The notes under the pieces: generated by a model
What the model was told of the DNA's origin: nothing
Seen by the model: only the letters and a program-made list of their open reading frames with translations
Databases searched by the model: none
Source: Candidatus Omnitrophota bacterium
Lineage (GTDB): Bacteria > Omnitrophota > Gorgyraeia > JAHJTE01
Direction of reading: 5' to 3'
Assembly (NCBI GenBank): GCA_018830005.1
Contig: JAHJTE010000002.1
Span: forward strand, 139,809 to 203,808
Length of the DNA stretch: 64,000 bases
Position numbers and translations under genes: made by a program
In this document: positions 1 to 64,000 of the stretch, piece by piece
Position numbering within the stretch: the first letter of the stretch is position 1
Layout: every line of letters begins with the position of its first letter

Positions 1-2052
1 AGAACCATTTTTCTTTTCAGGATATACTACTCGGCTATGATATATACCAGTCAGGATATGGGTAAACACCTTGGCTATCTTTTCTAAATCCTTAAGTGTT
101 AAATCGCATTCATCGAGCTGACCGTCAATAAATTTATTATTGATAACCTTATGTACAGCATCCTCTATCTTAGGAGAGGTCGGCTCTTCGATAGAGCGTG
201 TTGCCGCCTCCACTGAATCAGCCAAAAGACATATCGCAGTCTCCTTATTCTGAGGCTTGGGTCCGGGGTAACGAAATACATCTTCTTTTATATCGTCTTC
301 TTTCTTGAGATCCTCTAAGGCCCTACGATAAAAATAATAGACCAAACTCGTGCCATGGTGCTGGGCAATAAAATTTATTATCGGTTTCTTTAATTTATAT
401 TTGCGTGCTATCTCCTGACCTTCTTTTACATGGTTTATGATTACCAATTTACTCATAGAAGGATTGAGTACATCATGCTTACTTTCCGGCTGACTCTGGT
501 TTTCGCTAAAATATTCTGCCTTATCAATCTTGCCGACATCATGGAAATAGGCACCAACGCGGGCAAGGAGTGAATTCGCCCCTATTGCCTCAGCAGCAGT
601 TTCGCTTAAGTTTCCTACCAGTAGACTATGATGATACGTACCAGGAGCCTTTAATACCATATCTTTAAGTAAGGGCTGATTAAAATCAGAAAGCTCCAAA
701 AGCGTGATGTTTGTAATCAGGCTGAAGAGACCTTCTAAGAGCGGTAAAATAACCATCAAGATAACTGCACTTAAGATACCGCCTATAACACCCCAGCCTG
801 CCTGTTCTAAAATTACCGCATATTCTAAATTATTAAATAATCCCCAGGCCAAAATACTGATAAACTGTACACTGCCGACCAAAAGTCCGGCCTGTAATAT
901 TTGATTGCGTCTACGCACCTTTGAAACCGCAGTAACGCCTGCGATACTACCTATAAAGAATATAATAAGCAGGCCGATATTATTACTAAAACTTATACCC
1001 AGAACCATAGAAAGCAAGGCGGCTAGCACAAAGGACATCGCAGCATCATTGGTAAGCATAAAATAGGCCATAGAAAAAGCTGCGACCGGAACTATAAAAC
1101 TACTATAAGGAGAAAGTTCAACAAATTTTCCTAAAATTATAGCTGATAAGAATAATACGGCCAGTAACGTCAATTCCTTATTTGAAGAGTAAACCTTGGG
1201 GTAATAAATTTTTAAGAAGGCAGCACTTATAATAATAAACATAATCATCAAAATACTCATGCCTAGATTAAAGGAAATCAATTCTTGCTGCGGCCGAGAG
1301 GTGTGGGAGGCATTCAGTTTTTTAAGGATACCTTGGGTTAAGATCTGACCTTTACTAATGATCAGTTCGTTATCTTTCACGTTTACCTGTTTATAAATAG
1401 GCGCTACTGCGTCCTTGGCCTCAGCTTTTTTCTTTGCAGTCTGCTCGGCATCAAAGATAATATTAGGAACTAATGAAGCTGTTATAAGGTCTAAAACAAT
1501 ATCCTTGTCTTTTTTGCTTTTAAACTCCTTACCTAATTCTTTCTCAATTTGTTTGCGGGCATCTTTAACGGTCTTAATTTCTGTTATGGGTATATTTTTA
1601 GAAGTTTTCTTGCGGGAATCAAATACAGTTATCTCCTCTGCCTCAGCTTCTGAAAACCGCTTCTTATCCTCTGCCTTAAGAAAATAATTGTTGTTAAAAG
1701 TGCGAGAATAAATCTGGCTTATATTTGGCGCCTTTAATCTTATCCTTTTTGCTAAATTTCTAAATAGGCCTTCGTCCAAGGCAAGCTGCTTAAGGTTATA
1801 AATTTCCGATATCTTTCTTGTTGCATTAACCCTTGCCTTTTGAGTTTCCTCCTCATCAATAGGCCCTTGGTAGGTAAAATCTAGCGGGGCATAGATGTCT
1901 TTTAGGGCAACATCACCTTCAGAAAGTTGACCGACAAGACCTGTCTTGCTCATTATAATCATAACAATCGGCAGAGAACAAAGAATAATAAGCAATAGAC
2001 CTCTAGACAACCAATGTATGAGTTTTTCTTTATTTAAAGTTGGGGCGTGCAT
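1..2052 (-). CDS. 7TM receptor with intracellular HD hydrolase (YqfF/PgpH-like membrane HD-domain protein); partial, C-terminus runs off the window edge
   Basis: Reverse-strand frame with ATG at 2052..2050 stays open to position 1. The N-terminal translation MHAPTLNKEKLIHW... is followed by hydrophobic segments. The C-terminal part decoded from bases 1-700 contains an HD-domain signature (..AYFHDVGKI.., ..HILTGIYHSRVVYPEKKNGS). Sits in the conserved phoH-yqfF arrangement. Confidence 0.7.
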   Translation of the reverse strand, partial: MHAPTLNKEKLIHWLSRGLLLIILCSLPIVMIIMSKTGLVGQLSEGDVALKDIYAPLDFTYQGPIDEEETQKARVNATRKISEIYNLKQLALDEGLFRNLAKRIRLKAPNISQIYSRTFNNNYFLKAEDKKRFSEAEAEEITVFDSRKKTSKNIPITEIKTVKDARKQIEKELGKEFKSKKDKDIVLDLITASLVPNIIFDAEQTAKKKAEAKDAVAPIYKQVNVKDNELIISKGQILTQGILKKLNASHTSRPQQELISFNLGMSILMIMFIIISAAFLKIYYPKVYSSNKELTLLAVLFLSAIILGKFVELSPYSSFIVPVAAFSMAYFMLTNDAAMSFVLAALLSMVLGISFSNNIGLLIIFFIGSIAGVTAVSKVRRRNQILQAGLLVGSVQFISILAWGLFNNLEYAVILEQAGWGVIGGILSAVILMVILPLLEGLFSLITNITLLELSDFNQPLLKDMVLKAPGTYHHSLLVGNLSETAAEAIGANSLLARVGAYFHDVGKIDKAEYFSENQSQPESKHDVLNPSMSKLVIINHVKEGQEIARKYKLKKPIINFIAQHHGTSLVYYFYRRALEDLKKEDDIKEDVFRYPGPKPQNKETAICLLADSVEAATRSIEEPTSPKIEDAVHKVINNKFIDGQLDECDLTLKDLEKIAKVFTHILTGIYHSRVVYPEKKNGS

Positions 2053-2971
2053 TTTCATAAGCCTTTATTATCTCAAGCACTAATTCATGTCGCACAACAT
2101 CTTCGCCAGTAAAATTTACGAATTTTATTCCTTTGATATCAGCCAATAAATCCTTGGCCTGCAGGAGACCTGTAGGCCTACCTTCCGGAAGATCGCTCTG
2201 GGTAATATCACCTGTAATAACCGTCTTTGAATCAAAACCCAAACGCGTCAGGAACATCTTCATCTGCTCAGTAGTACAATTCTGCGCTTCATCAAGTATA
2301 ATAAAGGCGTCGTTGAATGTACGGCCGCGCATATAAGCTAAAGGTGCTACTTCGATAATTCCCATCTCTATTAATTTTTCAATACGCTCAGCATCCATCA
2401 TATCATAAAGCGCATCATAAAGCGGTCGCAGGTAAGGTGAAACCTTCTGATTCATATCCCCCGGCAAAAAGCCTAAACTCTCGCCTGCCTCTATAGCCGG
2501 TCTAGTAAGAATAATCCTGCGCACTATACCTTTCTTGAGGGCATTTACTGCCATGGCCATTGCTAGATAGGTCTTTCCTGTTCCTGCTGGACCTATACCA
2601 AAAACAATATCATATTCTTTTATTGTCTTAACATAAGCATACTGACCACTGGTCTTGGGTCCGATATGCTTGCCCTTTAAAGAAACCTCAATTCCCTCCT
2701 CTTGACGTATATCATTCTTAGCGCCATTCTTTAAAACAGTATTTACCTCAAGCTTACTGATAACGCCTCTTTTCTCAATGATTGAAAGTAAGTAAGTAAT
2801 TACCTCTGTTGCCTTCTTTACAGCAACAGCTGCACCTATGACTTTAAGGCCTTCTTTTCGAGTTAAGAGATTGACCTCAAGTTCTTTCTCAATAAGCTTT
2901 AAGTTAACGTCACAAGAACCAAATAACTGACGCAAGTCATCTTGATTTTTTAATTTAATTACATATTCCAT
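2030..2971 (-). CDS. phoH: PhoH-like ATPase (PhoH/YbeZ family)
   Basis: Walker A GPAGTGKTYLAMAMAV, family-typical length, linked to the 7TM-HD gene. Confidence 0.85.
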   Translation of the reverse strand: MEYVIKLKNQDDLRQLFGSCDVNLKLIEKELEVNLLTRKEGLKVIGAAVAVKKATEVITYLLSIIEKRGVISKLEVNTVLKNGAKNDIRQEEGIEVSLKGKHIGPKTSGQYAYVKTIKEYDIVFGIGPAGTGKTYLAMAMAVNALKKGIVRRIILTRPAIEAGESLGFLPGDMNQKVSPYLRPLYDALYDMMDAERIEKLIEMGIIEVAPLAYMRGRTFNDAFIILDEAQNCTTEQMKMFLTRLGFDSKTVITGDITQSDLPEGRPTGLLQAKDLLADIKGIKFVNFTGEDVVRHELVLEIIKAYENARPNFK

Positions 2972-2996
2972 CTAGACGATCTTTCTTAACATCGCT

Positions 2997-3536
2997 CTAT
3001 TTAATAATCTTGATGACCTGTCCAGGATAAATCTTCTCACAGCTCTTTAATTTATCTTTATTATCTTGGCAGATCTTTTGGAATTTCTTGGTGGTATTAA
3101 AAAAGCGCATTGAGATCTTCTGCAGCGTATCCCCTTTCTCTATCATATATAAAACAACTTCCCCAACCTCCTTAACGCGTTGCCTAATGCGGGTTGTCTC
3201 TTCTGATCCCTCGGAACCGCTCACATATCCCTGATTTCCCCATAATTCTTCATCTTGTGTAGTTTCAGTCTTTGGCTTAGGCAGACCTCTCTCAAATTTT
3301 ATTGGTGACTGCAATTCAATCTCCACGACATTGACTTTACGCGTTTTCTTTATGTCTTTACTTACATCTTTTGCTGGAATATTACCCTGAATATAACCTT
3401 CGTTTCCAGCTACTTCCTGGTCTACTCTCTCCTTAGTCACTGTGTAGGTGCGCACAATACAACCTGAAAGCAGACTAGCAAGAAACAAGAAGCAAAAAGT
3501 AAGAACAACAGCTAAAACTGCATCATTCCTTTTCAT
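2997..3536 (-). CDS. LysM-domain lipoprotein
   Basis: Signal peptide with lipobox LLSGC; C-terminal LysM-like segment (YMIEKGDTLQKIS...YPGQVIKI). Confidence 0.55.
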   Translation of the reverse strand: MKRNDAVLAVVLTFCFLFLASLLSGCIVRTYTVTKERVDQEVAGNEGYIQGNIPAKDVSKDIKKTRKVNVVEIELQSPIKFERGLPKPKTETTQDEELWGNQGYVSGSEGSEETTRIRQRVKEVGEVVLYMIEKGDTLQKISMRFFNTTKKFQKICQDNKDKLKSCEKIYPGQVIKIIK

Positions 3537-3571
3537 CTTAACACCCTCCTTTGATATTTTTAGAGAATTGT

Positions 3572-4960
3572 TTATCTCTTATCTTGCGGATTCCTTAAAT
3601 CTATACCTAATTCCTTCAACTGTCTTTGGTCCACATCAGTGGGGGCTCCTGTTAAAGGACAAAAACCACTCTGCGTCTTAGGAAATGCAATCACATCTCT
3701 TATGGAATCTTTTCCTAAAATTATCGCTATTAATCTATCTAAACCAAAGGCAATACCAGCATGGGCTGGTGCGCCAAAATTAAAGGCCTCCAGCAAGAAA
3801 CCAAAGCGTTCTTTCGCCTGTTTATCCGAAATGCCGATAAGCTTAAAAATCCTTTCCTGGAGTTGGCGCTTATGGATTCTGATAGAACCACTGGCAATCT
3901 CTGCGCCATTTAGAACCAAATCATAGGATTGTGCCCTTACCTTTTTAGGTTCAGTCTCCAAAAACTGAATATCTTCTTCTACTGGTGCGGTAAAAGGATG
4001 ATGTTCGCTTTCCCACCTTTTTTCCTCTTCATTATACTTGAACAAAGGAAAATCAATTACCCAGATAAAATTAAACTTATCTTCACCAATCTTAGGTTTA
4101 TCAGTTGCATATTTATCCTGGGCCTGCTTATAACTAATACGCGCAAAAGGAATCTTCAGCTCTAGATTCAGGCAATCCTTAAAGATTTTCTGCAGGAGAC
4201 TCTCGCAAATATTGAATATATCCTCCTGCCCTAGAAAAGACATCTCCATATCAAGTTGAGTAAATTCGGGTTGGCGGTCTGCACGCAAGTCCTCGTCACG
4301 AAAACATTTGGCAATCTGAAAGTATCTTTCAACGCCAGCTACCATTAACAACTGTTTGAAAAGTTGAGGTGATTGCGGAAGTGCAAAAAATTTAGAGGGC
4401 AATAATCTTGAAGGGACCAGGTAGTCTCTGGCTCCCTCAGGGGTAGACTTGGTTAAAATCGGTGTCTCAAATTCTAAAAATCCAGACTCATCAAGAAAAC
4501 AGCGAATCGAATGATTTATACGATGCCGCAGCTTAAAAACATGCAGAACTTCAGGCCGCCTTAAATCAAGATAGCGATATTTCAAGCGCAGCTCCTCAGA
4601 GACAGGAGTTTCAGAATCAACCTCAAAAGGCAAACCTGCCGAGACATTTAAGATCTGCATTTCTTTAGCATAAAGTTCGACTTCACCAGTAGGAATCTTG
4701 GGGTTTATCATGCCCTTTGGCCTGGCATTTACCAATCCCCTTACGCAGATTAAGAATTCGCTACGTACTTTACTAGCCTGGGCGTGTGCTTCGGGAAAAT
4801 CCTTAGGATGGAACACGACTTGAGTCCAGCCTTCGCGGTCACGGATATCTAAAAAGATTAATTTTCCGTGGTCACGCCGGCGATAGACCCAGCCAATCAA
4901 AGTAGCCTCTTTATCAACGTCTTGCTTTCTTAACTGCCCGCATGTATGAGTTCTTTTCAT
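3572..4960 (-). CDS. aspS: Aspartyl-tRNA synthetase (short form without the bacterial GAD insertion)
   Basis: N-terminal OB anticodon-binding domain; class II motif 2 FRDEDLRADRQPEFTQLDMEMSF; HHPFTAP; motif 3 GLDRLIAIILG. At 462 aa it is shorter than typical bacterial AspRS. Confidence 0.85.
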   Translation of the reverse strand: MKRTHTCGQLRKQDVDKEATLIGWVYRRRDHGKLIFLDIRDREGWTQVVFHPKDFPEAHAQASKVRSEFLICVRGLVNARPKGMINPKIPTGEVELYAKEMQILNVSAGLPFEVDSETPVSEELRLKYRYLDLRRPEVLHVFKLRHRINHSIRCFLDESGFLEFETPILTKSTPEGARDYLVPSRLLPSKFFALPQSPQLFKQLLMVAGVERYFQIAKCFRDEDLRADRQPEFTQLDMEMSFLGQEDIFNICESLLQKIFKDCLNLELKIPFARISYKQAQDKYATDKPKIGEDKFNFIWVIDFPLFKYNEEEKRWESEHHPFTAPVEEDIQFLETEPKKVRAQSYDLVLNGAEIASGSIRIHKRQLQERIFKLIGISDKQAKERFGFLLEAFNFGAPAHAGIAFGLDRLIAIILGKDSIRDVIAFPKTQSGFCPLTGAPTDVDQRQLKELGIDLRNPQDKR

Positions 4961-4974
4961 AACCTATCTTTGGC

Positions 4975-6246
4975 TTAATCCTTTTTAAGCAACTCTCCCA
5001 ACTTAGATATAACCTCATCCTTAGGATATGTATTCTGGCTTCCTGTTTCCATGTCCTTCAGAGTAATCTTATTAGTTTTAATTTCTTCCTCACCCAACAT
5101 AAGTACGATTCTTGCCTTGATGTTATTGGCTCTGCGCATTTGAGCTTTAAGCGATTTATTGCAATAGTCTATATCTGCACTTATTCCAGCAGCACGTAAA
5201 TCATTCAGAAGCGACAGCCCCGCAGGTAAAAATGTCTCTTTGGTCAAGGCCAGAAAAACATCCGGCCCCCTCTTGCCTACTCCTGGCGAAGTCTTTGCTT
5301 GGCTATTAAGGCAAAGGGCAATTCGTTCAAAACCAAGAGCAAAACCAACTGCACCCATATCCGAACCACCCAGCTGTGCCACCAAATTATCATATCTACC
5401 TCCAGCACCTAAGGCATCCTGACTGCCTAGATTAGAATTAGTAACTTCAAAAACAGTGCCGGTATAATAATCAAGGCCACGCACAAGAGTCGCTACCTCG
5501 TTAAACTTCACTTTAAGCTGATTAAGAAAACCTTTCACCATCTTAAAATGACGAGCACAATCCGAACAGCGAAAGTCACTATCCAATGTAATCTCAGAAA
5601 CGATTTGTTTACAAGTTTCCTTTTTGCAATCAAGAATCCGCAATATATTCTTTTTTAGCCTCGCCTGGCAATCTTTGCAAAGCCTAGAGGCCTTGGATTG
5701 CAGTTTTTTATTCAAGATGGCTTTTAGCTTTTCTTTGTCTTTTGCACAGCCAACGCTATTTAGATTAAGGACATAATCACAAACACCAAAGCTGTTTAAG
5801 AGTCTTGTCATTAAAACTATGATCTCTGCATCAAGCGCAGGACTATAAGAACCAATAGCCTCAGCACCAATATGGGTGAATTGCCGCAAGCGTCCCTTTT
5901 GAGGCCGTTCTCCCCGAAACATTGGCCCAATATAAAAAATCTTCTTAAATCCTTCTTTTCTGTCCAGGTGATGCTCCAGATATGCACGGATAATCGATGC
6001 CGTACCCTCTGGCCTTAATGTTAGAGGCCTTTGGCTAGTTTTAATATTTAGCATCTGTTTTGTTACGATATCACTTGCCTCACCCAAGGAACGGACAAAA
6101 AGACCTGAATCTTCAAAGGCAGGGGTAATGATTTCCTCAAAAGCAAAAAGAGAGAATATTTCACGACTTTTCTCATAAATATTATATAAAAACTGAATAT
6201 CTGAACCTAAGATATCATTTGTGCCACGCGGGGCTTTATAAATCAT
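4975..6246 (-). CDS. hisS: Histidyl-tRNA synthetase
   Basis: KAPRGTNDIL signature, class II motifs, C-terminal anticodon-binding domain. A Cys-rich insertion (CxxC..C..C..CxxC) occupies aa 190-230. Confidence 0.9.
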   Translation of the reverse strand: MIYKAPRGTNDILGSDIQFLYNIYEKSREIFSLFAFEEIITPAFEDSGLFVRSLGEASDIVTKQMLNIKTSQRPLTLRPEGTASIIRAYLEHHLDRKEGFKKIFYIGPMFRGERPQKGRLRQFTHIGAEAIGSYSPALDAEIIVLMTRLLNSFGVCDYVLNLNSVGCAKDKEKLKAILNKKLQSKASRLCKDCQARLKKNILRILDCKKETCKQIVSEITLDSDFRCSDCARHFKMVKGFLNQLKVKFNEVATLVRGLDYYTGTVFEVTNSNLGSQDALGAGGRYDNLVAQLGGSDMGAVGFALGFERIALCLNSQAKTSPGVGKRGPDVFLALTKETFLPAGLSLLNDLRAAGISADIDYCNKSLKAQMRRANNIKARIVLMLGEEEIKTNKITLKDMETGSQNTYPKDEVISKLGELLKKD

Positions 6247-6382
6247 AGCTAATTAGAAAGATTTGGGGCTACAAATTAAGCTGGAATTTGTGATTAAGAA
6301 TTGAACATGAGGTTAAGTTTGGAAGTAGTCTTATCCACAAAGGATAGACCTTCCCATTCCTTTTAAGGAAGGGTCTTATCAA

Positions 6383-6655
6383 TTATCTAACTTTCTTTTT
6401 CATCTCTAATCCCGGCTTGAAGACTACTACTTTGCGCGGGGGAACTGGCACAACCTCACCAGTGCGGGGATTTCTTCCTGTCCTACTTTTTCTTTCTTTT
6501 ATTTTAAAGACACCGAAATTGCGCAGTTCTACCTTCTCGCCTCTGACCAAGGCATCCACAATTGAATCAAATGTCTTCTGGACTATCTTTTTTACTACCA
6601 CCTGTCTTACATTAGTCTGATCTGCAATCTTCAGCACTATGTCTTTCTTGGTCAT
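6383..6655 (-). CDS. hup: HU/IHF family nucleoid DNA-binding protein
   Basis: 90 aa; FGVFKIKERKSRTGRNPRTGEVVPVP arm motif; GGAGG RBS 8 nt upstream. Confidence 0.85.
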   Translation of the reverse strand: MTKKDIVLKIADQTNVRQVVVKKIVQKTFDSIVDALVRGEKVELRNFGVFKIKERKSRTGRNPRTGEVVPVPPRKVVVFKPGLEMKKKVR

Positions 6656-6804
6656 ACTCGCACCTCCAAGGTCATTTGCACGAACAAGAACATCTAATCC
6701 TAAATTATGTCCTTATTTAACATAAATACAGTACCACCAAAATGTTACGATGTCAAGTTAAATCTACTTTCTAGCAGATCTAACTTGGAATCAATATGAG
6801 AATT

Positions 6805-9800
6805 CTAGGCGTGATGATGCTCTAAGGACAGACTGAGATTAAGATTGTTACTCAACCCTTCTAATTCTGCTATAAGTTCTTTGGCAGGACGCACATACAA
6901 CTCCTTACCTACTCGTATCTGTACATGCTGCTTATGAGCATCGGTTATATCCAAGTCAACAGGCGTATTTCCTGGAAATTGCGCTAATTTTTCTTTCAAA
7001 CTCCTGATAATATTGGCATTTGAGTGTTCTATCCTTATTTTAACGTTTGCAACCAGCTTATAAACCTCTTCAAGCGGAAAGACGTAATTAGCAATTATCT
7101 TGGGGCTCTCTTCCTTTAGATTAAGCCGACCTGAAACAAAAACCACAGAGTGACCCTGCAAATAACGTTCATATTCTTTAAACACTCTAGGAAAGACTAT
7201 AACCTCTACAGAGCCCTCCAGGTCTTCAATCTTTAAAACTGCCATCTTTTCTTGTTTCTTACGAGTCGTTAAATGGCGGATCTTATTTATTAGTCCAACA
7301 ATGACAACATCTTCGGAGTCAGCGCGGCTAGCTAGCTTAGCTATAGAACAAATGGCTAGCCTGGATATATCCCTCTCGTACTTTGCTAAAGGGTGCCCTG
7401 TAACATAAAATCCTAAAACCTCCTTTTCAAAAGTCAAGACTTGAGTCTTAGGCCATTCATTAATCTTTGGTAATTCCTGGCTGTCTTTAAGAATTATATC
7501 AAAAGAGCTCTTGTCAGTTTCAAAGAAAGATAGCTGGGGGCAATTGCGTTCCTTCTGAACCCTTGAACCAATCTCGATAGCCTTTAGCAAGACCGTCATC
7601 AGCTGCGCCCGATGTGCCCCAAAACAATCTAATGCCCCACACTTAATTAAGCTCTCCAGCACCTTCTTATTCACTAATCTCGAATCAACGCGCTGACAAA
7701 GGTCAAACAAAGACATAAACTTACCGTCTTTTTTTCTTGCCTCTAATACGGAATCTATGGCACCTCTTCCTACATTTTTTACGGCCAGAAGTCCAAAGCG
7801 TATAGTTCTATCATCTTCTACAGTAAAATCAGCAAAACTTTCATTAATATTAGGCGTAGAAATCTTTATCTTGAGTACCTGCGCTTGTTTGACATACTCC
7901 ACGATTTTATCAGTATTGTCTTTTTCGCTTGAAAGAAGCGCACACATGAATTCAACAGGATAGTTGGCCTTTAGATATGCGGTGCGATATGAAATAAGGG
8001 CATAGGCGGCAGAATGACTCCGGTTAAATCCGTAACCAGAAAAATAATCAATCAAATCAAATATCCTGCGTGCAATTGCTTTATCAATCTTGTTCTTAGC
8101 ACAGCCATCGGCAAATACTCTACGTTGTTCCTCCATAACCTCAGGTATCTTCTTACTCATTGCCCGACGCAACATATCAGCTTGAGAGAGTGAAAAACCT
8201 GCTAATTCACTTGCTATGCGCATAACCTGTTCTTGATATACTATTATTCCATAGGTCTCTTCTAATATCGGCTCCAATTTAGAATGCTCATAGTGAATAT
8301 GCAGCTTGCTACGTTTTCGGGTGATATAATCATCAAGCATACCACTACCTATAGGACCAGGACGATATAGGGCAAGCAAGGCAATCAAATCTTCAAAACG
8401 AGTAGGCTGCGAACGCCTTAAGAGATCACGCATGCCTGAACTTTCAAGCTGGAAAATTCCAATACTCTTTGCAGCCGAAAGCAAATCAAAAGTCCTTTTA
8501 TCATCCAAGGGTATCTCATGGATTTTAATATCTATATTATGACGCTTCTTTATAATCTTTACGGCCTGTTCAATTACAGTAAGGGTCCTTAAACCCAAAA
8601 AATCCATTTTAAGCAGACCGATTTTTGCTACGGCATTCATTGAATAACCTGTAGTCAGCTGGCCCTCTGCCTGAAAAAGAGGTACATATTCATTTAATGG
8701 CTTATCTGAGATAACAACTCCGGCAGCATGTGTCGAGGCATGCCGCGTCAGGCCTTCTAAAACCCTGGCAGTGTCAATAAGTCTCCTGATCTGTGCATCA
8801 GTCTTATAGAGATTGGCCAATTCTGATTCTGATTTAACTGCTTCTGCGAGATGGATATTAGGATCATGGGGGATTAATTTTGCAATTCTATCTACATCTG
8901 CATAAGGTATACCCATAACCCTGCCTACATCACGAATAACTGCGCGTGCCTGCATTGTTCCAAAGGTAATGATCTGGGCGACATTTTGACTGCTGTATTT
9001 GGCTGTGACGTAGTCAATTACCTCGCCTCTTCTTTCATAACAAAAATCTATGTCAATATCCGGCAGGCTTAAACGCTGCGGATTCAAAAAGCGCTCAAAA
9101 ATCAAGCTGTACTTTAAAGGATCAATATCCGTTATACTCAGAAGAAAACTCACCAAGCTTCCCGCAGCAGAACCCCTGCCCGGCCCTACGGGGATATCAT
9201 GTTCTTTCGCATAATGGATAAAATCCCAGACAATAAGGAAATAACTCGTAAATCCGGTCTCCTTTATAATATCCAATTCATGCTCAAGCCTTGCTTTTAT
9301 TGCAGGCGTGACCTCCTGATATCTCTTTTTTAGGCCTTCCTTGCATAGATTGCGTAAGTAATCTTCTTTAGAAATTCCTCCCGGCACATTAAAATTAGGC
9401 AAATGCGTCTTGGAAAAATCTAGTTCTAGATTGCATTTTTCAGTTATGGCAATAGTATTTGAAATAGCCTCGGGCGCATAACTAAAACGCTCTTTCATCT
9501 CCTGGGGGCTTTTAAAATAAAACTCATCTGTCTGAAATCTCATTCGATTCGGGTCTGAAAGCATTGACTGTGTTTGTATGCACAGTAGCGCCTCATGCGC
9601 TGCGGCATGTTCTTTTAGAAGATAATGCACATCATTTGTAGCTACCAAGGGGATATTTAGCTCTTTGGAGATCTTTAATAATCCTTCATTGACCTTGGTT
9701 TGCTCTGGGATTCCATTTTCTTGAATCTCTAAATAAAAATTGCCTTTTCCAAGAATCTGATAATATTCATCAGCAACCTTAAATGCATCATTCATTCTGG

Positions 9801-10257
9801 AGGCAGCAATCAAAGATGAGATCTCTCCCTTTAGGCAGGCACTTAAACCGATTAAACCTTCCTGATACTTACTCAATGACTCTTTGTCAATGCGTGGCCG
9901 ATAATAGAAACCTTCCAGATAGCCGATGGAAGTCAATTTCATAAGATTCTTATAGCCCATTTCATCCTTAGCTAATAGGATAAGATGGTAAGAGCTTTCA
10001 GAAATACCTGAGGAAGATTTCTCAAATCTACTTTTTGGGGCAACGTAGACCTCAGAACCAATTATTGGCTTTATACCTGCCTTCATTGCCGCAAGATAAA
10101 AATCAATTGCCCCAAACATATTACCGTGATCAGTAATAGTTAAGGCCGGCATCCTAAATTGTTGGGCAAGCTTTACTATCTCTTTAATTCGGCAGGCGCC
10201 GTCTAGAAGGCTGTATTGGGTATGCAAATGAAGATGGACAAAATCAGAATGCGGCAT
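6805..10257 (-). CDS. dnaE: DNA polymerase III alpha subunit
   Basis: N-terminal PHP domain (HLHLHTQYSLLDGA), 1150 aa, polymerase core and OB-fold regions. Confidence 0.95.
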   Translation of the reverse strand: MPHSDFVHLHLHTQYSLLDGACRIKEIVKLAQQFRMPALTITDHGNMFGAIDFYLAAMKAGIKPIIGSEVYVAPKSRFEKSSSGISESSYHLILLAKDEMGYKNLMKLTSIGYLEGFYYRPRIDKESLSKYQEGLIGLSACLKGEISSLIAASRMNDAFKVADEYYQILGKGNFYLEIQENGIPEQTKVNEGLLKISKELNIPLVATNDVHYLLKEHAAAHEALLCIQTQSMLSDPNRMRFQTDEFYFKSPQEMKERFSYAPEAISNTIAITEKCNLELDFSKTHLPNFNVPGGISKEDYLRNLCKEGLKKRYQEVTPAIKARLEHELDIIKETGFTSYFLIVWDFIHYAKEHDIPVGPGRGSAAGSLVSFLLSITDIDPLKYSLIFERFLNPQRLSLPDIDIDFCYERRGEVIDYVTAKYSSQNVAQIITFGTMQARAVIRDVGRVMGIPYADVDRIAKLIPHDPNIHLAEAVKSESELANLYKTDAQIRRLIDTARVLEGLTRHASTHAAGVVISDKPLNEYVPLFQAEGQLTTGYSMNAVAKIGLLKMDFLGLRTLTVIEQAVKIIKKRHNIDIKIHEIPLDDKRTFDLLSAAKSIGIFQLESSGMRDLLRRSQPTRFEDLIALLALYRPGPIGSGMLDDYITRKRSKLHIHYEHSKLEPILEETYGIIVYQEQVMRIASELAGFSLSQADMLRRAMSKKIPEVMEEQRRVFADGCAKNKIDKAIARRIFDLIDYFSGYGFNRSHSAAYALISYRTAYLKANYPVEFMCALLSSEKDNTDKIVEYVKQAQVLKIKISTPNINESFADFTVEDDRTIRFGLLAVKNVGRGAIDSVLEARKKDGKFMSLFDLCQRVDSRLVNKKVLESLIKCGALDCFGAHRAQLMTVLLKAIEIGSRVQKERNCPQLSFFETDKSSFDIILKDSQELPKINEWPKTQVLTFEKEVLGFYVTGHPLAKYERDISRLAICSIAKLASRADSEDVVIVGLINKIRHLTTRKKQEKMAVLKIEDLEGSVEVIVFPRVFKEYERYLQGHSVVFVSGRLNLKEESPKIIANYVFPLEEVYKLVANVKIRIEHSNANIIRSLKEKLAQFPGNTPVDLDITDAHKQHVQIRVGKELYVRPAKELIAELEGLSNNLNLSLSLEHHHA

Positions 10258-10402
10258 GATACCTTGAATAAAAATGGATTAAGGAAATTTGGATGTGCTC
10301 TTATTATACCAGATTTAAAACTAGGTAGGTATTAATTTTTAAACCCTGAGATTAAATCTATTATTCGCGCATTGCAGTCGGCGCAAAAATCTTTAAATAC
10401 TA

Positions 10403-11944
10403 TTATTCCCATTCAATAGTTGCCGGCGGCTTTGAACTTATGTCATAGACTACACGATTGACGCCTCTTATTTCATTGATAACTCGATTAGAGATTATTT
10501 CTAAAAGGCCTCTAGGTAGCCTTGCCCAGTCAGCTGTCATACCATCTCGGCTCGTAACAGCCCGGATTGCAACCACATTCTCATAAGAGCGTTTATCACC
10601 CATGACTCCCACTGTTTTTATCGGTAACAAAACTGCAAATGCCTGCCAGATAGCATCGTATTTACCAGCCTTTTTTATCTCTTCAATAACAATCGCATCA
10701 ACCTCTCTTAGAATCTCCAAGCGCGCCTCAGTTACCTCTCCGATTATACGCACAGCAAGCCCTGGTCCAGGAAACGGATGTCGATTAGCTATCGAGCCAG
10801 GTAATTCTAATACGTGTGCAATCTGCCTCACCTCATCCTTGAATAATTCTCTTAAAGGCTCTATAAGTTTTAGCTTTAAATTCTTAGGCAGGCCTCCCAC
10901 ATTGTGATGGCTTTTTATTTTGGCACTGGGAGATCCAGTGCTTGAGACTGACTCTATAACGTCTGGATAAAGCGTGCCTTGTGCGAGAAATTTTGCATCC
11001 TTAAATTTACGCGCCTCTTCTTTAAATACGTTTATAAATTCGCGTCCGATAATTATGCGTTTCTTCTCTGGGTCAGTAACCCTCCTCAGCTTGCTTAAGA
11101 AACGTTTTCTGGCGTCTACAAAATCAATGTCCAGATTAAGGTTATCCGCGAATGTCTCTTTTAGCCTTTTTGCTTCATCTTTTCTCAGGAGACCATTATC
11201 AACAAAAATACACTTTGACTGTCTAGAACAGGCCTTATGTAAAAGTATAGCCAATACAGAAGAATCAACCCCGCCTGAGAGCCCACAGATAACCTCACCC
11301 TTACCAACCTTGTTTCTGATATTGGAAATTGTCTCTTTAACAAACGACTCTATCTGCCAAGTGCCTTTACATTTACAAATTTTAAATAAAAAATTAGCTA
11401 ATATATTATTACCCAAAGGAGTATGGACAACCTCAGGATGAAACTGAACGCCATAAATCCTTTTTTTAGCATTGGCAATACTGGCAAAAGTACTATTCCT
11501 ACTATGGGCAATCGCACTAAAGTTTACAGGCGCTTTCTTTAGACAATCTCCGTGGCTCATCCAGCAGGAAATCTTCTTTGGCAAAGACTTAAATAAATCA
11601 CCCCTGCTTTTTATAAGAAGATTTGCCTTCCCGTATTCGCGCCTCCCACTACGCCCTACCTCTCCACCCAATAAATAAGCCATTAATTGCATTCCGTAAC
11701 AAATCCCTAAGATAGGAATGCCAAGATTAAAGATGCCTTTATGAGGTAAGGGGGCATTGCGATCATAAACGCTTGCCGGACCACCAGAGAGAATTATGCC
11801 TTTGGGTTTGAGTGCGCGAATGCGACTTGGACTAATGGAAAATGGAACAATCTGACTGTAGGCCTTTAGTTCACGGATGCGCCTTGCTATCAACTGAGTA
11901 TACTGAGAACCAAAGTCTAATATTAGGATAGTTTCGCGAGACAT
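10403..11944 (-). CDS. guaA: GMP synthase (glutamine-hydrolysing)
   Basis: GATase-1 N-terminal domain plus ATP-pyrophosphatase SGGVDSSV motif; C-terminal ...ATIEWE. Confidence 0.95.
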
Positions 11945-11956
11945 TAAGGAAGTGAA

Positions 11957-13117
11957 TTATTTGCCCATTCCTACTCGTTGTACAGCCTGAAAGATTTTTC
12001 CCTCGGTCTGAATAGAAGGGGCAATAATTATTTCTACATCGTGCATCTGGCGAATTGTTGACACGCCAAGAGAGCCCATTGAAGTTGCTAAGGCACCCAT
12101 CAAATTCTGTGAGCCGTCATCGACTTTAGCCGGCCCGAAAAGAATCTCTTCTAAGGTTCCTACTGTCTTGACATTAATACGCGTACCGCGAGGAAGGTTA
12201 ACATGACTGGTTGCCATACCCCAATGAAAACCGCCTCCGGGAGCCTCTTTTGCCCTGGCAAAGGAAGAACCAATCATTACTGCATCCGAACCAGAGGCAA
12301 ACGCCTTGCATATATCCCCACCCGTATGCATACCACCGTCACATATTATAGGAACGTATCTGCCTGAACGTTTATAATAGTAATCCCTGGCAGCAGCTGC
12401 ATCAATTGTAGCTGTAACCTGAGGCACGCCAATACCAAGAACGCCGCGCGTAGTACAGGCTGCTCCAGGACCAATGCCAACAAGTACACCAGCAACACCA
12501 GTAGAAAGTAAATCTAACGTAACCTCATGGGTAACACAGTTGCCGACTAAAACCGGCACCTTCATGCCTTCTACAAACTTCTTTATATCTAAAGACTTGT
12601 ATGCCTTCGAAATATGTTTCGCTGTGGTAACCGTAGACTGAATTACAAAAAAATCAACTCCGGCTGAGGAGGCAATCTCTCCAAAACGCTTAGCATTCTG
12701 GGGAGTACAACTTACAATCACAGAAACCTTCTCTTCTTTTATCTGACCTATTCTTTTGGCAACCAACTTTTCTTTAATCGGCTCTTTATAAATTGACTGT
12801 ACTAATCTAGTTGCCTCTTCGTTTCCAGCCTTGGCTATTTTTCTTAAAACAAGGGCTGGCTTCTCGTAGCGAGTCTGTATGCCTTCGAGGTTTAAGACTG
12901 CAAGACCTCCTAATTTTCCCATTGTTACAGCAAAACGGACATCAACCACCCCATCCATTGCTGCAGCAATTATCGGTACCTTGAATGATTTATCTCCCAA
13001 CTTAAAACTGGTATCTACCTCAAGAGGATTCACAGTCACATTTCCCGGGACAAGCGCAACCTCATCAAAACCATAACAACGTCTTGCTCGCCTTCCTATG
13101 CCAACCCATTCTGCCAT
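11957..13117 (-). CDS. IMP dehydrogenase family protein lacking CBS subdomain (GuaB-related)
   Basis: TIM-barrel IMPDH motifs GIGPGAACTTRGVLGIGVPQ with the catalytic Cys. Only 386 aa, so no CBS pair. Adjacent to guaA. Confidence 0.7.
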   Translation of the reverse strand: MAEWVGIGRRARRCYGFDEVALVPGNVTVNPLEVDTSFKLGDKSFKVPIIAAAMDGVVDVRFAVTMGKLGGLAVLNLEGIQTRYEKPALVLRKIAKAGNEEATRLVQSIYKEPIKEKLVAKRIGQIKEEKVSVIVSCTPQNAKRFGEIASSAGVDFFVIQSTVTTAKHISKAYKSLDIKKFVEGMKVPVLVGNCVTHEVTLDLLSTGVAGVLVGIGPGAACTTRGVLGIGVPQVTATIDAAAARDYYYKRSGRYVPIICDGGMHTGGDICKAFASGSDAVMIGSSFARAKEAPGGGFHWGMATSHVNLPRGTRINVKTVGTLEEILFGPAKVDDGSQNLMGALATSMGSLGVSTIRQMHDVEIIIAPSIQTEGKIFQAVQRVGMGK

Positions 13118-13265
13118 GTTAAAAGCTCCATTTTTAACACAGGTAATCAGCTGTGTTTTTAGTTATAAATATAGGCTTTCTTGATGAATTAACATTCTAT
13201 CTAATCTTAATAACAATGTCAATTTAAAAAATAGATTTGATTAGGGTGCTAGAGTCATAAAATTT

Positions 13266-13312
13266 AAAAAAATAGGCAGGACAAACCACTCTATCCTGCC
13301 TATCTGTTTTTT
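13266..13312 (-). terminator. Rho-independent (bidirectional) terminator downstream of groEL
   Basis: Perfect 10-bp stem ATAGGCAGGA / TCCTGCCTAT with a 12-nt loop, flanked by an A-run on one side and a T-run on the other. Confidence 0.6.
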
Positions 13313-13340
13313 CTTGTGAGAGAATGCGCAAATTAGCTTA

Positions 13341-15017
<1,677 letters not shown>

Positions 15018-15308
15018 TTATTTTAGAATCGCAAATATATCCTCTTCTCGCATGATAAGAAGCTCTTGGCCATCTTTGGTAGTAACTTCTGTTCCGGAAT
15101 ATTTTCCATAAAGGACCTTATCGCCAACTTTAACCTCTAATTTTTGAAGAGTCCCTTCTTTGCCAATCTTTCCTTTTCCTACTGCAACTACTTTACCTTC
15201 TTGAGGCTTCTCTTTTGCGGTATCTGGTAGAACAATGCCGCCTTTTGTTTTAGTTTCAGCCTCTAATGATTTAACAACTACACGATCTCCTAATGGCTGA
15301 ATATTCAT
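15018..15308 (-). CDS. groS: Co-chaperonin GroES
   Basis: 96 aa; [13 protein letters not shown]... classic GroES. Confidence 0.95.
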
Positions 15309-15392
15309 ACAACAACCTCCTTCCTTTAAGTTAAATTATGTAACTTCTTCTGATACGTTAAGTTTCGTGCCTCTTGGAATCTATTTGTTTTT

Positions 15393-15419
15393 TTAGCACT
15401 CGATTTTTAAGAGTGCTAA
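15393..15419. promoter_or_regulatory. CIRCE operator (HrcA binding site) upstream of groES
   Basis: TTAGCACTC-gatttttaa-GAGTGCTAA is a perfect match to the CIRCE consensus inverted repeat. Confidence 0.85.
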
Positions 15420-15426
15420 GAAAGGT

Positions 15427-15454
15427 ATTCTACATTAAAGTAAAATTTTGTCAA
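15427..15454 (-). promoter_or_regulatory. Sigma-70-type promoter for groESL (TTGACA-16nt-TAGAAT on the minus strand)
   Basis: The reverse complement reads cTTGACAaaattttactttaatgTAGAATacc immediately upstream of CIRCE. Confidence 0.6.
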
Positions 15455-15488
15455 GAGTTTTTTTAAAAACCAAGGGTTAAGCGCAAGA

Positions 15489-16259
15489 TTATATCTGAGC
15501 TAACAAATTAAGGGCTTTCAAGGTTAGGTCTTCATCTACAATATCTATGCTTCCAGCCAGGAATCTACGAATGATCTTTATGTCACCGCCAGTTGCAGCT
15601 ACCTTAGCATTTTTGCCGATTTTTTTCTTCACCTCTTTAATCAGCTCCTTAATCATGCATGAAAAACCAAAGAACAATCCGCTATATATACTCTGGCTCG
15701 TTGTTCTTCCTATCAAAGGCAGTTTAGCTGGCTTTTTGCTTAAGCTTAAACTTGGAAGTAATGCTGTTTTTTGCGAAAGTGCCTCAAGACTTATCTTTAG
15801 ACCGGGTGTGATTATGCCGCCAAGATAGGCGCGGCCTTTAGAAACAGCTTCAATAGTAACAGCTGTTCCAAAGTCCAAGATTATGAGTGGCTGACCATAG
15901 AACCTTGCGGCAGCATAAGCAGTAACTAATCTATCCTGACCAACAGACTCGGGGTGTTTATATAAATTTTTTATTGGGACAATTAAATCTTCGCCGCAAA
16001 ATACAGGTTTAACTTTAAGGATTTTCCTTAACTCGAAGCTCAACACCTTATTCATATCCGGCACAACGCTACATATTATTATTGCATCTGGATGCGCCCC
16101 TAAATGCTTAAGACGCATAAGATGTCTTCTTAAAACAGGCCGGCTTGATCTGGTTGCAATACTAATTTTAGATTTTAATACAGATTTTCTAAATAGACCA
16201 ATACTAATATTGGTATTGCCTACGTCTATAGCTATTATCAGAGATTTTCTATTTTTCAA
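15489..16259 (-). CDS. coaX: Type III pantothenate kinase
   Basis: IAIDVGNTNISIGLF N-terminal ASKHA motif; about 256 aa. Confidence 0.85.
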   Translation of the reverse strand: MKNRKSLIIAIDVGNTNISIGLFRKSVLKSKISIATRSSRPVLRRHLMRLKHLGAHPDAIIICSVVPDMNKVLSFELRKILKVKPVFCGEDLIVPIKNLYKHPESVGQDRLVTAYAAARFYGQPLIILDFGTAVTIEAVSKGRAYLGGIITPGLKISLEALSQKTALLPSLSLSKKPAKLPLIGRTTSQSIYSGLFFGFSCMIKELIKEVKKKIGKNAKVAATGGDIKIIRRFLAGSIDIVDEDLTLKALNLLAQI

Positions 16260-18231
16260 TTTTAACCTTCTCCTTTCTTAAGCTAAGAAGTTTATCGCGA
16301 ATCTGAGCAGCACTTTCAAACTGCAAATTACGTGCTGCCAGTTCCATATCATGTTCAAGTTCAGCTATTATTATCTCCCTTTCAAATTCATGCGGAGTTA
16401 GATCTGTCTGCTCTCTGACCAATTCCCCTGCTTCATATTCCTTCTCAATGCCCTCTGAAATCGCCTTTTTTATTCCGCGCGGCGTTATCTTATTGCGACG
16501 ATTAAATTCTATCTGTTTTTTCCTTCTGCGATTGCATTCTGAAATTGCGGCCTTCATTGACCCGGTAATTCTATCTGCATACATAATAACAGTTCCGTTG
16601 ATATTACGCGCTGCCCTGCCTGCAGTCTGAATCAAAGAAGTCTCAGAACGCAGGAAACCTTCCTTGTCTGCATCAAGTATTGCTACTAAGGATACCTCTG
16701 GTAAATCCAGGCCTTCACGCAGGAGATTTATTCCCACAAGGCAATCAAACTTTTTCTTTCTTAAGTCCCTTAAAATCTGGCTACGACTAATTGTGTTGAT
16801 TTCAGAATGTAAATAAGTAACATTTATGCCTTCTTCTTTAAGATAGGTTGAAAGATCTTCTGCCATTCGTTTCGTAAGTGTTGTAATCAATACACGCTCT
16901 GATCTTTTGGCCCTTAAACCTATCTCCTTTATCAAATCATCCACCTGACCCCTAGTCTCTCTCAGGATAATCTCCGGATCAACGAGCCCGGTGGGCCTTA
17001 TAATCTGCTCAACTATTTTAGACTTACTTCTTTCAATCTCAAAGTTAGATGGCGTTGCCGATACATAAACTGTCTGATTGATTAAGGATAAAAATTCTTC
17101 AAACTTCAAAGGTCGGTTATCCAAACAGGAAGGCAAACGAAATCCATATTCAACAAGGGTTTGTTTTCTTGCTTTATCGCCTTCATACATACCTCTAATC
17201 TGAGGAACGGCAACATGTGATTCATCAATAATAAGAAGAAAATCCTTAGGAAAATAATCCACCAGACAATATGGTCTGCTGCCAGCAGGCCTTCCCGATA
17301 AATGCCGGGAGTAATTTTCAATTCCATGACAATACCCAACTTCCTTTAACATCTCCATATCATATTTAGTGCGGGTTGCCAACCGATGTGCCTCTAGAAT
17401 CCTGCCTTCTTTTTTTAAACCTTTGAGTCTTTCCTCTAATTCTTTATCTATAGAAATCAAGGCAGACTCTATTTGGTTTTCACCTACCATAAAATGTTTT
17501 GCAGGGTATAGTGATATCTTATCCAGTGTAGAAATCACCTTGGAATTAAGCACTTGGAATGTTGAAATAGAAAGAATCTCATCTGTGCCTAATTCTAATC
17601 TGTAGGCATCCTGCAAATAAGGCGCAAATATATCCAAATGCTGGCCTCTAATCCTGAATTTTCCTGGTCTAAAATCAAAATCACTACGTTCATATTGCAA
17701 ACTTACTAAATCCTGCATAATTTGCGTTCTATCCAGGTTCTGACCGACTTTAAACATCAAAGTTGAATCCTGATATTCCCTGGGTGAGCCTATATTATAA
17801 ATACATGAAACCGATGCTACTATCAAGCAATCGCGTCTGGCCATTAGAGAGCTCGTAGCTGAAAGACGCAGGCGATCTAAGCGCTCATTGATTGAGGCAT
17901 CCTTCTCTATATAGGTATCAGTAGCTGGAATATAGGCCTCTGGTTGATAGTAATCATAGTAACTGACAAAATACCCTACTGAATTTTGCGGAAAAAACCC
18001 CTTGAATTCAGTATAAAGCTGAGCAGCCAATGTCTTATTATGAGAAATAACCAATGCTGGTCGATTGATCTTCTCAATCAGATTGGCTAAGGTAAATGTT
18101 TTACCGCTTCCGGTTACTCCTAATAAAACCAAGGAATCAGCGCCTGCGGATATTTCTTTAAACAGAGAGTTAATAGCCTGGGGTTGGTCACCACAAGGCT
18201 TAAAATCAGAAACTAATTTGAATTTATCCAT
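16249..18231 (-). CDS. uvrB: Excinuclease ABC subunit B
   Basis: LGVTGSGKTFTLANLI Walker A, helicase motifs, C-terminal UVR domain (LEHDMELAARNLQFESAAQIRDKL). Confidence 0.95.
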   Translation of the reverse strand: MDKFKLVSDFKPCGDQPQAINSLFKEISAGADSLVLLGVTGSGKTFTLANLIEKINRPALVISHNKTLAAQLYTEFKGFFPQNSVGYFVSYYDYYQPEAYIPATDTYIEKDASINERLDRLRLSATSSLMARRDCLIVASVSCIYNIGSPREYQDSTLMFKVGQNLDRTQIMQDLVSLQYERSDFDFRPGKFRIRGQHLDIFAPYLQDAYRLELGTDEILSISTFQVLNSKVISTLDKISLYPAKHFMVGENQIESALISIDKELEERLKGLKKEGRILEAHRLATRTKYDMEMLKEVGYCHGIENYSRHLSGRPAGSRPYCLVDYFPKDFLLIIDESHVAVPQIRGMYEGDKARKQTLVEYGFRLPSCLDNRPLKFEEFLSLINQTVYVSATPSNFEIERSKSKIVEQIIRPTGLVDPEIILRETRGQVDDLIKEIGLRAKRSERVLITTLTKRMAEDLSTYLKEEGINVTYLHSEINTISRSQILRDLRKKKFDCLVGINLLREGLDLPEVSLVAILDADKEGFLRSETSLIQTAGRAARNINGTVIMYADRITGSMKAAISECNRRRKKQIEFNRRNKITPRGIKKAISEGIEKEYEAGELVREQTDLTPHEFEREIIIAELEHDMELAARNLQFESAAQIRDKLLSLRKEKVKIEK

Positions 18232-18239
18232 GGGTTAGA

Positions 18240-19091
18240 TTAAGCGATATCTAAACTAAAATCTATAGCTTTAGGCGAATGGGTAAGGCAACCAACGGAA
18301 ATGAAATCCACCCCAGTCTTTGCAATGGCATGCACATTCTGCAGAGAAACTCCACCCGAGGCCTCAAGTTTTGTTTTAGGGCTGAATCTTCTTTTCAAAA
18401 TCAGGCATGTTTTTAATTGCGCAAGGCTCATATTATCAAGCATTATAATATCTGGAGCAAAATGAATGATTTGAGAAAATTCCTTTATGTTCTCGATTTC
18501 TATCTCAATCTTGGTATTACTGGAGGTTTTAAGTTTAGCCTTCTTGATTATATCTTTAAGATTATGGCCTCTTAGGATCTTTTTATGATTATCCTTAATA
18601 ATAACTGAATCTGCAAGCGACATCCTATTTTTAATTCCGCCACCACAGCTAAAGGCATATTTCTCAAGCTGCCTCATAAGCGGAATTGTCTTTCGCGTAT
18701 CCATAATCTTTACTTTTGTGCCTCTGACCTTGTTTAGGAATTTAGCTGTTAAGGTTGCAATGCCACTCATGTGAGAGAGAAAATTAAGAGCTACTCTCTC
18801 TCCGGAAAGAATTGCCCTGGCATTGCCGCTTATCTTAGCTACGATACTGCCTTTGCCTATTGCAGCCCCATCCTTAAATCTACTAACAAATTTTAAATGA
18901 GGGTGAATCGCCTTAAAGACTGCCTTTGCTACTGCCAGGCCTGAAAGGATACAATCCTCTCGCGCAATAATCTGTGCATTGGCTTTCCTCTTGCGTCCGA
19001 TTAAGGCCTTTGTAGTAATATCAAAAGAGGCCTTATCCTCTCTTAATGCCTTAAGGACTATATCTTTAATCTTTGAATTATTTAAGTACAC
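18240..19091 (-). CDS. nadC: Nicotinate-nucleotide pyrophosphorylase (quinolinate phosphoribosyltransferase)
   Basis: QPRTase N- and C-domain pattern; 283 aa. Confidence 0.8.
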   Translation of the reverse strand: MYLNNSKIKDIVLKALREDKASFDITTKALIGRKRKANAQIIAREDCILSGLAVAKAVFKAIHPHLKFVSRFKDGAAIGKGSIVAKISGNARAILSGERVALNFLSHMSGIATLTAKFLNKVRGTKVKIMDTRKTIPLMRQLEKYAFSCGGGIKNRMSLADSVIIKDNHKKILRGHNLKDIIKKAKLKTSSNTKIEIEIENIKEFSQIIHFAPDIIMLDNMSLAQLKTCLILKRRFSPKTKLEASGGVSLQNVHAIAKTGVDFISVGCLTHSPKAIDFSLDIA

Positions 19092-21726
19092 GATGAATTT
19101 CTTTTAGCTTTTTTAGGCTATGTTGATAAACCTGCAGTTTATCTCTCTGGCGAGTTAGGACATCTTTGGGGGCCTTTGCTAAGAACTGTTTATTTTTTAA
19201 TTGGGAGGCGATATTCTCGCTATTTTTGGTTAATAGAGCAATGCGTTTTTCTATAGTTTTTAATCGGATTGCAGTATCACTAGCAGCAAAGGGTATATAA
19301 ATACTCAAGCCCCCCTCTACATCCGCTATTGCCTTTGGCGGCTTCTTGGCAGAAACTGCAAACTCACAAGACTTAGACTTTGTTAACTCCTTAAATCTAT
19401 GCTTCAGGCTTTCTAAAAAGGCAATATCCTTCTTAGAATCAGAGCTTACCAACACATCAATTAGGTCTGACTTATCAAGACCTAAGTCAGCACGTAAATC
19501 CCTTACCCTCTTGACCAAAGACATGAAAACAGCCATCTCGCTCTCCAGTCTAGAATCTATAAATTTAGTATTAACCTCAGGGTATGGTCCATACATTATT
19601 GAGACGTTATCAGCCTCAGCCTTGATCAGGGATGAAATCTCTTCAGTAATAAAAGGCATGAAAGGATGTAATAATTTTAAAAAGTCACTCATACAGTAAA
19701 TTAATACAGCCTTGGTTTGAAGACGACCCTTAGCTACATCATCCTTAGCAATTTCAATAAACCAATCACAAAATTCGTGCCAGAAAAATTCGTACAAAGA
19801 TTTAGCGCTCTCACTAAAATTATATTTTCCTAAATTGCTCCTGAGTCTAGCTATTGTGTGCTGCAATCTGCTCAAAATCCAGCGCTCAGCTAAATTTAAG
19901 TCTTTTAATTCAACTGCAGGCAGTTTGGATTCACCCATATTCATAAGGATGAATCTTGAGGCATTCCAGATTTTATTCGCAAAGTTCCTGCCCATTTGAA
20001 ACTTCTCTTTTGATAAAAATATGTCCTGGCCTGTAGCAGTAAAAGATGCCAAGCTGAAACGTAAAACATCAGCCCCGTATTCATTAATTACCTCTAAGGG
20101 GTCAATAATATTGCCTAAAGACTTGGACATCTTTTTTCCCTCGATATCACGCACTGTACCGTGGATATAGACGTCATTAAACGGGATATCCTTCATAAAT
20201 TCAAGCCCGGCCATAATCATCCTGGCAACCCAGAAGAATATTATCTCAGGTGCTGTAACCAAGCAATCTGTGGGATAAAAATATTTCAGATCTCTCAAGA
20301 CCTTTTTGCTTTGACTTGGCCAGCCAAAAGTAGCAAAAGACCAAAGCCAGGAAGAAAACCAGGTATCAAGGACATCTTCATCCTGTTTAAGATTTGTCGA
20401 CTTGCAAGAAAGGCAGGCCTTAGGATGCTCAATACTTGCCATTGGCTTACCCTTGCAATCCAGACAATACCATATCGGCAGTCTATGCCCCCACCAGATC
20501 TGGCGAGATATACACCAATCTCTGATATTCTCCATCCAGTTAAGATAGACCTTAGTCCAACGCTGGGGATAAAACTTTATCTTGCCTTTTTTCACCGCAA
20601 GAATAGCAGGTTTGGCCAGGGCCTTCATCTTAACAAACCATTGACGCGACAAATATGGTTCAATTATCGTATGACAACGATAACAATGACCAGCAGAAAG
20701 CTGATAATCCTCTATTTTTTCTAAAAGGCCTTCTGTTTTCAAATCTTCTAGAATCATCTGGCGCGCCTTAAATCTATCCAGGCCCTTGTATTTACCAGCG
20801 CGTTCATTCATTGATGCATCCGGATGCATGACATTTACAAACTCCAAGTTATGCCTCTTGCCTAATGACTCATCATTAGGATCATGGGCTGGAGTAACCT
20901 TTACTGCGCCTGTTCCAAATTCTTTATCTACAATACTGTCTGCAATAATCTTTATCTCTCTGTTGATCAGAGGCAGAATTAAAGTCTTGCCAATAAATTT
21001 GTTATAACGCTTATCTTTAGGATTCACTGCTACTGCCGTATCTCCCAACATCGTTTCAGGTCTAGTTGTGGCAACAATAATGAATTCATCAGGCCTATCC
21101 TGAAATGGATACTTTAAATAATAAAGATTGCCTTTTAATTCACTGTAGGGAGCCTCTTCATCTGAAAGGGCAGTAAGACAGCGCGGACACCAATTAATAA
21201 CCTTATCATCCTGATAGATTAAACCTTTATTCCAAAGTTTAATAAAGACCTCTTTCACAGCATAAGAATAATCTTCATCCATAGTAAAGCGCGTACGTGA
21301 CCAGTCACAGGAGGCGCCTATTTTTTTAAGTTGGTGTATTATCATCAAACCGTATTCCTCTTTCCACTTCCAGACCTCTCTTAAAAACTTTTCCCTGCCT
21401 AAATCCTGCCTTCTAAGCCCTTGCTTGGCTATTGCCTTTTCAACGACATTCTGGGTGGCAATTCCAGCATGATCTGTTCCTGGCATCCACAATGTTTCAT
21501 AGCCAGCCATTCTGGCAAATCTAATAAGGACATCTTGGTAGGTATTGTTTAAGGCATGGCCCATATGCAAGATGCCAGTAACATTAGGCGGTGGTATCAT
21601 AATAGTATAGGGACTCTTCCTGGAATTAATCTCAGCATGAAACAAACCTTGCCTCTGCCAGAAATCATACCATTTTTCTTCGATTTTTTCCGGATTATAG
21701 CGGGTAGGAATATCGGGGTTCATCAT
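19078..21726 (-). CDS. valS: Valyl-tRNA synthetase
   Basis: PPPNVTGILHMGHALN (HIGH) and KMSKSLGN motifs; 882 aa with C-terminal coiled coil. Confidence 0.95.
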   Translation of the reverse strand: MMNPDIPTRYNPEKIEEKWYDFWQRQGLFHAEINSRKSPYTIMIPPPNVTGILHMGHALNNTYQDVLIRFARMAGYETLWMPGTDHAGIATQNVVEKAIAKQGLRRQDLGREKFLREVWKWKEEYGLMIIHQLKKIGASCDWSRTRFTMDEDYSYAVKEVFIKLWNKGLIYQDDKVINWCPRCLTALSDEEAPYSELKGNLYYLKYPFQDRPDEFIIVATTRPETMLGDTAVAVNPKDKRYNKFIGKTLILPLINREIKIIADSIVDKEFGTGAVKVTPAHDPNDESLGKRHNLEFVNVMHPDASMNERAGKYKGLDRFKARQMILEDLKTEGLLEKIEDYQLSAGHCYRCHTIIEPYLSRQWFVKMKALAKPAILAVKKGKIKFYPQRWTKVYLNWMENIRDWCISRQIWWGHRLPIWYCLDCKGKPMASIEHPKACLSCKSTNLKQDEDVLDTWFSSWLWSFATFGWPSQSKKVLRDLKYFYPTDCLVTAPEIIFFWVARMIMAGLEFMKDIPFNDVYIHGTVRDIEGKKMSKSLGNIIDPLEVINEYGADVLRFSLASFTATGQDIFLSKEKFQMGRNFANKIWNASRFILMNMGESKLPAVELKDLNLAERWILSRLQHTIARLRSNLGKYNFSESAKSLYEFFWHEFCDWFIEIAKDDVAKGRLQTKAVLIYCMSDFLKLLHPFMPFITEEISSLIKAEADNVSIMYGPYPEVNTKFIDSRLESEMAVFMSLVKRVRDLRADLGLDKSDLIDVLVSSDSKKDIAFLESLKHRFKELTKSKSCEFAVSAKKPPKAIADVEGGLSIYIPFAASDTAIRLKTIEKRIALLTKNSENIASQLKNKQFLAKAPKDVLTRQRDKLQVYQHSLKKLKEIHRVLK

Positions 21727-23300
21727 TGATTAGACTTTGCATCTTTAGATAATTTATATTCAACTGAATCCATTAATGCCTGCCAACTGGCTTCGATAAT
21801 GTTTTCAGAAACGCCTACAGTTCCCCAGGAAGCCTCTTCATCTTGAGATTGAATCAACACCCTTACCTTAGCTGCTGTTCCGGATTTTGCATCCAGAACT
21901 CGAACCTTAAAATCAGATAGGCGCATCTTAGAAAGGGTTGGATAAAAACCTTTTAAAGATTTACGCAAGGCATTATCCAAGGCGTTTATAGGACCATCAC
22001 CTTCAGCAGTAGTATGCTCAATTGCCTTATTGACTTTTAACTTGATAGTTGCCTCACTCACTAGTTTTCCGCTTTGTTTTTTCTCGATAATAACGCGAAA
22101 ACTTTCAAGCTCGAAAAATTTGGAGTGCCTTTTAAATGCCTTTTGTAATAACAAGGCAAAGGATCCATCCGCAGCCTCAAATTGATATCCTTTATGCTCT
22201 AGGTCTTGCAAGAGTTTAAGCAACTTTTCAGCCTCAGGCGACTTTTTCTCCAAATCAAATTCCAGTTCTTTGGCCTTTATAACTAAAGGAGTCTTGCCTG
22301 CTAACTCCGAGACAAGAATCTTCCTGCTATTCCCCACTGCCTCTGGATCAATATGTTCGTAGGTCTTGGGGTTTTTTGTCATTGCATCAATATGCACGCC
22401 TCCTTTGTGAGCAAATGCAGAATGGCCCACAAAGGGGAGATTATTGGGTTGTATGATATTTGCTACTTCACAAATATAACGTGAAACCTCTGTAAGCTTT
22501 TTTAATTGAGCCTCAGATATGCAATTAATCCTAAGTTTTAATTTAGCTATGGCTATAACACTGCATAAGTCAGCATTGCCACAGCGCTCTCCTAATCCAT
22601 TGATCGTTCCCTGTGCCTGAGAACAGCCATTCTCAATTGCAACAATCGAATTTGCAACTGCCAGCCCTAAATCATTATGCGTATGAATTCCCAAGGGAGC
22701 ATTTATCTTAGAGCTAACTTCTTTTATTATCTCTCTAAGTTGGGAAGTAACTGTGCCGCCGTTAGTATCACAAAGCACAAGTAATTTTGCTCCGCTTGCT
22801 GCTGCGACCTCTAAGGTCTTTAGCGCATAATCCCTGTTGGACTTGTAGGCATCGAAGAAATGCTCGGCATCAAAAAATACCTCTCTTTTATTAGAAACCA
22901 GATATTTGATACTCGCCTCGATTATCCTAAGGTTCTCATCAAGACTCACCTTAAGCACATCCTTAACATGTAAATCCCAGGATTTACCAAAAATAGTAAT
23001 TACCTTTGTTTGGGCCTGAAGCAATCTCTTTATGTTCTCATCTGTTAGGACAGTTTTATTTACCCGATGAGTCGAGCCAAAAGCAACTAGTTGACTAAAG
23101 CTTAATGGGTTCTTCTTCAAGATTTCAAATACCTTTCTGTCTTTGGTATTAGACGGCCAACCAGCCTCGATGAAATGGACACCCAGTTCGTCCAAAACCC
23201 TGGCAATCCTGATTTTATCCTCTAGGGAGAAAGAAATACCTTCTGTCTGAGCCCCATCGCGCAATGTGGTATCATATAAGAAAAGTGTTTTAGGTAACAT
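21723..23300 (-). CDS. cimA: (R)-citramalate synthase / 2-isopropylmalate synthase family (CimA-like)
   Basis: LYDTTLRDGAQ, HTHNDLG and LeuA-dimer C-terminal regulatory domain. The overall pattern resembles Geobacter/Leptospira-type CimA. Adjacent to lysC. Confidence 0.7.
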   Translation of the reverse strand: MLPKTLFLYDTTLRDGAQTEGISFSLEDKIRIARVLDELGVHFIEAGWPSNTKDRKVFEILKKNPLSFSQLVAFGSTHRVNKTVLTDENIKRLLQAQTKVITIFGKSWDLHVKDVLKVSLDENLRIIEASIKYLVSNKREVFFDAEHFFDAYKSNRDYALKTLEVAAASGAKLLVLCDTNGGTVTSQLREIIKEVSSKINAPLGIHTHNDLGLAVANSIVAIENGCSQAQGTINGLGERCGNADLCSVIAIAKLKLRINCISEAQLKKLTEVSRYICEVANIIQPNNLPFVGHSAFAHKGGVHIDAMTKNPKTYEHIDPEAVGNSRKILVSELAGKTPLVIKAKELEFDLEKKSPEAEKLLKLLQDLEHKGYQFEAADGSFALLLQKAFKRHSKFFELESFRVIIEKKQSGKLVSEATIKLKVNKAIEHTTAEGDGPINALDNALRKSLKGFYPTLSKMRLSDFKVRVLDAKSGTAAKVRVLIQSQDEEASWGTVGVSENIIEASWQALMDSVEYKLSKDAKSNQ

Positions 23301-23305
23301 TTAAC

Positions 23306-24583
23306 TTACCTCTTTAATAACTTATGGCTGCCTGATTTATTCAGTTTAAATTTAGAATGGAGCGTCCTTACTGCCCTTGTAGCAAATTTTTTATTAATAA
23401 TACAGCATATGCTTATTTCGCTGGTAGAGATCATCTCAATATTTATCTTTTCCTTTGCAAGTGCCTCAAACATCTTTGCAGCTACTCCTGGATGGGACTT
23501 CATCCCTACGCCCACAATCGAGACCCTTGCGATATCCTCATCGCTTAAAACCTCGCTTGCTCCGATTGAACCGGCAACCTTACGCGCTATCTTTAATGCC
23601 TTAGATAAGGCCCCTTTGGGAACAGTAAATGAGATATCTGTTTGTCTAGTGTGGGAAACATTCTGGACTATCATATCAACATTTATATCCGCACTTGATA
23701 GATGTGTAAATATCCTGGCTGCCACACCAGGTCTATCAGGAACATTACAAACAGTAATCTTTGCCTCTGTTTTATTTAAAGTGATACCTCTTATGAGGAC
23801 ATCTTCCATCTTACCTACCTCCTTAATCTTTAAACGCCTCAAGTCGCTAAAAGCCCTTGTAATAAAAGTGCCGTTCTTTTTCTTAAAGGATGAACGTACA
23901 TGAATAGGAACGTGAAATTTTTTAGCAACCTCAATAGAACGTACCTGCAAAACCTGAGCACCTAATGAAGCCATCTCTAGCATTTCGTCATAATTAATAA
24001 ATTTTAATTTTCTGGCATCTTTTACAATTCTAGGATCAGCAGTAAAAACTCCATCCACGTCAGTATAGATTTCGCAAAGCTGGGCATTCAAGGCCTTAGC
24101 CAAGGCCACGGCAGTTAAATCAGAACCGCCCCTGCCTAAGGTCGTAATTTCATCTTGGGCTGTAACTCCCTGAAAGCCAGCTACTATAACTATAGAGCCT
24201 CTTTCTAAATGGCGATTAATTCTACGGCAGTCAATTCTTAAAATTCTTGCATTTGTGTGACGCTTATCAGTAACAATACCAACCTGAGCACCAGTCAAGG
24301 ATACTGCCTCAGAACCTAACTTATGTAGTGCCATTGCCAATAATGATACAGAGATTTGCTCTCCCGTAGAAAGAAGCATATCCATCTCCCGCTCCGATGG
24401 ATTGAGATTAATCTCACCTGCCAAGGAAACTAATTCGTCCGTAGTATCTCCTAAGGCTGAGACGACAACGACTACATCGAAATTCTTACTTCTATATTCA
24501 AATACTCTTTTGGCAACGCGTTTAATCTTGCCAGGATTAGCTACAGAGGAACCGCCAAATTTTAAGATAATCAATTTACGCAT
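23306..24583 (-). CDS. lysC: Aspartate kinase
   Basis: IILKFGGSSVAN N-terminus, amino-acid kinase fold, two C-terminal ACT domains. Confidence 0.9.
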   Translation of the reverse strand: MRKLIILKFGGSSVANPGKIKRVAKRVFEYRSKNFDVVVVVSALGDTTDELVSLAGEINLNPSEREMDMLLSTGEQISVSLLAMALHKLGSEAVSLTGAQVGIVTDKRHTNARILRIDCRRINRHLERGSIVIVAGFQGVTAQDEITTLGRGGSDLTAVALAKALNAQLCEIYTDVDGVFTADPRIVKDARKLKFINYDEMLEMASLGAQVLQVRSIEVAKKFHVPIHVRSSFKKKNGTFITRAFSDLRRLKIKEVGKMEDVLIRGITLNKTEAKITVCNVPDRPGVAARIFTHLSSADINVDMIVQNVSHTRQTDISFTVPKGALSKALKIARKVAGSIGASEVLSDEDIARVSIVGVGMKSHPGVAAKMFEALAKEKINIEMISTSEISICCIINKKFATRAVRTLHSKFKLNKSGSHKLLKR

Positions 24584-26181
24584 TTTATCCTTTTTCTTTT
24601 CATTATCACCTTATAAGATTCAAAAGATAGAATTAAGGCCAAGGCAATCAAGAAAACAGAAATAACCAACAATAGATAATCTGCACTGCGAATATAATTT
24701 ATAATGCCCAGAATAAGCGCTGCAATTGTCGTAACAAGCATAAGGCATGCAGGAATCAAGACATAACGTGCAGGTTTACCTTTAGCCAACAACCAACAAC
24801 TAATAACCAGAAGTGTTAAGGCTGCGACCAGCTGATTACTTGCTCCAAACGCCGGCCATAATTTAGACCATTTACCGCTTAAAGCAAGAAACGAAGCAGG
24901 CAGCAAAATTATTGCTGTGCTAAGATATTTATTTTTGATAGAGGTCAACTCCTCTAGTATATAACGTGCAATCCTGGTTCCAGTATCCAATGTTGTTAGA
25001 ATGAAGGCATTCAAAGTAGTAATGGCAATAAATATGCCGAATCTACCAACAACTACCTCCGAAACTGCCCCAAAACCTTTACCAAAAAGCCCTACTGGCC
25101 CGATATCTTTTATAAGGGCTGCTAAGTTTATTGTCTTGTCAAAACCTGTAAGTGAACCGACTACAATAACTGCCATTAGAGCGACTACGCCTTCAACAAC
25201 CATCGCCCCGTAGCCGATTGCTTTGGCATGTGCTTCGCTTGATAATTGCTTGCTGCTAGTACCACCGGCAATCAAAGAATGAAAACCTGAAATTGCCCCA
25301 CAGGCAACTACGACAAACAACATCGGCCACATTGGACCGGATGAGGTATTATAAGCAATAACTGCACTTTGAGCAATTACAGGCTGAGAAATAACAATAC
25401 TTGAAACTCCCACCAGAATAGTAAAAAACAAAAGAAAACTACTTAAGTAATCCCGCGGCTGAAGCAAGATGTTTACCGGCATTATTGAAGCAAAGAAACA
25501 ATAGACAATTAGGATCAAAGACCACTTTAACATTGCATTTGCACCTATCATAATCGGCGCAAACTCTCCTAAGAGCATCAAACAAAAAAGGCAGACTAGT
25601 CCTAATCCCGTAGCATAGACTATATTCAGATTGCGTTTATAGATTAAAAAACCTATAAGCATCGCAACTGGAATAAGGCCTAAAGAAGGCGAAACTACTT
25701 TAGGCTCATCTACGAATGTCTTGGCACAAAAATAAATAAATACTGCAACAACCAAGATTAAAGCAAGCAGTACAAATATACTAAAAATTATCCTTGCCCT
25801 TTTAGATATTATCTCCTCTGAAACATCAGCTATGGAACGTCCCTCATGCCGAACTGAAACCATAAGCGCAGAGAAATCATGTACGCCACCTATGAATATC
25901 GTACCTAATACTACCCACAATACTGCTGGTAGCCATCCCCATAACGTCAGGGCAATAACCGGCCCGATTATCGGTCCTGCGCCAGCAATAGAAGCAAAAT
26001 GGTGCCCAAAAAGAACAAGTGAATTTTTTGCGGGAACATAATCAATACCATCATTTAATCTTTTAGCAGGTGTAGGACGATTCTTATCAATTCCAAAAAG
26101 CCGCTCTATGACCCCCCCGTAGAATCTATAACCTAAGGCAAACAAAAATAAGGCCGGTATTATAATAAATATCGAATTCAT
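24571..26181 (-). CDS. cstA: Carbon starvation protein CstA family transporter
   Basis: Polytopic membrane protein with the CstA N-terminal signature (FGHHFASIAGAGPIIGPV). Confidence 0.8.
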   Translation of the reverse strand: MNSIFIIIPALFLFALGYRFYGGVIERLFGIDKNRPTPAKRLNDGIDYVPAKNSLVLFGHHFASIAGAGPIIGPVIALTLWGWLPAVLWVVLGTIFIGGVHDFSALMVSVRHEGRSIADVSEEIISKRARIIFSIFVLLALILVVAVFIYFCAKTFVDEPKVVSPSLGLIPVAMLIGFLIYKRNLNIVYATGLGLVCLFCLMLLGEFAPIMIGANAMLKWSLILIVYCFFASIMPVNILLQPRDYLSSFLLFFTILVGVSSIVISQPVIAQSAVIAYNTSSGPMWPMLFVVVACGAISGFHSLIAGGTSSKQLSSEAHAKAIGYGAMVVEGVVALMAVIVVGSLTGFDKTINLAALIKDIGPVGLFGKGFGAVSEVVVGRFGIFIAITTLNAFILTTLDTGTRIARYILEELTSIKNKYLSTAIILLPASFLALSGKWSKLWPAFGASNQLVAALTLLVISCWLLAKGKPARYVLIPACLMLVTTIAALILGIINYIRSADYLLLVISVFLIALALILSFESYKVIMKRKRIKCVN

Positions 26182-27377
26182 TATTTAATAAGATACTTTA
26201 TTAATTCAAATCCTTTATCAAAAACTAATTCTGATTGCCTGGCTATTCTTTCGCTGAACGCCATTGCCTTATCCGCCTCTATACCAGCACCGAATATCAC
26301 AAAGGGAACAGGCTTATTAGTATGCGTACGCAGGCTGATTGGCGTGGGATGATCAGGGGAAACTAAAATACGCACACCAGACATATGCTTTGCTGCCTCT
26401 AGCAGGGGACCAACAATCAAATTGTCAAAACGTTCAATCATAGTAATCTTTTGACGCAGATCTCCGTTATGACCGGCTTCATCAGTTGCCTCGACATGAA
26501 CAAAGACAAAATCACAAGATTGCAGTGCGTCAATCGCATACTGGGCCTTTCCTGAAAAGTTCGTATCGTAATATCCAGTCGCACCTGGCACATCAATAAC
26601 CTTAAGCCCGATTATCTTACCAATACCTTTAATCAGATCAACAGCTGAAATTACAGCTCCCTTAATACCAAAAAGAGATTCAAAACTTGGCATCTTAGGC
26701 AATTGACCCTCACCCCATAGCCAAATCATATTAGCTGGATTCTCTCCTAAGTCAATTCTCACATGATTTACCTTATGATCTTTCAAACAAGAACAAGAAT
26801 CATTCATTAATTTTATCAAAACCTGAGAGCCCTTGCCTTTTGGCAGATTAGTTTTTATGGGCTTGGTCATTATATCATGGGGCGGTTGACATATAATTTT
26901 ACCCTTATCATGAAAGACGGATTTATTGATTACAACCAAATTACGATAACTCGTGCCTGAAAAAAACCTTATGGCATCAGAGCCAATCTTCTTATTCAAG
27001 AATTTAATTAATACCTGGGCCTCTTTTGTACTGATGTGTCCGGCGCTGTAATCAAGTAGCTTATCATCATTACTTGCAGTAATGAGGTTACAACGAAACG
27101 CGACTTCATCCGCGCTCAAATTAATACCAAGATGCGCTGCCTCTAAAGCAGCCCTGCCTGTATAATATTCTAGCGGATCATAACCAAGAAGAGAAAGATT
27201 GGCCACATCAGAAGCTGGCAATAAACCCTTAGGCACAGTTTGAACCATGCCTACCTTCCCAGAACTAGCTAGAAAATCCATATTAGGGGTCTTGGCAACC
27301 TCAAGTGGGGTACGTCCCTTTAATTGGCGTATCTCAACATCCGCCATCCCATCTGGAACAAGAAATATGTATTTCAT
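26181..27377 (-). CDS. ApgM-family metalloenzyme (cofactor-independent phosphoglycerate mutase-like; 'proposed homoserine kinase' subfamily)
   Basis: MKYIFLVPDGMAD... archaeal-type iPGM family N-terminus, about 400 aa. Embedded between thrC and lysC/hom in a cluster that lacks a canonical thrB. Confidence 0.7.
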   Translation of the reverse strand: MKYIFLVPDGMADVEIRQLKGRTPLEVAKTPNMDFLASSGKVGMVQTVPKGLLPASDVANLSLLGYDPLEYYTGRAALEAAHLGINLSADEVAFRCNLITASNDDKLLDYSAGHISTKEAQVLIKFLNKKIGSDAIRFFSGTSYRNLVVINKSVFHDKGKIICQPPHDIMTKPIKTNLPKGKGSQVLIKLMNDSCSCLKDHKVNHVRIDLGENPANMIWLWGEGQLPKMPSFESLFGIKGAVISAVDLIKGIGKIIGLKVIDVPGATGYYDTNFSGKAQYAIDALQSCDFVFVHVEATDEAGHNGDLRQKITMIERFDNLIVGPLLEAAKHMSGVRILVSPDHPTPISLRTHTNKPVPFVIFGAGIEADKAMAFSERIARQSELVFDKGFELIKYLIK

Positions 27378-28027
27378 TTTACTTTACTCACTGTTGTTTC
27401 CAAAATAGAAACCAGTCTTTTAGCTAACATTTGTCGCGAATCTGCCTTTGTAAGCATGCCTTTATGATTAAATACAAAGGATTTCAAGGTATCTTTCTTA
27501 AATGTATTAGCAACTACAATATCAGCACCAGCTGCTTTTTGGGCTAGCCTTGCCTTCTTGATCAATTGTTTTAGGGAACTATTAACCTCTAGCTTAAACA
27601 TTACCAATAGAGATCGCGGACATCTTCTTCTAATCTCTTTTATAATCTTTGGTGCTCTAACTAATTCGATTCTTAGCTTCTTTAGGCTTGAATCTATTTT
27701 TTGCCTAGATTGTCTCTTAACAAGAAAATCAGAGACAGCCGCATTATGGATTATGAAATCAAAGTTATTTTTCTTAATCTCCTCTTGAATCAAAGAACGT
27801 AATTGATTGAAAAAACGAAAATGCCTGATCTTAATGCCCTTGATTCTTTCCTGTTTTAAATCTCTGCTTAATAAAAGATGGACATCTGCACCGCATCTTG
27901 CAGCCTGTCTGGCAATCAATTGGCCTGTCTTTCCAGTGGAAATATTTGTGATTACCCTAACAGGATCAATTGCCACCTGCGTCGGACCAGCTGTAATAAG
28001 AATCTTCTTATCCTTTAGGCCTTTCAC
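27374..28027 (-). CDS. coaB: Phosphopantothenate--cysteine ligase (stand-alone CoaB domain)
   Basis: ILITAGPTQVAIDPVRVITNISTGKTG matches the CoaB (DFP) signature. At 217 aa it has no CoaC flavoprotein domain. Confidence 0.75.
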   Translation of the reverse strand: MKGLKDKKILITAGPTQVAIDPVRVITNISTGKTGQLIARQAARCGADVHLLLSRDLKQERIKGIKIRHFRFFNQLRSLIQEEIKKNNFDFIIHNAAVSDFLVKRQSRQKIDSSLKKLRIELVRAPKIIKEIRRRCPRSLLVMFKLEVNSSLKQLIKKARLAQKAAGADIVVANTFKKDTLKSFVFNHKGMLTKADSRQMLAKRLVSILETTVSKVK

Positions 28028-28031
28028 TTTC

Positions 28032-29102
28032 TTAATATCCGATTTCTTTTAAGACTGCCTTTATCTTGGCTGGAACAGTCTTTGGCTGACTTATTGTCTT
28101 TATTGCCCTGTCAGGGTCTTTCAAACCATGGCCGGTTAAGATACATACAATTTTTGTCTCTCTGCTTGCTGCCCGTTTGAAATAGCCTTGCTTCTTTAAT
28201 TTCAACAGACCAGCAACAGAAGCAGATGATGCAGGTTCAGCAAATATCCCATCATATCCAGCTAAGATTTTGTATGCCTCAATTATCTCTTTATCGCTTA
28301 CAGAATCAATTAAACCACCTGATTCATCCCGCGCTGCCTCTGCCTGAGCCCAGCTAACAGGATTTCCAATCCGAATCGCCGTAGCAATGGTTTCTGGATT
28401 TTTAATAGGCTCACCCTTAACTATGGGTGCTGCTCCCTCTGCCTGAAAACCAAGCATCTTGGGCAGTTGTTTTATCTTTTTGATATCATAAAATTCCTTA
28501 TAACCCTTCCAGCAGGCAGTAATGTTACCAGCATTGCCAACAGGCATCACTTGATAATCCGGAGCCTCCTCAAGAAAATCACAAATTTCAAATGCAGCTG
28601 TTTTCTGTCCTTGGATGCGATAGGGATTTAAGGAATTTACCAGTTGTACGGGGTATTGTGAACTAATTTTACGCACCAATTGCATACAATCATCAAAATT
28701 ACCATCTATTGCTAAAACTGTCGCTCCATGAATTAAGGCCTGGGATAATTTTCCTAAGGCAATTGCACCTTTGGGTATTAAGACAAGGCTGCGCATACCA
28801 GCCTTAGCAGCATAAGCAGAGGCAGAGGCTGAGGTGTTACCAGTAGAGGCGCATATAACTGTTGTCTTGCCTTCTTCTTTTGCCTTAGATATGGCAAGCG
28901 TCATTCCCCTGTCTTTAAATGAAGCTGTGGGATTAAGGCCTTCGAATTTTAAATAAACACTAAAGCCCTCACCAATACAACTACTTAAGTGAGGAGAAAG
29001 AATCAAAGGCGTATTACCTTCACAAAGTGTAATTATGGGTGTTTCTTTGCTTACAGGCAGAAACTCCCTGTAACGTTGGATAACTCCAGCATATTTAATC
29101 AT
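28032..29102 (-). CDS. thrC: Threonine synthase
   Basis: PLP-lysine motif FKDRGMTLAIS; about 356 aa fold-type II PLP enzyme. Confidence 0.9.
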   Translation of the reverse strand: MIKYAGVIQRYREFLPVSKETPIITLCEGNTPLILSPHLSSCIGEGFSVYLKFEGLNPTASFKDRGMTLAISKAKEEGKTTVICASTGNTSASASAYAAKAGMRSLVLIPKGAIALGKLSQALIHGATVLAIDGNFDDCMQLVRKISSQYPVQLVNSLNPYRIQGQKTAAFEICDFLEEAPDYQVMPVGNAGNITACWKGYKEFYDIKKIKQLPKMLGFQAEGAAPIVKGEPIKNPETIATAIRIGNPVSWAQAEAARDESGGLIDSVSDKEIIEAYKILAGYDGIFAEPASSASVAGLLKLKKQGYFKRAASRETKIVCILTGHGLKDPDRAIKTISQPKTVPAKIKAVLKEIGY

Positions 29103-30484
29103 ATCAAATTAATAAATCTATCTACTACCTCCTTATCAAAATGTTTGCCAGCATATTTTAAGAGTTCTTCCTTGGCTTCCTTGCTAGACATAGCCTTACG
29201 GTAAGGTCTATTGCTGACCATGGCATCAAATGCATCAACCACTGTTAAGATCTTTGTCATTAATGATATCTCATCGCCTTTAAGGCCATCTGGATATCCA
29301 GTTCCGTCTATCCATTCGTGATGATGACGTACTATATTACATAAGGGTCGTAGCGAAGCTATTGGTTTTAATATATTTTCGCCAATTCTTGGATGTTCTC
29401 TGATCATATCTAATTCTGGCTTACTTAATCGATTTGCCTTTCTTAAGATCTCATCACTCGTTCCGATTTTTCCTACATCATGCAAGACACAGGCATCGCT
29501 AAGTAGCTTCTTTGATTTTTCATCCAAAGAAAATGCATCTGCAAGACACAAGGAATATTCAGCCATGCGCTTAGAATGGCCGCGAGTATAAGGATCACGT
29601 GCCTCAACCGCCATAGCCAAAGCAGATATTGTCTGAATATAAGTACTCTCAGCATCCTTGTGCAGACGATGATTTTCAATCGCTGAAGCTGTCTGGTTCG
29701 CAAGCTCTGAAAGCAATATAAGATCATCTTTATTGAATGCCTTATTCTCATCCTTTTCTTGTACAGTAAAAACCCCAATTACGCGATTGCCATATTTTAA
29801 GGGCACGGCCATAAATGAAGCCTCATCCTCTATAACAGGCACAAGCAATGCCTTTCCACTCTTGGCAACAGAACCAATAAGGCCCTCACCTACAATAATC
29901 TTCTTATCCGCAATAGCCTGGCCATAGGAGACCTTCACAGACAACTGCTTGCCACCAGGCTCGATAAGAAAAAGACTAGCCTTCCTAGCACGCAAGGAAT
30001 TAGTCATTGTCTCAACGATTAAATGTAAGAATTTATCTATGTCTTCAAAAGACATTATTGCCTCGCCTACCTTTAGTACGATATCCTGCAACAATGCTTT
30101 TGATTTTTCTAATTCCTTTATGTTCGTTTGAAGCTGCTTGGTAATGCGATTAAAGGAAAGCGCAAGTTCCTTGATCTCATTCTCCTCATCAACTTCTATC
30201 TTTTCAGATGCGGTATTACCTTCGACGATTGCCTTTGCCCCTCGATTAATCAATAAAACAGATTTTATGATGCGGCGGATAATTTCAAGGCCTGCTAAAG
30301 CACTTGTGACTAATAAGGGAATTGTCACTTTCATAAATGCTTCTGTCTGAAAATCAATACCAGAAGAAGAGTATACAAAATAAATAATAGCTAAAATAGG
30401 TAAAATCGAGGTCAAAATAAAAGAAAGGGCGATTTTACGCAATAAGCTGTCACTCTTAATTGAGCGCATCTTCAATCTAGCCAT
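29099..30484 (-). CDS. Membrane-anchored HAMP-GAF-HD-GYP c-di-GMP phosphodiesterase
   Basis: Two N-terminal TM segments, HAMP, a GAF-like middle domain, and a C-terminal HD-GYP domain (HDVGKI ... IDGTGYPDGL). Confidence 0.8.
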   Translation of the reverse strand: MARLKMRSIKSDSLLRKIALSFILTSILPILAIIYFVYSSSGIDFQTEAFMKVTIPLLVTSALAGLEIIRRIIKSVLLINRGAKAIVEGNTASEKIEVDEENEIKELALSFNRITKQLQTNIKELEKSKALLQDIVLKVGEAIMSFEDIDKFLHLIVETMTNSLRARKASLFLIEPGGKQLSVKVSYGQAIADKKIIVGEGLIGSVAKSGKALLVPVIEDEASFMAVPLKYGNRVIGVFTVQEKDENKAFNKDDLILLSELANQTASAIENHRLHKDAESTYIQTISALAMAVEARDPYTRGHSKRMAEYSLCLADAFSLDEKSKKLLSDACVLHDVGKIGTSDEILRKANRLSKPELDMIREHPRIGENILKPIASLRPLCNIVRHHHEWIDGTGYPDGLKGDEISLMTKILTVVDAFDAMVSNRPYRKAMSSKEAKEELLKYAGKHFDKEVVDRFINLI

Positions 30485-31794
30485 TACTTTCCTTCAATTC
30501 TAAATGCCACAGGAAATCTTTTTATTACTACAAATCTATGCATCTCTTTCAACGCCTCTTGTACATCCTTCTCCTTTGCTTCATGCGTAAGGATAACTAC
30601 TGGCACGACCTTAGCTCGACGTCTCTCTTTTTGACTTACCGAGGCAATGCTGATGTGGTGTTTTCCCAAGATTCCTGAAATCTTTGCAAGTACACCTGGC
30701 TTATCAATTGCCATGAACCTTAAATAATAACGGCTCATTAATTCTTGCATCTTAGCCAACCTGGCCTTTAAGACAAACCTCGATACTGGTAATCTCTGAC
30801 CAGTATTTGACTTAATATTTAAGGCTACATCTACAACATCACTTACCACTGCTGAAGCTGCTGGCAATTGCCCGGCACCGCGACCATAAAGCAAGACATC
30901 ACCTACTAAATCAGCTGAAATAAATACTGCATTAAATACTCCGGAAACAGATGCAAGCGGATGTCTTTTTGGTAAAAGCGTAGGATGAACGCGTATCTGA
31001 AGCCTTCCCTGTTCAAGTTTAGATATCCCCAATAACTTCACTACATATCCCAACTCTTTTGCATATTGGATATCAATAGGAGAAATTCCCTTAATGCCTT
31101 CTACATAGATATTCTCAAGTCTTACTGCCTTACCAAAAGACAGATAAGTAATTAAGGCCAATTTGTGGGCACAATCTAAGCCGCCGATATCTAAGGCAGG
31201 ATTTCTCTCGGCATAGCCCTTCTTCTTTGCTAGCTTTAGAGCCTGATTAAAATCTATTGCCTCATCAGTCATCTTAGAAAGAATATAATTGGAGGTACCA
31301 TTAATTATGCCATAGATAGCATTAATCTTGTTAGCGACAAATCCCTCCCGGATTACTTTAATGATTGGAACACCAGCCATCACCGAGGCCTCAAAATATA
31401 TATCACAGTTAAACCTCTTTGCTAATTTAAACAGGTCCTCTCCACATTCTGACAATAATGCCTTGTTAGCAGTAACAACAAATTTACCAGAAGATAAGGC
31501 CTTCTTGATGTATTCTTTTGCTGGATGGATTCCACCGATAAGTTCAATTACAATATCAATCTCAGGATCGCCAACTAAATCACGCGCACTAGAGGCAATT
31601 AACTGTTTGGGCACAGAAAATTTCCTTAGAGTGCGTCTATTTATTTCATATACCTTTCTTAAGCGTATATCAATACCGAGTTTAGATTTAAAGAAAGAGT
31701 TGCGACCGCGTAATAGCCTGTATACACCTCTGCCTACGGTGCCAAATCCTATTAATCCTACGTTTATTTTTTTCATAACCACCTCTTTACACAT
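30484..31794 (-). CDS. hom: Homoserine dehydrogenase
   Basis: NAD-binding VGLIGFGTVG, homoserine-dehydrogenase catalytic domain, C-terminal ACT domain. Confidence 0.9.
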   Translation of the reverse strand: MCKEVVMKKINVGLIGFGTVGRGVYRLLRGRNSFFKSKLGIDIRLRKVYEINRRTLRKFSVPKQLIASSARDLVGDPEIDIVIELIGGIHPAKEYIKKALSSGKFVVTANKALLSECGEDLFKLAKRFNCDIYFEASVMAGVPIIKVIREGFVANKINAIYGIINGTSNYILSKMTDEAIDFNQALKLAKKKGYAERNPALDIGGLDCAHKLALITYLSFGKAVRLENIYVEGIKGISPIDIQYAKELGYVVKLLGISKLEQGRLQIRVHPTLLPKRHPLASVSGVFNAVFISADLVGDVLLYGRGAGQLPAASAVVSDVVDVALNIKSNTGQRLPVSRFVLKARLAKMQELMSRYYLRFMAIDKPGVLAKISGILGKHHISIASVSQKERRRAKVVPVVILTHEAKEKDVQEALKEMHRFVVIKRFPVAFRIEGK

Positions 31795-31818
31795 CCGATC
31801 ACAGATTGAACAATTTCA

Positions 31819-32532
31819 CTATTGGGGAATGCTTACTTGCCCCCGATCTCCTTTACTTTGCGCTTTCTCATCTTCTGTTTTTTCTGCCTGAGCTGCTTCT
31901 GAATCCTCCAGTAGCTTTCTATAAACAAAGCCTGCGGCAAGCATTGTAGTCGGTACTGAAATAAGTAGACCGATCAGAAAAAACAGCGCTCCCAGTATAT
32001 TTATTCCGATAAAAACAATAGCAAAGATAACTAAATTCCACTTCACGCCTTTAGTCAATACTGAACTTTTCTTTAAAGCAGCCACAGGCCTCATTTCTCT
32101 ATCAACAACCAGATATCCATAAAAAGAGAATTGGATAGCCCAGATAATACCGGGAATAATCAACAAAAGCGTACCGGCAAAACAAATTAACCCATAGAGA
32201 AATGAAGCAGCGAGATATTTAAAAAACAAAGGGGCAGGAGAAAATAAATCGCTAAATTTAGGCAGTTCATTATCATAAGATTTTAAAACAATTCTTATTA
32301 GCCCCATCGAAACAATAAATGAAAGGGTTGAACCTATTAAACTTATTCCCAGCGGCAATAAGAGAAAGTCCTCTTTAAGTGCATCACTAATAAGCTTTGG
32401 CGCGAAATTAATCATTACGACAATAAATGTTATCGTTACAAAAAATCCGCCATTCTTCTTAACAGTGATCCATCCAAATTTAAATGCTTCATTGATTGAG
32501 AATTTTTTTGCCATATCTGTCCTCTCCCTCAC
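31819..32532 (-). CDS. Hypothetical polytopic membrane protein
   Basis: 4-5 predicted TM helices and an acidic/K-rich C-terminal tail. No family confidently recognised. Confidence 0.45.
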   Translation of the reverse strand: MRERTDMAKKFSINEAFKFGWITVKKNGGFFVTITFIVVMINFAPKLISDALKEDFLLLPLGISLIGSTLSFIVSMGLIRIVLKSYDNELPKFSDLFSPAPLFFKYLAASFLYGLICFAGTLLLIIPGIIWAIQFSFYGYLVVDREMRPVAALKKSSVLTKGVKWNLVIFAIVFIGINILGALFFLIGLLISVPTTMLAAGFVYRKLLEDSEAAQAEKTEDEKAQSKGDRGQVSIPQ

Positions 32533-32582
32533 AAGAAAGAGTTAAAAAGTTAGGATCTTGCGATTATACCTATTATGTTTTA

Positions 32583-32657
32583 TCGGGAAGGCGGGACTTG
32601 AACCCGCGACCTCTTGAACCCCATTCAAGCGCGCTAGCCAAACTGCGCCACTTCCCG
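32583..32657 (-). tRNA. tRNA-Pro (anticodon GGG)
   Basis: Hand-folded cloverleaf: acceptor CGGGAAG/CTTCCCG, D-stem GCGC/GCGC, anticodon stem CTTGA/TCAAG with loop AUGGGGU, T-stem GCGGG/CCCGC with loop TTCAAGT. 75 nt. Confidence 0.85.
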
Positions 32658-32692
32658 CGATTCCTCGCTTAGACTAACCTATTATAACTTCT

Positions 32693-33694
32693 CTATTCTG
32701 TCTTCATCCTCCTTGACATCAAGACATCAACTGCCTCTGGTGCTTTCTTTCCTTTATAAACAACATTGTAAATCTCTTTTGTAATCGGCATTTCTATCTT
32801 GTATCTATGACTCAATTTATATGCAGCCTTAACAGTTGTAATGCCTTCAGCAACCATACGCATTCTTTCTTTAATTGTCTTTATGCTCTTGCCTTTTGCT
32901 AATTGCTCTCCAACAAAGCGATTACGGCTAAATTTACTAACACAGGTAGTAACTAAATCCCCTAAGCCGCTGATTCCGTTTAAGGTCTCACGCCTGGCTC
33001 CCATAGCGTGCGCCAAATTGCGCATTTCATTTAAGCCGCGTGCCAGGATAGCTGCCTTGGCATTAGCACCAAAACCCAAACCATCAGAAATCCCACAGGC
33101 AATAGCGATTATATTCTTAAGGCTTCCTCCCAGCTCAACGCCAATAACATCAGTATTCCTATATACTCGAAAACGCCGGCTGCTTAATAACTCTTGCAAG
33201 CGCTTCAAATCTAGCGTATTTCTGCCTGCAATTACTGCGGTTGCTGGATGATTTCGCGCTACCTCCAGAGCAATAGTCGGACCAGAAAGCACATATATCT
33301 TCTCTGCAGCCAGTTCCTTTTTAATAACTTGGCTCATGCGCATGGATGTCTCTGGCTCTATGCCCTTAGTTACGCTTAAGATCAATTTTTTCTTAATCCC
33401 CTGAATATTTTTAAGCCTTCTAATTACCTTACGCAGATAAATAGAAGGGACTGCAACTATAAGCAAATCTGCACCGATAACAGCACGCTTTATATTAGAG
33501 GTAATCTTAATCCCAGAAGGAATCCTTATCCCCTTTAAAAACTTGGGATTCTTTCTATATCTATCCAAATACGTTGCATATTCTCTTGAGAAGCTCCACA
33601 ATGAGACTGAAAAGTTCTTTCTATGCAGGATAATTGCCAGAGTCATACCCCAGCCTCCGTCACCTAAAATTGTAATATTCTTAATCTTAGACAT
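32693..33694 (-). CDS. gpsA: NAD(P)H-dependent glycerol-3-phosphate dehydrogenase
   Basis: ITILGDGGWGMTLA Rossmann motif; GpsA length and pattern. Confidence 0.9.
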   Translation of the reverse strand: MSKIKNITILGDGGWGMTLAIILHRKNFSVSLWSFSREYATYLDRYRKNPKFLKGIRIPSGIKITSNIKRAVIGADLLIVAVPSIYLRKVIRRLKNIQGIKKKLILSVTKGIEPETSMRMSQVIKKELAAEKIYVLSGPTIALEVARNHPATAVIAGRNTLDLKRLQELLSSRRFRVYRNTDVIGVELGGSLKNIIAIACGISDGLGFGANAKAAILARGLNEMRNLAHAMGARRETLNGISGLGDLVTTCVSKFSRNRFVGEQLAKGKSIKTIKERMRMVAEGITTVKAAYKLSHRYKIEMPITKEIYNVVYKGKKAPEAVDVLMSRRMKTE

Positions 33695-33699
33695 ATTAC

Positions 33700-34110
33700 T
33701 TATTCTTTAAAAGATCCCCCTTCTTTATTCAATCTATTACAAAGAGCAATAAAACCTTCATCTTTTTCCTGGCGCGTTAAGAAACACAGACCTACATCAA
33801 AATATCCATCAGCTCGAGGACTAACTCTAACAACCTTTCCCAGTATTCCCCTTTGAACAATAAATGTGTTTGCTTCTATCTGTCGACAAAGATCTAAGGT
33901 GCCCATATCAAAAGAAAGCCAAAGGATTACCTCTTCTGGAATTCTATCCTTTAATTTACATAATAGGCCGGATTGACTGATATTCTGAGTATAGCCTGAG
34001 AATAATTTAGATATAGTTTCTTGCTTGCAGACCTTATAGCCTAATGGCTCTGTATAATCAAGGCGCACAAATCTCCTGCGCTCTGGCCTAGAATTAGCGT
34101 GATTTTCCAT
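33700..34110 (-). CDS. PilZ-domain protein (c-di-GMP receptor); start placed at the internal ATG
   Basis: RRRFVRLDY (RxxxR) and NISQSGLL (D/NxSxGG) PilZ signatures. The tabulated ORF start at 34197 is a TTG, and the ATG at 34110 is more plausible. Confidence 0.6.
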   Translation of the reverse strand: MENHANSRPERRRFVRLDYTEPLGYKVCKQETISKLFSGYTQNISQSGLLCKLKDRIPEEVILWLSFDMGTLDLCRQIEANTFIVQRGILGKVVRVSPRADGYFDVGLCFLTRQEKDEGFIALCNRLNKEGGSFKE

Positions 34111-34371
34111 AACTCTATAATTATAGATAAGATAGGTGTGATTTGCAACTAAAATTTGATAATGCAGGTAGGTGCAAGATGATAAGAAAAATAACAAGTA
34201 GGACTTAAGCTAATCAACGAGATTCTCTTAGATGCTGCCTTGTTGACTTGGATAATCTTGAAGAGTATTTAGCGAAGAATTCATTCATCTGACGCAGCCA
34301 TTCTAATTTCTTTTTAGGAGATATTTTCATAAACCTCAAAAGCCGCATCTTTTCACTTTCCCATTTAAAAA

Positions 34372-34869
34372 TCATTTTCCCTTCCTTAATTTCTTGATCT
34401 TTTTAAGTTCAGCTATATCAAATTTATCTACTATTCGAGATGTGTTTTTCTTCATCCTTAGAAGGTCATCTATAGAGATCACAGGGATCCTAATGTCATC
34501 AATCTTCATATTTATCGTCCTTTTTCTAGCTACCTCATAGGAGACGGGTGAATCTATGATTATATCAACCTCCTTTATTCCGTCCTTACCATAGAAATTA
34601 AATGCCTTCATATGTTTATTTTTAATCCAATCTGCTCTTATTTTCCTATCTGCAATTCCCATAGGGTCTACTGGTTGTTTTACCTTAAAACCGCGCTTTT
34701 TTAAAATCTTAACAATTTTTGAAAGATTGTCATCACTCATTTCTACGAGTATGTCTAAATCAGCAGTACTTCTCAGTGAACCGAGGAGATTAACAGCAAT
34801 TCCACCTACGATCATATATTTTACTTTCTTTTTCTGAAAGGCCCGTAATAACTCTTCGTAAATAAGCAT
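34372..34869 (-). CDS. Putative minimal nucleotidyltransferase (Pol-beta superfamily)
   Basis: GGIAVNLLGSLRSTADLDILVE matches the G[SG]x(9-13)DxD NTase motif. Confidence 0.45.
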   Translation of the reverse strand: MLIYEELLRAFQKKKVKYMIVGGIAVNLLGSLRSTADLDILVEMSDDNLSKIVKILKKRGFKVKQPVDPMGIADRKIRADWIKNKHMKAFNFYGKDGIKEVDIIIDSPVSYEVARKRTINMKIDDIRIPVISIDDLLRMKKNTSRIVDKFDIAELKKIKKLRKGK

Positions 34870-34915
34870 CTCTTCAACCTATATACTACATTCTGTCTTC
34901 AATATCCTTAAATCT

Positions 34916-35659
34916 TTATTTTATTTCCAGATTATATTTATTGGTACGCATCTTGGCAAGCTCCCAGGAATATTCGTAAAGATGCAGTCCTTTACTTACA
35001 GCAATAATCTCACCGTTTTCAACGCCGATTTCATCAGCCATATATTGCTTTACTAGCTCTAATCCACCCAGATTAGAAGGAAACCCTCCCCATAAATCCC
35101 AGGAGCGAAAATAAAGGATGAAATGTAATTTGCCGTAACGAATTCGCGTATCGATAAGACGCAGACAGGGCGGATCAACGAGCTTTATATCAGAAGGCAT
35201 GCCGATTTCCATAATTGCCTGATTAGTTCCATGCCCTTGCCTCTTGTATATGTTAATAACCTCCTGAACCTGATTAACATTTAAGGCCAATTCCTCAGCC
35301 ATCTTGTTTTCGGATTGAGTAGCTACTTTAACCTTGGGATCAACAAGTCTCTCTCCATAAGTGTACTCTTCGGTCTCTGTCTTAGTCCCTGTCAAAAGAT
35401 AGGAAAGATATCCTTGAATATAGTCCATATCCGTTGGCGAAGGAATACTCATCCCCTCGGGAATAATGGGAATAATCTGATGGGCTGGATTCTTAACGCG
35501 CACAACAACAAAATCAAACTCCAGACGACGCTGCCCCTGATAACTGCCACGCGTAATAGTATAGACGTGACCCTTCTCTAAAATAGCGTTTAGGCACTGA
35601 AACCAGGCATCATCTAAATCAAAGCTTTCAATACTTACAGGATTTAAAAATTGGCTCAT
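34916..35659 (-). CDS. Thymidylate synthase-fold protein (divergent / archaeal-like ThyA or pyrimidine hydroxymethylase superfamily)
   Basis: C-terminal half aligns by pattern with the TS catalytic core: PPCLRL (PCH-Cys), GKLHFILYFRSWDLWGGFPSNLGG (compare [24 protein letters not shown]), and ..GEIIAVSKGLHLYE (compare GDFVWTGGDTHLYS). Confidence 0.6.
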   Translation of the reverse strand: MSQFLNPVSIESFDLDDAWFQCLNAILEKGHVYTITRGSYQGQRRLEFDFVVVRVKNPAHQIIPIIPEGMSIPSPTDMDYIQGYLSYLLTGTKTETEEYTYGERLVDPKVKVATQSENKMAEELALNVNQVQEVINIYKRQGHGTNQAIMEIGMPSDIKLVDPPCLRLIDTRIRYGKLHFILYFRSWDLWGGFPSNLGGLELVKQYMADEIGVENGEIIAVSKGLHLYEYSWELAKMRTNKYNLEIK

Positions 35660-35662
35660 ATC

Positions 35663-36088
35663 TTAAGCGACAACAATGCACTTTGCCTGTGCAGAGGCTA
35701 TCATCTGGCCATTAGAATTTTTTGCCTGCGCAGAGGTCTTTATGATTTTGCCTTTCTTTTCGTCTATAGTAGATGAAAAAAACAATTTTTCTCCGACCTT
35801 ACTGCTCTTTCTGAAACGAACCCCTAATTCAGCAGTTAAGGCATAAATATTTTTTCTGTATAGGAGGTTAAGCATTACTTCATCTAATACAGTAGCAATA
35901 ATACCTCCATGGGTAATATTCGCAAAACCCTGGTGTACTTTCTTAGGGGTAAACTCTGTCTTCATTGTATTGCCATCTAACTGGAAAGTCAAACCTAATC
36001 CAGAGCTGTTATGCTTGCCGCAAACAAAACACATGAAGTCATCTTCCAACTTTATCTTATCAACCTTATTACTATCGGTCTTGGACAT
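35663..36088 (-). CDS. Hotdog-fold thioesterase (PaaI family)
   Basis: 141 aa; ITHGGIIATVLDEVM (HGG motif). Confidence 0.7.
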   Translation of the reverse strand: MSKTDSNKVDKIKLEDDFMCFVCGKHNSSGLGLTFQLDGNTMKTEFTPKKVHQGFANITHGGIIATVLDEVMLNLLYRKNIYALTAELGVRFRKSSKVGEKLFFSSTIDEKKGKIIKTSAQAKNSNGQMIASAQAKCIVVA

Positions 36089-36845
36089 GAGTACCTTCCT
36101 GATAATTAGTCATCACCAATTCTGCCGGCGCTAAAGATACTGCCCCTACGATCTTTAAAGGAATTCTTTTTTCATCAACGCTAAGCCAAAGCCTAAATTT
36201 CTTAGGCACACTTTCAATATAAAAGGCCTGAAATTTTCCAGCTGGAACACTTATCTCCTCAATGCGCTTTACCTCAAGCTCAAGTTTATCTAACGGCAAA
36301 TTTAAGTAAAACTTTCTTCCGATTTTAATATTTTTAAACTGACGATAATAATAAATACTTGAGATGGCATGCTGCAAGGGCCTATCTGATGTTATAACCT
36401 TGCTGCTTTCATTTCCCTTTTTATTTTTCGTAATAGTTACTGCCTTGGGATTGCTCTTATAGTCCTCCTCGATAACCTCTTCTTTTCCAAAAAAGAGGAT
36501 GCTTCTCTCAACCCTAAGAGGATAAAATGATTTTGGCACTGCATATATTTTATCCAGATCATGGAAGTTAGCCACGTCAGTTAAAAAAGTAATCAGTATG
36601 GCTTGCACATCCTTTTTAGCCTCAAGGCCTTCGTAGGAGAGTTGCGCCTTACCTATCCTAAAATTATACAATTTTACATCATAGTTTATTATTTCGCCTT
36701 TTTTAAAGGGGGATTCATCCATTGTCCTGCTGATTGTTTTAGAAGTAAAAACAAAAGAGGCCAACTTCTTGCCATACAAAAAAACAACAATAAGAAGAAC
36801 AATAGCTAGAATCAGAAGAATCTTTGTGCACCTTCTCTGAAACAT
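36072..36845 (-). CDS. Hypothetical membrane-anchored protein (possibly DUF3108-like)
   Basis: Single N-terminal TM segment and a beta-rich body. Family assignment is tentative. Confidence 0.4.
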   Translation of the reverse strand: MFQRRCTKILLILAIVLLIVVFLYGKKLASFVFTSKTISRTMDESPFKKGEIINYDVKLYNFRIGKAQLSYEGLEAKKDVQAILITFLTDVANFHDLDKIYAVPKSFYPLRVERSILFFGKEEVIEEDYKSNPKAVTITKNKKGNESSKVITSDRPLQHAISSIYYYRQFKNIKIGRKFYLNLPLDKLELEVKRIEEISVPAGKFQAFYIESVPKKFRLWLSVDEKRIPLKIVGAVSLAPAELVMTNYQEGTHVQDR

Positions 36846-36849
36846 AATA

Positions 36850-37236
36850 TTAGTCTATCCTTAATCGTTCTGAGATCTTATTTGTTATATCGTGGGCCAA
36901 CTCTACCTTTGGTAATAAATTTTTGCGGGCCTTCACAGTAAGCTTTACAGTTTTATCAGTAACCTCTTCTACCCTAACTCTCACCAGGCTACCTGAAACC
37001 TTTGCCTGAATGCTGGCAGAGGCCTTACTACTCTTCAAGATATCTCCGGATTCTTCCAACACATTAAATGCCACTTGCCACAGGCCAGATACGTCAGTAT
37101 CAAAATAACTAGTGACACCATCCGCACTTACGACTAAGGTACCAGCAGCACCCGCACCTACCAAGGCAACGCTACAGCCAGTTAAGAGTAGTGGTAAAAA
37201 CAAAAAAACTAATAATCTTATTTTTAAATTTCGCAT
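36850..37236 (-). CDS. Hypothetical lipoprotein
   Basis: Signal peptide with lipobox LLTGC. Confidence 0.5.
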   Translation of the reverse strand: MRNLKIRLLVFLFLPLLLTGCSVALVGAGAAGTLVVSADGVTSYFDTDVSGLWQVAFNVLEESGDILKSSKASASIQAKVSGSLVRVRVEEVTDKTVKLTVKARKNLLPKVELAHDITNKISERLRID

Positions 37237-37245
37237 CCAGCACTC

Positions 37246-37845
37246 CTAAAGTTCTAAAGCAGCCTCGGCAATATCCTTTGCCTGTTTTTCTATGCCGGGA
37301 AAATCCAGGATTTCGCCTTTTTTATCTATCTTTGCATAAAATAACTGACCGCAATACTGAGTATTAACTACATCAAAGAAATTCTTGATAATCTGCTTGG
37401 CATTTTCAAAAAAGTATTCTCTGCTTGAACCAGATACCAAAACCAAAAAACCTTTTTTTCTTTTTATATTTAATGTTGCCTCCTTTGTTAAAGAAGGCTC
37501 CTCTAGGCGCTTTTGCTTTGCTACCCAAAAAGGCTGCATGCGATCAATCAACATCTTGGCCTGGGAACTTAAGCTGCCAAAATAAATAGGCGAGCCAAAA
37601 ATAATAACATCAGAATCAGCAATTTTTTTGTAAATGCCTCCTAGGTCGTCATCTAGAATGCAAACTGCGCCTTCTGCGCATTCCTCACAACCCTGACAAG
37701 GACGAAAATTTAAATCATTGATAATAATGGTTTCGGATTGTGCGCGTTTGCCAATAGAATTACTGATTTTGCTAAGTACAATATCAGTGTTGCCGCCTTT
37801 TCTCGGGCTAGCGTTTATAAACAGGATCTTCTTGACCTTAGACAT
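37246..37845 (-). CDS. NAD(P)H-dependent FMN reductase / iron-sulfur flavoprotein family
   Basis: KILFINASPRKGGNT flavodoxin-like N-terminus plus Cys cluster CQGCEECAEGAVC. Confidence 0.75.
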   Translation of the reverse strand: MSKVKKILFINASPRKGGNTDIVLSKISNSIGKRAQSETIIINDLNFRPCQGCEECAEGAVCILDDDLGGIYKKIADSDVIIFGSPIYFGSLSSQAKMLIDRMQPFWVAKQKRLEEPSLTKEATLNIKRKKGFLVLVSGSSREYFFENAKQIIKNFFDVVNTQYCGQLFYAKIDKKGEILDFPGIEKQAKDIAEAALEL

Positions 37846-37873
37846 ATTATTAATCTGGATAGGGTTTGGCTGA

Positions 37874-37947
37874 TGGAGCGGGCAACGGGGCTCGAACCCG
37901 TGTAGGCGGCTTGGAAGGCCGCTGCACTACCACTGTGCTATGCCCGC
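37874..37947 (-). tRNA. tRNA-Gly (anticodon TCC), CCA encoded
   Basis: Acceptor GCGGGCA/TGCCCGC, D-stem GCAC/GTGC, anticodon stem GCGGC/GCCGC with loop CUUCCAA, T-stem ACGGG/CCCGT with loop TTCGAGC. 74 nt. Confidence 0.9.
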
Positions 37948-38007
37948 GTTGCTGGTTTGAGGTTATTACAAGACCCACCACCTCAAAACTTACTTAAGTT
38001 TACTTAA

Positions 38008-38092
38008 TGGTGGGCAGGGCAGGATTTGAACCTGCGAAGCTATGCGCAACAGATTTACAGTCTGTCCCCTTTGACCACTTGGGTACCTGCCC
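38008..38092 (-). tRNA. tRNA-Tyr (anticodon GTA), long variable arm, CCA encoded
   Basis: Acceptor GGGCAGG/CCTGCCC, anticodon stem ACAGA/TCTGT with loop CUGUAAA, long variable arm, T-stem GCAGG/CCTGC. 85 nt. Confidence 0.85.
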
Positions 38093-38101
38093 ATAAAGTT
38101 A

Positions 38102-38174
38102 AGCTGGCGAGAGGAATCGAACCCCCGACGTCCTCATTACAAGTGAGGTGCTCTACCAACTGAGCTACGCCAGC
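38102..38174 (-). tRNA. tRNA-Thr (anticodon TGT); integration target, 5' half shared with the attR repeat
   Basis: Acceptor GCTGGCG/CGCCAGC, D-stem GCTC/GAGC, anticodon stem CCTCA/TGAGG with loop CUUGUAA, T-loop TTCGATT. 73 nt. Confidence 0.85.
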
Positions 38175-38175
38175 A
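38137..38175. repeat. attL: 39-bp direct repeat covering the anticodon loop through the 5' end of tRNA-Thr
   Basis: ttacaagtgaggtgctctaccaactgagctacgccagca is identical to 46381..46419. Confidence 0.85.
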
Positions 38176-38197
38176 AAATATCATAACTTATTTTCTT

Positions 38198-39259
38198 TCA
38201 ATGAACTACAACAACAGACTTTTCTTCCGATTTCTTAACAATAGCCTCTGGTGACCAAATAGTGTCCATTCGCTTGCTTAAAACGTCCACTGCACGCTTC
38301 TTATGGTCAGGCGAAAGGTGACTATATCTAAGGGTCATTTTAAGGGATTTGTGTCCTAGAAGCTCTCTAACAGTATTTAAATCGACTCCTGACATAACAA
38401 GATGTGAGGCAAAGCTATGCCGTAAATCGTGGAAACGGAAGTTAATTATACCTGCTTTCCTCATTGCTGTAAAGAATGATTTTCTTACATTACCATAAGG
38501 TTCACCCTTATCATTACAAAAGACATATGGACTCTCAGAATGTTTCTTTGTTCTAATAAGAGCGGTCTTAACTTTTTCATTCATAGGTATTTCTCTCTTA
38601 TCTCCATTCTTAGTATTAAGTAGGTGAATTATCCCTCGCCTAAAATCGCAGTCCTGCCATTTAAGATTAAGTATCTCACCCCTACGCATCCCAGTGTTTA
38701 AAGCTACGATAACAATCGGTTTTAGATGTTTACTACATTTTGCCAGCAATTTAATTATTTCCTCTTTCTCAAGATAGCGAAGTCTCTTGTTATTCTCCTT
38801 AAAAAGTTTTACTTTAAGCACAGGATTATCTCTTGCCTTTCCCCACTCAATAGCACGATTATACATAGACTTAAAACAAGCAAGAGCTCTATTAACTGTT
38901 GCTGGTGAAACTTCCTTTATTCTTTTTGCCTTGTATCTCTCAACATCTTGGGGCGTTACCTCATAAAGATATTTGCCTGCAAAATACTTTTTTAGATTCT
39001 GGATAATGATAAGGTCTGATTTCTGCCAAGACCTGTTGTTTGGTTTACTATGAAGCTCTAAATATTCATTAGCAAAATCCTCAAACTTAATCTTTAATTC
39101 TTTTCGGACATCTAGATGTTTATTCTCAGCTACCTCTACTAGTCTTTTCTTGAGGACTTGCTCTGCTAAGACTTTACTAGAAGATATCTTCTGTCTAATA
39201 CGCTTACCGTTAGCGTAGTAATCAATCCACCAATTACCTTTTTTAAGATAGACAGCCAT
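38198..39259 (-). CDS. int: Tyrosine-type site-specific recombinase (phage integrase family)
   Basis: C-terminal catalytic box HDLRHSFASHLVMSGVDLNTVRELLGHKSLKMTLRYSHL with the R..H..R..Y residues; N-terminal SAM-like domain. Confidence 0.9.
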   Translation of the reverse strand: MAVYLKKGNWWIDYYANGKRIRQKISSSKVLAEQVLKKRLVEVAENKHLDVRKELKIKFEDFANEYLELHSKPNNRSWQKSDLIIIQNLKKYFAGKYLYEVTPQDVERYKAKRIKEVSPATVNRALACFKSMYNRAIEWGKARDNPVLKVKLFKENNKRLRYLEKEEIIKLLAKCSKHLKPIVIVALNTGMRRGEILNLKWQDCDFRRGIIHLLNTKNGDKREIPMNEKVKTALIRTKKHSESPYVFCNDKGEPYGNVRKSFFTAMRKAGIINFRFHDLRHSFASHLVMSGVDLNTVRELLGHKSLKMTLRYSHLSPDHKKRAVDVLSKRMDTIWSPEAIVKKSEEKSVVVVH

Positions 39260-39281
39260 TACTCCCCCCTAAACTGCTATG

Positions 39282-40487
39282 TTACTCCAAAAGTTTTTCT
39301 GATAGACCTTTCATTACTACATAAGGTTGTAATAAAGGATTTTTAAATCTATACCTGTATCTTCTCTTTCCTCCAGTTTTGACTAAAGTAAACCCTCTTT
39401 TTTCTGAACAAAAATCTGATAGATGGCGATTAAAGGTGGCAATGTTCACTTTATGCTTTACGATTCTTTCCAAAGGTTCACGTACATCAGCAGGAGCAAA
39501 ATAACCTAACTCATCTACTTGACATAACGCACAAGCAAACAATACTTGTTTAAATAAAGTATCTTTCCTTGGACTTGTAGTAGCTTTGGTATAAGCATTT
39601 ATAATAATTTGTTGAGCATCATTTATGGCATCATTTATACCTTCAAATAAATCTGTATCAGTGATATTCAAGCGTTGAGATTGCAAAGCTTTCCTTGTAG
39701 CTGCCAAACCAACTAAATGCGTATAATGTGGGAGCCCTTGAGATAAACGTACTATCTCCTGCTTTACTTTAGGATCAATCGACATTTTAAGTTCTTGAAC
39801 TGCTGAATTAATTATTCCACTTAGTTCATCTGACTTCATTCTGGGCATCAAAATTTGTACCAATGACCTATCAATAGATGCGTGTTCCTTCACTAATTCT
39901 TCGATGCTATCAGCTACACCGATTAAAATAATCGTAACATCTATTGAGTAATCAGAAAGCATCTTAATTGTGTCTGCAAGCAACGCCGTTACTTTACCCT
40001 TTTTGATTCTATCAAACTCATCAAATATAAAGACAAAACTTATGTCTTTTATTTGTTGGAGCTTACGAATATCTTCAATTTTTATTCCGTTTTCTTTTAC
40101 CACCAAATCTTTTAAAGAAACAAGCGTTTCTTTGCTTTGCTGACTAAAGCCAATACTTGGCTCCTCCATTATAAGAGATACATTATTTAAGGTTTTGCTC
40201 CATAAAGACGAAAAACTATCAGAAATATCACAATTGACTCTTGAGCAAAGTATCTTATGTTTAGCTAAAGGTTCAAGAACTTCCTGTAGAATATTTGCCA
40301 ATGAAGTTTTCCCAACTCCTCTTTCTCCATAAATGACGCTATGTTGACCTCTGGCAAAGATTAAATCAATAACACGATCCAATTGATAATCTCTTCCAGA
40401 GAATAGACTCCTTTTATCTATTGGGGTTGAAGGACTAAAGAAGCGACCAGCATAAAAAGATTTTTGTTTATAATCAATTCCTTCCAT
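39282..40487 (-). CDS. AAA+ / P-loop ATPase (Arch_ATPase/AAA_16-like; possible Orc1/Cdc6-like initiator or defence NTPase)
   Basis: FSGRDYQLDRV ... Walker A GERGVGKTSLA, Walker B FIFDEFDRI. 401 aa, and the C-terminal part is possibly a winged helix. Confidence 0.6.
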   Translation of the reverse strand: MEGIDYKQKSFYAGRFFSPSTPIDKRSLFSGRDYQLDRVIDLIFARGQHSVIYGERGVGKTSLANILQEVLEPLAKHKILCSRVNCDISDSFSSLWSKTLNNVSLIMEEPSIGFSQQSKETLVSLKDLVVKENGIKIEDIRKLQQIKDISFVFIFDEFDRIKKGKVTALLADTIKMLSDYSIDVTIILIGVADSIEELVKEHASIDRSLVQILMPRMKSDELSGIINSAVQELKMSIDPKVKQEIVRLSQGLPHYTHLVGLAATRKALQSQRLNITDTDLFEGINDAINDAQQIIINAYTKATTSPRKDTLFKQVLFACALCQVDELGYFAPADVREPLERIVKHKVNIATFNRHLSDFCSEKRGFTLVKTGGKRRYRYRFKNPLLQPYVVMKGLSEKLLE

Positions 40488-40584
40488 ATAAATACCTCAC
40501 TTTTAATACTAACAATGACTAATTACTATTTATTGTTACTGACTACAATTATACATGATTTTGCCGTTACGTCAAGTATTATTT

Positions 40585-40767
40585 TTAGGTTAATGGTTTT
40601 ATCCCTTTCTTATTTACCCAAGTATCTATTTCCCTAAGGTCAAATCTTAAGGCACCATGGAACTTATGGCAAGGGATTTTTCTATGGCAGACCCAGTTGT
40701 AAAGTGTCTTTACTGCTACACCCAAATACTGAGATAAGTCCTTAATTCCTACGAAACGTCTTTCCAT
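40585..40767 (-). CDS. xis: AlpA-family excisionase / phage transcriptional regulator (HTH)
   Basis: 60 aa; IKDLSQYLGVAVKTLYNWVCHRKIP..F is typical of AlpA/Xis DNA-binding proteins next to integrases. Confidence 0.75.
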   Translation of the reverse strand: MERRFVGIKDLSQYLGVAVKTLYNWVCHRKIPCHKFHGALRFDLREIDTWVNKKGIKPLT

Positions 40768-41000
40768 TCTAAATGCTCAAATTTCTATTTTGCCCCTAAA
40801 GTCTACTTATTAAGCTCCCTTTACTCCTAAAATTCACCTTTTTCCCGTATAATTGCTGCTAGTTTTTCCTCTTTTTCAAGGCTAAATATTAACCTTTTAA
40901 GTTCAAATGTCTCAAAAAAATTAACCTTTTTACACTTAAATCTCAGTATTTTTCAGTAAAATAACATACTTGAACACCCTTGAACAACCTTTTTCCTTAA

Positions 41001-41073
41001 CATTTCTTAGCATTTCTTAGTATTTCTTAGTAATATGTCAACATTTGTCAATAATATGTTAGCATTTGTTAGC
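41001..41073. repeat. Iteron-like array: about 7 imperfect 10-11-bp direct repeats in an AT-rich intergenic region (putative origin)
   Basis: catttcttag / catttcttag / tatttcttag / taatatgtcaa / catttgtcaa / taatatgttag / catttgttagc. Confidence 0.65.
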
Positions 41074-41171
41074 TTAAATGCTTACTTTTGCTCACTCAAC
41101 TCTACTTTAGGGCTGTAATATTGTATAAGCAATGTCCCTAATCTTCATATGTTCCATAGAAAAACCATTTC

Positions 41172-41363
41172 TCAACTATCTCTTTTTTGCGTAGGAATTG
41201 AAAATTTCCCACCAATGCCTGATCTCTTTGGATTTTTCCCAAAACGATACATAAACAAAGCACAATCTGTAATCTCGCAGCTTCTGACCTCTGAAGGCTG
41301 CCCTGCTGAACAATCAAGACATTTTGCTCTTATGGCCTTTATTGGAGTTAAGCGCTTCATCAT
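41172..41363 (-). CDS. Small Zn-ribbon protein (C4-type)
   Basis: 63 aa with CLDC-x13-C-x4-C spacing. Overlaps the upstream ORF by 50 bp. Confidence 0.45.
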   Translation of the reverse strand: MMKRLTPIKAIRAKCLDCSAGQPSEVRSCEITDCALFMYRFGKNPKRSGIGGKFSIPTQKRDS

Positions 41364-41889
41364 CTATTTCCTCCAAAATTTTATCTATCAACTTCCCGTC
41401 ATAGCCTCTATCCACATAGAAACTCCTTGCTTTTTTACTGCCACTAACCTTAATAATACCTCTCACCCCTTCCTTAATCTCCTTTTCTGAGGAAAATTGA
41501 TTATCAATATACTTTATTTCTTTATTTATTTCTTTATTTGGGGTAACATTTTGTTGCCCTATACTTGACATTTTGTTATCCTTAGAAGAATTTTTGTTAG
41601 CCTTTCTTTGCTGAATAAAGGATAACAATTTATTAGGCTGTACTAATATCCAATATTTTGTAGCCTCGGTCTTCCATCTCCCCCTAGTACATTTAATAAG
41701 ACCTATCTCCAGCAAATCCGCCACCTGTCTACCTATTGTTGCTTCACAAGCAAACTCTTCCTCAGCTAGCCTTTTATCATCATAGTAAAATGAGCCGTCA
41801 GACTCTAGCATCCTTTTTCTACAAAAGTATTTATATTTGCTAGCTAAATTATAAAATAATGATTTAAGGGGCTGTCTCATTCTTTTCAT
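41314..41889 (-). CDS. Hypothetical winged-helix protein, possible replication initiator of the element
   Basis: The N-terminal region has wH/HTH character (EATIGRQVADLLEIGLIKCTRGRW) and the C-terminus is K/E-rich. Lies beside the iterons. Confidence 0.4.
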   Translation of the reverse strand: MKRMRQPLKSLFYNLASKYKYFCRKRMLESDGSFYYDDKRLAEEEFACEATIGRQVADLLEIGLIKCTRGRWKTEATKYWILVQPNKLLSFIQQRKANKNSSKDNKMSSIGQQNVTPNKEINKEIKYIDNQFSSEKEIKEGVRGIIKVSGSKKARSFYVDRGYDGKLIDKILEEIDDEALNSNKGHKSKMS

Positions 41890-42181
41890 TTTCTTTCACC
41901 ACTTTTTCCATCAATTCTTCGTATTTCTGAAATATAGCTTTGTTAATTATTTCTGCGGTTTCTCGGTTAATAGGATAAAAAATGTTGATCTCTTTGCCAT
42001 TGGGCAATACTTTAATGGGATATAGCAAACGGTAGCCTTCGCCATTTGGACGTGAGTAAATTGCGATTGAATTTAGAGAGATAGAATCATTGATTACACA
42101 GGAAGCAAAGCCCAAAAGGCCTTTCTCGGTAGGTTTAACTGGTATGACGACTGATTCGGTAATTACGATTTCGCTCATCAT
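41864..42181 (-). CDS. spoVG: SpoVG-family nucleic-acid-binding protein
   Basis: Pattern match across the SpoVG core: GLLGFASCVINDSISLNSIAIYSRPNGEGYRLLYPIKVLPNGKEINIFYPINRETAEIINKAIFQKYEE versus B. subtilis ..[65 protein letters not shown]. Confidence 0.7.
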   Translation of the reverse strand: MMSEIVITESVVIPVKPTEKGLLGFASCVINDSISLNSIAIYSRPNGEGYRLLYPIKVLPNGKEINIFYPINRETAEIINKAIFQKYEELMEKVVKENEKNETAP

Positions 42182-42325
42182 CTCCTATCCTCAATAAACA
42201 AGAAGCTGTTGCAGACCTATTCAATCTGAACAGCTATAGTATACATTATTATCTATTTAACGTCAGTGGACGTGCTAAAAGAGCTTATTTTTCTATGGAG
42301 ATGCTATAGAGTTGGCTAGATTTCT

Positions 42326-43306
42326 TCAGCCAATTTTAAGGGGAGGCAAACCAAAAAGAACACCTTTATCAGGGGGAGGCATATTCAATTGAGCTATCTG
42401 CTCACTCATTCTTTTTATAGCTTTCTTGATTACATCTTGGAGGGGAGAAATACCTGTAGAAATCAATTTACCTTTTCTTCCTTCTTGCTTACCAGTTAGA
42501 TAATGCTGTTTTGCCTCTGTAAAATCTGCTTTATATTTGTCAGAAAGAAAACCATTTACTATCTCTTCATGTAATTGATGATCATCCAAAACCTTTCCTT
42601 GTAAATCCTCTTTTTTAATCGTGTCTTTGATTCTTCTGGTAATCAGAATATCAATATCCCGCATATGAAATCTCTTTTCTATTTCAGCAATCTTTTTTAT
42701 TGAAAATCCTTTTTTCTCCACATCATACCATCTCAAATCTCGTTCAAAATTGCCCTTACCTTCTATTTTGGATAAATAATACTTCTGCAATCTTTCGACA
42801 TCCTTCCATTTTTTTCTAATATCTTCTAAAGTAGCCCATTTTGTAATTGTAATTGAAATGCTATCCCTGCCTTTTCTAGGGTCTTGATCGAGATGTATTT
42901 CTACTGGTTCTCTTATAAACTTCCACAAATTGCTAAGATTGCATTCCCATCCTTCTCCTATACACCATCTATCACAAAATTCAAACCAAGAATCCCTAAA
43001 GCGCTCAAAGACTGACTGTAATTCATATAAATCATTACTGTTCCTTAAAGGCTTAAGGGCTTTTTTTCTAAGGTCATTACACTTATTGCAATAATCTTTC
43101 GCTTCTTTAACTAATTCTGGATATTTATTAACTTTGAAAAAACGAAGCACCTGCCTAGAAGGATCATGTCTGTTCCCAATTTTATCTAGTTTTTTGGCTA
43201 GCGGAAAATACTTCCTGCCTATTCTTTTCATAATTGCATTAAGTTCTTTATTAAACATCTCATTTCTTATAAGCAATTGAATTCTTTGAGTTTTCTTTTT
43301 CTCCAC
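42326..43306 (-). CDS. Hypothetical protein (326 aa, K/E/R-rich, no recognisable domain)
   Basis: Long ORF with codon usage like its neighbours. No motif recognised. Confidence 0.5.
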   Translation of the reverse strand: MEKKKTQRIQLLIRNEMFNKELNAIMKRIGRKYFPLAKKLDKIGNRHDPSRQVLRFFKVNKYPELVKEAKDYCNKCNDLRKKALKPLRNSNDLYELQSVFERFRDSWFEFCDRWCIGEGWECNLSNLWKFIREPVEIHLDQDPRKGRDSISITITKWATLEDIRKKWKDVERLQKYYLSKIEGKGNFERDLRWYDVEKKGFSIKKIAEIEKRFHMRDIDILITRRIKDTIKKEDLQGKVLDDHQLHEEIVNGFLSDKYKADFTEAKQHYLTGKQEGRKGKLISTGISPLQDVIKKAIKRMSEQIAQLNMPPPDKGVLFGLPPLKIG

Positions 43307-43329
43307 TTCTTCCTCACATCTTTAAAATT

Positions 43330-43911
43330 TCAAGTATCGCTGTCAGATGATTCCTTAGTATGTTGTGGTATTTTATTCAGATTAGCTAATTCTCTTAATG
43401 CTTTTAACATATCTTTTGCAGTTCGTCTAACCGCAGCTACCGCAGCCTGATGTTCACTCCATCCCATCAATAGCCCGCTTGGCTTATGACTTACGGAAAC
43501 TATCTGTCCAGTTTTTGTATCAATCATTTTTACTGTAGCAAAAGCATTCAGAGTTAACCCGTTATTATATGAAGTTATGTTACCTAACAGTACCACTTCA
43601 GCATTAACCGATTCTCCAATTTTTTGTGCTTCAAGAATAGTAATAGCGTTATTGACATCGTTTTTTACGCCTATTTTAGTAATTGCAAACTGAATTGTTG
43701 AAGGCTCAACAAGTACGAAATCATCTTGCTCTAAAAGGTGGAGATTTAGTGTGTCTGTGGCTACTTGAGTAAATCGCATGTCTCCTGAAAAAGGTAAAAC
43801 CGCAATTTTTGACCAATTATTCGGAATAAACTTACTATTTCTTCTAAAATAAGAAGGATTAGCGCATCCAACCAAACCCAAACATAACAAGACAACAAGA
43901 ATCTTCTTCAT
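43330..43911 (-). CDS. Lipoprotein (possibly CsgG/LpoB-like fold)
   Basis: Signal peptide MKKILVVLLCLGLVGCA with lipobox; IAVLPFSGD ... segment resembles the (V/I)AVLPF motif of CsgG/LpoB-like lipoproteins. Confidence 0.5.
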   Translation of the reverse strand: MKKILVVLLCLGLVGCANPSYFRRNSKFIPNNWSKIAVLPFSGDMRFTQVATDTLNLHLLEQDDFVLVEPSTIQFAITKIGVKNDVNNAITILEAQKIGESVNAEVVLLGNITSYNNGLTLNAFATVKMIDTKTGQIVSVSHKPSGLLMGWSEHQAAVAAVRRTAKDMLKALRELANLNKIPQHTKESSDSDT

Positions 43912-43948
43912 CTCTCACCTCATCCTTATTTCATATTTTCTGATATTC

Positions 43949-44299
43949 TCATCTGCGTATCTCTATCACAGTATCCGCTTCTTTTTTTAATCTTGGCCGC
44001 TTCAGCTCTAGGTCATCTGCATCAAGACACATAAAATGAACTTCTGCTTTTGGAAAATTAGTTAGTATATACGGTGGCTTGGCCTCGCTGATATGAATTA
44101 CCTGAAAGTGCTTTCCTTGATTTTCACAAAATTCGTTAGCCTCTTGTAATGCTTTAGCCTTGAGTTTCCCCGAACCAGAAAAACCCGTAGCCGCTTGACG
44201 AGAGACCATAAAAGTGTCTTGCCCCATTGGAACCACGCCTGAATTTATCGCACACCCAACCAATCCTAAACACAATAAGACAATTAAAATCTTTTTCAT
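43949..44299 (-). CDS. Small lipoprotein
   Basis: Signal peptide MKKILIVLLCLGLVGCA is almost identical to that of the upstream lipoprotein. The mature part is unrelated. Confidence 0.5.
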   Translation of the reverse strand: MKKILIVLLCLGLVGCAINSGVVPMGQDTFMVSRQAATGFSGSGKLKAKALQEANEFCENQGKHFQVIHISEAKPPYILTNFPKAEVHFMCLDADDLELKRPRLKKEADTVIEIRR

Positions 44300-44334
44300 A
44301 TCTTACCCCCAAGCAACTATTAATTGTTTTTTAT

Positions 44335-44751
44335 TCATTTTCTATTAGCATTTGGCTTAACAAAAAACTTTGAACGATGCATAGCCCAAATAACAAGCGG
44401 GAACGCAGCTAAAAGAGAAGTTGTCCTTTCTGCAAGGTAAGGTTTAGATATTAAAACTGCAATTAAACTCGCAGGAATCATTAAAAAGGCGTGTATAATC
44501 CAAATTCCAATTATCCAAAATATGCGTTTGGGAATACTCCAACCTCGGTCAGTGCAAGCAGCCAAAATAGCAAAAATCAACATTATCAATATGGTAAATC
44601 CAGACTCGTGACTGTAAGAACCTCCACTTCGTGCAATTATCCCAGCGCCAACAGTGCTTATCAACCAAAAGACAATTAAACCTAACCACCAGCGTTTTGG
44701 TTTCCATTTCCAATTTGTTTTATTACTTTTTTCCATCGCCCCGCCAACCAT
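44335..44751 (-). CDS. Hypothetical membrane protein (3-4 TM)
   Basis: Hydrophobic segments; basic N-terminus. Confidence 0.45.
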   Translation of the reverse strand: MVGGAMEKSNKTNWKWKPKRWWLGLIVFWLISTVGAGIIARSGGSYSHESGFTILIMLIFAILAACTDRGWSIPKRIFWIIGIWIIHAFLMIPASLIAVLISKPYLAERTTSLLAAFPLVIWAMHRSKFFVKPNANRK

Positions 44752-44814
44752 TAATTGCTTTCTATGTAACGCTTCTCCTTAAAATCAACTTCGCTTTTGG
44801 TATATACTACAAAG

Positions 44815-45090
44815 TTACCCCTTAAGTTCCCTAATACATCTCTTTAGATTTGCAGTCATCAATTTAATGATGGGGAAATACAATGGGATAAGTAAAGGCA
44901 AAGCAATAATACAAGCTCCATTCAATACAATGTCTGAATAAGGATTAGGCATCAAGGGATATATAACAAAATATAAGATTGTTACCAAAAGCCACGCAAT
45001 TAATAATGGCACTCCTAACAATAATATATTGATAATAATTTTTAATCCGATAAGGTAAGTTTTAAAAAATTGCCTTTGTTTTTCATCCAT
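44815..45090 (-). CDS. Small hypothetical membrane protein (2-3 TM)
   Basis: 91 aa and highly hydrophobic. Confidence 0.4.
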   Translation of the reverse strand: MDEKQRQFFKTYLIGLKIIINILLLGVPLLIAWLLVTILYFVIYPLMPNPYSDIVLNGACIIALPLLIPLYFPIIKLMTANLKRCIRELKG

Positions 45091-45237
45091 AATAACCTCG
45101 CATCCTCTAAAATAAGAAAAAACTAACAGCTTAACATTGGCCTAAGATTAGTATACTTTGCCCCATAACCACTCCTTTGTGGTGGGTATGCTATTACACA
45201 CTGGAAGGTTATTTTAGCTCTGTTCAATTATTGTGTC

Positions 45238-45264
45238 AAACAAAAACCCCAGCTCATCACTGGG
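45238..45264 (-). terminator. Putative rho-independent terminator downstream of the PIN gene
   Basis: On the minus strand, stem CCCAG/CTGGG with a 7-nt loop is followed by TTTTTGTTT. Confidence 0.4.
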
Positions 45265-45296
45265 TGTTCTTTAGTTAAAATAATGGGGGGTCTTTT

Positions 45297-45854
45297 TTAG
45301 CTAGGCTTGAGTCTGTCTGGAAAAGTTTGGTAATTATTCGGATCTAATACAGCTATACTCAATCTCTCGGCAACTTTAGCCATTGCCAAATCGCATGTTA
45401 CAAGAAAAAAATCTTTATGTCTCTTCTTAAAATTTGCTGCCATTCCTACTATCAAAACATCTATACAACTAAGGAAGTCTCTTTCTTCATTATATTCTAA
45501 ATATATATCTCTTGCATGATCAAATATTTCATACGTTTTTATAATATCCTTACGTGTTATAGAACATATATTATATTTTCGTTTTTCAAGATCATATGTA
45601 AAATTGGTTTTCATCGTTAAAAATTTATCATCATTTATACGTTTACTTTTATCTGTATATCTCTTAGTGTAAAATACCAAAAACGTTTCAGTAATACAGA
45701 TGTCTGGCAAAAATAAAGAGAGCCTATTAGCTCTCTTTTTATCTTTTTTGTGGCTCTCTATCCAAAATGTAACTGCTTTTGTTCCAGTCGGCTCCTTATT
45801 GTAATACTTTACAAAGGCACTCGTATCAAAGAATAATTCATCATTTCTTTTCAT
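45297..45854 (-). CDS. PIN-domain protein (VapC-like toxin)
   Basis: N-terminal FFDTSAFVKYY PIN motif with the conserved Asp, and a further acidic residue near the C-terminus (TCDLAMA). Confidence 0.6.
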   Translation of the reverse strand: MKRNDELFFDTSAFVKYYNKEPTGTKAVTFWIESHKKDKKRANRLSLFLPDICITETFLVFYTKRYTDKSKRINDDKFLTMKTNFTYDLEKRKYNICSITRKDIIKTYEIFDHARDIYLEYNEERDFLSCIDVLIVGMAANFKKRHKDFFLVTCDLAMAKVAERLSIAVLDPNNYQTFPDRLKPS

Positions 45855-46044
45855 CCCCGTTCCTTCGTAACTTAATTACAGTGCCTGATAAATTAAGATT
45901 GCCTGTTTTCTTCAGCAATTCATCGTGCGCACAAACATATTTCTTTAAGTCCTTGGGAACGCAAAAACCTTTCTCGTCAACAAAGATGCTTTTAATAGTC
46001 TGAAATAATTTAACCATAATTTTCTTCTCCCTCATTATACCCAC
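45841..46044 (-). CDS. Putative antitoxin partner of the PIN toxin (small upstream ORF overlapping by 14 bp)
   Basis: 67 aa. Has the classic overlapping antitoxin-toxin arrangement, with an inverted repeat in its promoter region. Confidence 0.45.
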   Translation of the reverse strand: MGIMREKKIMVKLFQTIKSIFVDEKGFCVPKDLKKYVCAHDELLKKTGNLNLSGTVIKLRRNGDEKK

Positions 46045-46045
46045 T

Positions 46046-46074
46046 TATAGAGTATAGCATATTTTACCTCTATA
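46046..46074. promoter_or_regulatory. Inverted repeat TATAGAG-N15-CTCTATA upstream of the putative TA operon (candidate operator/promoter)
   Basis: Seen directly in sequence; overlaps -10-like TATA-rich sequence. Confidence 0.4.
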
Positions 46075-46380
46075 TACCAATCACTGTCAAGCTTTTCAAA
46101 TTTTGCTATTCGCACCAAAGATACCCCCTATTTATTATATCTATATCAAAAGCGATAAGGTGTACTCCTCAATTTGATTTTACCCATAAGACTCAATATA
46201 TACATACCCAAGGGGGTGCCTTTGGGACGCCTAGGGGGTTGGTGTCCAAATAGTGTCCATCTGATGGGGAAAAATGGGGTAATTCGGGGAAGAGCAGAGA
46301 CTAAAATATTTTATGTAAGTGGTTGGGAGTTAATATATTTAATTGAATTTCAAGAGGTTAGGAAAAATACTTCTATCGCT

Positions 46381-46419
46381 TTACAAGTGAGGTGCTCTAC
46401 CAACTGAGCTACGCCAGCA
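46381..46419. repeat. attR: displaced 5' half of tRNA-Thr (39-bp direct repeat, pseudo-tRNA fragment)
   Basis: Identical to 38137..38175. The flanking sequence is not tRNA-like on the element side. Confidence 0.85.
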
Positions 46420-46425
46420 TTTAAA

Positions 46426-47325
46426 TTATTGACTACTTTTTTTTATTGCCTCAGGGATTCTTTCAATTAAATCCGAGGCGATTAAACTCAACTCGCCACT
46501 TTCCCTTGCTGCTAAATCGCCTGCTAGGCCATGGATATATGTCGCATACTTAGCCGCAGAATAAACATCCAAACCTTGGGCTAGGAAAGAAGCAACAATG
46601 CCTGTAAGTACGTCTCCACATCCAGCTGTTGCCATACCTGGATTTCCTGTAGTATTAATATAAACCTTGCCGGAGAAATCAGCAACAATACTTCGATAAC
46701 CTTTCAAGATAAGCGTCAGACCAAATTCTTTTGAGAATTTAGAAGCAACTTCTTTTCTGTGGCCCTGGACATAAGAGGTGGACTTGGCAATAAGTCTGGC
46801 CATCTCTCCTGGATGGGGTGTTAAGACTAAATTCCTATTGAGTCTTTTTTTTGCCCTTAGTTTTAATACCTTTAAATTTGCAGCCAAGGCATTTATTGCA
46901 TCAGCATCAATAACCATCTTCAGTTTACAATGAGCAATAATACTGCGAACTAATTTTTGTGTCGATAGATTTAATGATAATCCGGGACCTATTGCCAGAA
47001 CGTCTACCTTCTTTAGAAAATTATTTATTTTTGGTAAGGCCTTAATACTGGCTGACTGAGAGCTTGTCTGGGCCAAAGGCAGGGTCATTACTTCAACTAA
47101 TTGCTTCTGGAATATATTATTAAGGCTTTTTGGTATGCCTAGCGTAACTAATCCAGCTCCTGTTCTCAGACTTGAGCGCGCTGTGAGTATTGCAGCTCCC
47201 GTCAATCCGGCTGAACCACATAAGGCAAATATGTGTCCGTAATTTCCCTTATGTGAATTGGGCTTTCTTTTCGATAACTGCGCTGGCAACTGCATAATTT
47301 TCCGTATGGGAAATAGAGATTGCAA
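46426..47325 (-). CDS. nnrD: ADP-dependent NAD(P)H-hydrate dehydratase (YjeF C-terminal domain)
   Basis: GNPGMATAGCGDVLTG motif of the carbohydrate-kinase-like YjeF_C family. The true start is probably downstream of 47325, since it overlaps acpS. Confidence 0.8.
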   Translation of the reverse strand: MQSLFPIRKIMQLPAQLSKRKPNSHKGNYGHIFALCGSAGLTGAAILTARSSLRTGAGLVTLGIPKSLNNIFQKQLVEVMTLPLAQTSSQSASIKALPKINNFLKKVDVLAIGPGLSLNLSTQKLVRSIIAHCKLKMVIDADAINALAANLKVLKLRAKKRLNRNLVLTPHPGEMARLIAKSTSYVQGHRKEVASKFSKEFGLTLILKGYRSIVADFSGKVYINTTGNPGMATAGCGDVLTGIVASFLAQGLDVYSAAKYATYIHGLAGDLAARESGELSLIASDLIERIPEAIKKSSQ

Positions 47326-47605
47326 TATTAAATCCGTCTCTACTAAGCCGGCAAAATGGCCTGCCTACATCATCATTTAGTATCTCTATATCCTTAAAAT
47401 TGAATTGACCGCGGCTAAAGCCCTTAAGCACTGCCTCTTTTGCGGCAAATCTGCCTGCAAGATGCATTGAAGATAATTTTTTACTTTTGGCGTATCCGAT
47501 TTCTCGCACCGTAAAAATTCGTTTCAAGAAATTATCGCCACCGCGCTCAATTGCCTTTTCAATACGCTCTACTTCAATTATATCTATACCTGTACCAATA
47601 ATCAT
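47249..47605 (-). CDS. acpS: Holo-[acyl-carrier-protein] synthase
   Basis: MIIGTGIDIIEVERI is a classic AcpS N-terminus; 118 aa. Confidence 0.85.
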   Translation of the reverse strand: MIIGTGIDIIEVERIEKAIERGGDNFLKRIFTVREIGYAKSKKLSSMHLAGRFAAKEAVLKGFSRGQFNFKDIEILNDDVGRPFCRLSRDGFNIAISISHTENYAVASAVIEKKAQFT

Positions 47606-48321
47606 TACGCTCTATCCATTAATTTACGCATTTGCCTAACAGCGGTTCCCAGCCCGAAGAAAACTGCTCTACAAATAATAGAATAACCGATATTAAGCTC
47701 TTCTATTCCCTTTATTGCTACAACATCTGCTGTATTGGAATAATCAAGGCCATGACCTGCTGCCACGCAAAGACCAAGTTGCCTGGCAAAATTGGTCTTG
47801 AGTTTTAAGTCTTTAAGTAGTTGGCGGCGCAATTTATGATTCTTAGCCTCGGCGTATTTTCCAGTATGTAACTCTATTGTATCTGCGCCTACTCTTTTTG
47901 CCGCCTTGATTTGTTTTTTTACAGGATCAATGAACAAGCTGACATTAATACCGCAAGATTTAAGACGTTTAACAACATTTTTAATTTTAGATTCATTGGA
48001 TGCAACGTCTAGGCCGCCTTCGGTAGTTAATTCTTGACGTCTCTCAGGAACTAATGTTGAAACATCCGGCCTAAGGCGCGTGGCAATATCAACTATATCC
48101 TTATTGATTGACATCTCCAAATTTAGATGCGAACGAATAACCTTCCTTAATCTAAATACATCCTTGTCCTGGATATGTCTTCTGTCCTCGCGCAGATGAA
48201 CCACAATGCCGTCAGCGCCATTTAAGAGGCATATCTTTGCCGCCTCTATAGGAGAAATAAGCGTGCTTTTACGAGCCTGTCGCAATGTTGCAACATGATC
48301 AACATTTACACCTAACCTCAT
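47605..48321 (-). CDS. pdxJ: Pyridoxine 5'-phosphate synthase
   Basis: MRLGVNVDHVATLRQAR N-terminus; 238 aa. Confidence 0.9.
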   Translation of the reverse strand: MRLGVNVDHVATLRQARKSTLISPIEAAKICLLNGADGIVVHLREDRRHIQDKDVFRLRKVIRSHLNLEMSINKDIVDIATRLRPDVSTLVPERRQELTTEGGLDVASNESKIKNVVKRLKSCGINVSLFIDPVKKQIKAAKRVGADTIELHTGKYAEAKNHKLRRQLLKDLKLKTNFARQLGLCVAAGHGLDYSNTADVVAIKGIEELNIGYSIICRAVFFGLGTAVRQMRKLMDRA

Positions 48322-48459
48322 AATAATTATTCTTTACCAATTGGAAGCTCTCTCAAAAATAGACTCCCCGAGAAACTTCACTGCTTACGTAAAACCAGGT
48401 AATAATAGCAAGGACGAGAGAAACTGCCTTAAGCCACAAATTATTGTTTATCCAGCTTT

Positions 48460-49224
48460 TCATATTTTATTTCTCTTTATTAATAAATTCTTTAGTGTCT
48501 TATCTAATTTCTCAACATCAAGATTCTGCTCCAATCTGCCGTTAAGCGCTGAAGATACAACTCCTTTATTTTCAGAGACAACAATTACGACAGCATCGGT
48601 CTCTTCGGTTAAACCAATGGCAGCACGATGTCTTGTGCCTAGTGTAGGAGAAAGTCCTGGCTGTTGCGTTAAGGGAAAAAGACAAGAAGCAGCAATAATC
48701 CTGTTACCACTGATAACCACACCGCCATCGTGAAGTGGGGCGCCAGGAACAAAAATACTATTAAGTAATTCAGCGCTAATCATACTATCTAGGCGAATCC
48801 CGCTTTCTACAAATGTTTTTAATTTATGGTGTCTCTCTAAAGCAATGATTGCTCCAACATTCTCATAAGAAAACCTACGAATAGCCTTAATCAGCTCTTT
48901 AATCATCTCCTCTACCTCTTCTTCTTTTGGCGGCAAATGAAAGAGATGATGTTGTCCTAAGTGAGCAAGGCCTTGACGTAATTCTGGCTGAAACAAAATG
49001 ATCGTACCTATCAACCAAAATGCAAATAACTTAGTAAGCAACCATTCGATAGTAAGCAATCCAAGTCTTTGAGAAACAAAAAAGGCAATAATAAGAATAA
49101 TTATTCCTCTCAAGACATGGACAGCTCGCGTACCCTCAAAGAAAATAAGCATCCTGTAGAATATGAACCAAAGAATGCTGATTTCCAATATCGGGCGCCA
49201 CAATAAATTAACGTATTCTAACAT
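48460..49224 (-). CDS. cdaA: Diadenylate cyclase (membrane-anchored CdaA/DacA)
   Basis: Three N-terminal TM helices; DAC domain motifs DGGVVI and RHRAAIG. Confidence 0.85.
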   Translation of the reverse strand: MLEYVNLLWRPILEISILWFIFYRMLIFFEGTRAVHVLRGIIILIIAFFVSQRLGLLTIEWLLTKLFAFWLIGTIILFQPELRQGLAHLGQHHLFHLPPKEEEVEEMIKELIKAIRRFSYENVGAIIALERHHKLKTFVESGIRLDSMISAELLNSIFVPGAPLHDGGVVISGNRIIAASCLFPLTQQPGLSPTLGTRHRAAIGLTEETDAVVIVVSENKGVVSSALNGRLEQNLDVEKLDKTLKNLLIKRNKI

Positions 49225-49231
49225 AATCTGA

Positions 49232-50125
49232 CTAATTTAAAATTTTTGAATTCAAGATAGAATCACTCAAGCGCGCAACCTGCGCCATTTCTCTCACATC
49301 GTGCACCCGCACTATGTGTGCACCAGCACTTATTGCTAAGGCAACTGAAGCAGCTGTGCCAAAAATACGCTCTGTCTCGGCAACGTCTAGCACCTTGCCG
49401 ATAAATGATTTACGGGACGTGCCAATAAGAATAGGTCTTTTTAAAACTCTAAATTCTCCTAAGCAATTTAAGATCTCTAAATTCTGCTGGGTTGTCTTTG
49501 CAAAACCAATTCCCGGATCAATAATAAGACGCTTAAATCCTAGGCCTGCCTCTTGAGCACACTCAATAGCTTTCTTTAAATATCTTATAATATCGGGAAT
49601 TAATGACCTATATTTTGTAAATCTCTGCATGTCATTAGGAGTTCCTCTTATATGCATCAGGACTAAACTTGCAGCTTTCTTTGCACAAATCTTGGCTATT
49701 CTTTTATTGTAATCCGGATTTGCCCCCATGATATTATTTATAATTACAGCTCCAGAGTCAAGTGCAGCTTCTGCAACCTCACTTTTGTATGTATCTACGG
49801 ATACTGGAATTTTCAAAGATGCGCTGATCCTTTTTACCACCGGAACAATTCTTGCCAACTCTTCCTTAACTGATACTGGCCTTGCTCCTGGACGCGTTGA
49901 TTCTGCGCCAATATCAATTATATCTGCGCCATCATTAACCATTTTCCTGGCAAGCCGCAAGGCTCTATCAATTACCAAAGAACGTTTAAGTCCAGATTTA
50001 AACAAACCATCCTGGCTAAAGGAATCCCTAGTTAGATTGATAATGCCCATCACCAGGGTGCGCGAGCCAAGCGCTAGCTTAAATTTCCCAGCCGGCAGAG
50101 AAAAATGTCTTCTTGCAACTGACAT
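49232..50125 (-). CDS. folP: Dihydropteroate synthase
   Basis: Pterin-binding TIM-barrel motifs (GIINLTRDSFSQDG, GADIIDIG). Confidence 0.85.
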   Translation of the reverse strand: MSVARRHFSLPAGKFKLALGSRTLVMGIINLTRDSFSQDGLFKSGLKRSLVIDRALRLARKMVNDGADIIDIGAESTRPGARPVSVKEELARIVPVVKRISASLKIPVSVDTYKSEVAEAALDSGAVIINNIMGANPDYNKRIAKICAKKAASLVLMHIRGTPNDMQRFTKYRSLIPDIIRYLKKAIECAQEAGLGFKRLIIDPGIGFAKTTQQNLEILNCLGEFRVLKRPILIGTSRKSFIGKVLDVAETERIFGTAASVALAISAGAHIVRVHDVREMAQVARLSDSILNSKILN

Positions 50126-52054
50126 CTAATTCTTTTTACTAGAAGATTCTTCCTTAGTATCCTTCGCAAAGATTCCGAGCAACTTCTTAACCTCCTCAAC
50201 TTCCAAGACTTCCTTCTCAAGCAATGTCGAGGCTAGAAGCTTTAACTTATCTTTATTTTTTTCTAATGTCTCCTTTGCAACATTATATCTATCTTCTACA
50301 AACTTTTTTATCTCTTTATCAATTTCTTTTGCAGTATCCTCAGAATAATTACGTTCCTCAGTCAAATCCTTGCCTAAAAATAGCAATCCTTTTCTGCGTC
50401 CAAATGTAATATGGCCAAGTTTATCACTCATACCGAATTCACAAACCATGCGCCTGGCAAGTGCTGTGGCAACCTCTAAATCATTTTCCGCACCAGTGGT
50501 GATTTCACCAAATGCCATCTCTTCGCTACAGCGACCTCCCAAAAGAACAGTCATCCTCGCCAAAAGTTCAGATTTTGTCATGATATATCTATCCTGCAGG
50601 GGAAGCTGCATCGTATATCCTAAGGCTGCTGTGCCGCGCGGAATAATCGAAACCTTGTGCAAGGGGTCAACATCAGGAGTCAAAAGCGATAAAAGGGCAT
50701 GCCCAGCCTCATGATAAGCAACAATCTCCTTTTCCTTCTTTGAAATCACACGGCTCTTTCTCTGCGGCCCGGCAATAACCCTCTCTATGGACTCCTGCAG
50801 CTCTGGCATATTCACCTTATCTTTATTCCTGCGCGCTGCCAATAAAGCTGCCTCATTACATAGATTAGCTAAATCTGCGCCTGAAAAACCCGGCGTCTGA
50901 CGCGCTATAGAATCTAAATTAACACTTTCATCTAGTTTAATGTTACGAACATGAATCTTGAGAATCGCGTTTCTTCCTTTTATATCAGGCCGATCAATTA
51001 CAATCTGTCGATCAAATCTTCCTGGTCTAAGCAAGGCCGGATCTAAGGTATCAGGACGATTAGTTGCTGCAACAAGAATCAAACCTTCCTGGGGAGAAAA
51101 TCCATCCATTTCTACAAGTAAGGCATTAAGTGTTTGCTCGCGTTCGTCATGGCCACCGCCAATACCTGAAAAACGTAAACGTCCCACAGCATCAATCTCG
51201 TCAATAAAAATAATACATCCTTTTCCACCCATCTTTGCTGCAGCTCTTCCTTGTTCAAAGAGGTCCCTGACCCTGCTAGCCCCCACACCAACAAACATCT
51301 CAACAAAATCAGAACCGCTTATTGAAAAGAAAGGAGCACTAGCTTCCCCCGCTACAGCCTTGGCCAAAAGTGTTTTTCCGCATCCCGGAGGACCAACAAG
51401 CAAAACTCCTTTAGGAATCTTACCGCCTAACTTCTGAAATTTCTTAGGGTCTTTAAGGAATTCAATAATCTCTGTCAGTTCCTCTTCAGCCTCATCAACG
51501 CCAGCAACATCATTAAACGTAGTCTTATTATTTTTTAAATCCGGGGCTGGCTTTGCCTTAACCTTTCCAAAAGACCAAAGACGACTACCCATCTGATTCC
51601 CGCGATAAGCAAAATACCACAAGAAAAGTATAAAAAGAATCATTGGCCCCAAGGAATAAAAAATATTTGCTAATAATGTCCGGGACGGTTTTACTTCAAA
51701 ATCACTTACATTCTCACGAATAAGAGGGATAAGGCTTTCATCCTGTTCTGGAATAAATAGAGAAAACTGTAAGCCATCTGAAAATTGACCTTGAATCCTG
51801 CTCTCCTCAAGCGTTAAGACTAAACTTTTAATCTTACGCGTTTGTGCATTATCCTTTAGAGTTTCATAAAACTGGCTGTAGGTTAAAGCCTGGGGAGCAT
51901 TAGTTATAGCAAGCGGGATCTTTGCTGAAATATAAAAGAGTAATAGGAAAAACATAATCCAGAAAAAAACCGGATTAAAAAATGGACTCTTTTTTTCTGG
52001 CTTTCCTTCTTTCTTCATCTGTCTCTTTAATTTTTTCTGTGGTAAAATGTCCAT
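50126..52054 (-). CDS. ftsH: ATP-dependent zinc metalloprotease FtsH
   Basis: AAA Walker A GPPGCGKT, second region of homology, HEAGH zinc site, N-terminal TM. Confidence 0.95.
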
Positions 52055-52096
52055 AACTGCCTCAAATTAATAATTATATACCATTAAGAATAAAAA

Positions 52097-53092
52097 TCAA
52101 TACTTTCTTGTATATAGCCTTAGTCTGTCTTTGTCTTTTCTGACTGAAAGACTCTTTGGTAAATCCACAATTGAGCCTTCTATTCTATTAAGAAGCAAAT
52201 CCTCAATCTCGCGCCAATGCCGATAATCAAACTTACGAGTTGTGCCTAGAATTCTCTCTATGCATAAACGCAGTACCATTCTCTGCATAGAGATATGTAA
52301 TTTAGATAACTTTTTTAAATCCAAAGAAAGTCTCTTTCCTCTGTTAGAAATAAGAACCCGCTTCATCTGTCTTCTGGCAACATCAGTTAGATATTCATAA
52401 TCAAAAGAGATAACCTCAGAAAGATTTGCCAAAGACAAACGAGTACTTTTATTAAAATCAGATTCCAAAAACGGAATAAGTCTATTGCGAATTCTATTTC
52501 TAAAGAATTTAGGGTCTAGATTAGAGGCATCAAGGCAGGCCTTAACTTTTATACGCTTAAGATAAGAATCTATATCCTTCCTTAAAATCTCAATTAACGG
52601 CCTGACAAAGAACAATTCCCCAATCAATCTAACAGGACGGATTGCCCCCAGCCCATAAAGTCCGCTACCGCGGATAATGCGCATCAGCACCGTCTCTGCC
52701 TGATCATCTCTATTATGACCCAGGGCAATCTTATTAAGAGAATATTTCCTAGCAATATCTCTGAAAAATTTATGACGCGTATTACGGCTAACCTCCTCCA
52801 AAGAACCTTTTTTCCTAAAAGAGACGACATTAACACTTTTACAATAACAGGGAATATTTAATTTTTTTGCGATTTGTTTTACAAATTCCATATCGCGCTC
52901 AGCCTCACTCCTGCGCAACATATGATTTAGATGGGCAATATACAAAGTTATTTTGAGTTCTTTTTTTAAAGAATTCAATACGTAAATAAGAGCAACAGAA
53001 TCCGGACCGCCCGATACCCCAACCAGGACCTTATCCTGCTTTTTAAACATTTTAAATCTCTTTATTGTTGTCCTGACTTTATTTAACATCAT
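52097..53092 (-). CDS. tilS: tRNA(Ile)-lysidine synthetase
   Basis: PP-loop SGGPDS (VLVGVSGGPDSVAL); 331 aa. Confidence 0.85.
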   Translation of the reverse strand: MMLNKVRTTIKRFKMFKKQDKVLVGVSGGPDSVALIYVLNSLKKELKITLYIAHLNHMLRRSEAERDMEFVKQIAKKLNIPCYCKSVNVVSFRKKGSLEEVSRNTRHKFFRDIARKYSLNKIALGHNRDDQAETVLMRIIRGSGLYGLGAIRPVRLIGELFFVRPLIEILRKDIDSYLKRIKVKACLDASNLDPKFFRNRIRNRLIPFLESDFNKSTRLSLANLSEVISFDYEYLTDVARRQMKRVLISNRGKRLSLDLKKLSKLHISMQRMVLRLCIERILGTTRKFDYRHWREIEDLLLNRIEGSIVDLPKSLSVRKDKDRLRLYTRKY

Positions 53093-53987
53093 ATCTTAAG
53101 AAATTATAACCTTTGATTATACTATCACAAATCATCTGGACTAAATTGGAGAATTCTCCCATATCGCCTCTGCCCAAAGCAAAGTAGTATTTATAACGAT
53201 CTTCTATCTTTATAATCGCAGGTGGATAACCCTTGGATAATAACTGCGTAATAAGAATCAACCTTCCCACCCTTCCATTACCATCAAAAAAAGGATGGAT
53301 ACTTTCAAATTCGTAATGGTCACTTGCTACCTTACCAATAACATCCTTGCCATATTTATTGACCTTGGACACAAACTTTTTCATCCTCACAGGAACCATT
53401 TGCGCGGATGGAAGCGCTTTTTCTGTATTAATAAGATTAACAAATCCTGTTCTGTATTTTCCGGGAAGTTTATCGTTAAAATTATACATAACTATTGAAT
53501 GAAGCTTTAATATGTAGTCTTCATTAATCTTAAAGCTTGGCTTTATTGCATCCAGCAGAAAATTTAAAGCGTTATTATGATTTACTGCCTCTAAGACCTC
53601 AAAAAGCTCTTTTCCCCTTACCTTTCCTCCCTTAATCGCGGTTTCTGTCTCTTTAAGGCTCATGCGACTTCCCTCAATTGCATTGGAATGATAGGTCATC
53701 TCCAGAAAAAACCTTTCCTTCAAGGCCTTATTATTCCTTAGAATTTTTATAGGCTGGCTTAAATCATGCTTTAATTTTACAACCAACTCCCTTAAATCAA
53801 TGTGTTCCTTAAATAATTCATCGATTCTTCGGGATTGGCCAGGATGTGGGTTAATACCCTTATCCAGCCAGCGATAAACTGTCTTATAGCTGACTTCAAC
53901 AAGCTTAGCCAATTGAGACCGAGACATCCTGGTCTCTTCTAAGATTCGCCTTAATTTCTGCCTATCTTCAATAATAACCTTTTTCAT
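53079..53987 (-). CDS. fic: Fic-family protein (AMPylation/Fido domain) with N-terminal HTH
   Basis: Canonical Fic motif HPFFDGNGRVGR; N-terminal HTH (MSRSQLAKLVEVSYKTVYRWL). Confidence 0.85.
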   Translation of the reverse strand: MKKVIIEDRQKLRRILEETRMSRSQLAKLVEVSYKTVYRWLDKGINPHPGQSRRIDELFKEHIDLRELVVKLKHDLSQPIKILRNNKALKERFFLEMTYHSNAIEGSRMSLKETETAIKGGKVRGKELFEVLEAVNHNNALNFLLDAIKPSFKINEDYILKLHSIVMYNFNDKLPGKYRTGFVNLINTEKALPSAQMVPVRMKKFVSKVNKYGKDVIGKVASDHYEFESIHPFFDGNGRVGRLILITQLLSKGYPPAIIKIEDRYKYYFALGRGDMGEFSNLVQMICDSIIKGYNFLRYDVK

Positions 53988-54000
53988 CTTTATTTAAAAT

Positions 54001-54026
54001 AATAATAGGACATATGTCCTATTATT
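54001..54026. promoter_or_regulatory. Perfect 26-bp palindrome AATAATAGGACATATGTCCTATTATT upstream of fic (candidate operator), with a related half-site at 54045..54060
   Basis: Seen directly; lies 14 bp upstream of the fic start codon. Confidence 0.6.
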
Positions 54027-54073
54027 ATACCTAACAAAATTATACCATATGTCCTAATGGAATACAAGCCCTG

Positions 54074-54150
54074 TTTTTTATTTTGGTGGCGGGGGAGAGA
54101 TTTAAACTCTCGGCCAATCGGGTATGAGCCGACTGCTCTATCAGGCTGAG
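54074..54150 (-). tRNA. tRNA with anticodon CAT (elongator Met or Ile2/lysidine type), CCA encoded; non-canonical A19:U56
   Basis: Acceptor GGCGGGG/CCCCGCC, D-stem GCTC/GAGC with D-loop AGCCTGATA, anticodon stem GTCGG/CCGAT with loop CUCAUAC, T-stem GAGAG/CTCTC with loop TTTAAAT. 77 nt. Confidence 0.75.
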
Positions 54151-54174
54151 CTACCCCGCCATTGTTGGCTATAT

Positions 54175-54993
54175 TTACTTCTTCCGGTATGCGCTCAAGA
54201 AGGAATCGCAGTATATATGTTTATTGAGCAGTAGATCAGAGGTTATTACTGCATCCATGAGTTCCTTATCTAAAGGATCAACGATAGCTGCATCCAGGCC
54301 GTAACCAATTGCCATAGTTAGAAAAACCCTGTTTATAATATTCCTCTGGCAGCTACCCTGGCTAACATTACTTAAACCCACAACTGTCTTGGGAGCAGGA
54401 TCGGAAATCACCTTAAATTCATGCAAAACCTCTAAAATCATTTTAAGCTGGGGTTGAGCAACATTGACCGGTAAAACTATTGGATCTAGATATATGTTAT
54501 TAATATTAAAATCTTTCTCTTGTGCAAAGGCTAGTATCTGTGCTGCCAATTCTAAACGCCTGTCCTTATCTTGCGGTACTCCTTTTTTGTCCATTGTAAG
54601 GGCAATTAAAGAGGCATTGTACTTCTTGGCCATGTTTACATAAATTTCAAGACGCTCTGGGTCTGCGCTTGTGGAATTAATAATCGCCTTACCCTTTATG
54701 AGCTCAAGACCTGCCTGAATAACATTTGGCTTAGTACTATCAATGGCAAGCGGCAAATTAGAGCCCTTCTGAATAGCGCTCACTAACCACTTCATATCAC
54801 TAACCGGATCCTTGGATAACGGTCCGCAGTTAACATCAAGGGCATTAGCGCCTTCTGCCTCTTGCTGTTTAGCCAAATTAATAATAGCCTGCTCATCCTT
54901 TTTCGAAAGTGCCTCTTGCACGTTTTTATACATTCCGTTGATTAATTCACCAATTATAAACATAGCCCTATTTCTCCATAAGTTTGTCAACAA
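54175..54993 (-). CDS. acsE: Methyltetrahydrofolate:corrinoid/iron-sulfur protein methyltransferase (MeTr)
   Basis: Pterin-binding domain matching the Moorella AcsE pattern (IIGELINGM..., DPAPKTVVGLSNVSQG, YCDSFL). Confidence 0.8.
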   Translation of the reverse strand: MLTNLWRNRAMFIIGELINGMYKNVQEALSKKDEQAIINLAKQQEAEGANALDVNCGPLSKDPVSDMKWLVSAIQKGSNLPLAIDSTKPNVIQAGLELIKGKAIINSTSADPERLEIYVNMAKKYNASLIALTMDKKGVPQDKDRRLELAAQILAFAQEKDFNINNIYLDPIVLPVNVAQPQLKMILEVLHEFKVISDPAPKTVVGLSNVSQGSCQRNIINRVFLTMAIGYGLDAAIVDPLDKELMDAVITSDLLLNKHIYCDSFLSAYRKK

Positions 54994-55933
54994 ATTCTTG
55001 AACTGATTTAACTGCCTGAGGATGGCGCATAACCAAAAGGTCTGCTCCAGCCTGTAAAAAAGTAGAGGCAGTCAATGCCTCCCAGAGCAGGCCGCGTTCT
55101 GTTTGAGATCCCCATTCAGGAACCTCATCGCTGGTTGCCTTTGCCTCTTTTGCCCTCCAGGCCTCCTGACCAACTAAACAAACAAAAGGCATGGCAAGCA
55201 TTGTATCGCCGGCTAAAGCAGCTAATCTTGCACGCTCCATAATCGAATAAGCATATTCTAAGCCATATCCAAGGGCGCCTACAGTTGGATTAATTACAAT
55301 ACGCTCAGCCGGGAATCCCATATCCGAAATCAAGATATTAAGCTGTTTAGCAATATTGATATCAATGGGTGATTGGGCAATAATGCTGTGACCGTCAGCC
55401 AAAAGCGAAACAACTAAGGTCTTATAATTATCCTGGACTGCCTCGCCAAATAATAACCGCTCTCCCTTTGTAGCCTCAGAGATCTTTGGCAAGACCTCGT
55501 TATCTTTAACCTCATCGTTACAACCTAAGATAATTAATGGTAAGTCCACGGTCTTTAATAAATCCTGAACTAATTTTACAATGCTATCAGCTGGTTTGTT
55601 TCCATTATCAGGATGAATGCCAGCTAAACGCAAGGCCAAGCCCTTAGCCTGAAACTTTTCTTTGCAGACCTTAGCCCATTCTAGTGTGTTTTTCAGGATA
55701 CCTGCATCATACTGGGCCTTTAAACTATCTGGCCAGTCTGGTTCAATATCCCAGATCTCAAAAACCAGCTGGGGCTGATGCGGCATCTTTGTCTCCTGAT
55801 GCAGAAAGGACAGGCCGGTTTCGCCTCCCACTGTAATCGTAGAACCCCGGCTGCCTCCTTCTTGTTTTGTGGCTCCGATAGTAACCGTATTAATGCTGCT
55901 TGACCAAGTTTCTTTAATTAGCTCTAAAGCCAT
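54968..55933 (-). CDS. acsD: Corrinoid iron-sulfur protein small subunit (CFeSP delta)
   Basis: 321 aa TIM-barrel subunit located between cooC and acsE, as in acetogen acs clusters. Confidence 0.7.
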   Translation of the reverse strand: MALELIKETWSSSINTVTIGATKQEGGSRGSTITVGGETGLSFLHQETKMPHQPQLVFEIWDIEPDWPDSLKAQYDAGILKNTLEWAKVCKEKFQAKGLALRLAGIHPDNGNKPADSIVKLVQDLLKTVDLPLIILGCNDEVKDNEVLPKISEATKGERLLFGEAVQDNYKTLVVSLLADGHSIIAQSPIDINIAKQLNILISDMGFPAERIVINPTVGALGYGLEYAYSIMERARLAALAGDTMLAMPFVCLVGQEAWRAKEAKATSDEVPEWGSQTERGLLWEALTASTFLQAGADLLVMRHPQAVKSVQEFVDKLMEK

Positions 55934-56672
55934 GATCTCTCTTAAACGCCTCCATTTTTTTTAAAAGCCTTGATTCCTTACTAAGCTTAAAAACAGATTC
56001 ACCTTTAATACTTAAATCAAGCACTTCATCATCAAAGGGTAATTGATAAATCTTATCAAAATGAACTTGAGTCAGCTCCTCAGACAAAACTAGGTTATCC
56101 CTTGCCCTGTTAATTAAAAGAAATGTCTTATCAAACTTAAATTCCAACTCATCAGCCAATTTTTTAATCCTGGCAGCTGAATGCATGCCAACTACTGTTG
56201 CATCACTTACTAAAATAAAATAATCAGCTGCCCTTGTAGTTCGGCGGGATAAATGTTCCATGCCTGCCTCATTATCAATAACGCAGAAATTATACTGATT
56301 TATAATTCTTCCAATTGTATCCCTGAGGAGATTATTAGCATAGCAGTAACACCCGGGCCCCTCAGGTCTTCCCATGCTCAATAAATCAAAACCGCTATTT
56401 TCAACAAGCGAATGTTCGATCTCTAGTTCCAGGAAATCCTTTTTGGTCATACCGGGGGGTACTGATTGAGGATTTTTAGCTACAGAATCAATCAATTCGC
56501 CTATAGAAGTGCCTGCAGTTATACCTAATACTTCACCCAGATTACTGTTCGGATCAGCATCAATTGCCAAGGCTGAACCTAATTTATCGGCAATAATTAT
56601 TTTTAATATAACTGCCGCTATAGTAGTTTTTCCTGTGCCGCCTTTTCCAGCAACAGCAATGGTAAACGCCAT
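55914..56672 (-). CDS. cooC: CooC/AcsF-type P-loop ATPase (Ni-insertion maturation factor)
   Basis: MAFTIAVAGKGGTGKTT deviant Walker A of the MinD/CooC family. Confidence 0.75.
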   Translation of the reverse strand: MAFTIAVAGKGGTGKTTIAAVILKIIIADKLGSALAIDADPNSNLGEVLGITAGTSIGELIDSVAKNPQSVPPGMTKKDFLELEIEHSLVENSGFDLLSMGRPEGPGCYCYANNLLRDTIGRIINQYNFCVIDNEAGMEHLSRRTTRAADYFILVSDATVVGMHSAARIKKLADELEFKFDKTFLLINRARDNLVLSEELTQVHFDKIYQLPFDDEVLDLSIKGESVFKLSKESRLLKKMEAFKRDHGFRAN

Positions 56673-56692
56673 AAGCCCTTTATCAATCTTGT

Positions 56693-58627
56693 TTATAATT
56701 TAAAACTGGGAAACTTACTCCTATCTGTATGAGGAAAAAACAAAGCTGCCATATATTCATCCATATATGTATCTTCAACAGAAAGTTCAAAATAGGTTAC
56801 TTTTCTGGCAAGTTCCTCAGCCTGATTCAAGGCCTGGCTCGATAGTAAAATCGCCCTTGCCCCGGCTAAAGAACTGTTTCCTACAAATTCAAATCTTTCT
56901 AGTTTAAGGTCTGGCAACAAACCTATGGTAATTGCCTTTTTTATATCCAGATACGTACCAAAACCTCCTGCAATAAATATTTTCTTTATTGCGCTCATTT
57001 CAAAGCCCATATGTCTGACTAAGGTGCTTGAAGCAGCAAATATGGCTGCCTTTGAGCGCTTTAAATTATCTATATCTCCTTCCGTAATTATAATATCATT
57101 ACCTGTAGCAGATTTTTTCTTGTCCACAACGATAAAAGACTTCCCTGTCTGGGTTGACTTTATTAAACCTGGGGCCTTTTTTTCGATTATACTGCCTGAA
57201 CTATCAATGATGCCGCTAGATAGCATTTCTGCAAGTAAATCAATGTAGCCTGAGCCGCAGATACCGAGAGGCTTACCGCCAAGTATGGTAGAACATTTCA
57301 CATTATGAGTCTTTTTGTTGATGGATACTCTCTCGATAGCACCTTTGGTTGCCCTCATACCGCAAGATACACCACTACCTTCAAATGCCGGACCAGCGCT
57401 GGCTGCACAAGCAACCAACCAATCTTTATTACCTAAAACAATCTCGCCGTTAGTGCCAACATCAATCAAAAGTGACAGATCTTTACTTTTATCTATGCCG
57501 CAAGCTAAAATCCCAGAAACTATATCTCCACCCACATAGCTTGCGATCGAAGGTACAGTGGCTAATAAGCCACGCGGGTTTATCTTTATGCCTGCCTCAG
57601 AAGCCCTAATTACAGGCACAAAATTTGCAGTAGGAATATAAGGCTCCCGCCTTATGTATGTGGGATCAATCCTTAAAAGCAAATGCATCATTGTTGGATT
57701 ACCAGCACAGAGACAACAGGTAACGTTGTTTAAATCAATATCATTTTCAAAAGTTAGCTGGCGTATCATATCATTCATTACATCAATGACAGCATGATGA
57801 AGCCTTTCTAGGCCTTCAGACTTTTGGGCAAAGATTATGCGCGAAATTATATCTGTACCAAAACTGGCCTGCCGGTTATAAGAGGCCTTTGTGCCTAAGA
57901 TCTTTTTTGTGTTAAGATCAACTAATTGGCCGGATACAGTTGTTGTGCCGATGTCAAAAGCAAAACCATAGTTTTTATCAGAAGTGTCTCCGGGTTGGAT
58001 GAGAACCACCTCTGTCGTGCCTCCCCGCTTACCCAGTGTTACTGTAACATGCCAGTTTGCCGAACGTAATATCATACCTAATCTTCTGATATTGGTAAGG
58101 CCTGCCTGCATAATCTTTAAATCTTCTCGTTTTCTTATTTCTCTGTACAACCTCTCTAAATCACTTACCTTATCTTGCAGATCTGGTGGCTCTAACTTAA
58201 GCGATAATTTTGTGGCCAAAGGTGAATGAGCAAAAATATCCTCTCTAACAAATAAATGGGCCTTGTCAATATCCTCGGCCTTGCTGTAAACCCCTTTTAA
58301 TCGCTGGGCATAGGCCTCTTCTTCGGAAACCAACTCAGATTCAAGGCGAGACTCAACAGGTATCTCTACCGTAATATCACTTTTAATGACTGAAAGGCAT
58401 GCCAGGCAATAACCTTTTTGCCTTTCTTCTTTTTTAATCCTTCCGGAAGCTGCAGACTGAACATTGCCTTTTTTTACGATAACCTTACAGCGGCCACAAA
58501 CGCCTTCTCCACCGCAGCTTGAATGCAGATAGACACCTGCAGAAACCGCAGCATCAAGGATAGTCTTACCCTTGGGCACGTTTATCGTTATTTTATCTGG
58601 CAAAAATCTAACCTTAACTTCTTCCAT
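56693..58627 (-). CDS. Reductive activator of corrinoid Fe-S protein (RACo): 2Fe-2S ferredoxin plus ASKHA ATPase
   Basis: N-terminal plant-type ferredoxin Cys motif (SSCGGEGVCGRCKV ... CLAC) and a C-terminal ASKHA-fold domain; 644 aa. Confidence 0.75.
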   Translation of the reverse strand: MEEVKVRFLPDKITINVPKGKTILDAAVSAGVYLHSSCGGEGVCGRCKVIVKKGNVQSAASGRIKKEERQKGYCLACLSVIKSDITVEIPVESRLESELVSEEEAYAQRLKGVYSKAEDIDKAHLFVREDIFAHSPLATKLSLKLEPPDLQDKVSDLERLYREIRKREDLKIMQAGLTNIRRLGMILRSANWHVTVTLGKRGGTTEVVLIQPGDTSDKNYGFAFDIGTTTVSGQLVDLNTKKILGTKASYNRQASFGTDIISRIIFAQKSEGLERLHHAVIDVMNDMIRQLTFENDIDLNNVTCCLCAGNPTMMHLLLRIDPTYIRREPYIPTANFVPVIRASEAGIKINPRGLLATVPSIASYVGGDIVSGILACGIDKSKDLSLLIDVGTNGEIVLGNKDWLVACAASAGPAFEGSGVSCGMRATKGAIERVSINKKTHNVKCSTILGGKPLGICGSGYIDLLAEMLSSGIIDSSGSIIEKKAPGLIKSTQTGKSFIVVDKKKSATGNDIIITEGDIDNLKRSKAAIFAASSTLVRHMGFEMSAIKKIFIAGGFGTYLDIKKAITIGLLPDLKLERFEFVGNSSLAGARAILLSSQALNQAEELARKVTYFELSVEDTYMDEYMAALFFPHTDRSKFPSFKL

Positions 58628-58643
58628 TTCCTTGTGCCTATAC

Positions 58644-59981
58644 TTAGTTATTAAAATTCTTCAAAAATGCGCTAATCCCGGATGCCTCTCGCGGACCAAC
58701 CATAACCTTCCAGCCGCTCTGTTCTTCTAAATCTCCGCTCATAACAGCAACATAACCGGGTATAATAACTATCTTGTGATTCACCAATTGCTCTGTAGAG
58801 GCCTTTTGCATAGACTGTGTTATTTTCTCAGGAGTAAACTTCTCCGCTGCCCAGGCAGTTAGAACTGACATGCCTTCTGTATCCACGCTTAGTATGTAAG
58901 AGGAAATCTTGCTCGATTCCACTTCTGAAAGAACTGTATAATAAGTAAGTGAAAAATTAGTAGTTACCAGTAGTGGAGACTCATTTGTTGGCGAACCAAT
59001 CGGATATATCTTTGGTTCAACCTGCAAAGGTCTCTGCGGATCAGAATAAATATTCTGGCGCAACGTAAGCAATGAAAGTATTGCAGGCACTGATGCCTTT
59101 TCCAATAAAATGATTGATGCATACTTAGCCATAAGCGCACCAGCATTCAAAACATCAAACACAGACTCTCCGGCTTTAATAACGCTAATTGTAGGAAAAC
59201 CAAAAGGGCGAAATGTCTTCTTTAAAGCAAGACGGCGGATTTGAGTAAGGCCTTCAATCTGGGCTGCTAGGCTATTATTTTCCACATGCAATACTAAATC
59301 CTCACAAGTCCTCTGCTTGAGCTTTTTAACAAGTTCATGGAGATCGTCAAGGCTAGAAGCAGAGACAACTAAAGGTGCTTTAGCATTATTTGCAATCTCA
59401 GCGAATTGAGCATGATTATTTTCATCTGCCCCAAAAATTAGCGGTTGTTCATCCTTACAAATCTCAATTGCAGCTTTGATAATTTCAGGATTCTTGGAAA
59501 TAAATACAAGATTTAGCTTACTATTTTCCTTAACAAACTTCACGCAATTTGAAAAGGTCTGTATATCTCCTGAAGTATCCTTTATTGCAATTAAATCCAG
59601 CTTTAACTCCTGGCCTACCCTTTCAAACTCTAGACCTTTCAAAAATTTAACGAATTCAGACAGCTCTGCTTGGGGAGTATTATCTTCTATTATGAGTCCA
59701 ATCCCCGTGGGATGATGAAACTTTTCTTCATGGCGGAACAGCACAGTCTCATTACCAACACTTAAGGCATCCTCTTCCTTGCCGATAGTAATTAATTTTA
59801 CTGGCGGTTGAGAAGACGACTCCAGGGCAGCCTTAGCCTCGTCAGTCAAAAAGGGACACTTGGTGATGTCTGTGGTTTTCTTAGCCAGCGCCAATGCAAA
59901 AGCAAGGCAAGTGGGAAAATTACACTTCCTGCAATTTGTCTTTGGTAGTAACTTATAAATCTCTAATCCTGCTAACCCCAT
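58644..59981 (-). CDS. acsC: Corrinoid iron-sulfur protein large subunit (CFeSP gamma)
   Basis: N-terminal [4Fe-4S] motif CRKCNFPTCLAFA...CPF; 445 aa. Confidence 0.8.
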   Translation of the reverse strand: MGLAGLEIYKLLPKTNCRKCNFPTCLAFALALAKKTTDITKCPFLTDEAKAALESSSQPPVKLITIGKEEDALSVGNETVLFRHEEKFHHPTGIGLIIEDNTPQAELSEFVKFLKGLEFERVGQELKLDLIAIKDTSGDIQTFSNCVKFVKENSKLNLVFISKNPEIIKAAIEICKDEQPLIFGADENNHAQFAEIANNAKAPLVVSASSLDDLHELVKKLKQRTCEDLVLHVENNSLAAQIEGLTQIRRLALKKTFRPFGFPTISVIKAGESVFDVLNAGALMAKYASIILLEKASVPAILSLLTLRQNIYSDPQRPLQVEPKIYPIGSPTNESPLLVTTNFSLTYYTVLSEVESSKISSYILSVDTEGMSVLTAWAAEKFTPEKITQSMQKASTEQLVNHKIVIIPGYVAVMSGDLEEQSGWKVMVGPREASGISAFLKNFNN

Positions 59982-60084
59982 AACGCAGACTCCTTTTTTA
60001 GAATTTACTTATTTTAAGAAGGGGAAAAACGATTCTCACTTGGGAATATAAAAAGAAATTTATCAAAAGATTCAGGAAAGTATT

Positions 60085-60411
60085 TCAGCTAAAAACAACC
60101 AAAAGAAGCGTAAGGCAAATAAAGAAACAAAGAAAATAAAAATCATTGAAATAAAGGAAGTCGTTAATCCTCTCGATTAGATTACGGTAACCCAAAGAAG
60201 CATCAACGTCAACGCTGCTTTTGCGAATATGCGTTAAGACACGCGGCGTGATCTTAACCTGCTTCAGCTGATCTTCCTTAAATCGCAAATATACTCCACC
60301 GATCTTATAAGCCGGAATTGTCCCTTGTTCAGACAAATCAACAACCGCCTTCTCAGAGATACCAAAATAGGCTGCCGCTTCACGCACAGTTAATAATTTT
60401 TCTTTCGCCAT
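60085..60411 (-). CDS. Excisionase-family HTH DNA-binding protein with C-terminal transmembrane anchor
   Basis: LTVREAAAYFGISEKAVVDLSEQGTIPAYKIGGVYLRFKEDQL matches the excisionase-type HTH (TIGR01764-like); C-terminal hydrophobic tail FYFLCFFICLTLLLVVFS. Confidence 0.6.
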   Translation of the reverse strand: MAKEKLLTVREAAAYFGISEKAVVDLSEQGTIPAYKIGGVYLRFKEDQLKQVKITPRVLTHIRKSSVDVDASLGYRNLIERINDFLYFNDFYFLCFFICLTLLLVVFS

Positions 60412-60429
60412 CGTTAAATTTTCCTGATC

Positions 60430-60939
60430 TTACTGCTTTAGTTTCCCTGATGCTATCCATTTATCAATCTTCTTTCTTTCAAAGCGCCAATTATCTCCAT
60501 CCTTGAAAGCAGGCACCTTTCCAGAATTGGCCCACTCCATAACAGAATTCAAATCAATCTCTAGGTATCTTGCCAAATCATCTGGTCCGAATATGTCTTC
60601 TAACATGCGGCATTCGCCTTCAAAGATTGCCCCTTCCATAACAATAAGTTTGGCTGTTTTGATCTCGCCTTTGACCTCTGCTGTTGACTCTAAAACTAAT
60701 CTCTCCTTAGAGACAATATCTCCTTTTACCCTGCCAGCAACAGCAATGTTTTCTCCGATAATATGGGCATCTACATCTGCCTTTGGCCCGATTTGGAGAT
60801 AGCCTTTTGTCTCCAGCGTGCCTTCAAACTTACCGTTTATACGTAAATTAACTGGATCTTTGAATGTTAATGTCCCACTCATTGCTGCATCTACATCAAG
60901 AAACTTTTCTGGTTCCTCCCTTCTTGATCTCATGGCCAT
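60430..60939 (-). CDS. Bactofilin-domain protein fused to a C-terminal excisionase-family HTH
   Basis: Bactofilin beta-helix repeats (LQIGPKADVDAHIIGENIAVAGRVKGDIVSKERLVLESTAEVKGEI) followed by LARYLEIDLNSVMEWANSGKVPAFKDGDNWRFERKKIDKWI. Confidence 0.65.
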   Translation of the reverse strand: MAMRSRREEPEKFLDVDAAMSGTLTFKDPVNLRINGKFEGTLETKGYLQIGPKADVDAHIIGENIAVAGRVKGDIVSKERLVLESTAEVKGEIKTAKLIVMEGAIFEGECRMLEDIFGPDDLARYLEIDLNSVMEWANSGKVPAFKDGDNWRFERKKIDKWIASGKLKQ

Positions 60940-61000
60940 GTATCAGCCCTCCTTTAATGAGACAATAATTTAGACTCGTTAAATTATATCCTCGCTTTAT

Positions 61001-61441
61001 CTATTTATTTTGATGCTTACTAAGATGAACCTCAACGCCTCTTATTGCCCATAAGACAATAAGAACTAATAATGTAGTAACAAGTGCCGCCAGATAAAAA
61101 CCACAGCCTACGGCTATGCCAATAGCAGCCACAATCCACAAGGTCGCAGCAGTGGTAAGACCATGCACAGTATCTCCGCCGCGAATAATTGCACCTGCGC
61201 CTAAAAAGCCAATTCCAGTGACAACGCCGGCTACAATGCGCGAAGGATCTACATTAGCTATATCTTTATATATATCAAAAACATACGCGGATGTCAACAT
61301 TATCAAACTAGCACCCACACAAACAAGAATATGAGTCCTAAGTCCTGCACTCCTTTTTTTGATCTCACGTTCAAGACCAATGAACCCCCCCAAAACTGCA
61401 GCCAAAATAAGACGCAATATTACCTGCTCTGTCAAAAGCAT
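61001..61441 (-). CDS. mgtC: MgtC/SapB family membrane protein
   Basis: LILAAVLGGFIGLEREIKKRSAGLRTHILVCVGASL MgtC signature. Confidence 0.8.
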   Translation of the reverse strand: MLLTEQVILRLILAAVLGGFIGLEREIKKRSAGLRTHILVCVGASLIMLTSAYVFDIYKDIANVDPSRIVAGVVTGIGFLGAGAIIRGGDTVHGLTTAATLWIVAAIGIAVGCGFYLAALVTTLLVLIVLWAIRGVEVHLSKHQNK

Positions 61442-61476
61442 GATTACCTCTCTTGTTTTATTAAAGATAAGCTCAT

Positions 61477-62451
61477 TTACTTCCTCAGATGATATGCCAA
61501 CCCTGCAATCATTGCCGCATTATCCTGACAAAACTCTAAATCAGAAAAACTCACTCTGATCTTTTCCTTAAGAGAAGATTGTAAGATATTTTCTCGCAGT
61601 AGAGAGTTTGCTGCTACGCCTCCTCCAATTATTAAATCTTTCACATTTCTAGCCTTACAGGCCGCAATTGTTTTATCTACCAAGACATTAACTACTGCCT
61701 CCTGAAACGCTGCGGCAATCTCTGCCTTAAGAGAAAATGGCAACTTGCAAGAAGGGTTTTTTCTTTGCCAGTCCTGTACGAAATAAAGAACTGCTGTTTT
61801 GATTCCACTGAAACTAAAATCAAAACTATTAGGTAGCCGGGCGCAATTAAAATGCAATCTTGGCCTTGAAACAGCCTTAGCTAACTTATCGATTTCAGGA
61901 CCGCCCGGAAAAGAAAGTCCTAGAATTTTAGCAACCTTATCAAATGCCTCACCCGCAGCATCATCGCGAGTTTGACCTAACAATTGAATCTTCCTAAAGC
62001 CCTTACAATAAAATATACGCGTATGACCGCCTGAAACCACCAAGGCCACTAAGGGAAATTTAGGTTTTTTTCTATTAAGCCTTGCATCCAAAAAAGGAGA
62101 ATAAAGATGTGCCTGAGTATGGTCTACTTCTATTAAATCCTTTCCTAGAGAAAAACTTAAGGCACGCGCAAAACTTAAACCAACCAGTAATGCCCCTGGT
62201 AGACCCGGCTGCTTTGTTACGGCAATAAGACCTATATCTTCAAGGTCTACTTTTGCCTCTTTTATAGCTTCCTGAGAAACAAATGCTATTGCCTCTAGAT
62301 GTCCCCTTGCTGCAATCTCAGGTACTACGCCTCCATACTTCTTATGTAAAAAAAGTGTAGAGGATATAACATTGGATAAAACCTTCTTGCCATCTCTGAC
62401 AACAGAAGCCGCAGTCTCATCACAGGAGGTCTCAATACCTAAGACATTCAT
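61477..62451 (-). CDS. tsaD: tRNA N6-adenosine threonylcarbamoyltransferase
   Basis: MNVLGIETSCDETAASVV and GGVAAN Kae1/TsaD motifs. Confidence 0.9.
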   Translation of the reverse strand: MNVLGIETSCDETAASVVRDGKKVLSNVISSTLFLHKKYGGVVPEIAARGHLEAIAFVSQEAIKEAKVDLEDIGLIAVTKQPGLPGALLVGLSFARALSFSLGKDLIEVDHTQAHLYSPFLDARLNRKKPKFPLVALVVSGGHTRIFYCKGFRKIQLLGQTRDDAAGEAFDKVAKILGLSFPGGPEIDKLAKAVSRPRLHFNCARLPNSFDFSFSGIKTAVLYFVQDWQRKNPSCKLPFSLKAEIAAAFQEAVVNVLVDKTIAACKARNVKDLIIGGGVAANSLLRENILQSSLKEKIRVSFSDLEFCQDNAAMIAGLAYHLRK

Positions 62452-62457
62452 ATCGAC

Positions 62458-63309
62458 TTATTCCACTAACTCAGAAAGCAAGACAAATTCTATTTGCTGT
62501 TTTCCAGAATCTAATTGAGATATTTTATCATCCAGAACCCTTAAAGTAAGTTTACGATCATGACCAATGCCGACTGCCTTACCTTTTTTCTTAGCCAATC
62601 TAATCAATTTTTCAAATTGATTAGAAATATATTCATAATCTTGCTCATTGTCAAGAAAGATATCACGTGTAATATAGCCTACGCCTAAATCCTTTGCGAT
62701 TTTTCTACTTACAGGGCGAGAAATAACCAAGCTGTCTAGAAAAAACAGATTTCTTCTGGCTAATTCTTCAAATATTATTCTCATAAGCGGCTCAGAGGCA
62801 GTCGCCTTAGATCCCATGTGATTTGAGACGCCAACAACCATAGGCAGGGACTTTAAATCTTTATTGAGAATCTTAAATATCTCATCTTTGCCCATTGTAG
62901 TAAGTATAGTATCGGGTTCAAGTTCGGCACCTTCTGGAAGGGAACGAGGCTCAAGCGGTAAATGCAAGATTGCCTCACGCATATGTCCTTTAGCAAAACT
63001 TGCGATTTCCTTACTATAGATAAGAGAAGGCAATATTGACAAGGTCAATGGGACATCTAGCTTTTCTAAATAGGGAATATTTCTCCTGTTATAGCCCCAA
63101 TCATCAATCACCAAGGCCACTTTAGCCAAGACCTCTTTTTCTATCTCGATTTCAGGATAAGACTCCTCAACTAACTCTAAAGGCTCAATCGGTATAGCCT
63201 CTTTCTTTTGCTTAACTAGCAAAGAGATTATTATGCCAAACTGAACCAGGACAATACAGAGAAGAACTATTACTAATGGATTTGAGTTGCCTGTTGACTT
63301 TTTAGCCAA
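62458..63309 (-). CDS. Divergent polysaccharide deacetylase (YibQ/DUF610 family)
   Basis: N-terminal TM; VALVIDDWGYN ... GVSNHMGS motifs. Confidence 0.7.
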   Translation of the reverse strand: MAKKSTGNSNPLVIVLLCIVLVQFGIIISLLVKQKKEAIPIEPLELVEESYPEIEIEKEVLAKVALVIDDWGYNRRNIPYLEKLDVPLTLSILPSLIYSKEIASFAKGHMREAILHLPLEPRSLPEGAELEPDTILTTMGKDEIFKILNKDLKSLPMVVGVSNHMGSKATASEPLMRIIFEELARRNLFFLDSLVISRPVSRKIAKDLGVGYITRDIFLDNEQDYEYISNQFEKLIRLAKKKGKAVGIGHDRKLTLRVLDDKISQLDSGKQQIEFVLLSELVE

Positions 63310-64000
63310 TTTTTTGAACCTTATTATAGACCTTTATTGCCTTTAAAAGATCTAACGCCCTTAATAGCTGTGAATCTCTCAAATAAAAATCATCATCTTT
63401 GTTAATATTCTCTTCCTTGCTGTCTTTTTCTGGTTTCTTTTTCTCATTCTCTAATTTCTTAAAGACGTCTTCTGTATCCTCTTCGGCCGCTGCCTCAGAA
63501 ATAAACTGAGCCTTAACTTCAATATCTGGCTCGATTCCAACATTGTGTATTGAACGCTCAGATGGCGTAAAATACTTACTTGTCGTAAGCCGCAAGGCAG
63601 AACCATCATTCATAGGCAACACGGTCTGTACAGAACCCTTTCCAAAACTTTTTGTTCCCAATATCAGGGCACGATTATAATCCTGTAAGGCACCCGCAAG
63701 AATTTCTGAACCTGATGCGCTTCCTTCATTAATCAAAACCACCATTGGTATATCCAAGAGTGGATCTTTAACTCGTGATTTAAATTCAAATCTGGATGCA
63801 GGGTTTCTGCCTTGAGTTGAAACGACTAATGTATCATTGGGAAGAAAGGAAGAGGTAATATCAATAGCGACATTTAAAAGTCCACCCGGATTAAATCTCA
63901 CATCTAAAATCAGAGCCTGCATACCCTCATCCTGCAGGCGCTTCAGGGCAGCCTTAAATTCCTTTGCGCTATTTTCTCGAAATTCTATTAAACGAATATA
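63302..64000 (-). CDS. ctpA: C-terminal processing peptidase (S41 family), partial; N-terminus beyond the window end
   Basis: LINEGSASGSEILAGALQDYNRALILGTKSFGKGSVQ catalytic region; the frame is open to the window edge. Confidence 0.75.
   Translation of the reverse strand, partial: YIRLIEFRENSAKEFKAALKRLQDEGMQALILDVRFNPGGLLNVAIDITSSFLPNDTLVVSTQGRNPASRFEFKSRVKDPLLDIPMVVLINEGSASGSEILAGALQDYNRALILGTKSFGKGSVQTVLPMNDGSALRLTTSKYFTPSERSIHNVGIEPDIEVKAQFISEAAAEEDTEDVFKKLENEKKKPEKDSKEENINKDDDFYLRDSQLLRALDLLKAIKVYNKVQKIG

Follow-up and report, generated by a model that had tools for sequence, protein, structure and literature searches.

Replacement of homoserine kinase by proteins of the ApgM (archaeal-type cofactor-independent phosphoglycerate mutase) family has been described in other bacteria, and the members concerned are required for threonine synthesis and complement thrB. 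In Bacteroides thetaiotaomicron, loss of BT2402 by mutation causes threonine auxotrophy, so that growth on threonine-free medium depends on this gene (PMC7311316). BT2402 and DET_RS08350 of Dehalococcoides mccartyi both complement an E. coli thrB::kan mutant (2026 preprint, bioRxiv 10.1101/2024.10.14.618325), with a weak rescue that amounts to OD600 gains of 0.14-0.25 after 47 h (10.1101/2024.10.14.618325); an earlier attempt at rescuing E. coli thrB failed (10.1101/2024.10.14.618325; PMC7311316). The same preprint proposes E299 of BT2402 as a specificity residue, and transfer of phosphate from phosphoserine to homoserine by HomK is a speculation of the GapMind authors (10.1101/2024.10.14.618325). 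Of 300 gut genomes, 278 show a complementary occurrence of thrB and thrB2 (PMC9026213).

Here we present a computational analysis of a member of this family, homK, from a bacterium of the phylum Omnitrophota, encoded in a 64 kb stretch of DNA (hereafter the window). Its product is identical to the NCBI proteins MBU2541321.1 and MFH1492122.1, which are annotated as 'cofactor-independent phosphoglycerate mutase'. A first-pass annotation of the window had proposed it as a non-canonical homoserine kinase for which direct biochemical proof was sparse. As far as genetics is concerned, the latter remark needs updating in view of the BT2402 auxotrophy (PMC7311316) and the thrB::kan complementation (10.1101/2024.10.14.618325).

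Results

Family membership, residue pattern and conserved context are what the analysis itself shows. The homK product matches PF10143 (PhosphMutase, 5e-54) and PF01676 (Metalloenzyme, 8e-47) and scores 520.5 bits on TIGR00306 (apgM; cutoff 320), in agreement with its earlier placement in the ApgM family; TIGR00306 and the PF10143/PF01676 architecture describe the superfamily level, and cover HomK too. Known mutases of the ApgM type include those of Pyrococcus horikoshii (2zkt) and Thermoplasma acidophilum (3kd8/3idd), and SSO0417. On TIGR02535, 'proposed homoserine kinase', the homK product reaches 543.0 bits, above the trusted cutoff of 446.3, and the solved mutases 2zkt and 3kd8 reach 324 and 271 bits. 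On the equivalog NF003104 the homK product falls below the cutoff (339.1 vs 489 bits), whereas both solved mutases exceed it (592.6 and 518.2 bits). The NF003242 equivalog, 'cofactor-independent phosphoglycerate mutase', is also exceeded (559 bits vs a cutoff of 426) and, by naming the clade a mutase, counts against the HomK reading. However, NF003242 and TIGR02535 scores run in parallel on all three proteins (the homK product, 2zkt and 3kd8), so that NF003242 is a description of the HomK clade by a different name.

The homK product keeps Ser56 and six metal ligands, D9, D299, H303, D342, H343 and H352, all of them invariant across 120 close homologues and aligned with their counterparts in 2zkt and 3kd8. 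Ligands other than those that map directly from BT2402 were assigned by two motifs typical of the alkaline-phosphatase superfamily, D-x3-H and DH...H. The direct mapping covers D9, S56, D346 and H347 in the BT2402 numbering of the preprint, which also lists D274, H278 and H325 among the metal-coordinating residues of BT2402 (10.1101/2024.10.14.618325).

What sets the homK product apart from the mutases is the replacement of their basic residues (R110Y, R111S, R114H, R221W and K296E), so that the mutase motif DRRAGR reads DYSAGH and R221 gives way to W221. These replacements, along with K209D, are among 20 positions that are near-invariant in the clade (at least 114 of 120 sequences) yet unlike the residue common to both 2zkt and 3kd8. 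E296 is the glutamate of an HVEATDE motif, where 2zkt (HFKPTD) and 3kd8 (NIKATD) carry a lysine; it is kept in 120/120 close homologues and in 80/80 species loci. The full residue signature is carried by all 80 Omnitrophota species representatives, and W221 and E296 are found in most of the 132 catalytically intact family representatives obtained by clustering at 50% identity. E296 is the predicted equivalent of E299 of BT2402, the published HomK specificity glutamate: the HVEATDE-type motif puts a glutamate at position 299 in the family representative P0179, which is 42% identical to the homK product and agrees with BT2402 residue numbering at D9, S56, D346 and H347 as well, P0179 being the one proxy that a residue-number fingerprint found to stand in for that numbering. 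The pattern as a whole indicates an amino-acid substrate, and alone does not tell homoserine from threonine or serine.

The NCBI name corresponds to a different reading, in which homK is a glycolytic or gluconeogenic ApgM-type cofactor-independent phosphoglycerate mutase that lies in an amino-acid operon by chance. Such a role would account for the fold and catalytic core shared with 2zkt and 3kd8 (E 1.7e-67), for the scores above the TIGR00306 and NF003242 cutoffs, and for the absence of a second phosphoglycerate mutase among the called genes and ORFs (Pfam lists) of the window and of the roughly 6 kb that follow it on the right. We nevertheless consider it improbable, given the missed NF003104 cutoff, the apparent identity of NF003242 with the HomK clade, the loss of all five conserved basic residues with a charge reversal at 296, the complementation of thrB by family members with the same signature (10.1101/2024.10.14.618325), and a gene order shared with hom, thrC and lysC across 80 species of Omnitrophota.

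The gene lies in a co-directional, tightly packed row (Table 1) in which hom, thrC and lysC, as the first-pass annotation had it, are confirmed by Pfam and NCBIfam models; all three are within 4.5 kb on the strand of homK, with codons overlapping or near-abutting. The hom gene makes homoserine, the HomK substrate, and its start is probably at 31776, because the public gene call is 430 aa long. The position of homK between thrC and lysC was also correctly described, but the gene is not alone there, being flanked by a CoaB-like gene and cstA. The CoaB-like gene is translationally coupled to homK, whose ATG overlaps its stop (ATGA), and the homK TAA and the cstA ATG share one base. The CoaB-like protein matches the C-terminal half of TIGR00521 (CoaBC) and scores below the full-length cutoff. 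A HAMP-GAF-HD-GYP gene is inserted between hom and thrC, and its start and stop overlap both neighbours. This gene is also present in a relative (locus L091) whose HomK is 72% identical; an HD-GYP gene between hom and thrC was seen in none of the 80 other species loci, and a single locus, L081, carries a homologue of it on the upstream side of homK yet gives no hom or thrC match. Promoter and terminator scans of positions 18000-34500 gave counts equal to those in shuffled sequence and therefore do not define operon boundaries, and an Rfam scan returned five tRNAs only; in the vicinity of the cluster it found neither a riboswitch nor a leader.

Table 1. Genes of the homK row, in the order in which they are read; coordinates are those of the window.
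Gene	Product	Coordinates	Strand	Evidence and remarks
hom	Homoserine dehydrogenase with C-terminal ACT domain	30484..31794	minus	PF00742, PF03447, PF01842; NF004976 508.7 bits vs cutoff 205
HD-GYP gene	HAMP-GAF-HD-GYP protein, putative c-di-GMP phosphodiesterase/sensor	29099..30484	minus	PF13487, PF01966, PF13492, PF00672
thrC	Threonine synthase, consumes O-phosphohomoserine	28032..29102	minus	TIGR00260 331.7 bits vs cutoff 167.1; PF00291
CoaB-like gene	CoaB-like protein, phosphopantothenate-cysteine ligase domain only, 217 aa	27374..28027	minus	PF04127 1e-41
homK	Predicted ThrB2/TIGR02535-type homoserine phosphotransferase, ApgM fold, 398 aa	26181..27377	minus	ATG-to-TAA ORF spanning exactly these coordinates
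cstA	CstA-family membrane transporter, 536 aa	24571..26181	minus	PF02554 1e-137
lysC	Monofunctional aspartate kinase with ACT domains	23306..24583	minus	NF005155 585.7 bits vs cutoff 346
cimA	Citramalate synthase, for isoleucine synthesis independent of threonine	21723..23300	minus	TIGR00977 726.9 bits vs cutoff 450

The same arrangement is found elsewhere in the phylum. We compared the best 80 matches of a contig scan, which represent 80 species, all of them Omnitrophota, so that the comparison covers that phylum only. The order hom-thrC-(coaB-like)-homK-(cstA)-lysC-cimA-valS recurs across these loci, with single genes present at partial counts: hom and thrC are immediate partners of homK in 57-62 of the 80, lysC follows homK in 69 and cimA is kept downstream in 64. 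Of the 62 Omnitrophota loci in which thrC is seen, 51 have a CoaB-like gene separating it from homK, and cstA follows homK in 21 of 80. The CoaB-like and CstA neighbours were considered as clues to the phosphate donor (for example, PEP giving pyruvate), and this idea was rejected as unsupported because of these partial counts and because the unrelated gpsA and valS are equally syntenic.

The absence of a GHMP-kinase thrB from the cluster, also noted at first pass, was upheld by Pfam, motif and tblastn searches of the window and some 6 kb past its right-hand end. Pfam lists found no GHMP kinase, APH-type kinase or HAD ThrH-like protein among the called genes and ORFs of this region, a scan for the GHMP motif PxGSGLGSSA found none, and tblastn with E. 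coli ThrB gave noise only at E<=10. The DNA examined from related loci, about 1.26 Mb and for the most part homK flanks, yielded no thrB either. The statement that thrB is lacking refers to the window.

Discussion

The TIGR02535 score, the conserved serine and metal ligands, the glutamate in place of lysine and the co-directional placement next to hom and thrC, all of them features by which the literature tells HomK/ThrB2 from true ApgM mutases, support the proposal that this gene encodes a non-canonical homoserine kinase, a reading that is no longer new, as the family has already been named HomK/ThrB2. We would put at roughly 0.8 the probability that homK encodes a HomK (ThrB2/TIGR02535) homoserine phosphotransferase, a non-orthologous replacement of the GHMP homoserine kinase. 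Judged from its sequence, homK is an ordinary, catalytically intact-looking member of this described family that has been mislabelled as a phosphoglycerate mutase.

From the same data we infer a scheme for the activity of this particular protein, including its phospho-serine mechanism and phosphate donor. Within the operon-like row, LysC would make aspartyl phosphate, Hom would make homoserine and ThrC would turn O-phosphohomoserine into threonine. In the HomK step, two divalent metal ions, at predicted sites formed by D9/S56/D342/H343 and D299/H303/H352, would activate Ser56 as in the related cofactor-independent phosphoglycerate mutases. Ser56 would accept a phosphoryl group from a small phospho-metabolite and pass it to the gamma-hydroxyl of L-homoserine in a ping-pong reaction. 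The acceptor site would lack the Arg/Lys cluster suited to a phosphoglycerate anion, and Glu296 would hold an amino acid by its amino group. The loss of this cluster together with the gain of Glu296 suggests that the donor is most likely not ATP; it is probably an amino-acid phosphate such as O-phospho-L-serine, with PEP and 2- or 3-phosphoglycerate as alternatives. Since ATP-independent transfer through a phospho-serine enzyme is expected, the term 'kinase' is probably a misnomer.

In other Omnitrophota lineages, the orthologue at the same operon position is without nucleophile and metal ligands, having lost D9, S56, D299, H303, D342, H352 and the specificity glutamate. It stays under strong purifying selection, with dN/dS of about 0.05 (0.03-0.06), a value no different from those of hom, thrC and lysC. 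In the family as a whole, 15 of 150 representatives are degenerate, and all of these are nearest to intact Omnitrophota HomK. As such orthologues are kept under selection, a place in the operon is not in itself proof of catalysis, and Omnitrophota may have a different homoserine kinase. Two ORFs of 170 aa and 141 aa near a degenerate orthologue were considered as kinases and rejected; they are of low complexity, have hydrophobic, signal-peptide-like N-termini and are probably secreted.

The degenerate proteins lend some weight to a reading in which the selected role of homK is mainly non-catalytic, for instance to bind or regulate ThrC, Hom or LysC, while another enzyme phosphorylates homoserine in Omnitrophota. 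We regard this as very improbable for homK, however, since the catalytic and specificity residues are invariant in its product, the 120 closest homologues and the 80 species representatives, which is the signature of selection on catalysis. Less far-fetched, if still unlikely, is that the HomK-like proteins of Omnitrophota serve the threonine operon in a second way that does not involve catalysis. If so, the intact homK product would be a moonlighting enzyme, and the phylum would contain either another homoserine kinase, as yet unrecognised, or a pseudoenzyme that derives from HomK and regulates threonine synthesis. The degenerate yet selected orthologues of sister lineages are the more interesting part of these observations, and are worth a separate look.

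Least probable of all is that homK phosphorylates another hydroxy-amino acid, such as L-threonine to L-threonine-O-3-phosphate for cobalamin synthesis: relatives beside cobD or in corrinoid operons (CbiU) are proposed threonine kinases that also carry the glutamate, and the residue pattern would fit either substrate, but the window holds no cobD or corrinoid-synthesis gene (its sole CbiA-family match is a CooC-like ATPase in a CO-dehydrogenase cluster 28 kb away), the usual partners of homK in the related loci are hom and thrC, and the homK product exceeds the TIGR02535 cutoff, whereas cobD-linked proteins fit TIGR00306 better (10.1101/2024.10.14.618325).

If homK is a HomK homoserine phosphotransferase, the consequence for the locus is mostly a correction of annotation: homK and hundreds of Omnitrophota orthologues that bear the mutase name would be read as the homoserine-phosphorylating step, and metabolic reconstructions would then not list these uncultured bacteria as threonine auxotrophs, or assign them a glycolytic mutase that they may lack. 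For the donor question this locus offers no better handle than BT2402. The charge-switch residues 110, 111, 114, 221 and 296 extend the single published specificity residue, and provide concrete targets for mutagenesis.

Several known systems can be set beside homK. With GHMP-type ThrB (E. coli b0003) it shares the presumed product O-phosphohomoserine, the pathway and the operon position, but not homology. ThrB uses ATP directly, with no covalent intermediate. ThrH of Pseudomonas aeruginosa is a precedent for ATP-independent homoserine phosphorylation from phosphoserine via a phospho-enzyme, although its fold is unrelated (HAD family, with a phospho-aspartate intermediate) and the HomK donor is only proposed. 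CbiU (Dehre_1608) and the cobD-linked proteins, proposed L-threonine kinases, belong to the same superfamily branch and have the specificity glutamate, but their genes lie in corrinoid operons beside cobD and homK stands between thrC and lysC in a neighbourhood free of cob genes. The ApgM mutases 2zkt and 3kd8 share PF01676 with an inserted PF10143, the nucleophilic serine, the two-metal site and about 35% identity over the full length, and differ in the five basic residues, in their NF003104 scores and in context, which for homK is threonine synthesis rather than glycolysis. The closest resemblance is to BT2402 and DET_RS08350, with which homK has in common the ApgM fold, Ser56, the metal ligands, the specificity glutamate, a TIGR02535 score above cutoff and a co-directional place next to hom and thrC; it differs from them in its phylum and in its longer gene row, where Bacteroidota have a three-gene thrA-thrB2-thrC operon (PMC9026213).

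Genomic context of the HomK gene

The first-pass annotation had described a threonine cluster of hom, thrC and lysC in which an ApgM-type gene stands between thrC and lysC and no GHMP-kinase thrB is present. Pfam and NCBIfam scores above curated cutoffs confirmed the three pathway genes, and the order thrC, CoaB-like gene, homK, cstA, lysC agrees with the claimed site. The homK reading frame (398 aa, ATG to TAA) occupies exactly the interval listed in the table, on the minus strand, which carries all real genes of the window. Genes of the hom-valS row overlap by 1-13 nt or are separated by gaps of 4-5 nt: the homK ATG overlaps the stop codon of the CoaB-like gene (ATGA), and the last A of its TAA is the first base of the cstA ATG. 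Promoter and terminator scans of the row (18000-34500) performed no better than on shuffled sequence, and an Rfam scan found no riboswitch or leader RNA near the cluster; we describe the row from hom to valS as operon-like, with boundaries not fixed by the scans. The CoaB-like gene is translationally coupled to homK, and its product is probably the organism's phosphopantothenate-cysteine ligase; a coaX gene also lies in the window. The HD-GYP gene overlaps both neighbours, hom and thrC, through its start and stop codons.

Features of the window and of loci carrying a degenerate homK orthologue
Feature	Position	Strand	Remarks
coaX	15489-16259
valS		-	after cimA, last in row
cimA	21723-23300	-	Pfam + NCBIfam, above curated cutoff
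lysC	23306-24583	-	Pfam + NCBIfam, above curated cutoff
cstA	24571-26181	-	directly 3' of homK
homK	26181-27377	-	between CoaB-like gene and cstA
CoaB-like protein	27374-28027	-	217 aa, stand-alone, PF04127; between thrC and homK
thrC	28032-29102	-	Pfam + NCBIfam, above curated cutoff
HAMP-GAF-HD-GYP protein	29099-30484	-	putative c-di-GMP phosphodiesterase; between hom and thrC
hom	30484-31794	-	Pfam + NCBIfam, above curated cutoff
Likely integrated element	37874-46000
tRNA-Thr/Tyr/Gly cluster	37874-38174		adjoins candidate element
Tyrosine integrase	38198-39259		in candidate element
nSTAND-type ATPase	39282-40487		in candidate element
Carbonyl-branch Wood-Ljungdahl gene set	54175-59981
Pterin-binding methyltransferase	54175-54993
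CdhD-like corrinoid Fe-S subunits	54968-55933 and 58644-59981
CooC-like ATPase	55914-56672
RACo reductive activator	56693-58627
Degenerate homK orthologue	L085 8001-9206; L086 8001-9206; L092 10001-11206; L093 10001-11206		loci of relatives

A Pfam search covering gene calls and ORFs in the window and in ~6 kb past its right end found no GHMP kinase, APH-type kinase or HAD ThrH-like protein, and no second phosphoglycerate mutase. A six-frame GHMP motif scan of the window gave nothing credible, and tblastn with E. coli ThrB returned only noise at E<=10, both from the window and from ~1.26 Mb of related-locus DNA, mostly flanks of homK in other Omnitrophota. The reported lack of a GHMP-kinase thrB thus holds within the 64-kb window by Pfam, motif scan and tblastn.

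A one-genome-per-species scan yielded 595 relatives, and the loci of the best 80 were analysed, nearly all of them labelled Omnitrophota or belonging to mis-binned 'Planctomycetales' MAGs. In these 80, tblastn with the window proteins recovered the order gpsA, hom, thrC, (coaB-like), homK, (cstA), lysC, cimA, valS almost everywhere. The neighbours found were lysC (69/80), cimA (64/80), thrC (62/80), hom (57/80), the coaB-like gene (51/80) and cstA (21/80), counts in which many loci end early at contig ends; of the 62 Omnitrophota loci showing thrC, 51 had the coaB-like gene between thrC and homK. In all 80, HomK retains every residue of the catalytic and specificity signature. An HD-GYP gene between hom and thrC occurs in none of the 80 species loci; it is shared with locus L091, whose HomK is 72% identical, and in locus L081 an HD-GYP homologue lies upstream of homK, with neither hom nor thrC detected.

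Family assignment and proposed specificity residues

Membership of the ApgM family, as originally claimed, is borne out by the insertion of PF10143 in PF01676 and by the nearest solved relatives, the mutases 2zkt (Pyrococcus horikoshii, E 1.7e-67) and 3kd8 (Thermoplasma acidophilum), at ~35% identity. The protein is identical to MBU2541321.1 / MFH1492122.1 from a Candidatus Omnitrophota MAG, labelled 'cofactor-independent phosphoglycerate mutase' because the equivalog NF003242, so named, covers the HomK clade; the name was apparently spread by NCBI automated annotation. NF003242 (cutoff 426 bits) scores the window protein at 559, 2zkt at 324 and 3kd8 at 275, near-identical to the scores of TIGR02535, 'proposed homoserine kinase' (cutoff 446.3; 543, 324 and 271, respectively), and the two models therefore describe one clade under conflicting curated names. 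The TIGRFAMs curators reportedly proposed the function from context. That the protein is a genuine phosphoglycerate mutase is improbable, since it fails the archaeal mutase equivalog NF003104 (339 bits against a cutoff of 489; 2zkt 593, 3kd8 518) and carries the residue switches described below.

We aligned the window HomK with 120 homologues (58-100% identity), 2zkt and 3kd8. Ser56, the nucleophile, is invariant in the homologues, as are the metal ligands D9, D299, H303, D342, H343 and H352; the mutases have the same residues. This invariance makes a mainly non-catalytic role very improbable. Twenty positions are near-invariant in the clade (at least 114/120) yet differ from the residue common to 2zkt and 3kd8. 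Most striking are the change of the mutase DRRAGR to DYSAGH (R110Y, R111S, R114H), K209D, R221W and K296E, which together mean loss of a basic cluster plus charge reversal. Among 150 family representatives clustered at 50% identity, 132 are catalytically intact, and most of these have W221 and E296, Ser/Thr at 111, and His or an aromatic residue at 110. E296 lies in the HVEATDE motif; in the representative P0179 the corresponding E is at 299, and D9, S56, D346 and H347 match the published numbering of BT2402 from Bacteroides thetaiotaomicron; E296 of the window protein thus corresponds to the published E299, a specificity position that is Lys in mutases (10.1101/2024.10.14.618325). BT2402 is also listed with ligands D274, H278 and H325 (10.1101/2024.10.14.618325), the match to the window through P0179 covering D9, S56, D346, H347 and E299.

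Eight proteins from outside the window (P0127, P0133, P0137, P0146, P0147, P0148, P0208 and P0247) are ~970-1120 aa long with an N-terminal HomK-like domain; in P0127, P0133 and P0146 a charged linker comes next, then a single predicted transmembrane helix and ~600 beta-rich residues. Pfam found nothing beyond the HomK-like domain in P0127, P0133, P0146, P0147 and P0247. One long HomK-like protein comes from a Clostridia MAG (MDE6604440.1).

Degenerate orthologues under purifying selection

Fifteen of the 150 representatives, P0216 and P0286 among them, have lost at least two of the seven catalytic positions, with different replacements in each, and all 15 resemble intact Omnitrophota HomK (39-50%) more than they resemble one another. 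One degenerate cluster has 86 members, the organism-named ones being Omnitrophota, and takes position X in the order hom, thrC, X, lysC, cimA, valS, nadC (QRPTase), uvrB (L085, L086, L092, L093). Its substitutions (D9A, S56P/A/V, Y110P, H114A, E296H, D299E, H303R, D342G, H352T) eliminate the nucleophile and the specificity Glu together with most metal ligands. The orthologue is only 40% identical to the window protein, whereas its neighbours reach 46-62%; in loci with an intact HomK, homK is at ~59%. Its dN/dS of 0.034-0.062 (NG86, three members) compares with 0.047-0.081 for hom, 0.037-0.055 for thrC, 0.020-0.072 for lysC and 0.052-0.114 for cimA. Purifying selection on it is as strong as on its neighbours, and the degenerate orthologue is thus retained through selection within a threonine operon that is intact.

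Other features of the window

The likely integrated element adjoins a tRNA cluster, has a GC content of 33-35% (~39-40% elsewhere) and also encodes HTH and SpoVG-like proteins, besides several ORFs without family. The Wood-Ljungdahl genes suggest an acetogen-like metabolism.

Proposed mechanism and comparison with known HomK proteins

The protein belongs to the HomK family; its two-metal/Ser core is intact, its acceptor site has been remodelled, and its gene lies in a threonine pathway context. TIGR02535 membership, residue pattern and this context support the suggestion that the ApgM-like gene acts as a non-canonical homoserine kinase gene, which we consider probable. By analogy with the mutase mechanism, a small phospho-donor would phosphorylate Ser56, phospho-Ser56 would hand the phosphate to the homoserine hydroxyl, and ThrC would then draw the reaction forward. 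Such a ping-pong enzyme would have a single site for donor and acceptor; since this shared site lost basic residues and gained a Glu, we weakly prefer as the possible donor an amino-acid phosphate, for example phosphoserine, to PEP or phosphoglycerate. Relatives in corrinoid operons have been proposed as threonine kinases (PMC4285132), a function that gene context disfavours for the window protein and that we consider hardly credible here.

In the literature searched, no paper connects Omnitrophota with HomK. The family was named ThrB2 by Ashniev et al., who found its occurrence complementary to thrB (PMC9026213). BT2402 mutants require threonine, and a first complementation attempt failed (PMC7311316); in the GapMind 2026 preprint, BT2402 and the diverged DET_RS08350 of Dehalococcoides mccartyi rescue E. 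coli thrB::kan, weakly. The same preprint introduces the name HomK for the family, with E299 as the proposed specificity determinant; it argues against a phosphoglycerate donor and speculates on phosphoserine (10.1101/2024.10.14.618325). The window HomK is a further, unremarkable member of this already named and genetically validated family.

What the first reader, a model, noticed from the sequence alone, without database searches (positions are those of the whole stretch)
38137..46419. An ~8.2-kb integrated element in tRNA-Thr(TGT), bounded by perfect 39-bp direct repeats
The 39-nt string ttacaagtgaggtgctctaccaactgagctacgccagca occurs twice. One copy is the 5' half of an intact tRNA-Thr next to a tyrosine integrase. 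The other copy sits 8.2 kb away directly downstream of nnr, where housekeeping genes resume. Between the copies are int, an AAA+ ATPase, an AlpA-type xis, iterons, a replication-like wH protein, a Zn-ribbon protein, a SpoVG homologue, lipoprotein/membrane cargo and a PIN toxin-antitoxin pair. This is a complete and apparently uncharacterised integrative, possibly replicative, element.
Basis: seen in the sequence. Interest (0 to 1): 0.75.

Follow-up and report, generated by a model that had tools for sequence, protein, structure and literature searches.

The report
Mobile element inserted backwards into tRNA
An 8.2-kb mobile DNA element sits in a threonine tRNA gene of an uncultivated Omnitrophota bacterium and replaces the front (5') half of the gene instead of the usual back half; it belongs to a large family of elements, for which I found no description, that do the same.

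Summary
A perfect 39-bp direct repeat (38137-38175 and 46381-46419) brackets 8,244 bp. The stretch has low GC (34.6% against 38.6-41.3% elsewhere) and carries a lambda-type tyrosine integrase, an HTH_17 excisionase-like gene, a winged-helix Rep-like gene beside 10-bp phased repeats, SpoVG, lipoproteins and a PIN pair.

Six Omnitrophota relatives have nnr followed within about 30 nt by tRNA-Thr(TGT). That is the empty-site arrangement.

The repeat is tRNA positions 0-38, the 5' half through the anticodon loop. The integrase stop codon lies 23 nt upstream of the tRNA's 5' end. This reversed polarity is known but rare (159 of 3,919 Islander islands).

About 20 loci with integrases 43-74% identical show the same layout at 12 different tRNA isoacceptors. 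Five further elements are delimited by 5'-half repeats, one of them imperfect.

They share an attP plan, with TGGAC-repeat motifs at about -75 and +120. In most, IHF-like sites also flank the core. A sigma-70-like promoter inside int, 270 nt upstream of the tRNA, is conserved in the closer relatives.

The element is real and is a new member of a known minority kind. No excision or strain-level empty site was seen. Replication, promoter function and transfer mode are inferred.

The parts
38102..38174 (-). Intact, recombinant tRNA-Thr(TGT). It is the first gene of a Thr-Tyr-Gly tRNA cluster (Tyr 38008-38092, Gly 37874-37947).
   Evidence: ARAGORN; Rfam tRNA 69.2 bits
38137..38175 (-). Integrase-proximal copy of the 39-bp direct repeat. 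It covers tRNA positions 0-38 and ends at the last base of the anticodon loop.
38195..38209 (-). Motif B, P-arm copy (GTAGTTCATTGAAAG), spanning the int stop codon. In relatives this position is a perfect match to the IHF consensus (WATCAANNNNTTR) on the opposite strand. It is degenerate in this element.
   Evidence: the IHF consensus is from established knowledge
38198..39259 (-). Tyrosine integrase, 353 aa, with lambda-Int-like three-domain architecture. The stop codon is 23 nt before tRNA position 1.
   Evidence: Pfam PF00589 1.2e-36; R192-K217-H277-R280-H303-Y312 are invariant or near-invariant in 33 homologues; the model has a beta3-alpha N-domain; the best fold match is full-length lambda Int 1z1b, 336 columns
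38249..38269 (-). Motif A, P-arm copy (ATGGACACTATTTGGTCACCA), inside the int 3' end, 75 bp before the tRNA start. A further TGGAC lies at 38285-38289. These are candidate arm-type Int binding sites.
   Evidence: strongest synonymous-site conservation in the whole int gene
38445..38473 (-). Sigma-70-like promoter (TTTACA-17-TATAAT) inside the int ORF, 271 nt upstream of tRNA-Thr. It is a candidate element-supplied promoter for the tRNA cluster.
39282..40487 (-). AAA/STAND-type ATPase, 401 aa, variable accessory gene. A promoter-like site (TTGACG-16-TATAAT) lies at 40548-40575.
40585..40767 (-). HTH_17 (excisionase/AlpA-type) DNA-binding protein, 60 aa. It is conserved next to int in 8 of the 13 compared elements (9 of 10 in which the int ORF was captured).
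   Evidence: Pfam PF12728 3.3e-11; TIGR01764 excise domain below its cut-off; phrog_66; family F1
40963..41073 (.). Iteron-like tract of 10-bp-phased tandem repeats in the 400-bp intergenic region.
41172..41363 (-). 63-aa Zn-ribbon protein (CxxC-x11-CxxxxC), shared with elements L088 and L093.
   Evidence: read; family F6
41314..41889 (-). 191-aa winged-helix protein, a candidate replication initiator.
41864..42181 (-). SpoVG-family protein, 105 aa, conserved in related elements (44% identical to the L082 copy).
42326..45090 (-). Variable cargo: an orphan 326-aa protein, two lipoproteins (193 aa LpoB/FlgO-like and 116 aa) and two small membrane proteins.
45297..46044 (-). PIN-domain protein (185 aa) overlapping an upstream 67-aa ORF, a putative toxin-antitoxin pair. 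A promoter-like site lies at 46061-46090.
   Evidence: Pfam PIN 25.3 bits against a 23.6 cut-off
46240..46260 (-). Motif A, P'-arm copy (ATGGACACTATTTGGACACCA, two TGGACAC repeats 11 bp apart), 124 bp inside the distal repeat.
46348..46360 (+). Motif B, P'-arm copy. It is IHF-like (TTTCAAGAGGTTA, 1 mismatch to WATCAANNNNTTR), 21 bp inside the distal repeat, at the same place as in four relatives.
46381..46419 (-). Distal copy of the 39-bp repeat. It is the displaced, orphan 5' half of the tRNA and starts 6 nt after the nnr stop codon.
46426..47325 (-). Host nnr (NAD(P)H-hydrate dehydratase), the conserved upstream neighbour of tRNA-Thr(TGT) in relatives.

Best explanation
This is a site-specifically integrated mobile element of 8,244 bp. 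A lambda-type (arm-binding) tyrosine integrase inserted it into the tRNA-Thr(TGT) gene that heads a Thr-Tyr-Gly tRNA cluster just downstream of nnr in an Omnitrophota genome. It has reversed polarity. The element's attP carries the 5' half of the tRNA (positions 1-38) instead of the usual 3' part. After recombination the working tRNA is therefore element 5' half plus host 3' half, and the host's original 5' half is left stranded next to nnr.

Inferred steps:
- Strand exchange occurs in the 7-nt anticodon loop, at the 3' edge of the identity block.
- The intasome is built on TGGAC-repeat arm sites about 75 bp left and 120 bp right of the tRNA segment, with IHF-like bend sites in between.
- The HTH_17 protein acts as the directionality factor.
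- Integration cuts the tRNA cluster off from its native upstream promoter, so the element supplies a new one. The best candidate is the conserved TTTACA-17-TATAAT inside the int ORF, 271 nt upstream. Read-through of the ATPase-int operon is the alternative.
- After excision the winged-helix protein and the neighbouring 10-bp repeats may support plasmid-like replication.
- The PIN pair may stabilise the element.

No transfer genes were recognised, so spread presumably needs a helper.
For: Shown:
- There is a perfect 39-bp repeat equal to tRNA positions 0-38.
- The orphan copy is not a tRNA.
- Six relatives show nnr then tRNA-Thr(TGT) synteny.
- The element's GC of 34.6% is outside the host range.
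- The integrase is intact, with conserved catalytic residues and a lambda-Int-like N-domain.
- About 20 loci with integrases 43-74% identical have a co-oriented tRNA starting within about 80 nt after int. In the closest relatives the gap is 22-23 nt. Twelve isoacceptors are used.
- Five further elements of 5.6-10.6 kb are bounded by 5'-half repeats that end at tRNA positions 38-43.
- All six delimited elements carry motif A 118-124 bp inside the distal repeat. Five of them, including this one, carry a second copy 73-75 bp before the tRNA.
- Motif A is the most synonymously constrained stretch of int. None of 2,000 permutations reached its score.
- IHF-like sites sit at fixed positions on both sides of the core in four relatives. 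This element has only the distal one.
- The int-embedded promoter-like motif lies at -269 to -271 in 13 loci. It keeps 5-6 of 6 matches in each hexamer while neighbouring synonymous sites vary.
- No terminator-like hairpin lies between that motif and the tRNA.
Against: - No strain-level empty site exists. The nearest nnr is only 54% identical.
- No circular attP or attB junction was seen. The element is on record from a single read set plus MAG assemblies.
- The crossover position is inferred from the edge of the repeat only.
- The synonymous-constraint support for the promoter is suggestive, not decisive. Its two windows rank 2nd and 4th of 197. Their scores of 0.40 and 0.31 are reached by the permutation maximum in 8% and 58% of trials.
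- Promoter-like hits in the region are no more frequent than chance overall.
- Sigma-70 rules may not apply in Omnitrophota.
- The Rep assignment rests on a generic winged-helix fold and E-values of about 1e-5. The protein shows no BLASTP similarity to the Rep_O proteins of related elements.
- This element's own P-arm motif B is degenerate.
Confidence: 0.8

Rival explanations
1. It is a phage satellite (PICI-like or tycheposon-like): an integrated parasite that excises, replicates and is packaged by a helper phage.
For: It is small (8.2 kb), has an int, HTH_17 and Rep-like module, lacks any conjugation or capsid genes, and carries variable cargo.
Against: No primase, helicase, terminase small subunit or capsid-remodelling gene was recognised by Pfam, PHROGs or NCBIfam. 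The integrase found no relative in IMG/VR viral contigs. No helper is known.
Confidence: 0.15
2. It is a decayed, immobile remnant: an old island fixed in this lineage and no longer able to excise.
For: It was seen in one genome or sample only. No excised form was seen. The element's P-arm motifs are slightly degenerate: GGTCACC in place of GGACACC, and a weak motif B.
Against: The two repeat copies are 39/39 identical. The int and HTH_17 ORFs are intact and the catalytic residues are conserved. The GC content has not ameliorated.
Confidence: 0.1
3. It is an assembly artefact: a free circular element carrying a tRNA half was joined into the chromosome through the shared 39 bp.
For: The source is a metagenome-assembled genome. 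The k=31 Logan unitigs break exactly inside the repeat.
Against: Unitig breaks at a 39-bp repeat are expected at k=31. Contigs of 50-200 kb and 403 kb carry both int and the downstream host gene. Five other assemblies from other samples show the same integrated layout.
Confidence: 0.03
4. The int-embedded promoter-like motif is only a by-product of the conserved protein motif SFFTA..K.GIINFRFH and AT-rich codon usage. Under this reading the tRNA cluster is transcribed by read-through from the ATPase-int operon or from an unrecognised promoter.
For: The hexamers are encoded by conserved residues. The permutation test is not significant for the -10 window alone. A promoter-like site (11 of 12 matches) precedes the ATPase-int operon, and no terminator follows int.
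Against: Gly is GGT in 9 of 10 sequences, and Phe-Thr is TTT-ACA or Leu-Thr is TTG-ACC, while adjacent Ala, Ser, Asn, Arg and Phe codons vary freely. When residues change (W, L, D) both hexamers still keep at least 5 of 6 matches.
Confidence: 0.35

Closest known systems
Genomic islands with a displaced 5' tDNA fragment, i.e. reversed target-gene orientation (Zhao & Williams 2002, J Bacteriol 184:859; 159 of 3,919 islands in the Islander database)
   Same: A tyrosine-integrase element lies upstream of the tRNA. The direct repeat is the 5' part of the gene. The tRNA is regenerated from an element-borne 5' fragment, so the element has to replace the promoter.
   Different: The host phylum is uncultivated Omnitrophota. 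Here the polarity is a property of a whole integrase clade that uses at least 12 isoacceptors, with a shared attP plan. I could not read the 2002 paper, so a detailed comparison with its element was not possible. The frequency figure comes from PMC4383910 and the statement of rarity from PMC6563490.
Anticodon-loop class tRNA integrases (phage HP1, P22 and P4-type; Williams 2002 sublocation scheme)
   Same: The identity block has one edge at the anticodon loop. The integrase's catalytic domain is related to those of HP1 and P2.
   Different: In those systems the identity runs from the loop to the 3' end of the tRNA. Here it runs from the loop to the 5' end. The sublocation scheme is recalled from memory.
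Lambda Int / attP intasome (heterobivalent Int, arm sites, IHF bends, Xis)
   Same: The predicted architecture has three domains including a beta3-alpha N-domain, and the best fold match is full-length lambda Int. Direct-repeat motifs lie about 100 bp either side of the core, with IHF-consensus sites between them and the core. A small HTH protein is encoded next to int.
   Different: Sequence identity is about 19%. The P-arm sites and a promoter-like motif lie inside the int coding sequence. The target is a tRNA. No binding has been tested.
Small integrative replicative elements with a rep-xis-int-attP module (pSAM2-type AICEs), PICIs and tycheposons
   Same: The module order is Rep-like, xis-like, int, att. 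The element is small, targets a tRNA and carries variable cargo.
   Different: There is no FtsK-like Tra, relaxase, primase or packaging gene. The polarity is reversed. The Rep assignment is weak. The pSAM2 gene order is recalled from memory and was not tested.

Membership tests
tRNA-targeting tyrosine-integrase integrative element (genomic island) | Tyrosine recombinase with the catalytic R-K-H-R-H/W-Y set | tested here: met
   PF00589 at 1.2e-36. R192, K217, H277, R280, H303 and Y312 are invariant or near-invariant in 33 homologues.
tRNA-targeting tyrosine-integrase integrative element (genomic island) | An intact tRNA at one end and a co-oriented fragment of the same tRNA at the other | tested here: met
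tRNA-targeting tyrosine-integrase integrative element (genomic island) | Uninterrupted target site in related genomes | tested here: met
   Met at phylum-level synteny only. nnr then tRNA-Thr(TGT) is seen in L002, L004, L005, L006, L007 and L010. No close strain was available.
tRNA-targeting tyrosine-integrase integrative element (genomic island) | Excision to a circular form (attP and attB junctions) | not testable with these tools
   No read mapping is available, and no attP-type contig was found among the fetched loci.
Reversed-orientation (5'-fragment) tDNA islands | The displaced fragment is the 5' part and lies upstream of the regenerated tRNA | tested here: met
   The repeat is tRNA positions 0-38, and the orphan copy is 8.2 kb upstream.
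Reversed-orientation (5'-fragment) tDNA islands | The element supplies a promoter for the regenerated tRNA | tested here: inconclusive
   A conserved sigma-70-like motif lies in int at -271. The statistics are only suggestive, and there are no transcript data.
Canonical anticodon-loop-class tRNA integration (Williams 2002) | The identity block extends from the anticodon loop to the 3' end of the tRNA | tested here: not met
   The block extends from the loop to the 5' end.
Lambda-type heterobivalent integrase system | N-terminal arm-binding domain | tested here: met
   The model shows three strands plus a helix at residues 2-44, pLDDT 81-89. The alignment to full-length lambda Int covers 336 columns. 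This is a fold-level result only.
Lambda-type heterobivalent integrase system | Arm-type sites distinct from core sites on both sides of the core | tested here: inconclusive
   Motif A (TGGAC repeats) lies at conserved distances on both sides in five of the six delimited elements and on the distal side only in the sixth. Binding was not tested.
PICI / phage satellite | Packaging or capsid-redirection genes and a primase-replicase | tested here: not met
   No such hits in Pfam, PHROGs or NCBIfam. No IMG/VR relatives.
ICE / IME | Relaxase, oriT, T4SS or coupling protein | tested here: not met
   No such domains in any ORF. oriT cannot be tested.
Iteron-type replicon | Rep initiator plus adjacent iterons | tested here: inconclusive

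The most novel reading that the evidence does not exclude
A whole, abundant clade of lambda-type integrases in Omnitrophota and neighbouring groups has inverted the polarity of tRNA targeting. Its elements replace the 5' half and the promoter of host tRNA genes or operons. This would put host tRNA expression under a promoter written into the int coding sequence and place their own co-oriented cargo downstream of the host's tRNA promoter. A shared arm-site and IHF scaffold, also partly inside int, would let the clade switch between at least 12 tRNA targets.
Probability: 0.35. Interest if true: 0.65.

Novelty: new member of a known kind. Interest (0 to 1): 0.45.

Why it matters
The usual account of why integrases prefer the 3' ends of tRNA genes is that this avoids separating the gene from its promoter. 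This clade appears to do the opposite consistently, with a candidate replacement promoter and arm sites embedded in the integrase ORF. That makes it a natural test case for the account. It also offers compact int-attP modules for many tRNA targets in a phylum with no genetic tools. In practice, island finders tuned to 3' tRNA fragments and annotators of Omnitrophota MAGs could miss or mis-bound these elements.

Tried and rejected
- Exact-sequence look-ups of nnr and of the 326-aa orphan found nothing on record. Look-ups of int and the downstream FMN reductase returned only k=31 unitigs from one read set, which break inside the repeat. No strain-level polymorphism could therefore be examined.
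- The integrase has no relative in IMG/VR. Its best match in deposited phages and plasmids is 34% identical, to Pseudomonas phage D3 integrase.
- I looked for a canonical sigma-70 promoter in the 23-nt int-tRNA spacer. One search reports no promoter-like site there, and I rejected the TTGATA and TATAAT-like boxes seen by eye because they are only 10-12 nt apart.
- BLASTP of the 191-aa protein against Rep_O-like proteins of related elements found nothing. A profile search against PDB sequences also found nothing.
- PADLOC gave only sub-threshold mad1/mad8-like hits for the HTH and ATPase. I do not call this a defence system.
- The repeat of element L093 turned out to be imperfect, and its orphan copy cannot pair with the present 3' half. 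I did not use it to map the crossover.
- No distal repeat was found within the available flank for L087, L091, L134, L135 or L137.
- Zhao & Williams 2002 and Williams 2002 are not held in the paper library.

Full report
**Observation**

The 39-nt string occurs exactly twice in the window, at 38137-38175 and 46381-46419. Both copies are on the same strand with no mismatch, and no shuffle reproduces it. The start-to-start spacing is 8,244 bp.

ARAGORN and Rfam place tRNA-Thr(TGT) at 38102-38174 on the minus strand, followed by tRNA-Tyr and tRNA-Gly. Read on the minus strand, the repeat is one base upstream plus tRNA positions 1-38. That covers the acceptor arm, D arm, 5' anticodon stem and the whole anticodon loop CTTGTAA. 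After position 38 the proximal copy continues as the tRNA (TGAGG...), while the distal copy continues as unrelated DNA (AGCGATAG...).

The distal copy starts 6 nt after the nnr stop codon. Neither ARAGORN nor Rfam calls it a tRNA.

**Is it an insertion?**

A search with the nnr protein in species-representative genomes found no close relative, with a best identity of 54%. The best hits are mostly Omnitrophota MAGs. In six of them (L002, L004, L005, L006, L007, L010) nnr is followed by a co-oriented tRNA-Thr(TGT) about 4-24 nt after the end of the nnr match. In L004, L007 and L010, Tyr and Gly follow. tRNA-Met upstream and tRNA-Pro downstream are also syntenic.

Joining the window's nnr-side half to the int-side remainder recreates this arrangement. 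The 8.2 kb in between has 34.6% GC. All 158 other 8.2-kb windows in the window lie between 38.6% and 41.3%. GC skew is unchanged, as expected because every gene of the element is co-oriented with its neighbours.

This evidence is at the level of synteny. No strain-level empty site and no circular junction could be examined.

**Gene content**

All genes are on the minus strand. In order from the distal repeat towards the tRNA they are:

- a 67-aa ORF overlapping a PIN-domain protein
- two small membrane proteins
- two lipoproteins with near-identical lipobox signal peptides, the larger weakly LpoB/FlgO-like
- an orphan 326-aa protein with a single distant homologue, apart from itself, in 5.8 billion sequences
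- a SpoVG-family protein
- a 191-aa protein
- a 63-aa Zn-ribbon protein
- a 400-bp intergenic region with 10-bp-phased tandem repeats at 40963-41073
- a 60-aa HTH_17/excisionase-family protein
- a 401-aa AAA/STAND-type ATPase
- the integrase

No relaxase, T4SS, primase, terminase or capsid gene was recognised.

**The polarity is reversed**

The element lies upstream of the tRNA and carries the tRNA's 5' half. The integrase stop codon is 23 nt before tRNA position 1, on the same strand.

[quoted passage not shown] The Islander database counted 3,760 islands with a 3' fragment against 159 with a 5' fragment (PMC4383910). The polarity is therefore a documented minority, not a new kind.

**It is a family trait**

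The integrase has thousands of homologues: 7,258 with E of 1e-20 or better among the 8,000 candidates scored. The best 120 are 64-78% identical and are mostly unnamed or labelled Omnitrophota.

I fetched DNA for seven of these homologues and for 41 metagenome loci. Among relatives at least 43% identical with sequence downstream of int, all but one (L101) have a co-oriented tRNA starting immediately after int. The gap is 22-23 nt in the closest relatives. In others it is 1-14 nt or up to 78 nt, and in one subclade the int ORF runs into the tRNA.

Twelve isoacceptors are used: Thr-TGT, Ala-GGC, Ala-CGC, Met-CAT, Gln-CTG, Gly-TCC, Arg-ACG, Lys-CTT, Lys-TTT, Leu-CAA, Leu-TAA and Ser-GCT.

In five further loci the other end lies within the fetched flank:

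| Locus | Element size (bp) | Repeat (tRNA positions) |
|---|---|---|
| L082 | 5,603 | 1-38 |
| L088 | 10,554 | 0-40 |
| L093 | 6,096 | imperfect repeat |
| L098 | 9,200 | 0-38 |
| L106 | 7,841 | 0-43 |

Each of these is a copy of the tRNA's 5' half lying upstream. Every repeat includes the anticodon loop, and three of the six (with the window) end exactly at its last base. The simplest reading, by analogy with 3'-type elements, is that strand exchange occurs in the anticodon loop at the edge of the identity block. This is an inference.

**A shared attP plan**

I reconstructed attP from the two ends of each delimited element. This shows an 18-bp motif, GACACTATTTGGACACCA (two TGGACAC repeats 11 bp apart). 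It occurs 118-124 bp inside the distal repeat in all six delimited elements. In five of them, including this one, a second copy in direct orientation lies 73-75 bp before the tRNA start, inside the int ORF where it encodes MDTIWTP; L098 lacks this copy. In the window these copies are at 38249-38269 and 46240-46260, identical at 20 of 21 positions. A further TGGAC lies 21 bp upstream in the P arm.

I aligned 12 integrase genes that are 56-74% identical at the nucleotide level. In this alignment the motif is the most synonymously constrained stretch of the whole gene. Its window score is 0.55, against a mean of 0.087 and SD of 0.10 over 197 windows, and no permutation out of 2,000 reached it.

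A second block, TAACTCATTGA(T/A)A, matches the IHF consensus WATCAANNNNTTR on the opposite strand. The consensus is from established knowledge.
- At -33/-34 from the tRNA start the match is perfect in four relatives.
- At +17 to +21 inside the distal repeat it has one mismatch in five elements, including this one at 46348-46360.
- This element's own P-arm copy is degenerate.

The integrase model has a three-stranded sheet plus helix at residues 2-44, separated from the core-binding domain by a flexible linker. Its best structural match is full-length lambda Int over 336 columns. An arm-site/bend/core/bend/arm-site intasome is thus a coherent but untested model.

**Who transcribes the tRNA cluster?**

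Integration places 8.2 kb between the Thr-Tyr-Gly cluster and whatever lay upstream in nnr. The 23-nt spacer holds no canonical promoter.

The sigma-70 scan flags TTTACA-17-TATAAT at 38473-38445, inside int and 271 nt upstream of the tRNA. It is one of four 11-of-12 matches in the region. The same motif sits at -269 to -271 in 13 loci.

It is encoded by the conserved residues F-(F/L/W)-T and G-I-I:
- Gly is GGT in 9 of 10 sequences, and the hexamers keep 5-6 of 6 matches even where residues change.
- Adjacent Ala, Ser, Asn, Arg and Phe codons vary freely.
- The two windows rank 2nd and 4th of 197 for synonymous constraint. By the permutation maximum they are only suggestive, at 8% and 58%.

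No terminator-like hairpin follows int.

I consider this the best candidate for the replacement promoter, with a probability of about 0.5-0.6. Read-through from the promoter-like site ahead of the ATPase-int operon (40575-40548) is the alternative. In the circular form the same promoter would read across attP into the cargo. Conversely, the host's tRNA promoter would now read through the orphan half-tRNA into the co-oriented cargo. This is not testable here, and the co-orientation may simply follow the strand bias of the whole region.

**Family content**

An all-against-all comparison of 13 elements gives this picture:
- The int ORF was captured in 10 of the 13. In the other three it runs into the tRNA and was missed by the ORF extraction.
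- HTH_17 is found in 9 elements including the window, always just upstream of int.
- SpoVG is found in the window, L082 and L088. A SpoVG gene is also called in L137.
- The Zn-ribbon protein is found in three elements.
- A Rep_O-like protein is found in three elements.
- Everything else is unique cargo.

**Verdict**

It is a new member of a known minority kind, the reversed-polarity tDNA island, and belongs to a large family for which I found no description in the held library. The clade-wide polarity, the arm motif written into the int ORF and the candidate embedded promoter are what make it more than routine.

Noticed in passing
L002:11481-11733, L005:10287-10577, L021:12680-12957: A group I intron (Rfam RF00028, 88-97 bits) lies between tRNA-Thr(TGT) and tRNA-Gly. 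This is where tRNA-Tyr sits in the window and in L004, L007 and L010, and ARAGORN calls no tRNA-Tyr in these three loci. They probably have an intron-split tRNA-Tyr gene.
   Followed up: partly
L102-L106 and L111 (e.g. L106:10001-11167): In the subclade that targets tRNA-Lys(TTT), the integrase reading frame has no stop before the tRNA and runs through the whole tRNA gene. The int C-terminal tail would then be encoded by tDNA.
   Followed up: no
L088:2286-3860 and L098:4739-5545: Two delimited relatives carry a second, different tyrosine recombinase gene inside the element. These may be nested or composite elements.
   Followed up: no
L135:11298-11316: A 19-nt copy of the 3' end of tRNA-Gln(CTG) lies about 140 nt downstream of the same tRNA that has a reversed-polarity integrase on its 5' side. 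It looks like a scar of a conventional 3'-side integration at the same gene.
   Followed up: no
window 39282-40767: The HTH_17 protein and the adjacent ATPase give sub-threshold hits to MADS defence components. For MAD1 the NCBIfam score is 55.9 bits against a cut-off of 80, and PADLOC gives mad1 at 3.6e-6 and mad8 at 2.6e-6. This is probably family-level resemblance only.
   Followed up: partly
window 43862-43919 and 44250-44307: The two lipoprotein genes share a 58-nt stretch that is 79% identical and covers their signal peptides. This suggests a local duplication of the lipoprotein N-terminus.
   Followed up: no
window 53079-55933: A Fic/DOC-family gene lies just downstream of tRNA-Met (54084-54160). 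Upstream of it are CdhD and pterin-binding genes, which suggest an acetyl-CoA-pathway corrinoid protein. A DisA-type diadenylate cyclase domain protein lies at 48460-49224.
   Followed up: no

Follow-up and report, generated by a model that had tools for sequence, protein, structure and literature searches.

The window, a 64,000-nt stretch of a Candidatus Omnitrophota genome, contains an 8.2-kb island of low GC content (0.34 in the island versus 0.40) that encloses five open reading frames between 42326 and 45090. An earlier note on this DNA had described these frames as co-directional and as accessory DNA on a mobile element. Our results bear out both statements: all five frames are present on the minus strand, and the island combines an integrase beside a tRNA-Thr gene with a perfect 39-nt direct repeat at its borders (38137-38175 and 46381-46419). 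The features of the island are as follows.

38102-38174, minus strand: intact tRNA-Thr(tgt) gene
38137..38175: attL-side copy of the 39-nt repeat, equal to the tRNA-Thr(tgt) 5' half
38198..39259, minus strand: tyrosine integrase (Phage_integrase, Int_N) of the element backbone, adjoining tRNA-Thr
39282..40487, minus strand: nSTAND1/AAA_16 P-loop ATPase (nSTAND1 2.6e-8)
40585..40767, minus strand: HTH_17 excisionase/AlpA-like small DNA-binding protein, backbone
41172..42181, minus strand: backbone replication/regulation module of three genes
41172-41363, minus strand: 63-aa Cys-rich protein, part of this module
41314-41889, minus strand: 191-aa replication-initiator/DnaD-like protein (phrog_428, 1.7e-5)
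41864-42181, minus strand: SpoVG-like protein (SpoVG 2.3e-7)
42326..43306, minus strand: 326-aa cytoplasmic, highly charged protein (p326), GTG start, bordering the variable cargo slot
43330..43911, minus strand: Lpp1, 193-aa lipoprotein with a predicted PelC/LpoB/CsgG/TolB-N-type alpha/beta domain and a long C-terminal helix
43949..44299, minus strand: Lpp2, 116-aa lipoprotein (Cys16) with a predicted bb-a-bb domain
44335..44751, minus strand: small basic membrane protein (TM133) with three hydrophobic segments, 138 aa if read from 44751
44815..45090, minus strand: putative 91-aa membrane protein (TM91) with 2-3 hydrophobic segments
45239-45211, minus strand: sigma-70-like promoter TTGACA-17-TAAAAT, a consensus match only
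45248-45264, minus strand: terminator-like hairpin past the PIN gene, a consensus match
45297-45854, minus strand: PIN-domain toxin, in the cargo slot
45841-46044, minus strand: small antitoxin-like ORF overlapping the PIN gene (gene callers use a 58-aa start)
46090-46061: promoter-like site of the PIN toxin-antitoxin pair, a consensus match
46381..46419: attR-side copy of the repeat, a displaced tRNA-Thr 5' half

An integrase beside a tRNA gene, partial-tRNA repeats at both ends and a deviating base composition mark a tRNA-integrated integrative element, and the block sits on such an element, of 8.2 kb, integrated into the 5' half of tRNA-Thr. Small tRNA-integrating genomic islands and integrative mobilizable elements are alike in having a tyrosine integrase next to a tRNA and a direct-repeat att site, and they likewise carry excisionase-like HTH and replication-initiator-like genes together with a toxin-antitoxin pair and variable accessory DNA. 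However, such islands usually repeat the 3' end of the tRNA, whereas the repeat here is the 5' half, and unlike theirs the present backbone includes an uncharacterized 326-aa family and a SpoVG-like gene. The nSTAND1/AAA_16 ATPase gave a weak match to the PADLOC model mad8. A full-text literature search found no description of this element.

Backbone and cargo of the element

The 326-aa protein had been called an orphan, a description that did not survive an exhaustive HMMER search, which yielded 90 cluster representatives related to p326; a word-indexed search gave just one relative. Conserved homologs back the coding status of the 326-, 193- and 116-aa ORFs. Among 45 metagenome loci with p326 relatives, HTH_17-like genes follow on the same strand in 15, integrases homologous to that of the window lie downstream in 9-10, and the genes upstream differ among sister elements. 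p326 is a backbone gene of this integrative-element family and co-varies with the integrase/excisionase genes; the backbone order is p326, a small HTH/excisionase gene, replication genes and the integrase. Between p326 and the far att site lies a slot whose gene content differs widely among sister elements; here it is occupied by the PIN toxin-antitoxin pair and a separate TM91-TM133-Lpp2-Lpp1 unit. Relatives of p326 had no Lpp1, Lpp2 or TM genes nearby in any of the 45 loci and were not found on viral contigs, and 56 members of the family matched nothing in Pfam or among PDB sequences.

The two small membrane ORFs differ in how well they are supported as genes. Chance alone would give 0.23 frames of 133 codons in the island, 133 codons being the length obtained when gene callers start TM133 at ATG 44736. 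Since chance would also give about three frames of 91 codons, TM91 is a weakly supported coding gene, the only evidence being its location, the hydrophobic segments it encodes, a plausible RBS and the gene-caller annotation. The 90% clusters of TM91 and TM133 hold just the window's own two sequences, viral contigs yielded no relatives of either, and neither resembles the small membrane ORFs that adjoin Lpp1 or Lpp2 homologs elsewhere. TM133 gave a single match to the SLATT pore protein, at E 0.016 (cut-off 55 bits). The promoter-like site at 45239-45211 is likely to be the start of a TM91-TM133-Lpp2-Lpp1(-p326) transcript, as judged from its consensus match; with 26 such sites found against 21.3 expected from shuffled sequence, there is no enrichment of promoter-like sites. 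No terminator-like site was found inside the five-gene block.

The two lipoproteins

The lipobox of Lpp1 (LVGC) spans residues 13-16, with Cys16 as the predicted lipidated residue. The CsgG/LpoB-like motif noted earlier in this protein is real (IAVLPFSG), and it is accompanied by Pfam matches to FlgO (5.6e-4), CsgG (8e-3) and LpoB (2e-2) and by a match to TIGR02722 (8.9e-9). All of these lie below the curated cut-offs: 15.0 versus 22.3 bits for LpoB in Pfam, 35.6 versus 110.55 bits for TIGR02722 and 15.9 versus 20.8 bits for CsgG/HfaB (PF03783). The NCBI pipeline already names the protein "CsgG/HfaB family". The view that none of the five proteins is assignable from sequence does not hold for Lpp1.

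The AF2 model of Lpp1 has a pLDDT of 86, and its best Foldseek matches are to PelC (E 1.5e-7 to 1e-5, target TM 0.55-0.67; at the top, E 1.5e-7 with target TM 0.62-0.67), followed by LpoB, GNA1162, CsgG, FlgT and TolB. The matches to LpoB (4q6l, E 3.7e-6; 4q6z, E 7.3e-6) are those of a lipoprotein with the LpoB fold, and those to CsgG chains have a TM of 0.30-0.43 with an rmsd above 10 A. According to the model, Lpp1 adopts the PelC/LpoB/CsgG fold, and it shares the TolB-N-like fold class with LpoB, CsgG/HfaB, GNA1162/DUF799 and FlgO/FlgT. The earlier note had itself named unambiguous structural resemblance to ordinary proteins of envelope biogenesis as speaking against its reading, and Lpp1 shows just this, with PelC, LpoB, CsgG and GNA1162.

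PelC (PDB 5t11, 5t0z, 9h80) is a lipoprotein of similar size with an alpha/beta core and a C-terminal helix as in the Lpp1 model; however, identity is just 14-18%, and Lpp1, unlike PelC, has a conserved segment of its own, SHKPSGLL.GWSEHQ. PelC belongs to the pel operon and assembles into a dodecameric ring beneath PelB; no pel genes (pelA-G) were found in the island or adjoining Lpp1 homologs. LpoB activates PBP1B, binding via the UB2H domain, and in E. coli has a long disordered linker between its lipid anchor and globular domain. Such a linker is absent from the Lpp1 model, where residue 21, five positions after Cys16, already opens the first strand. The transmembrane hairpins of CsgG are also absent from the model, which comprises the core sheet only in a protein of 193 aa, and the island contains no curli, holdfast or flagellar genes, including csgE/F and hfaA/D. 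Homologs of Lpp1 sit between coaBC-like and thrS/infC housekeeping genes and are also found without Lpp2.

The leaders of Lpp1 and Lpp2, MKKILVVLLCLGLVGCA and MKKILIVLLCLGLVGCA, agree at 16 of 17 residues in front of unrelated mature parts, as the earlier note had observed. Its proposal that modules were shuffled behind a shared leader finds no support as a recent event. Only 40 of the 51 leader nucleotides are identical, and 10 of the 17 codons are unlike, 9 of these 10 changes being synonymous, on which grounds we reject a recent duplication of, or recombination between, the two leaders. The same leader type also occurs on other, unrelated lipoproteins in other Omnitrophota. Beyond the window, the domain of Lpp2 is fused once to an LpoB domain (L054:7974-8822, Ca. 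Zapsychrus; LpoB 1.7e-15), the fused domain being more typical of LpoB than Lpp1 is. This fusion sits in a chromosomal cluster with LpoB paralogs, a TPR-like lipoprotein and a protease-fused paralog. At L010/L020 an Lpp2 gene lies two genes away from a gene for an LpoB-like lipoprotein. The link between Lpp1 and Lpp2 was seen in Omnitrophota only, at two or three loci (one domain fusion, one co-location), and in 90 of the 92 Lpp2 loci the gene has no LpoB-like neighbor.

Lpp2 is a member of a large, unnamed lipoprotein family whose sequences are strongly conserved. The family comprises more than 480 clusters at 63-87% identity, with 50-76% identity across phyla, and has two further conserved Cys residues, C58 being invariant and C91 nearly so. 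An exact-motif scan detected it in 102 of 185,579 species genomes from many phyla, a lower bound because the scan requires exact motifs. No Pfam or NCBIfam family covers Lpp2 even when divergent members are included, and we obtained no functional PHROG, no PADLOC match and no significant fold match in PDB or BFVD. The full-text literature search returned no description of the family.

Mobile contexts are frequent in this family, although members of both lipoprotein families are found in plain chromosomal contexts as well. Lpp2 is often carried in prophage immunity regions, on minimal mobilizable plasmids and on small integrative elements; in some lineages it is chromosomal. Members occur on 12 viral contigs and 19 plasmids, and those of Klebsiella, Enterobacter, Aeromonas and Acinetobacter lie in prophage-repressor or minimal-plasmid settings. 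The mobilizable plasmids are of 3-7 kb, including a 3.3-kb MOBP and a 6-kb MOBQ plasmid, and those of 3 kb have almost no other cargo. Individual members are the 112-aa gene at 981-1319 of Klebsiella plasmid NZ_CP067051.1, a gene of Acinetobacter johnsonii pAJ_082-7, and prophage copies behind CI in Massilia and Luteibacter. Other copies lie at the ends of several unrelated small integrative elements, and a recombinase is found within 8 kb of the gene in 15 of 80 genome loci. In prophage-like contigs a CI repressor gene stands directly upstream and co-directional, at L064, L101-L103, L108 and L110 (confirmed with PHROGs for L110 and L102), and a divergent XRE gene adjoins the Lpp2 gene in 8 loci. 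Many other loci appear purely chromosomal, for example in Thiobacillus, and the context is conserved across Undibacterium species. The family was absent from the 50,697 isolated phage genomes searched (INPHARED). A search for a universal partner gene, by clustering of neighbors within three genes on either side and a Pfam census of 149 immediate neighbors, returned XRE/CI-type regulators as the only recurring type.

A composite block and a possible role of its lipoproteins

We regard it as highly probable that the block is a composite, its five genes not being one system. Comparisons of the island proteins by HMM, phmmer and tblastn with the 92 Lpp2 loci, the ~8 Lpp1 loci and the 45 p326 loci gave no common combination; neither p326 nor TM genes were present in the Lpp2 or the Lpp1 loci. 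The claim that the five genes form one module must therefore be given up, and because the block is composite the earlier reading as a whole is just partly supported. Of the exclusion-type layout it saw here, what stands is that the Lpp2 family is often found where lysogen-expressed exclusion genes sit, but not the five-gene module. The suggested undescribed defense module agrees with the finding that none of the five proteins matches PADLOC-DB 2.0 at E <= 0.1, but not with the composite nature of the block.

The best explanation as a whole, with a probability of roughly 55%, is a composite block in which Lpp1 and Lpp2 act on the envelope. Both proteins would be exported and lipidated at Cys16, and with Ala at position +2 the E. 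coli rule would place them on the outer membrane, facing the periplasm; this rule may not apply to Omnitrophota. Lpp1 could serve there as an oligomeric or adaptor scaffold similar to PelC or LpoB, and Lpp2 would act together with Lpp1 or on a conserved component of the envelope. Expressed from the integrated element, the two lipoproteins may alter the envelope in favor of element and host, and their most likely effect would be to keep out phage DNA, plasmid DNA or a toxin that acts in the periplasm.

That Lpp2, together with Lpp1, serves exclusion or immunity is plausible but less likely than not, and we advance it tentatively. The proteins for comparison are Cor of phi80/N15, Llp of T5, TraT of the F plasmid and Ltp of TP-J34, all of them lysogen- or plasmid-encoded exclusion lipoproteins. 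Members of the Lpp2 family are likewise small lipoproteins on prophages, plasmids and islands. A place directly behind CI and co-directional with it is typical of lysogen-expressed genes, and Lpp2 lies directly behind CI in at least six loci. In these loci, on the 3-7 kb plasmids, on integrative elements and in the window itself, Lpp2 resembles the Cor/Llp/TraT type in being carried where genes are expressed in the lysogen or plasmid host, although many of its contexts are non-mobile. However, Lpp2 resembles no annotated phage protein in sequence or fold, and the known exclusion proteins are far less conserved and taxonomically narrower. Exclusion and immunity proteins usually diversify and seldom retain 50-76% identity from phylum to phylum. 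No known homolog links Lpp1 or Lpp2 to exclusion or immunity.

Alternatively, Lpp1 and Lpp2 could belong to ordinary envelope physiology, as accessory lipoproteins of envelope biogenesis or cell-wall regulation that were merely picked up by the element. As adaptors of the LpoB kind, they would then serve a periplasmic enzyme or an exporter and play no part in conflicts with phages, plasmids or competitors. This would fit the best structural matches of Lpp1, all of them envelope-biogenesis lipoproteins, the housekeeping surroundings of its homologs, the Lpp2-LpoB fusion within a cluster of LpoB paralogs, the conserved chromosomal surroundings of Lpp2 in Undibacterium and in Thiobacillus, and the very high conservation of Lpp2, as expected with a conserved cellular partner. 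However, a gene behind CI, on 3-kb plasmids and at the ends of integrative elements does not show a housekeeping-like pattern, its detection in just 102 of 185,579 species genomes, a lower bound, also speaks against such a role, and Lpp1 scores below the curated LpoB and CsgG cut-offs. We consider this explanation somewhat unlikely.

It is improbable that Lpp2 and its paralogs are an orphan immunity cassette, protecting the periplasm against a widespread toxin that acts there (for instance a bacteriocin, a peptidoglycan hydrolase or an effector of a T6SS), with mobile elements as carriers of acquired interbacterial defense. The predicted nature of the family as small periplasmic lipoproteins, its carriage by plasmids, prophages and islands, tandem divergent paralogs at five loci (L070, L102, L103, L108, L162) and HEPN-like and restriction-modification genes among its neighbors are consistent with such a cassette. 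Yet no toxin or secretion-system gene was seen beside any copy, the family is far more conserved than immunity proteins usually are, and in structure Lpp2 matches none of the known immunity or lysozyme-inhibitor folds.

Much less probable still is a single novel envelope-associated system of superinfection exclusion, defense or anti-defense made up of all five genes. Co-directional and tightly spaced genes behind one strong promoter-like site and free of internal terminator-like sites could suggest it, as could the fact that known domains do not explain all five; these points are outweighed by a combination found at none of the other loci, by the co-variation of p326 with the integrase/excisionase backbone and by TM ORFs that lack any relatives. 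We reject a remnant phage lysis cassette, with TM91/TM133 as holin/antiholin and o-spanin-like lipoproteins, because the island lacks an endolysin (muramidase or amidase), and also an i-spanin and structural phage genes: small membrane proteins do precede outer-membrane lipoproteins, but the very weak match of Lpp1 to an Rz-like spanin PHROG (E 0.026) is limited to its signal peptide, and Lpp1 and Lpp2 are folded domains of 100-180 aa with chromosomal relatives.

Implications for the element family and for Lpp2

Since the block as a whole points to no new five-gene system, it is not worth chasing as one. The p326 family marks so far undescribed small integrative elements of sediment and groundwater bacteria that have a defined cargo slot, and p326 is usable as a handle for cataloging the cargo of such elements. 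The interest of the locus rests mainly on the Lpp2 family, a compact conserved lipoprotein domain without a database family. That Lpp2 represents a new and widespread class of envelope lipoproteins by which mobile elements, from prophages to 3-kb plasmids, protect their host cell through exclusion of phage or plasmid DNA or immunity to a toxin in the periplasm, with a scaffold partner of the PelC/LpoB fold (the Lpp1 type) in Omnitrophota, is in our view unlikely as a complete statement; if true, the high conservation would mean that it targets a component which all diderm envelopes share. The presence of the family on elements of Klebsiella, Enterobacter, Aeromonas and Acinetobacter makes its role testable in tractable hosts. 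If Lpp2 excludes phages or plasmids, it would constitute a broadly distributed barrier to gene transfer at the level of the envelope.

An integrative element and its backbone gene

All five open reading frames that an earlier note had read as a single envelope exclusion or defence system are present, on the minus strand throughout:

42326-43306, minus strand: p326, 326 aa, GTG start
43330-43911, minus strand: Lpp1, lipoprotein, 193 aa
43949-44299, minus strand: Lpp2, lipoprotein, 116 aa
44335-44751, minus strand: TM133/138 (TM133), small membrane protein, 138 aa; gene callers choose a 133-aa start at 44736
44815-45090, minus strand: TM91, small membrane protein, 91 aa

The three larger frames (p326, Lpp1 and Lpp2) have conserved homologues. 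Chance alone in the AT-rich island would yield an open frame of 133 codons 0.23 times and one of 91 codons about three times, so that the coding status of TM91 rests on its position, an RBS-like sequence upstream, its hydrophobic segments and its annotation by gene callers.

The proposed five-gene system does not exist as such. The 45 metagenome loci with p326 relatives contain neither Lpp1, Lpp2 nor the TM proteins. p326 itself had been taken for an orphan, and a word-indexed search indeed returns one relative; exhaustive HMMER searching recovers 90 cluster representatives, of which 73 fall below 1e-10. The family has no match in Pfam or among PDB sequences, and the protein is highly charged and without a hydrophobic segment. 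Within the 45 loci, small HTH or HTH_17 genes follow downstream on the same strand in 15, and 9-10 have, at a distance of 2-3 kb downstream, a tyrosine integrase homologous to that of the window, with phmmer E values as low as 3e-78. Small genes of the SpoVG-like or Cys-rich kind occur occasionally nearby, the upstream neighbours change between loci, and no p326 relative was found on viral contigs. We conclude that p326 is a backbone gene and not envelope cargo, and that it marks a family of small integrative elements, located at the edge of a variable cargo slot. SpoVG-like genes follow the p326 relatives at two loci (L117, L118); the window's own SpoVG-like gene (41864-42181), also in the backbone, overlaps the start of the replication-initiator-like gene.

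The block lies inside an 8,244-bp island (GC 0.34, against 0.40 in the flanks) with a perfect 39-nt direct repeat at 38137-38175 and 46381-46419. Along transcription the order is a small antitoxin-like ORF, PIN toxin, TM91, TM133, Lpp2, Lpp1 and p326, followed by SpoVG-like, 191-aa replication-initiator/DnaD-like, 63-aa Cys-rich, HTH_17 excisionase-like, nSTAND1 ATPase and tyrosine integrase genes. Two other contigs carry the same element, one of 195 kb in ENA and one of 6.2 kb in Logan, and the NCBI labels for island proteins read Candidatus Omnitrophota/Omnitrophica. The island is a known kind of element, of which this copy is a new member.

In sequence the 39-nt repeat equals the 5' half of the tRNA-Thr(tgt) gene (38102-38174, minus strand), whereas att sites usually repeat the 3' end of the tRNA. 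The end of the integrase gene and the intact tRNA-Thr downstream of it are 23 nt apart. It follows that the co-oriented genes for tRNA-Thr, tRNA-Tyr and tRNA-Gly now stand 8.2 kb away from what originally lay upstream of them, and they may have come to rely on integrase read-through or on a promoter within the element. Some 75-140 nt inside each island end stands a 21-nt direct repeat, TGGTG[A/T]CCAAATAGTGTCCAT (38249-38269 and 46240-46260; 20/21 identical, similarity stopping at 21 nt), one copy within the 3' end of the integrase gene. These could be arm-type binding sites of the integrase. Short direct repeats in tandem (25 nt with 21-nt spacing, 15 nt with 32-nt and 15 nt with 22-nt spacing) occupy the intergenic stretch that precedes the excisionase-like gene (40884-41068) and part of the replication-initiator-like gene (41546-41582); they might serve as iterons or operators.

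Sigma-70-like sites matching 11 of 12 positions precede the toxin-antitoxin pair (46090-46061) and TM91 (45239-45211), the latter behind a terminator-like hairpin (45264-45248); all three are consensus matches only, and promoter-like sites show no enrichment over shuffled sequence. No terminator-like site was found between TM91 and p326. At the att-distal end of the island (45297-46044), the PIN-domain gene and an overlapping small upstream ORF (58-67 aa) are likely a toxin-antitoxin pair, and their own promoter-like site is strong. Between the excisionase-like gene and the integrase, a 401-aa nSTAND1/AAA_16 ATPase (39282-40487) with a weak PADLOC mad8 match (2.6e-6) may serve the element as a defence or regulatory NTPase.

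Two lipoproteins with near-identical leaders

As the earlier note had observed, the leaders of Lpp1 (MKKILVVLLCLGLVGCA, 43861-43911) and Lpp2 (MKKILIVLLCLGLVGCA, 44249-44299) are identical at 16 of 17 residues, and the mature parts are unrelated. Its suggestion of domain shuffling behind a common leader finds no support: 10 of the 17 codons differ and nine of these ten changes are synonymous, so the identity has been kept at the peptide level and does not reflect a recent swap. Such a pattern would imply that the precise leader peptide is under selection. Leaders of this type also stand on both lipoproteins at loci L010 and L020 (40/51 nt identical; at L020, 8001-8051 and 9175-9225, 14/17 aa), and on an unrelated 136-aa lipoprotein of Ca. 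Zapsychrus exili (L054:12723-13133). Two chromosomal lipoproteins in the window have other leaders, and in other organisms leaders vary freely inside each lipoprotein family.

Lpp1 gives weak but consistent Pfam matches to FlgO, CsgG and LpoB, and one to TIGR02722 (8.9e-9), all under the curated cut-offs; its NCBI name is already "CsgG/HfaB family protein". The AlphaFold model (23 sequences, pLDDT 86) matches PelC best (E 1.5e-7, target TM 0.62-0.67), followed in order by CT253, LpoB, GNA1162, CsgG, FlgT and the TolB N-domain. By its model Lpp1 belongs, as a new member, to a well-known class of folds found in periplasm-facing lipoproteins. The earlier note had held that matches to ordinary envelope-biogenesis structures would speak against its proposal, and Lpp1 has them (PelC/LpoB/CsgG). 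The subfamily is small, with only about 25 close relatives; four loci (L011-L014) place it among housekeeping genes and four others (L015-L018) beside ParA, HTH and Toprim-like genes, in each case without Lpp2. A LAGLIDADG-like ORF lies directly upstream of the Lpp1 homologue in L013 (1489-2259) and L014 (680-1450); L011 and L012 are otherwise syntenic, and their gene calls list nothing at that position. Downstream of the Lpp1 homologue, the ParA/HTH-bearing contigs L015 (1788-2807) and L016 (3674-4696) encode a protein of some 340 aa that is unrelated to p326 by BLAST and has a Toprim-like DYDPSG motif, as judged by eye.

A link between the Lpp1 and Lpp2 types was seen only in Omnitrophota. 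A 282-aa protein of Ca. Zapsychrus exili (L054) joins an Lpp2 domain to a complete LpoB domain (PF13036 1.7e-15) and is encoded within a chromosomal cluster of LpoB paralogues, and in another Omnitrophota genome an Lpp2-SHOCT protein is two genes from an LpoB-like lipoprotein. This fusion and co-location provide moderate evidence that the two types act together in the phylum. Elsewhere, Lpp2 domains are fused to SHOCT (14/85 members) or PEGA domains. The L054 cluster (5816-12029) comprises three LpoB-domain lipoproteins that arose by recent duplication and differ at the N-terminus: one has no extra module, one has the Lpp2 domain and one a further uncharacterised domain. Two more lipoproteins, of 452 and 147 aa, and a 548-aa protein whose C-terminus is trypsin-like are also encoded there. 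It seems that an LpoB scaffold has received different periplasmic modules by swapping.

Lpp2 on mobile DNA

Lpp2 matches more than 480 clusters, the 120 listed being 63-87% identical over full length, and has 102 matches in species-representative genomes. Hosts include Burkholderiales, Nitrospira, Desulfuromonadaceae, Planctomycetales, Acidobacteriota, Acinetobacter, Shewanella and Omnitrophota. The family shares the motif VSRQAATGFSGSG and, besides the lipobox Cys, an invariant C58 and a nearly invariant C91. Pfam, NCBIfam, PHROG-function and PADLOC models leave all members, divergent ones included, without a match, and nothing in PDB or BFVD significantly resembles the predicted bb-a-bb domain (pLDDT 81).

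Twelve viral contigs and 19 plasmids carry Lpp2, among the latter a 3.3-kb MOBP plasmid with a distant copy adjoining an HTH gene and mob genes and a 6-kb MOBQ plasmid with another. At six loci (L064, L101-L103, L108, L110) the gene immediately upstream, in the same orientation, encodes a CI/S24 repressor. L110 has the layout of a textbook immunity region: the lipoprotein gene overlaps the stop codon of the CI gene (phrog_4, 1e-40), and the opposite strand encodes a divergent Cro-like protein and a replication initiator. Eight loci have a small divergent XRE gene beside Lpp2, and of 80 genome loci 15 have a recombinase no more than 8 kb away. One copy sits in a serine-recombinase element, one adjoins a restriction-modification pair, and a 74%-identical copy ends a different element with an HTH_17 gene and a Toprim/DUF3987 primase. 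Divergent paralogues stand in tandem at L070, L102, L103, L108 and L162. A run of three lipoprotein genes at L162 (4961-6351) closes a small element with an HTH_17 gene and a Toprim/DUF3987 primase; they encode a divergent Lpp2 paralogue, then a 146-aa lipoprotein unrelated to it, then Lpp2.

Against a mobile role, however, stand apparently purely chromosomal contexts in Thiobacillus and several Undibacterium species, and isolated phage genomes yielded no Lpp2. No constant partner gene emerged among the neighbours of Lpp2 loci. In Thiobacillus (L004, 6451-7161) the gene after the Lpp2 homologue has weak HEPN matches (RiboL-PSP, HepT-like, E 0.02-0.05), a hint of a conflict-type neighbour even in a chromosomal context.

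We propose that Lpp1 and Lpp2 would be expressed from the integrated element, exported by Sec and lipidated at Cys16. Ala at +2 directs lipoproteins to the outer membrane under the E. coli rule, which makes this the probable destination of both. Lpp1 may be a scaffold or adaptor, as its structural relatives are; Lpp2 may be its partner or may target a conserved component of the envelope. The benefit of the pair would most likely be envelope-level exclusion or immunity, to which we assign a probability of only about 0.3 because its support is purely positional; an ordinary envelope function, merely hitch-hiking on the element, is almost as likely. The Lpp2 family is the one item of moderate interest, being unnamed, very conserved, a recurrent passenger of mobile elements, and testable in tractable hosts.
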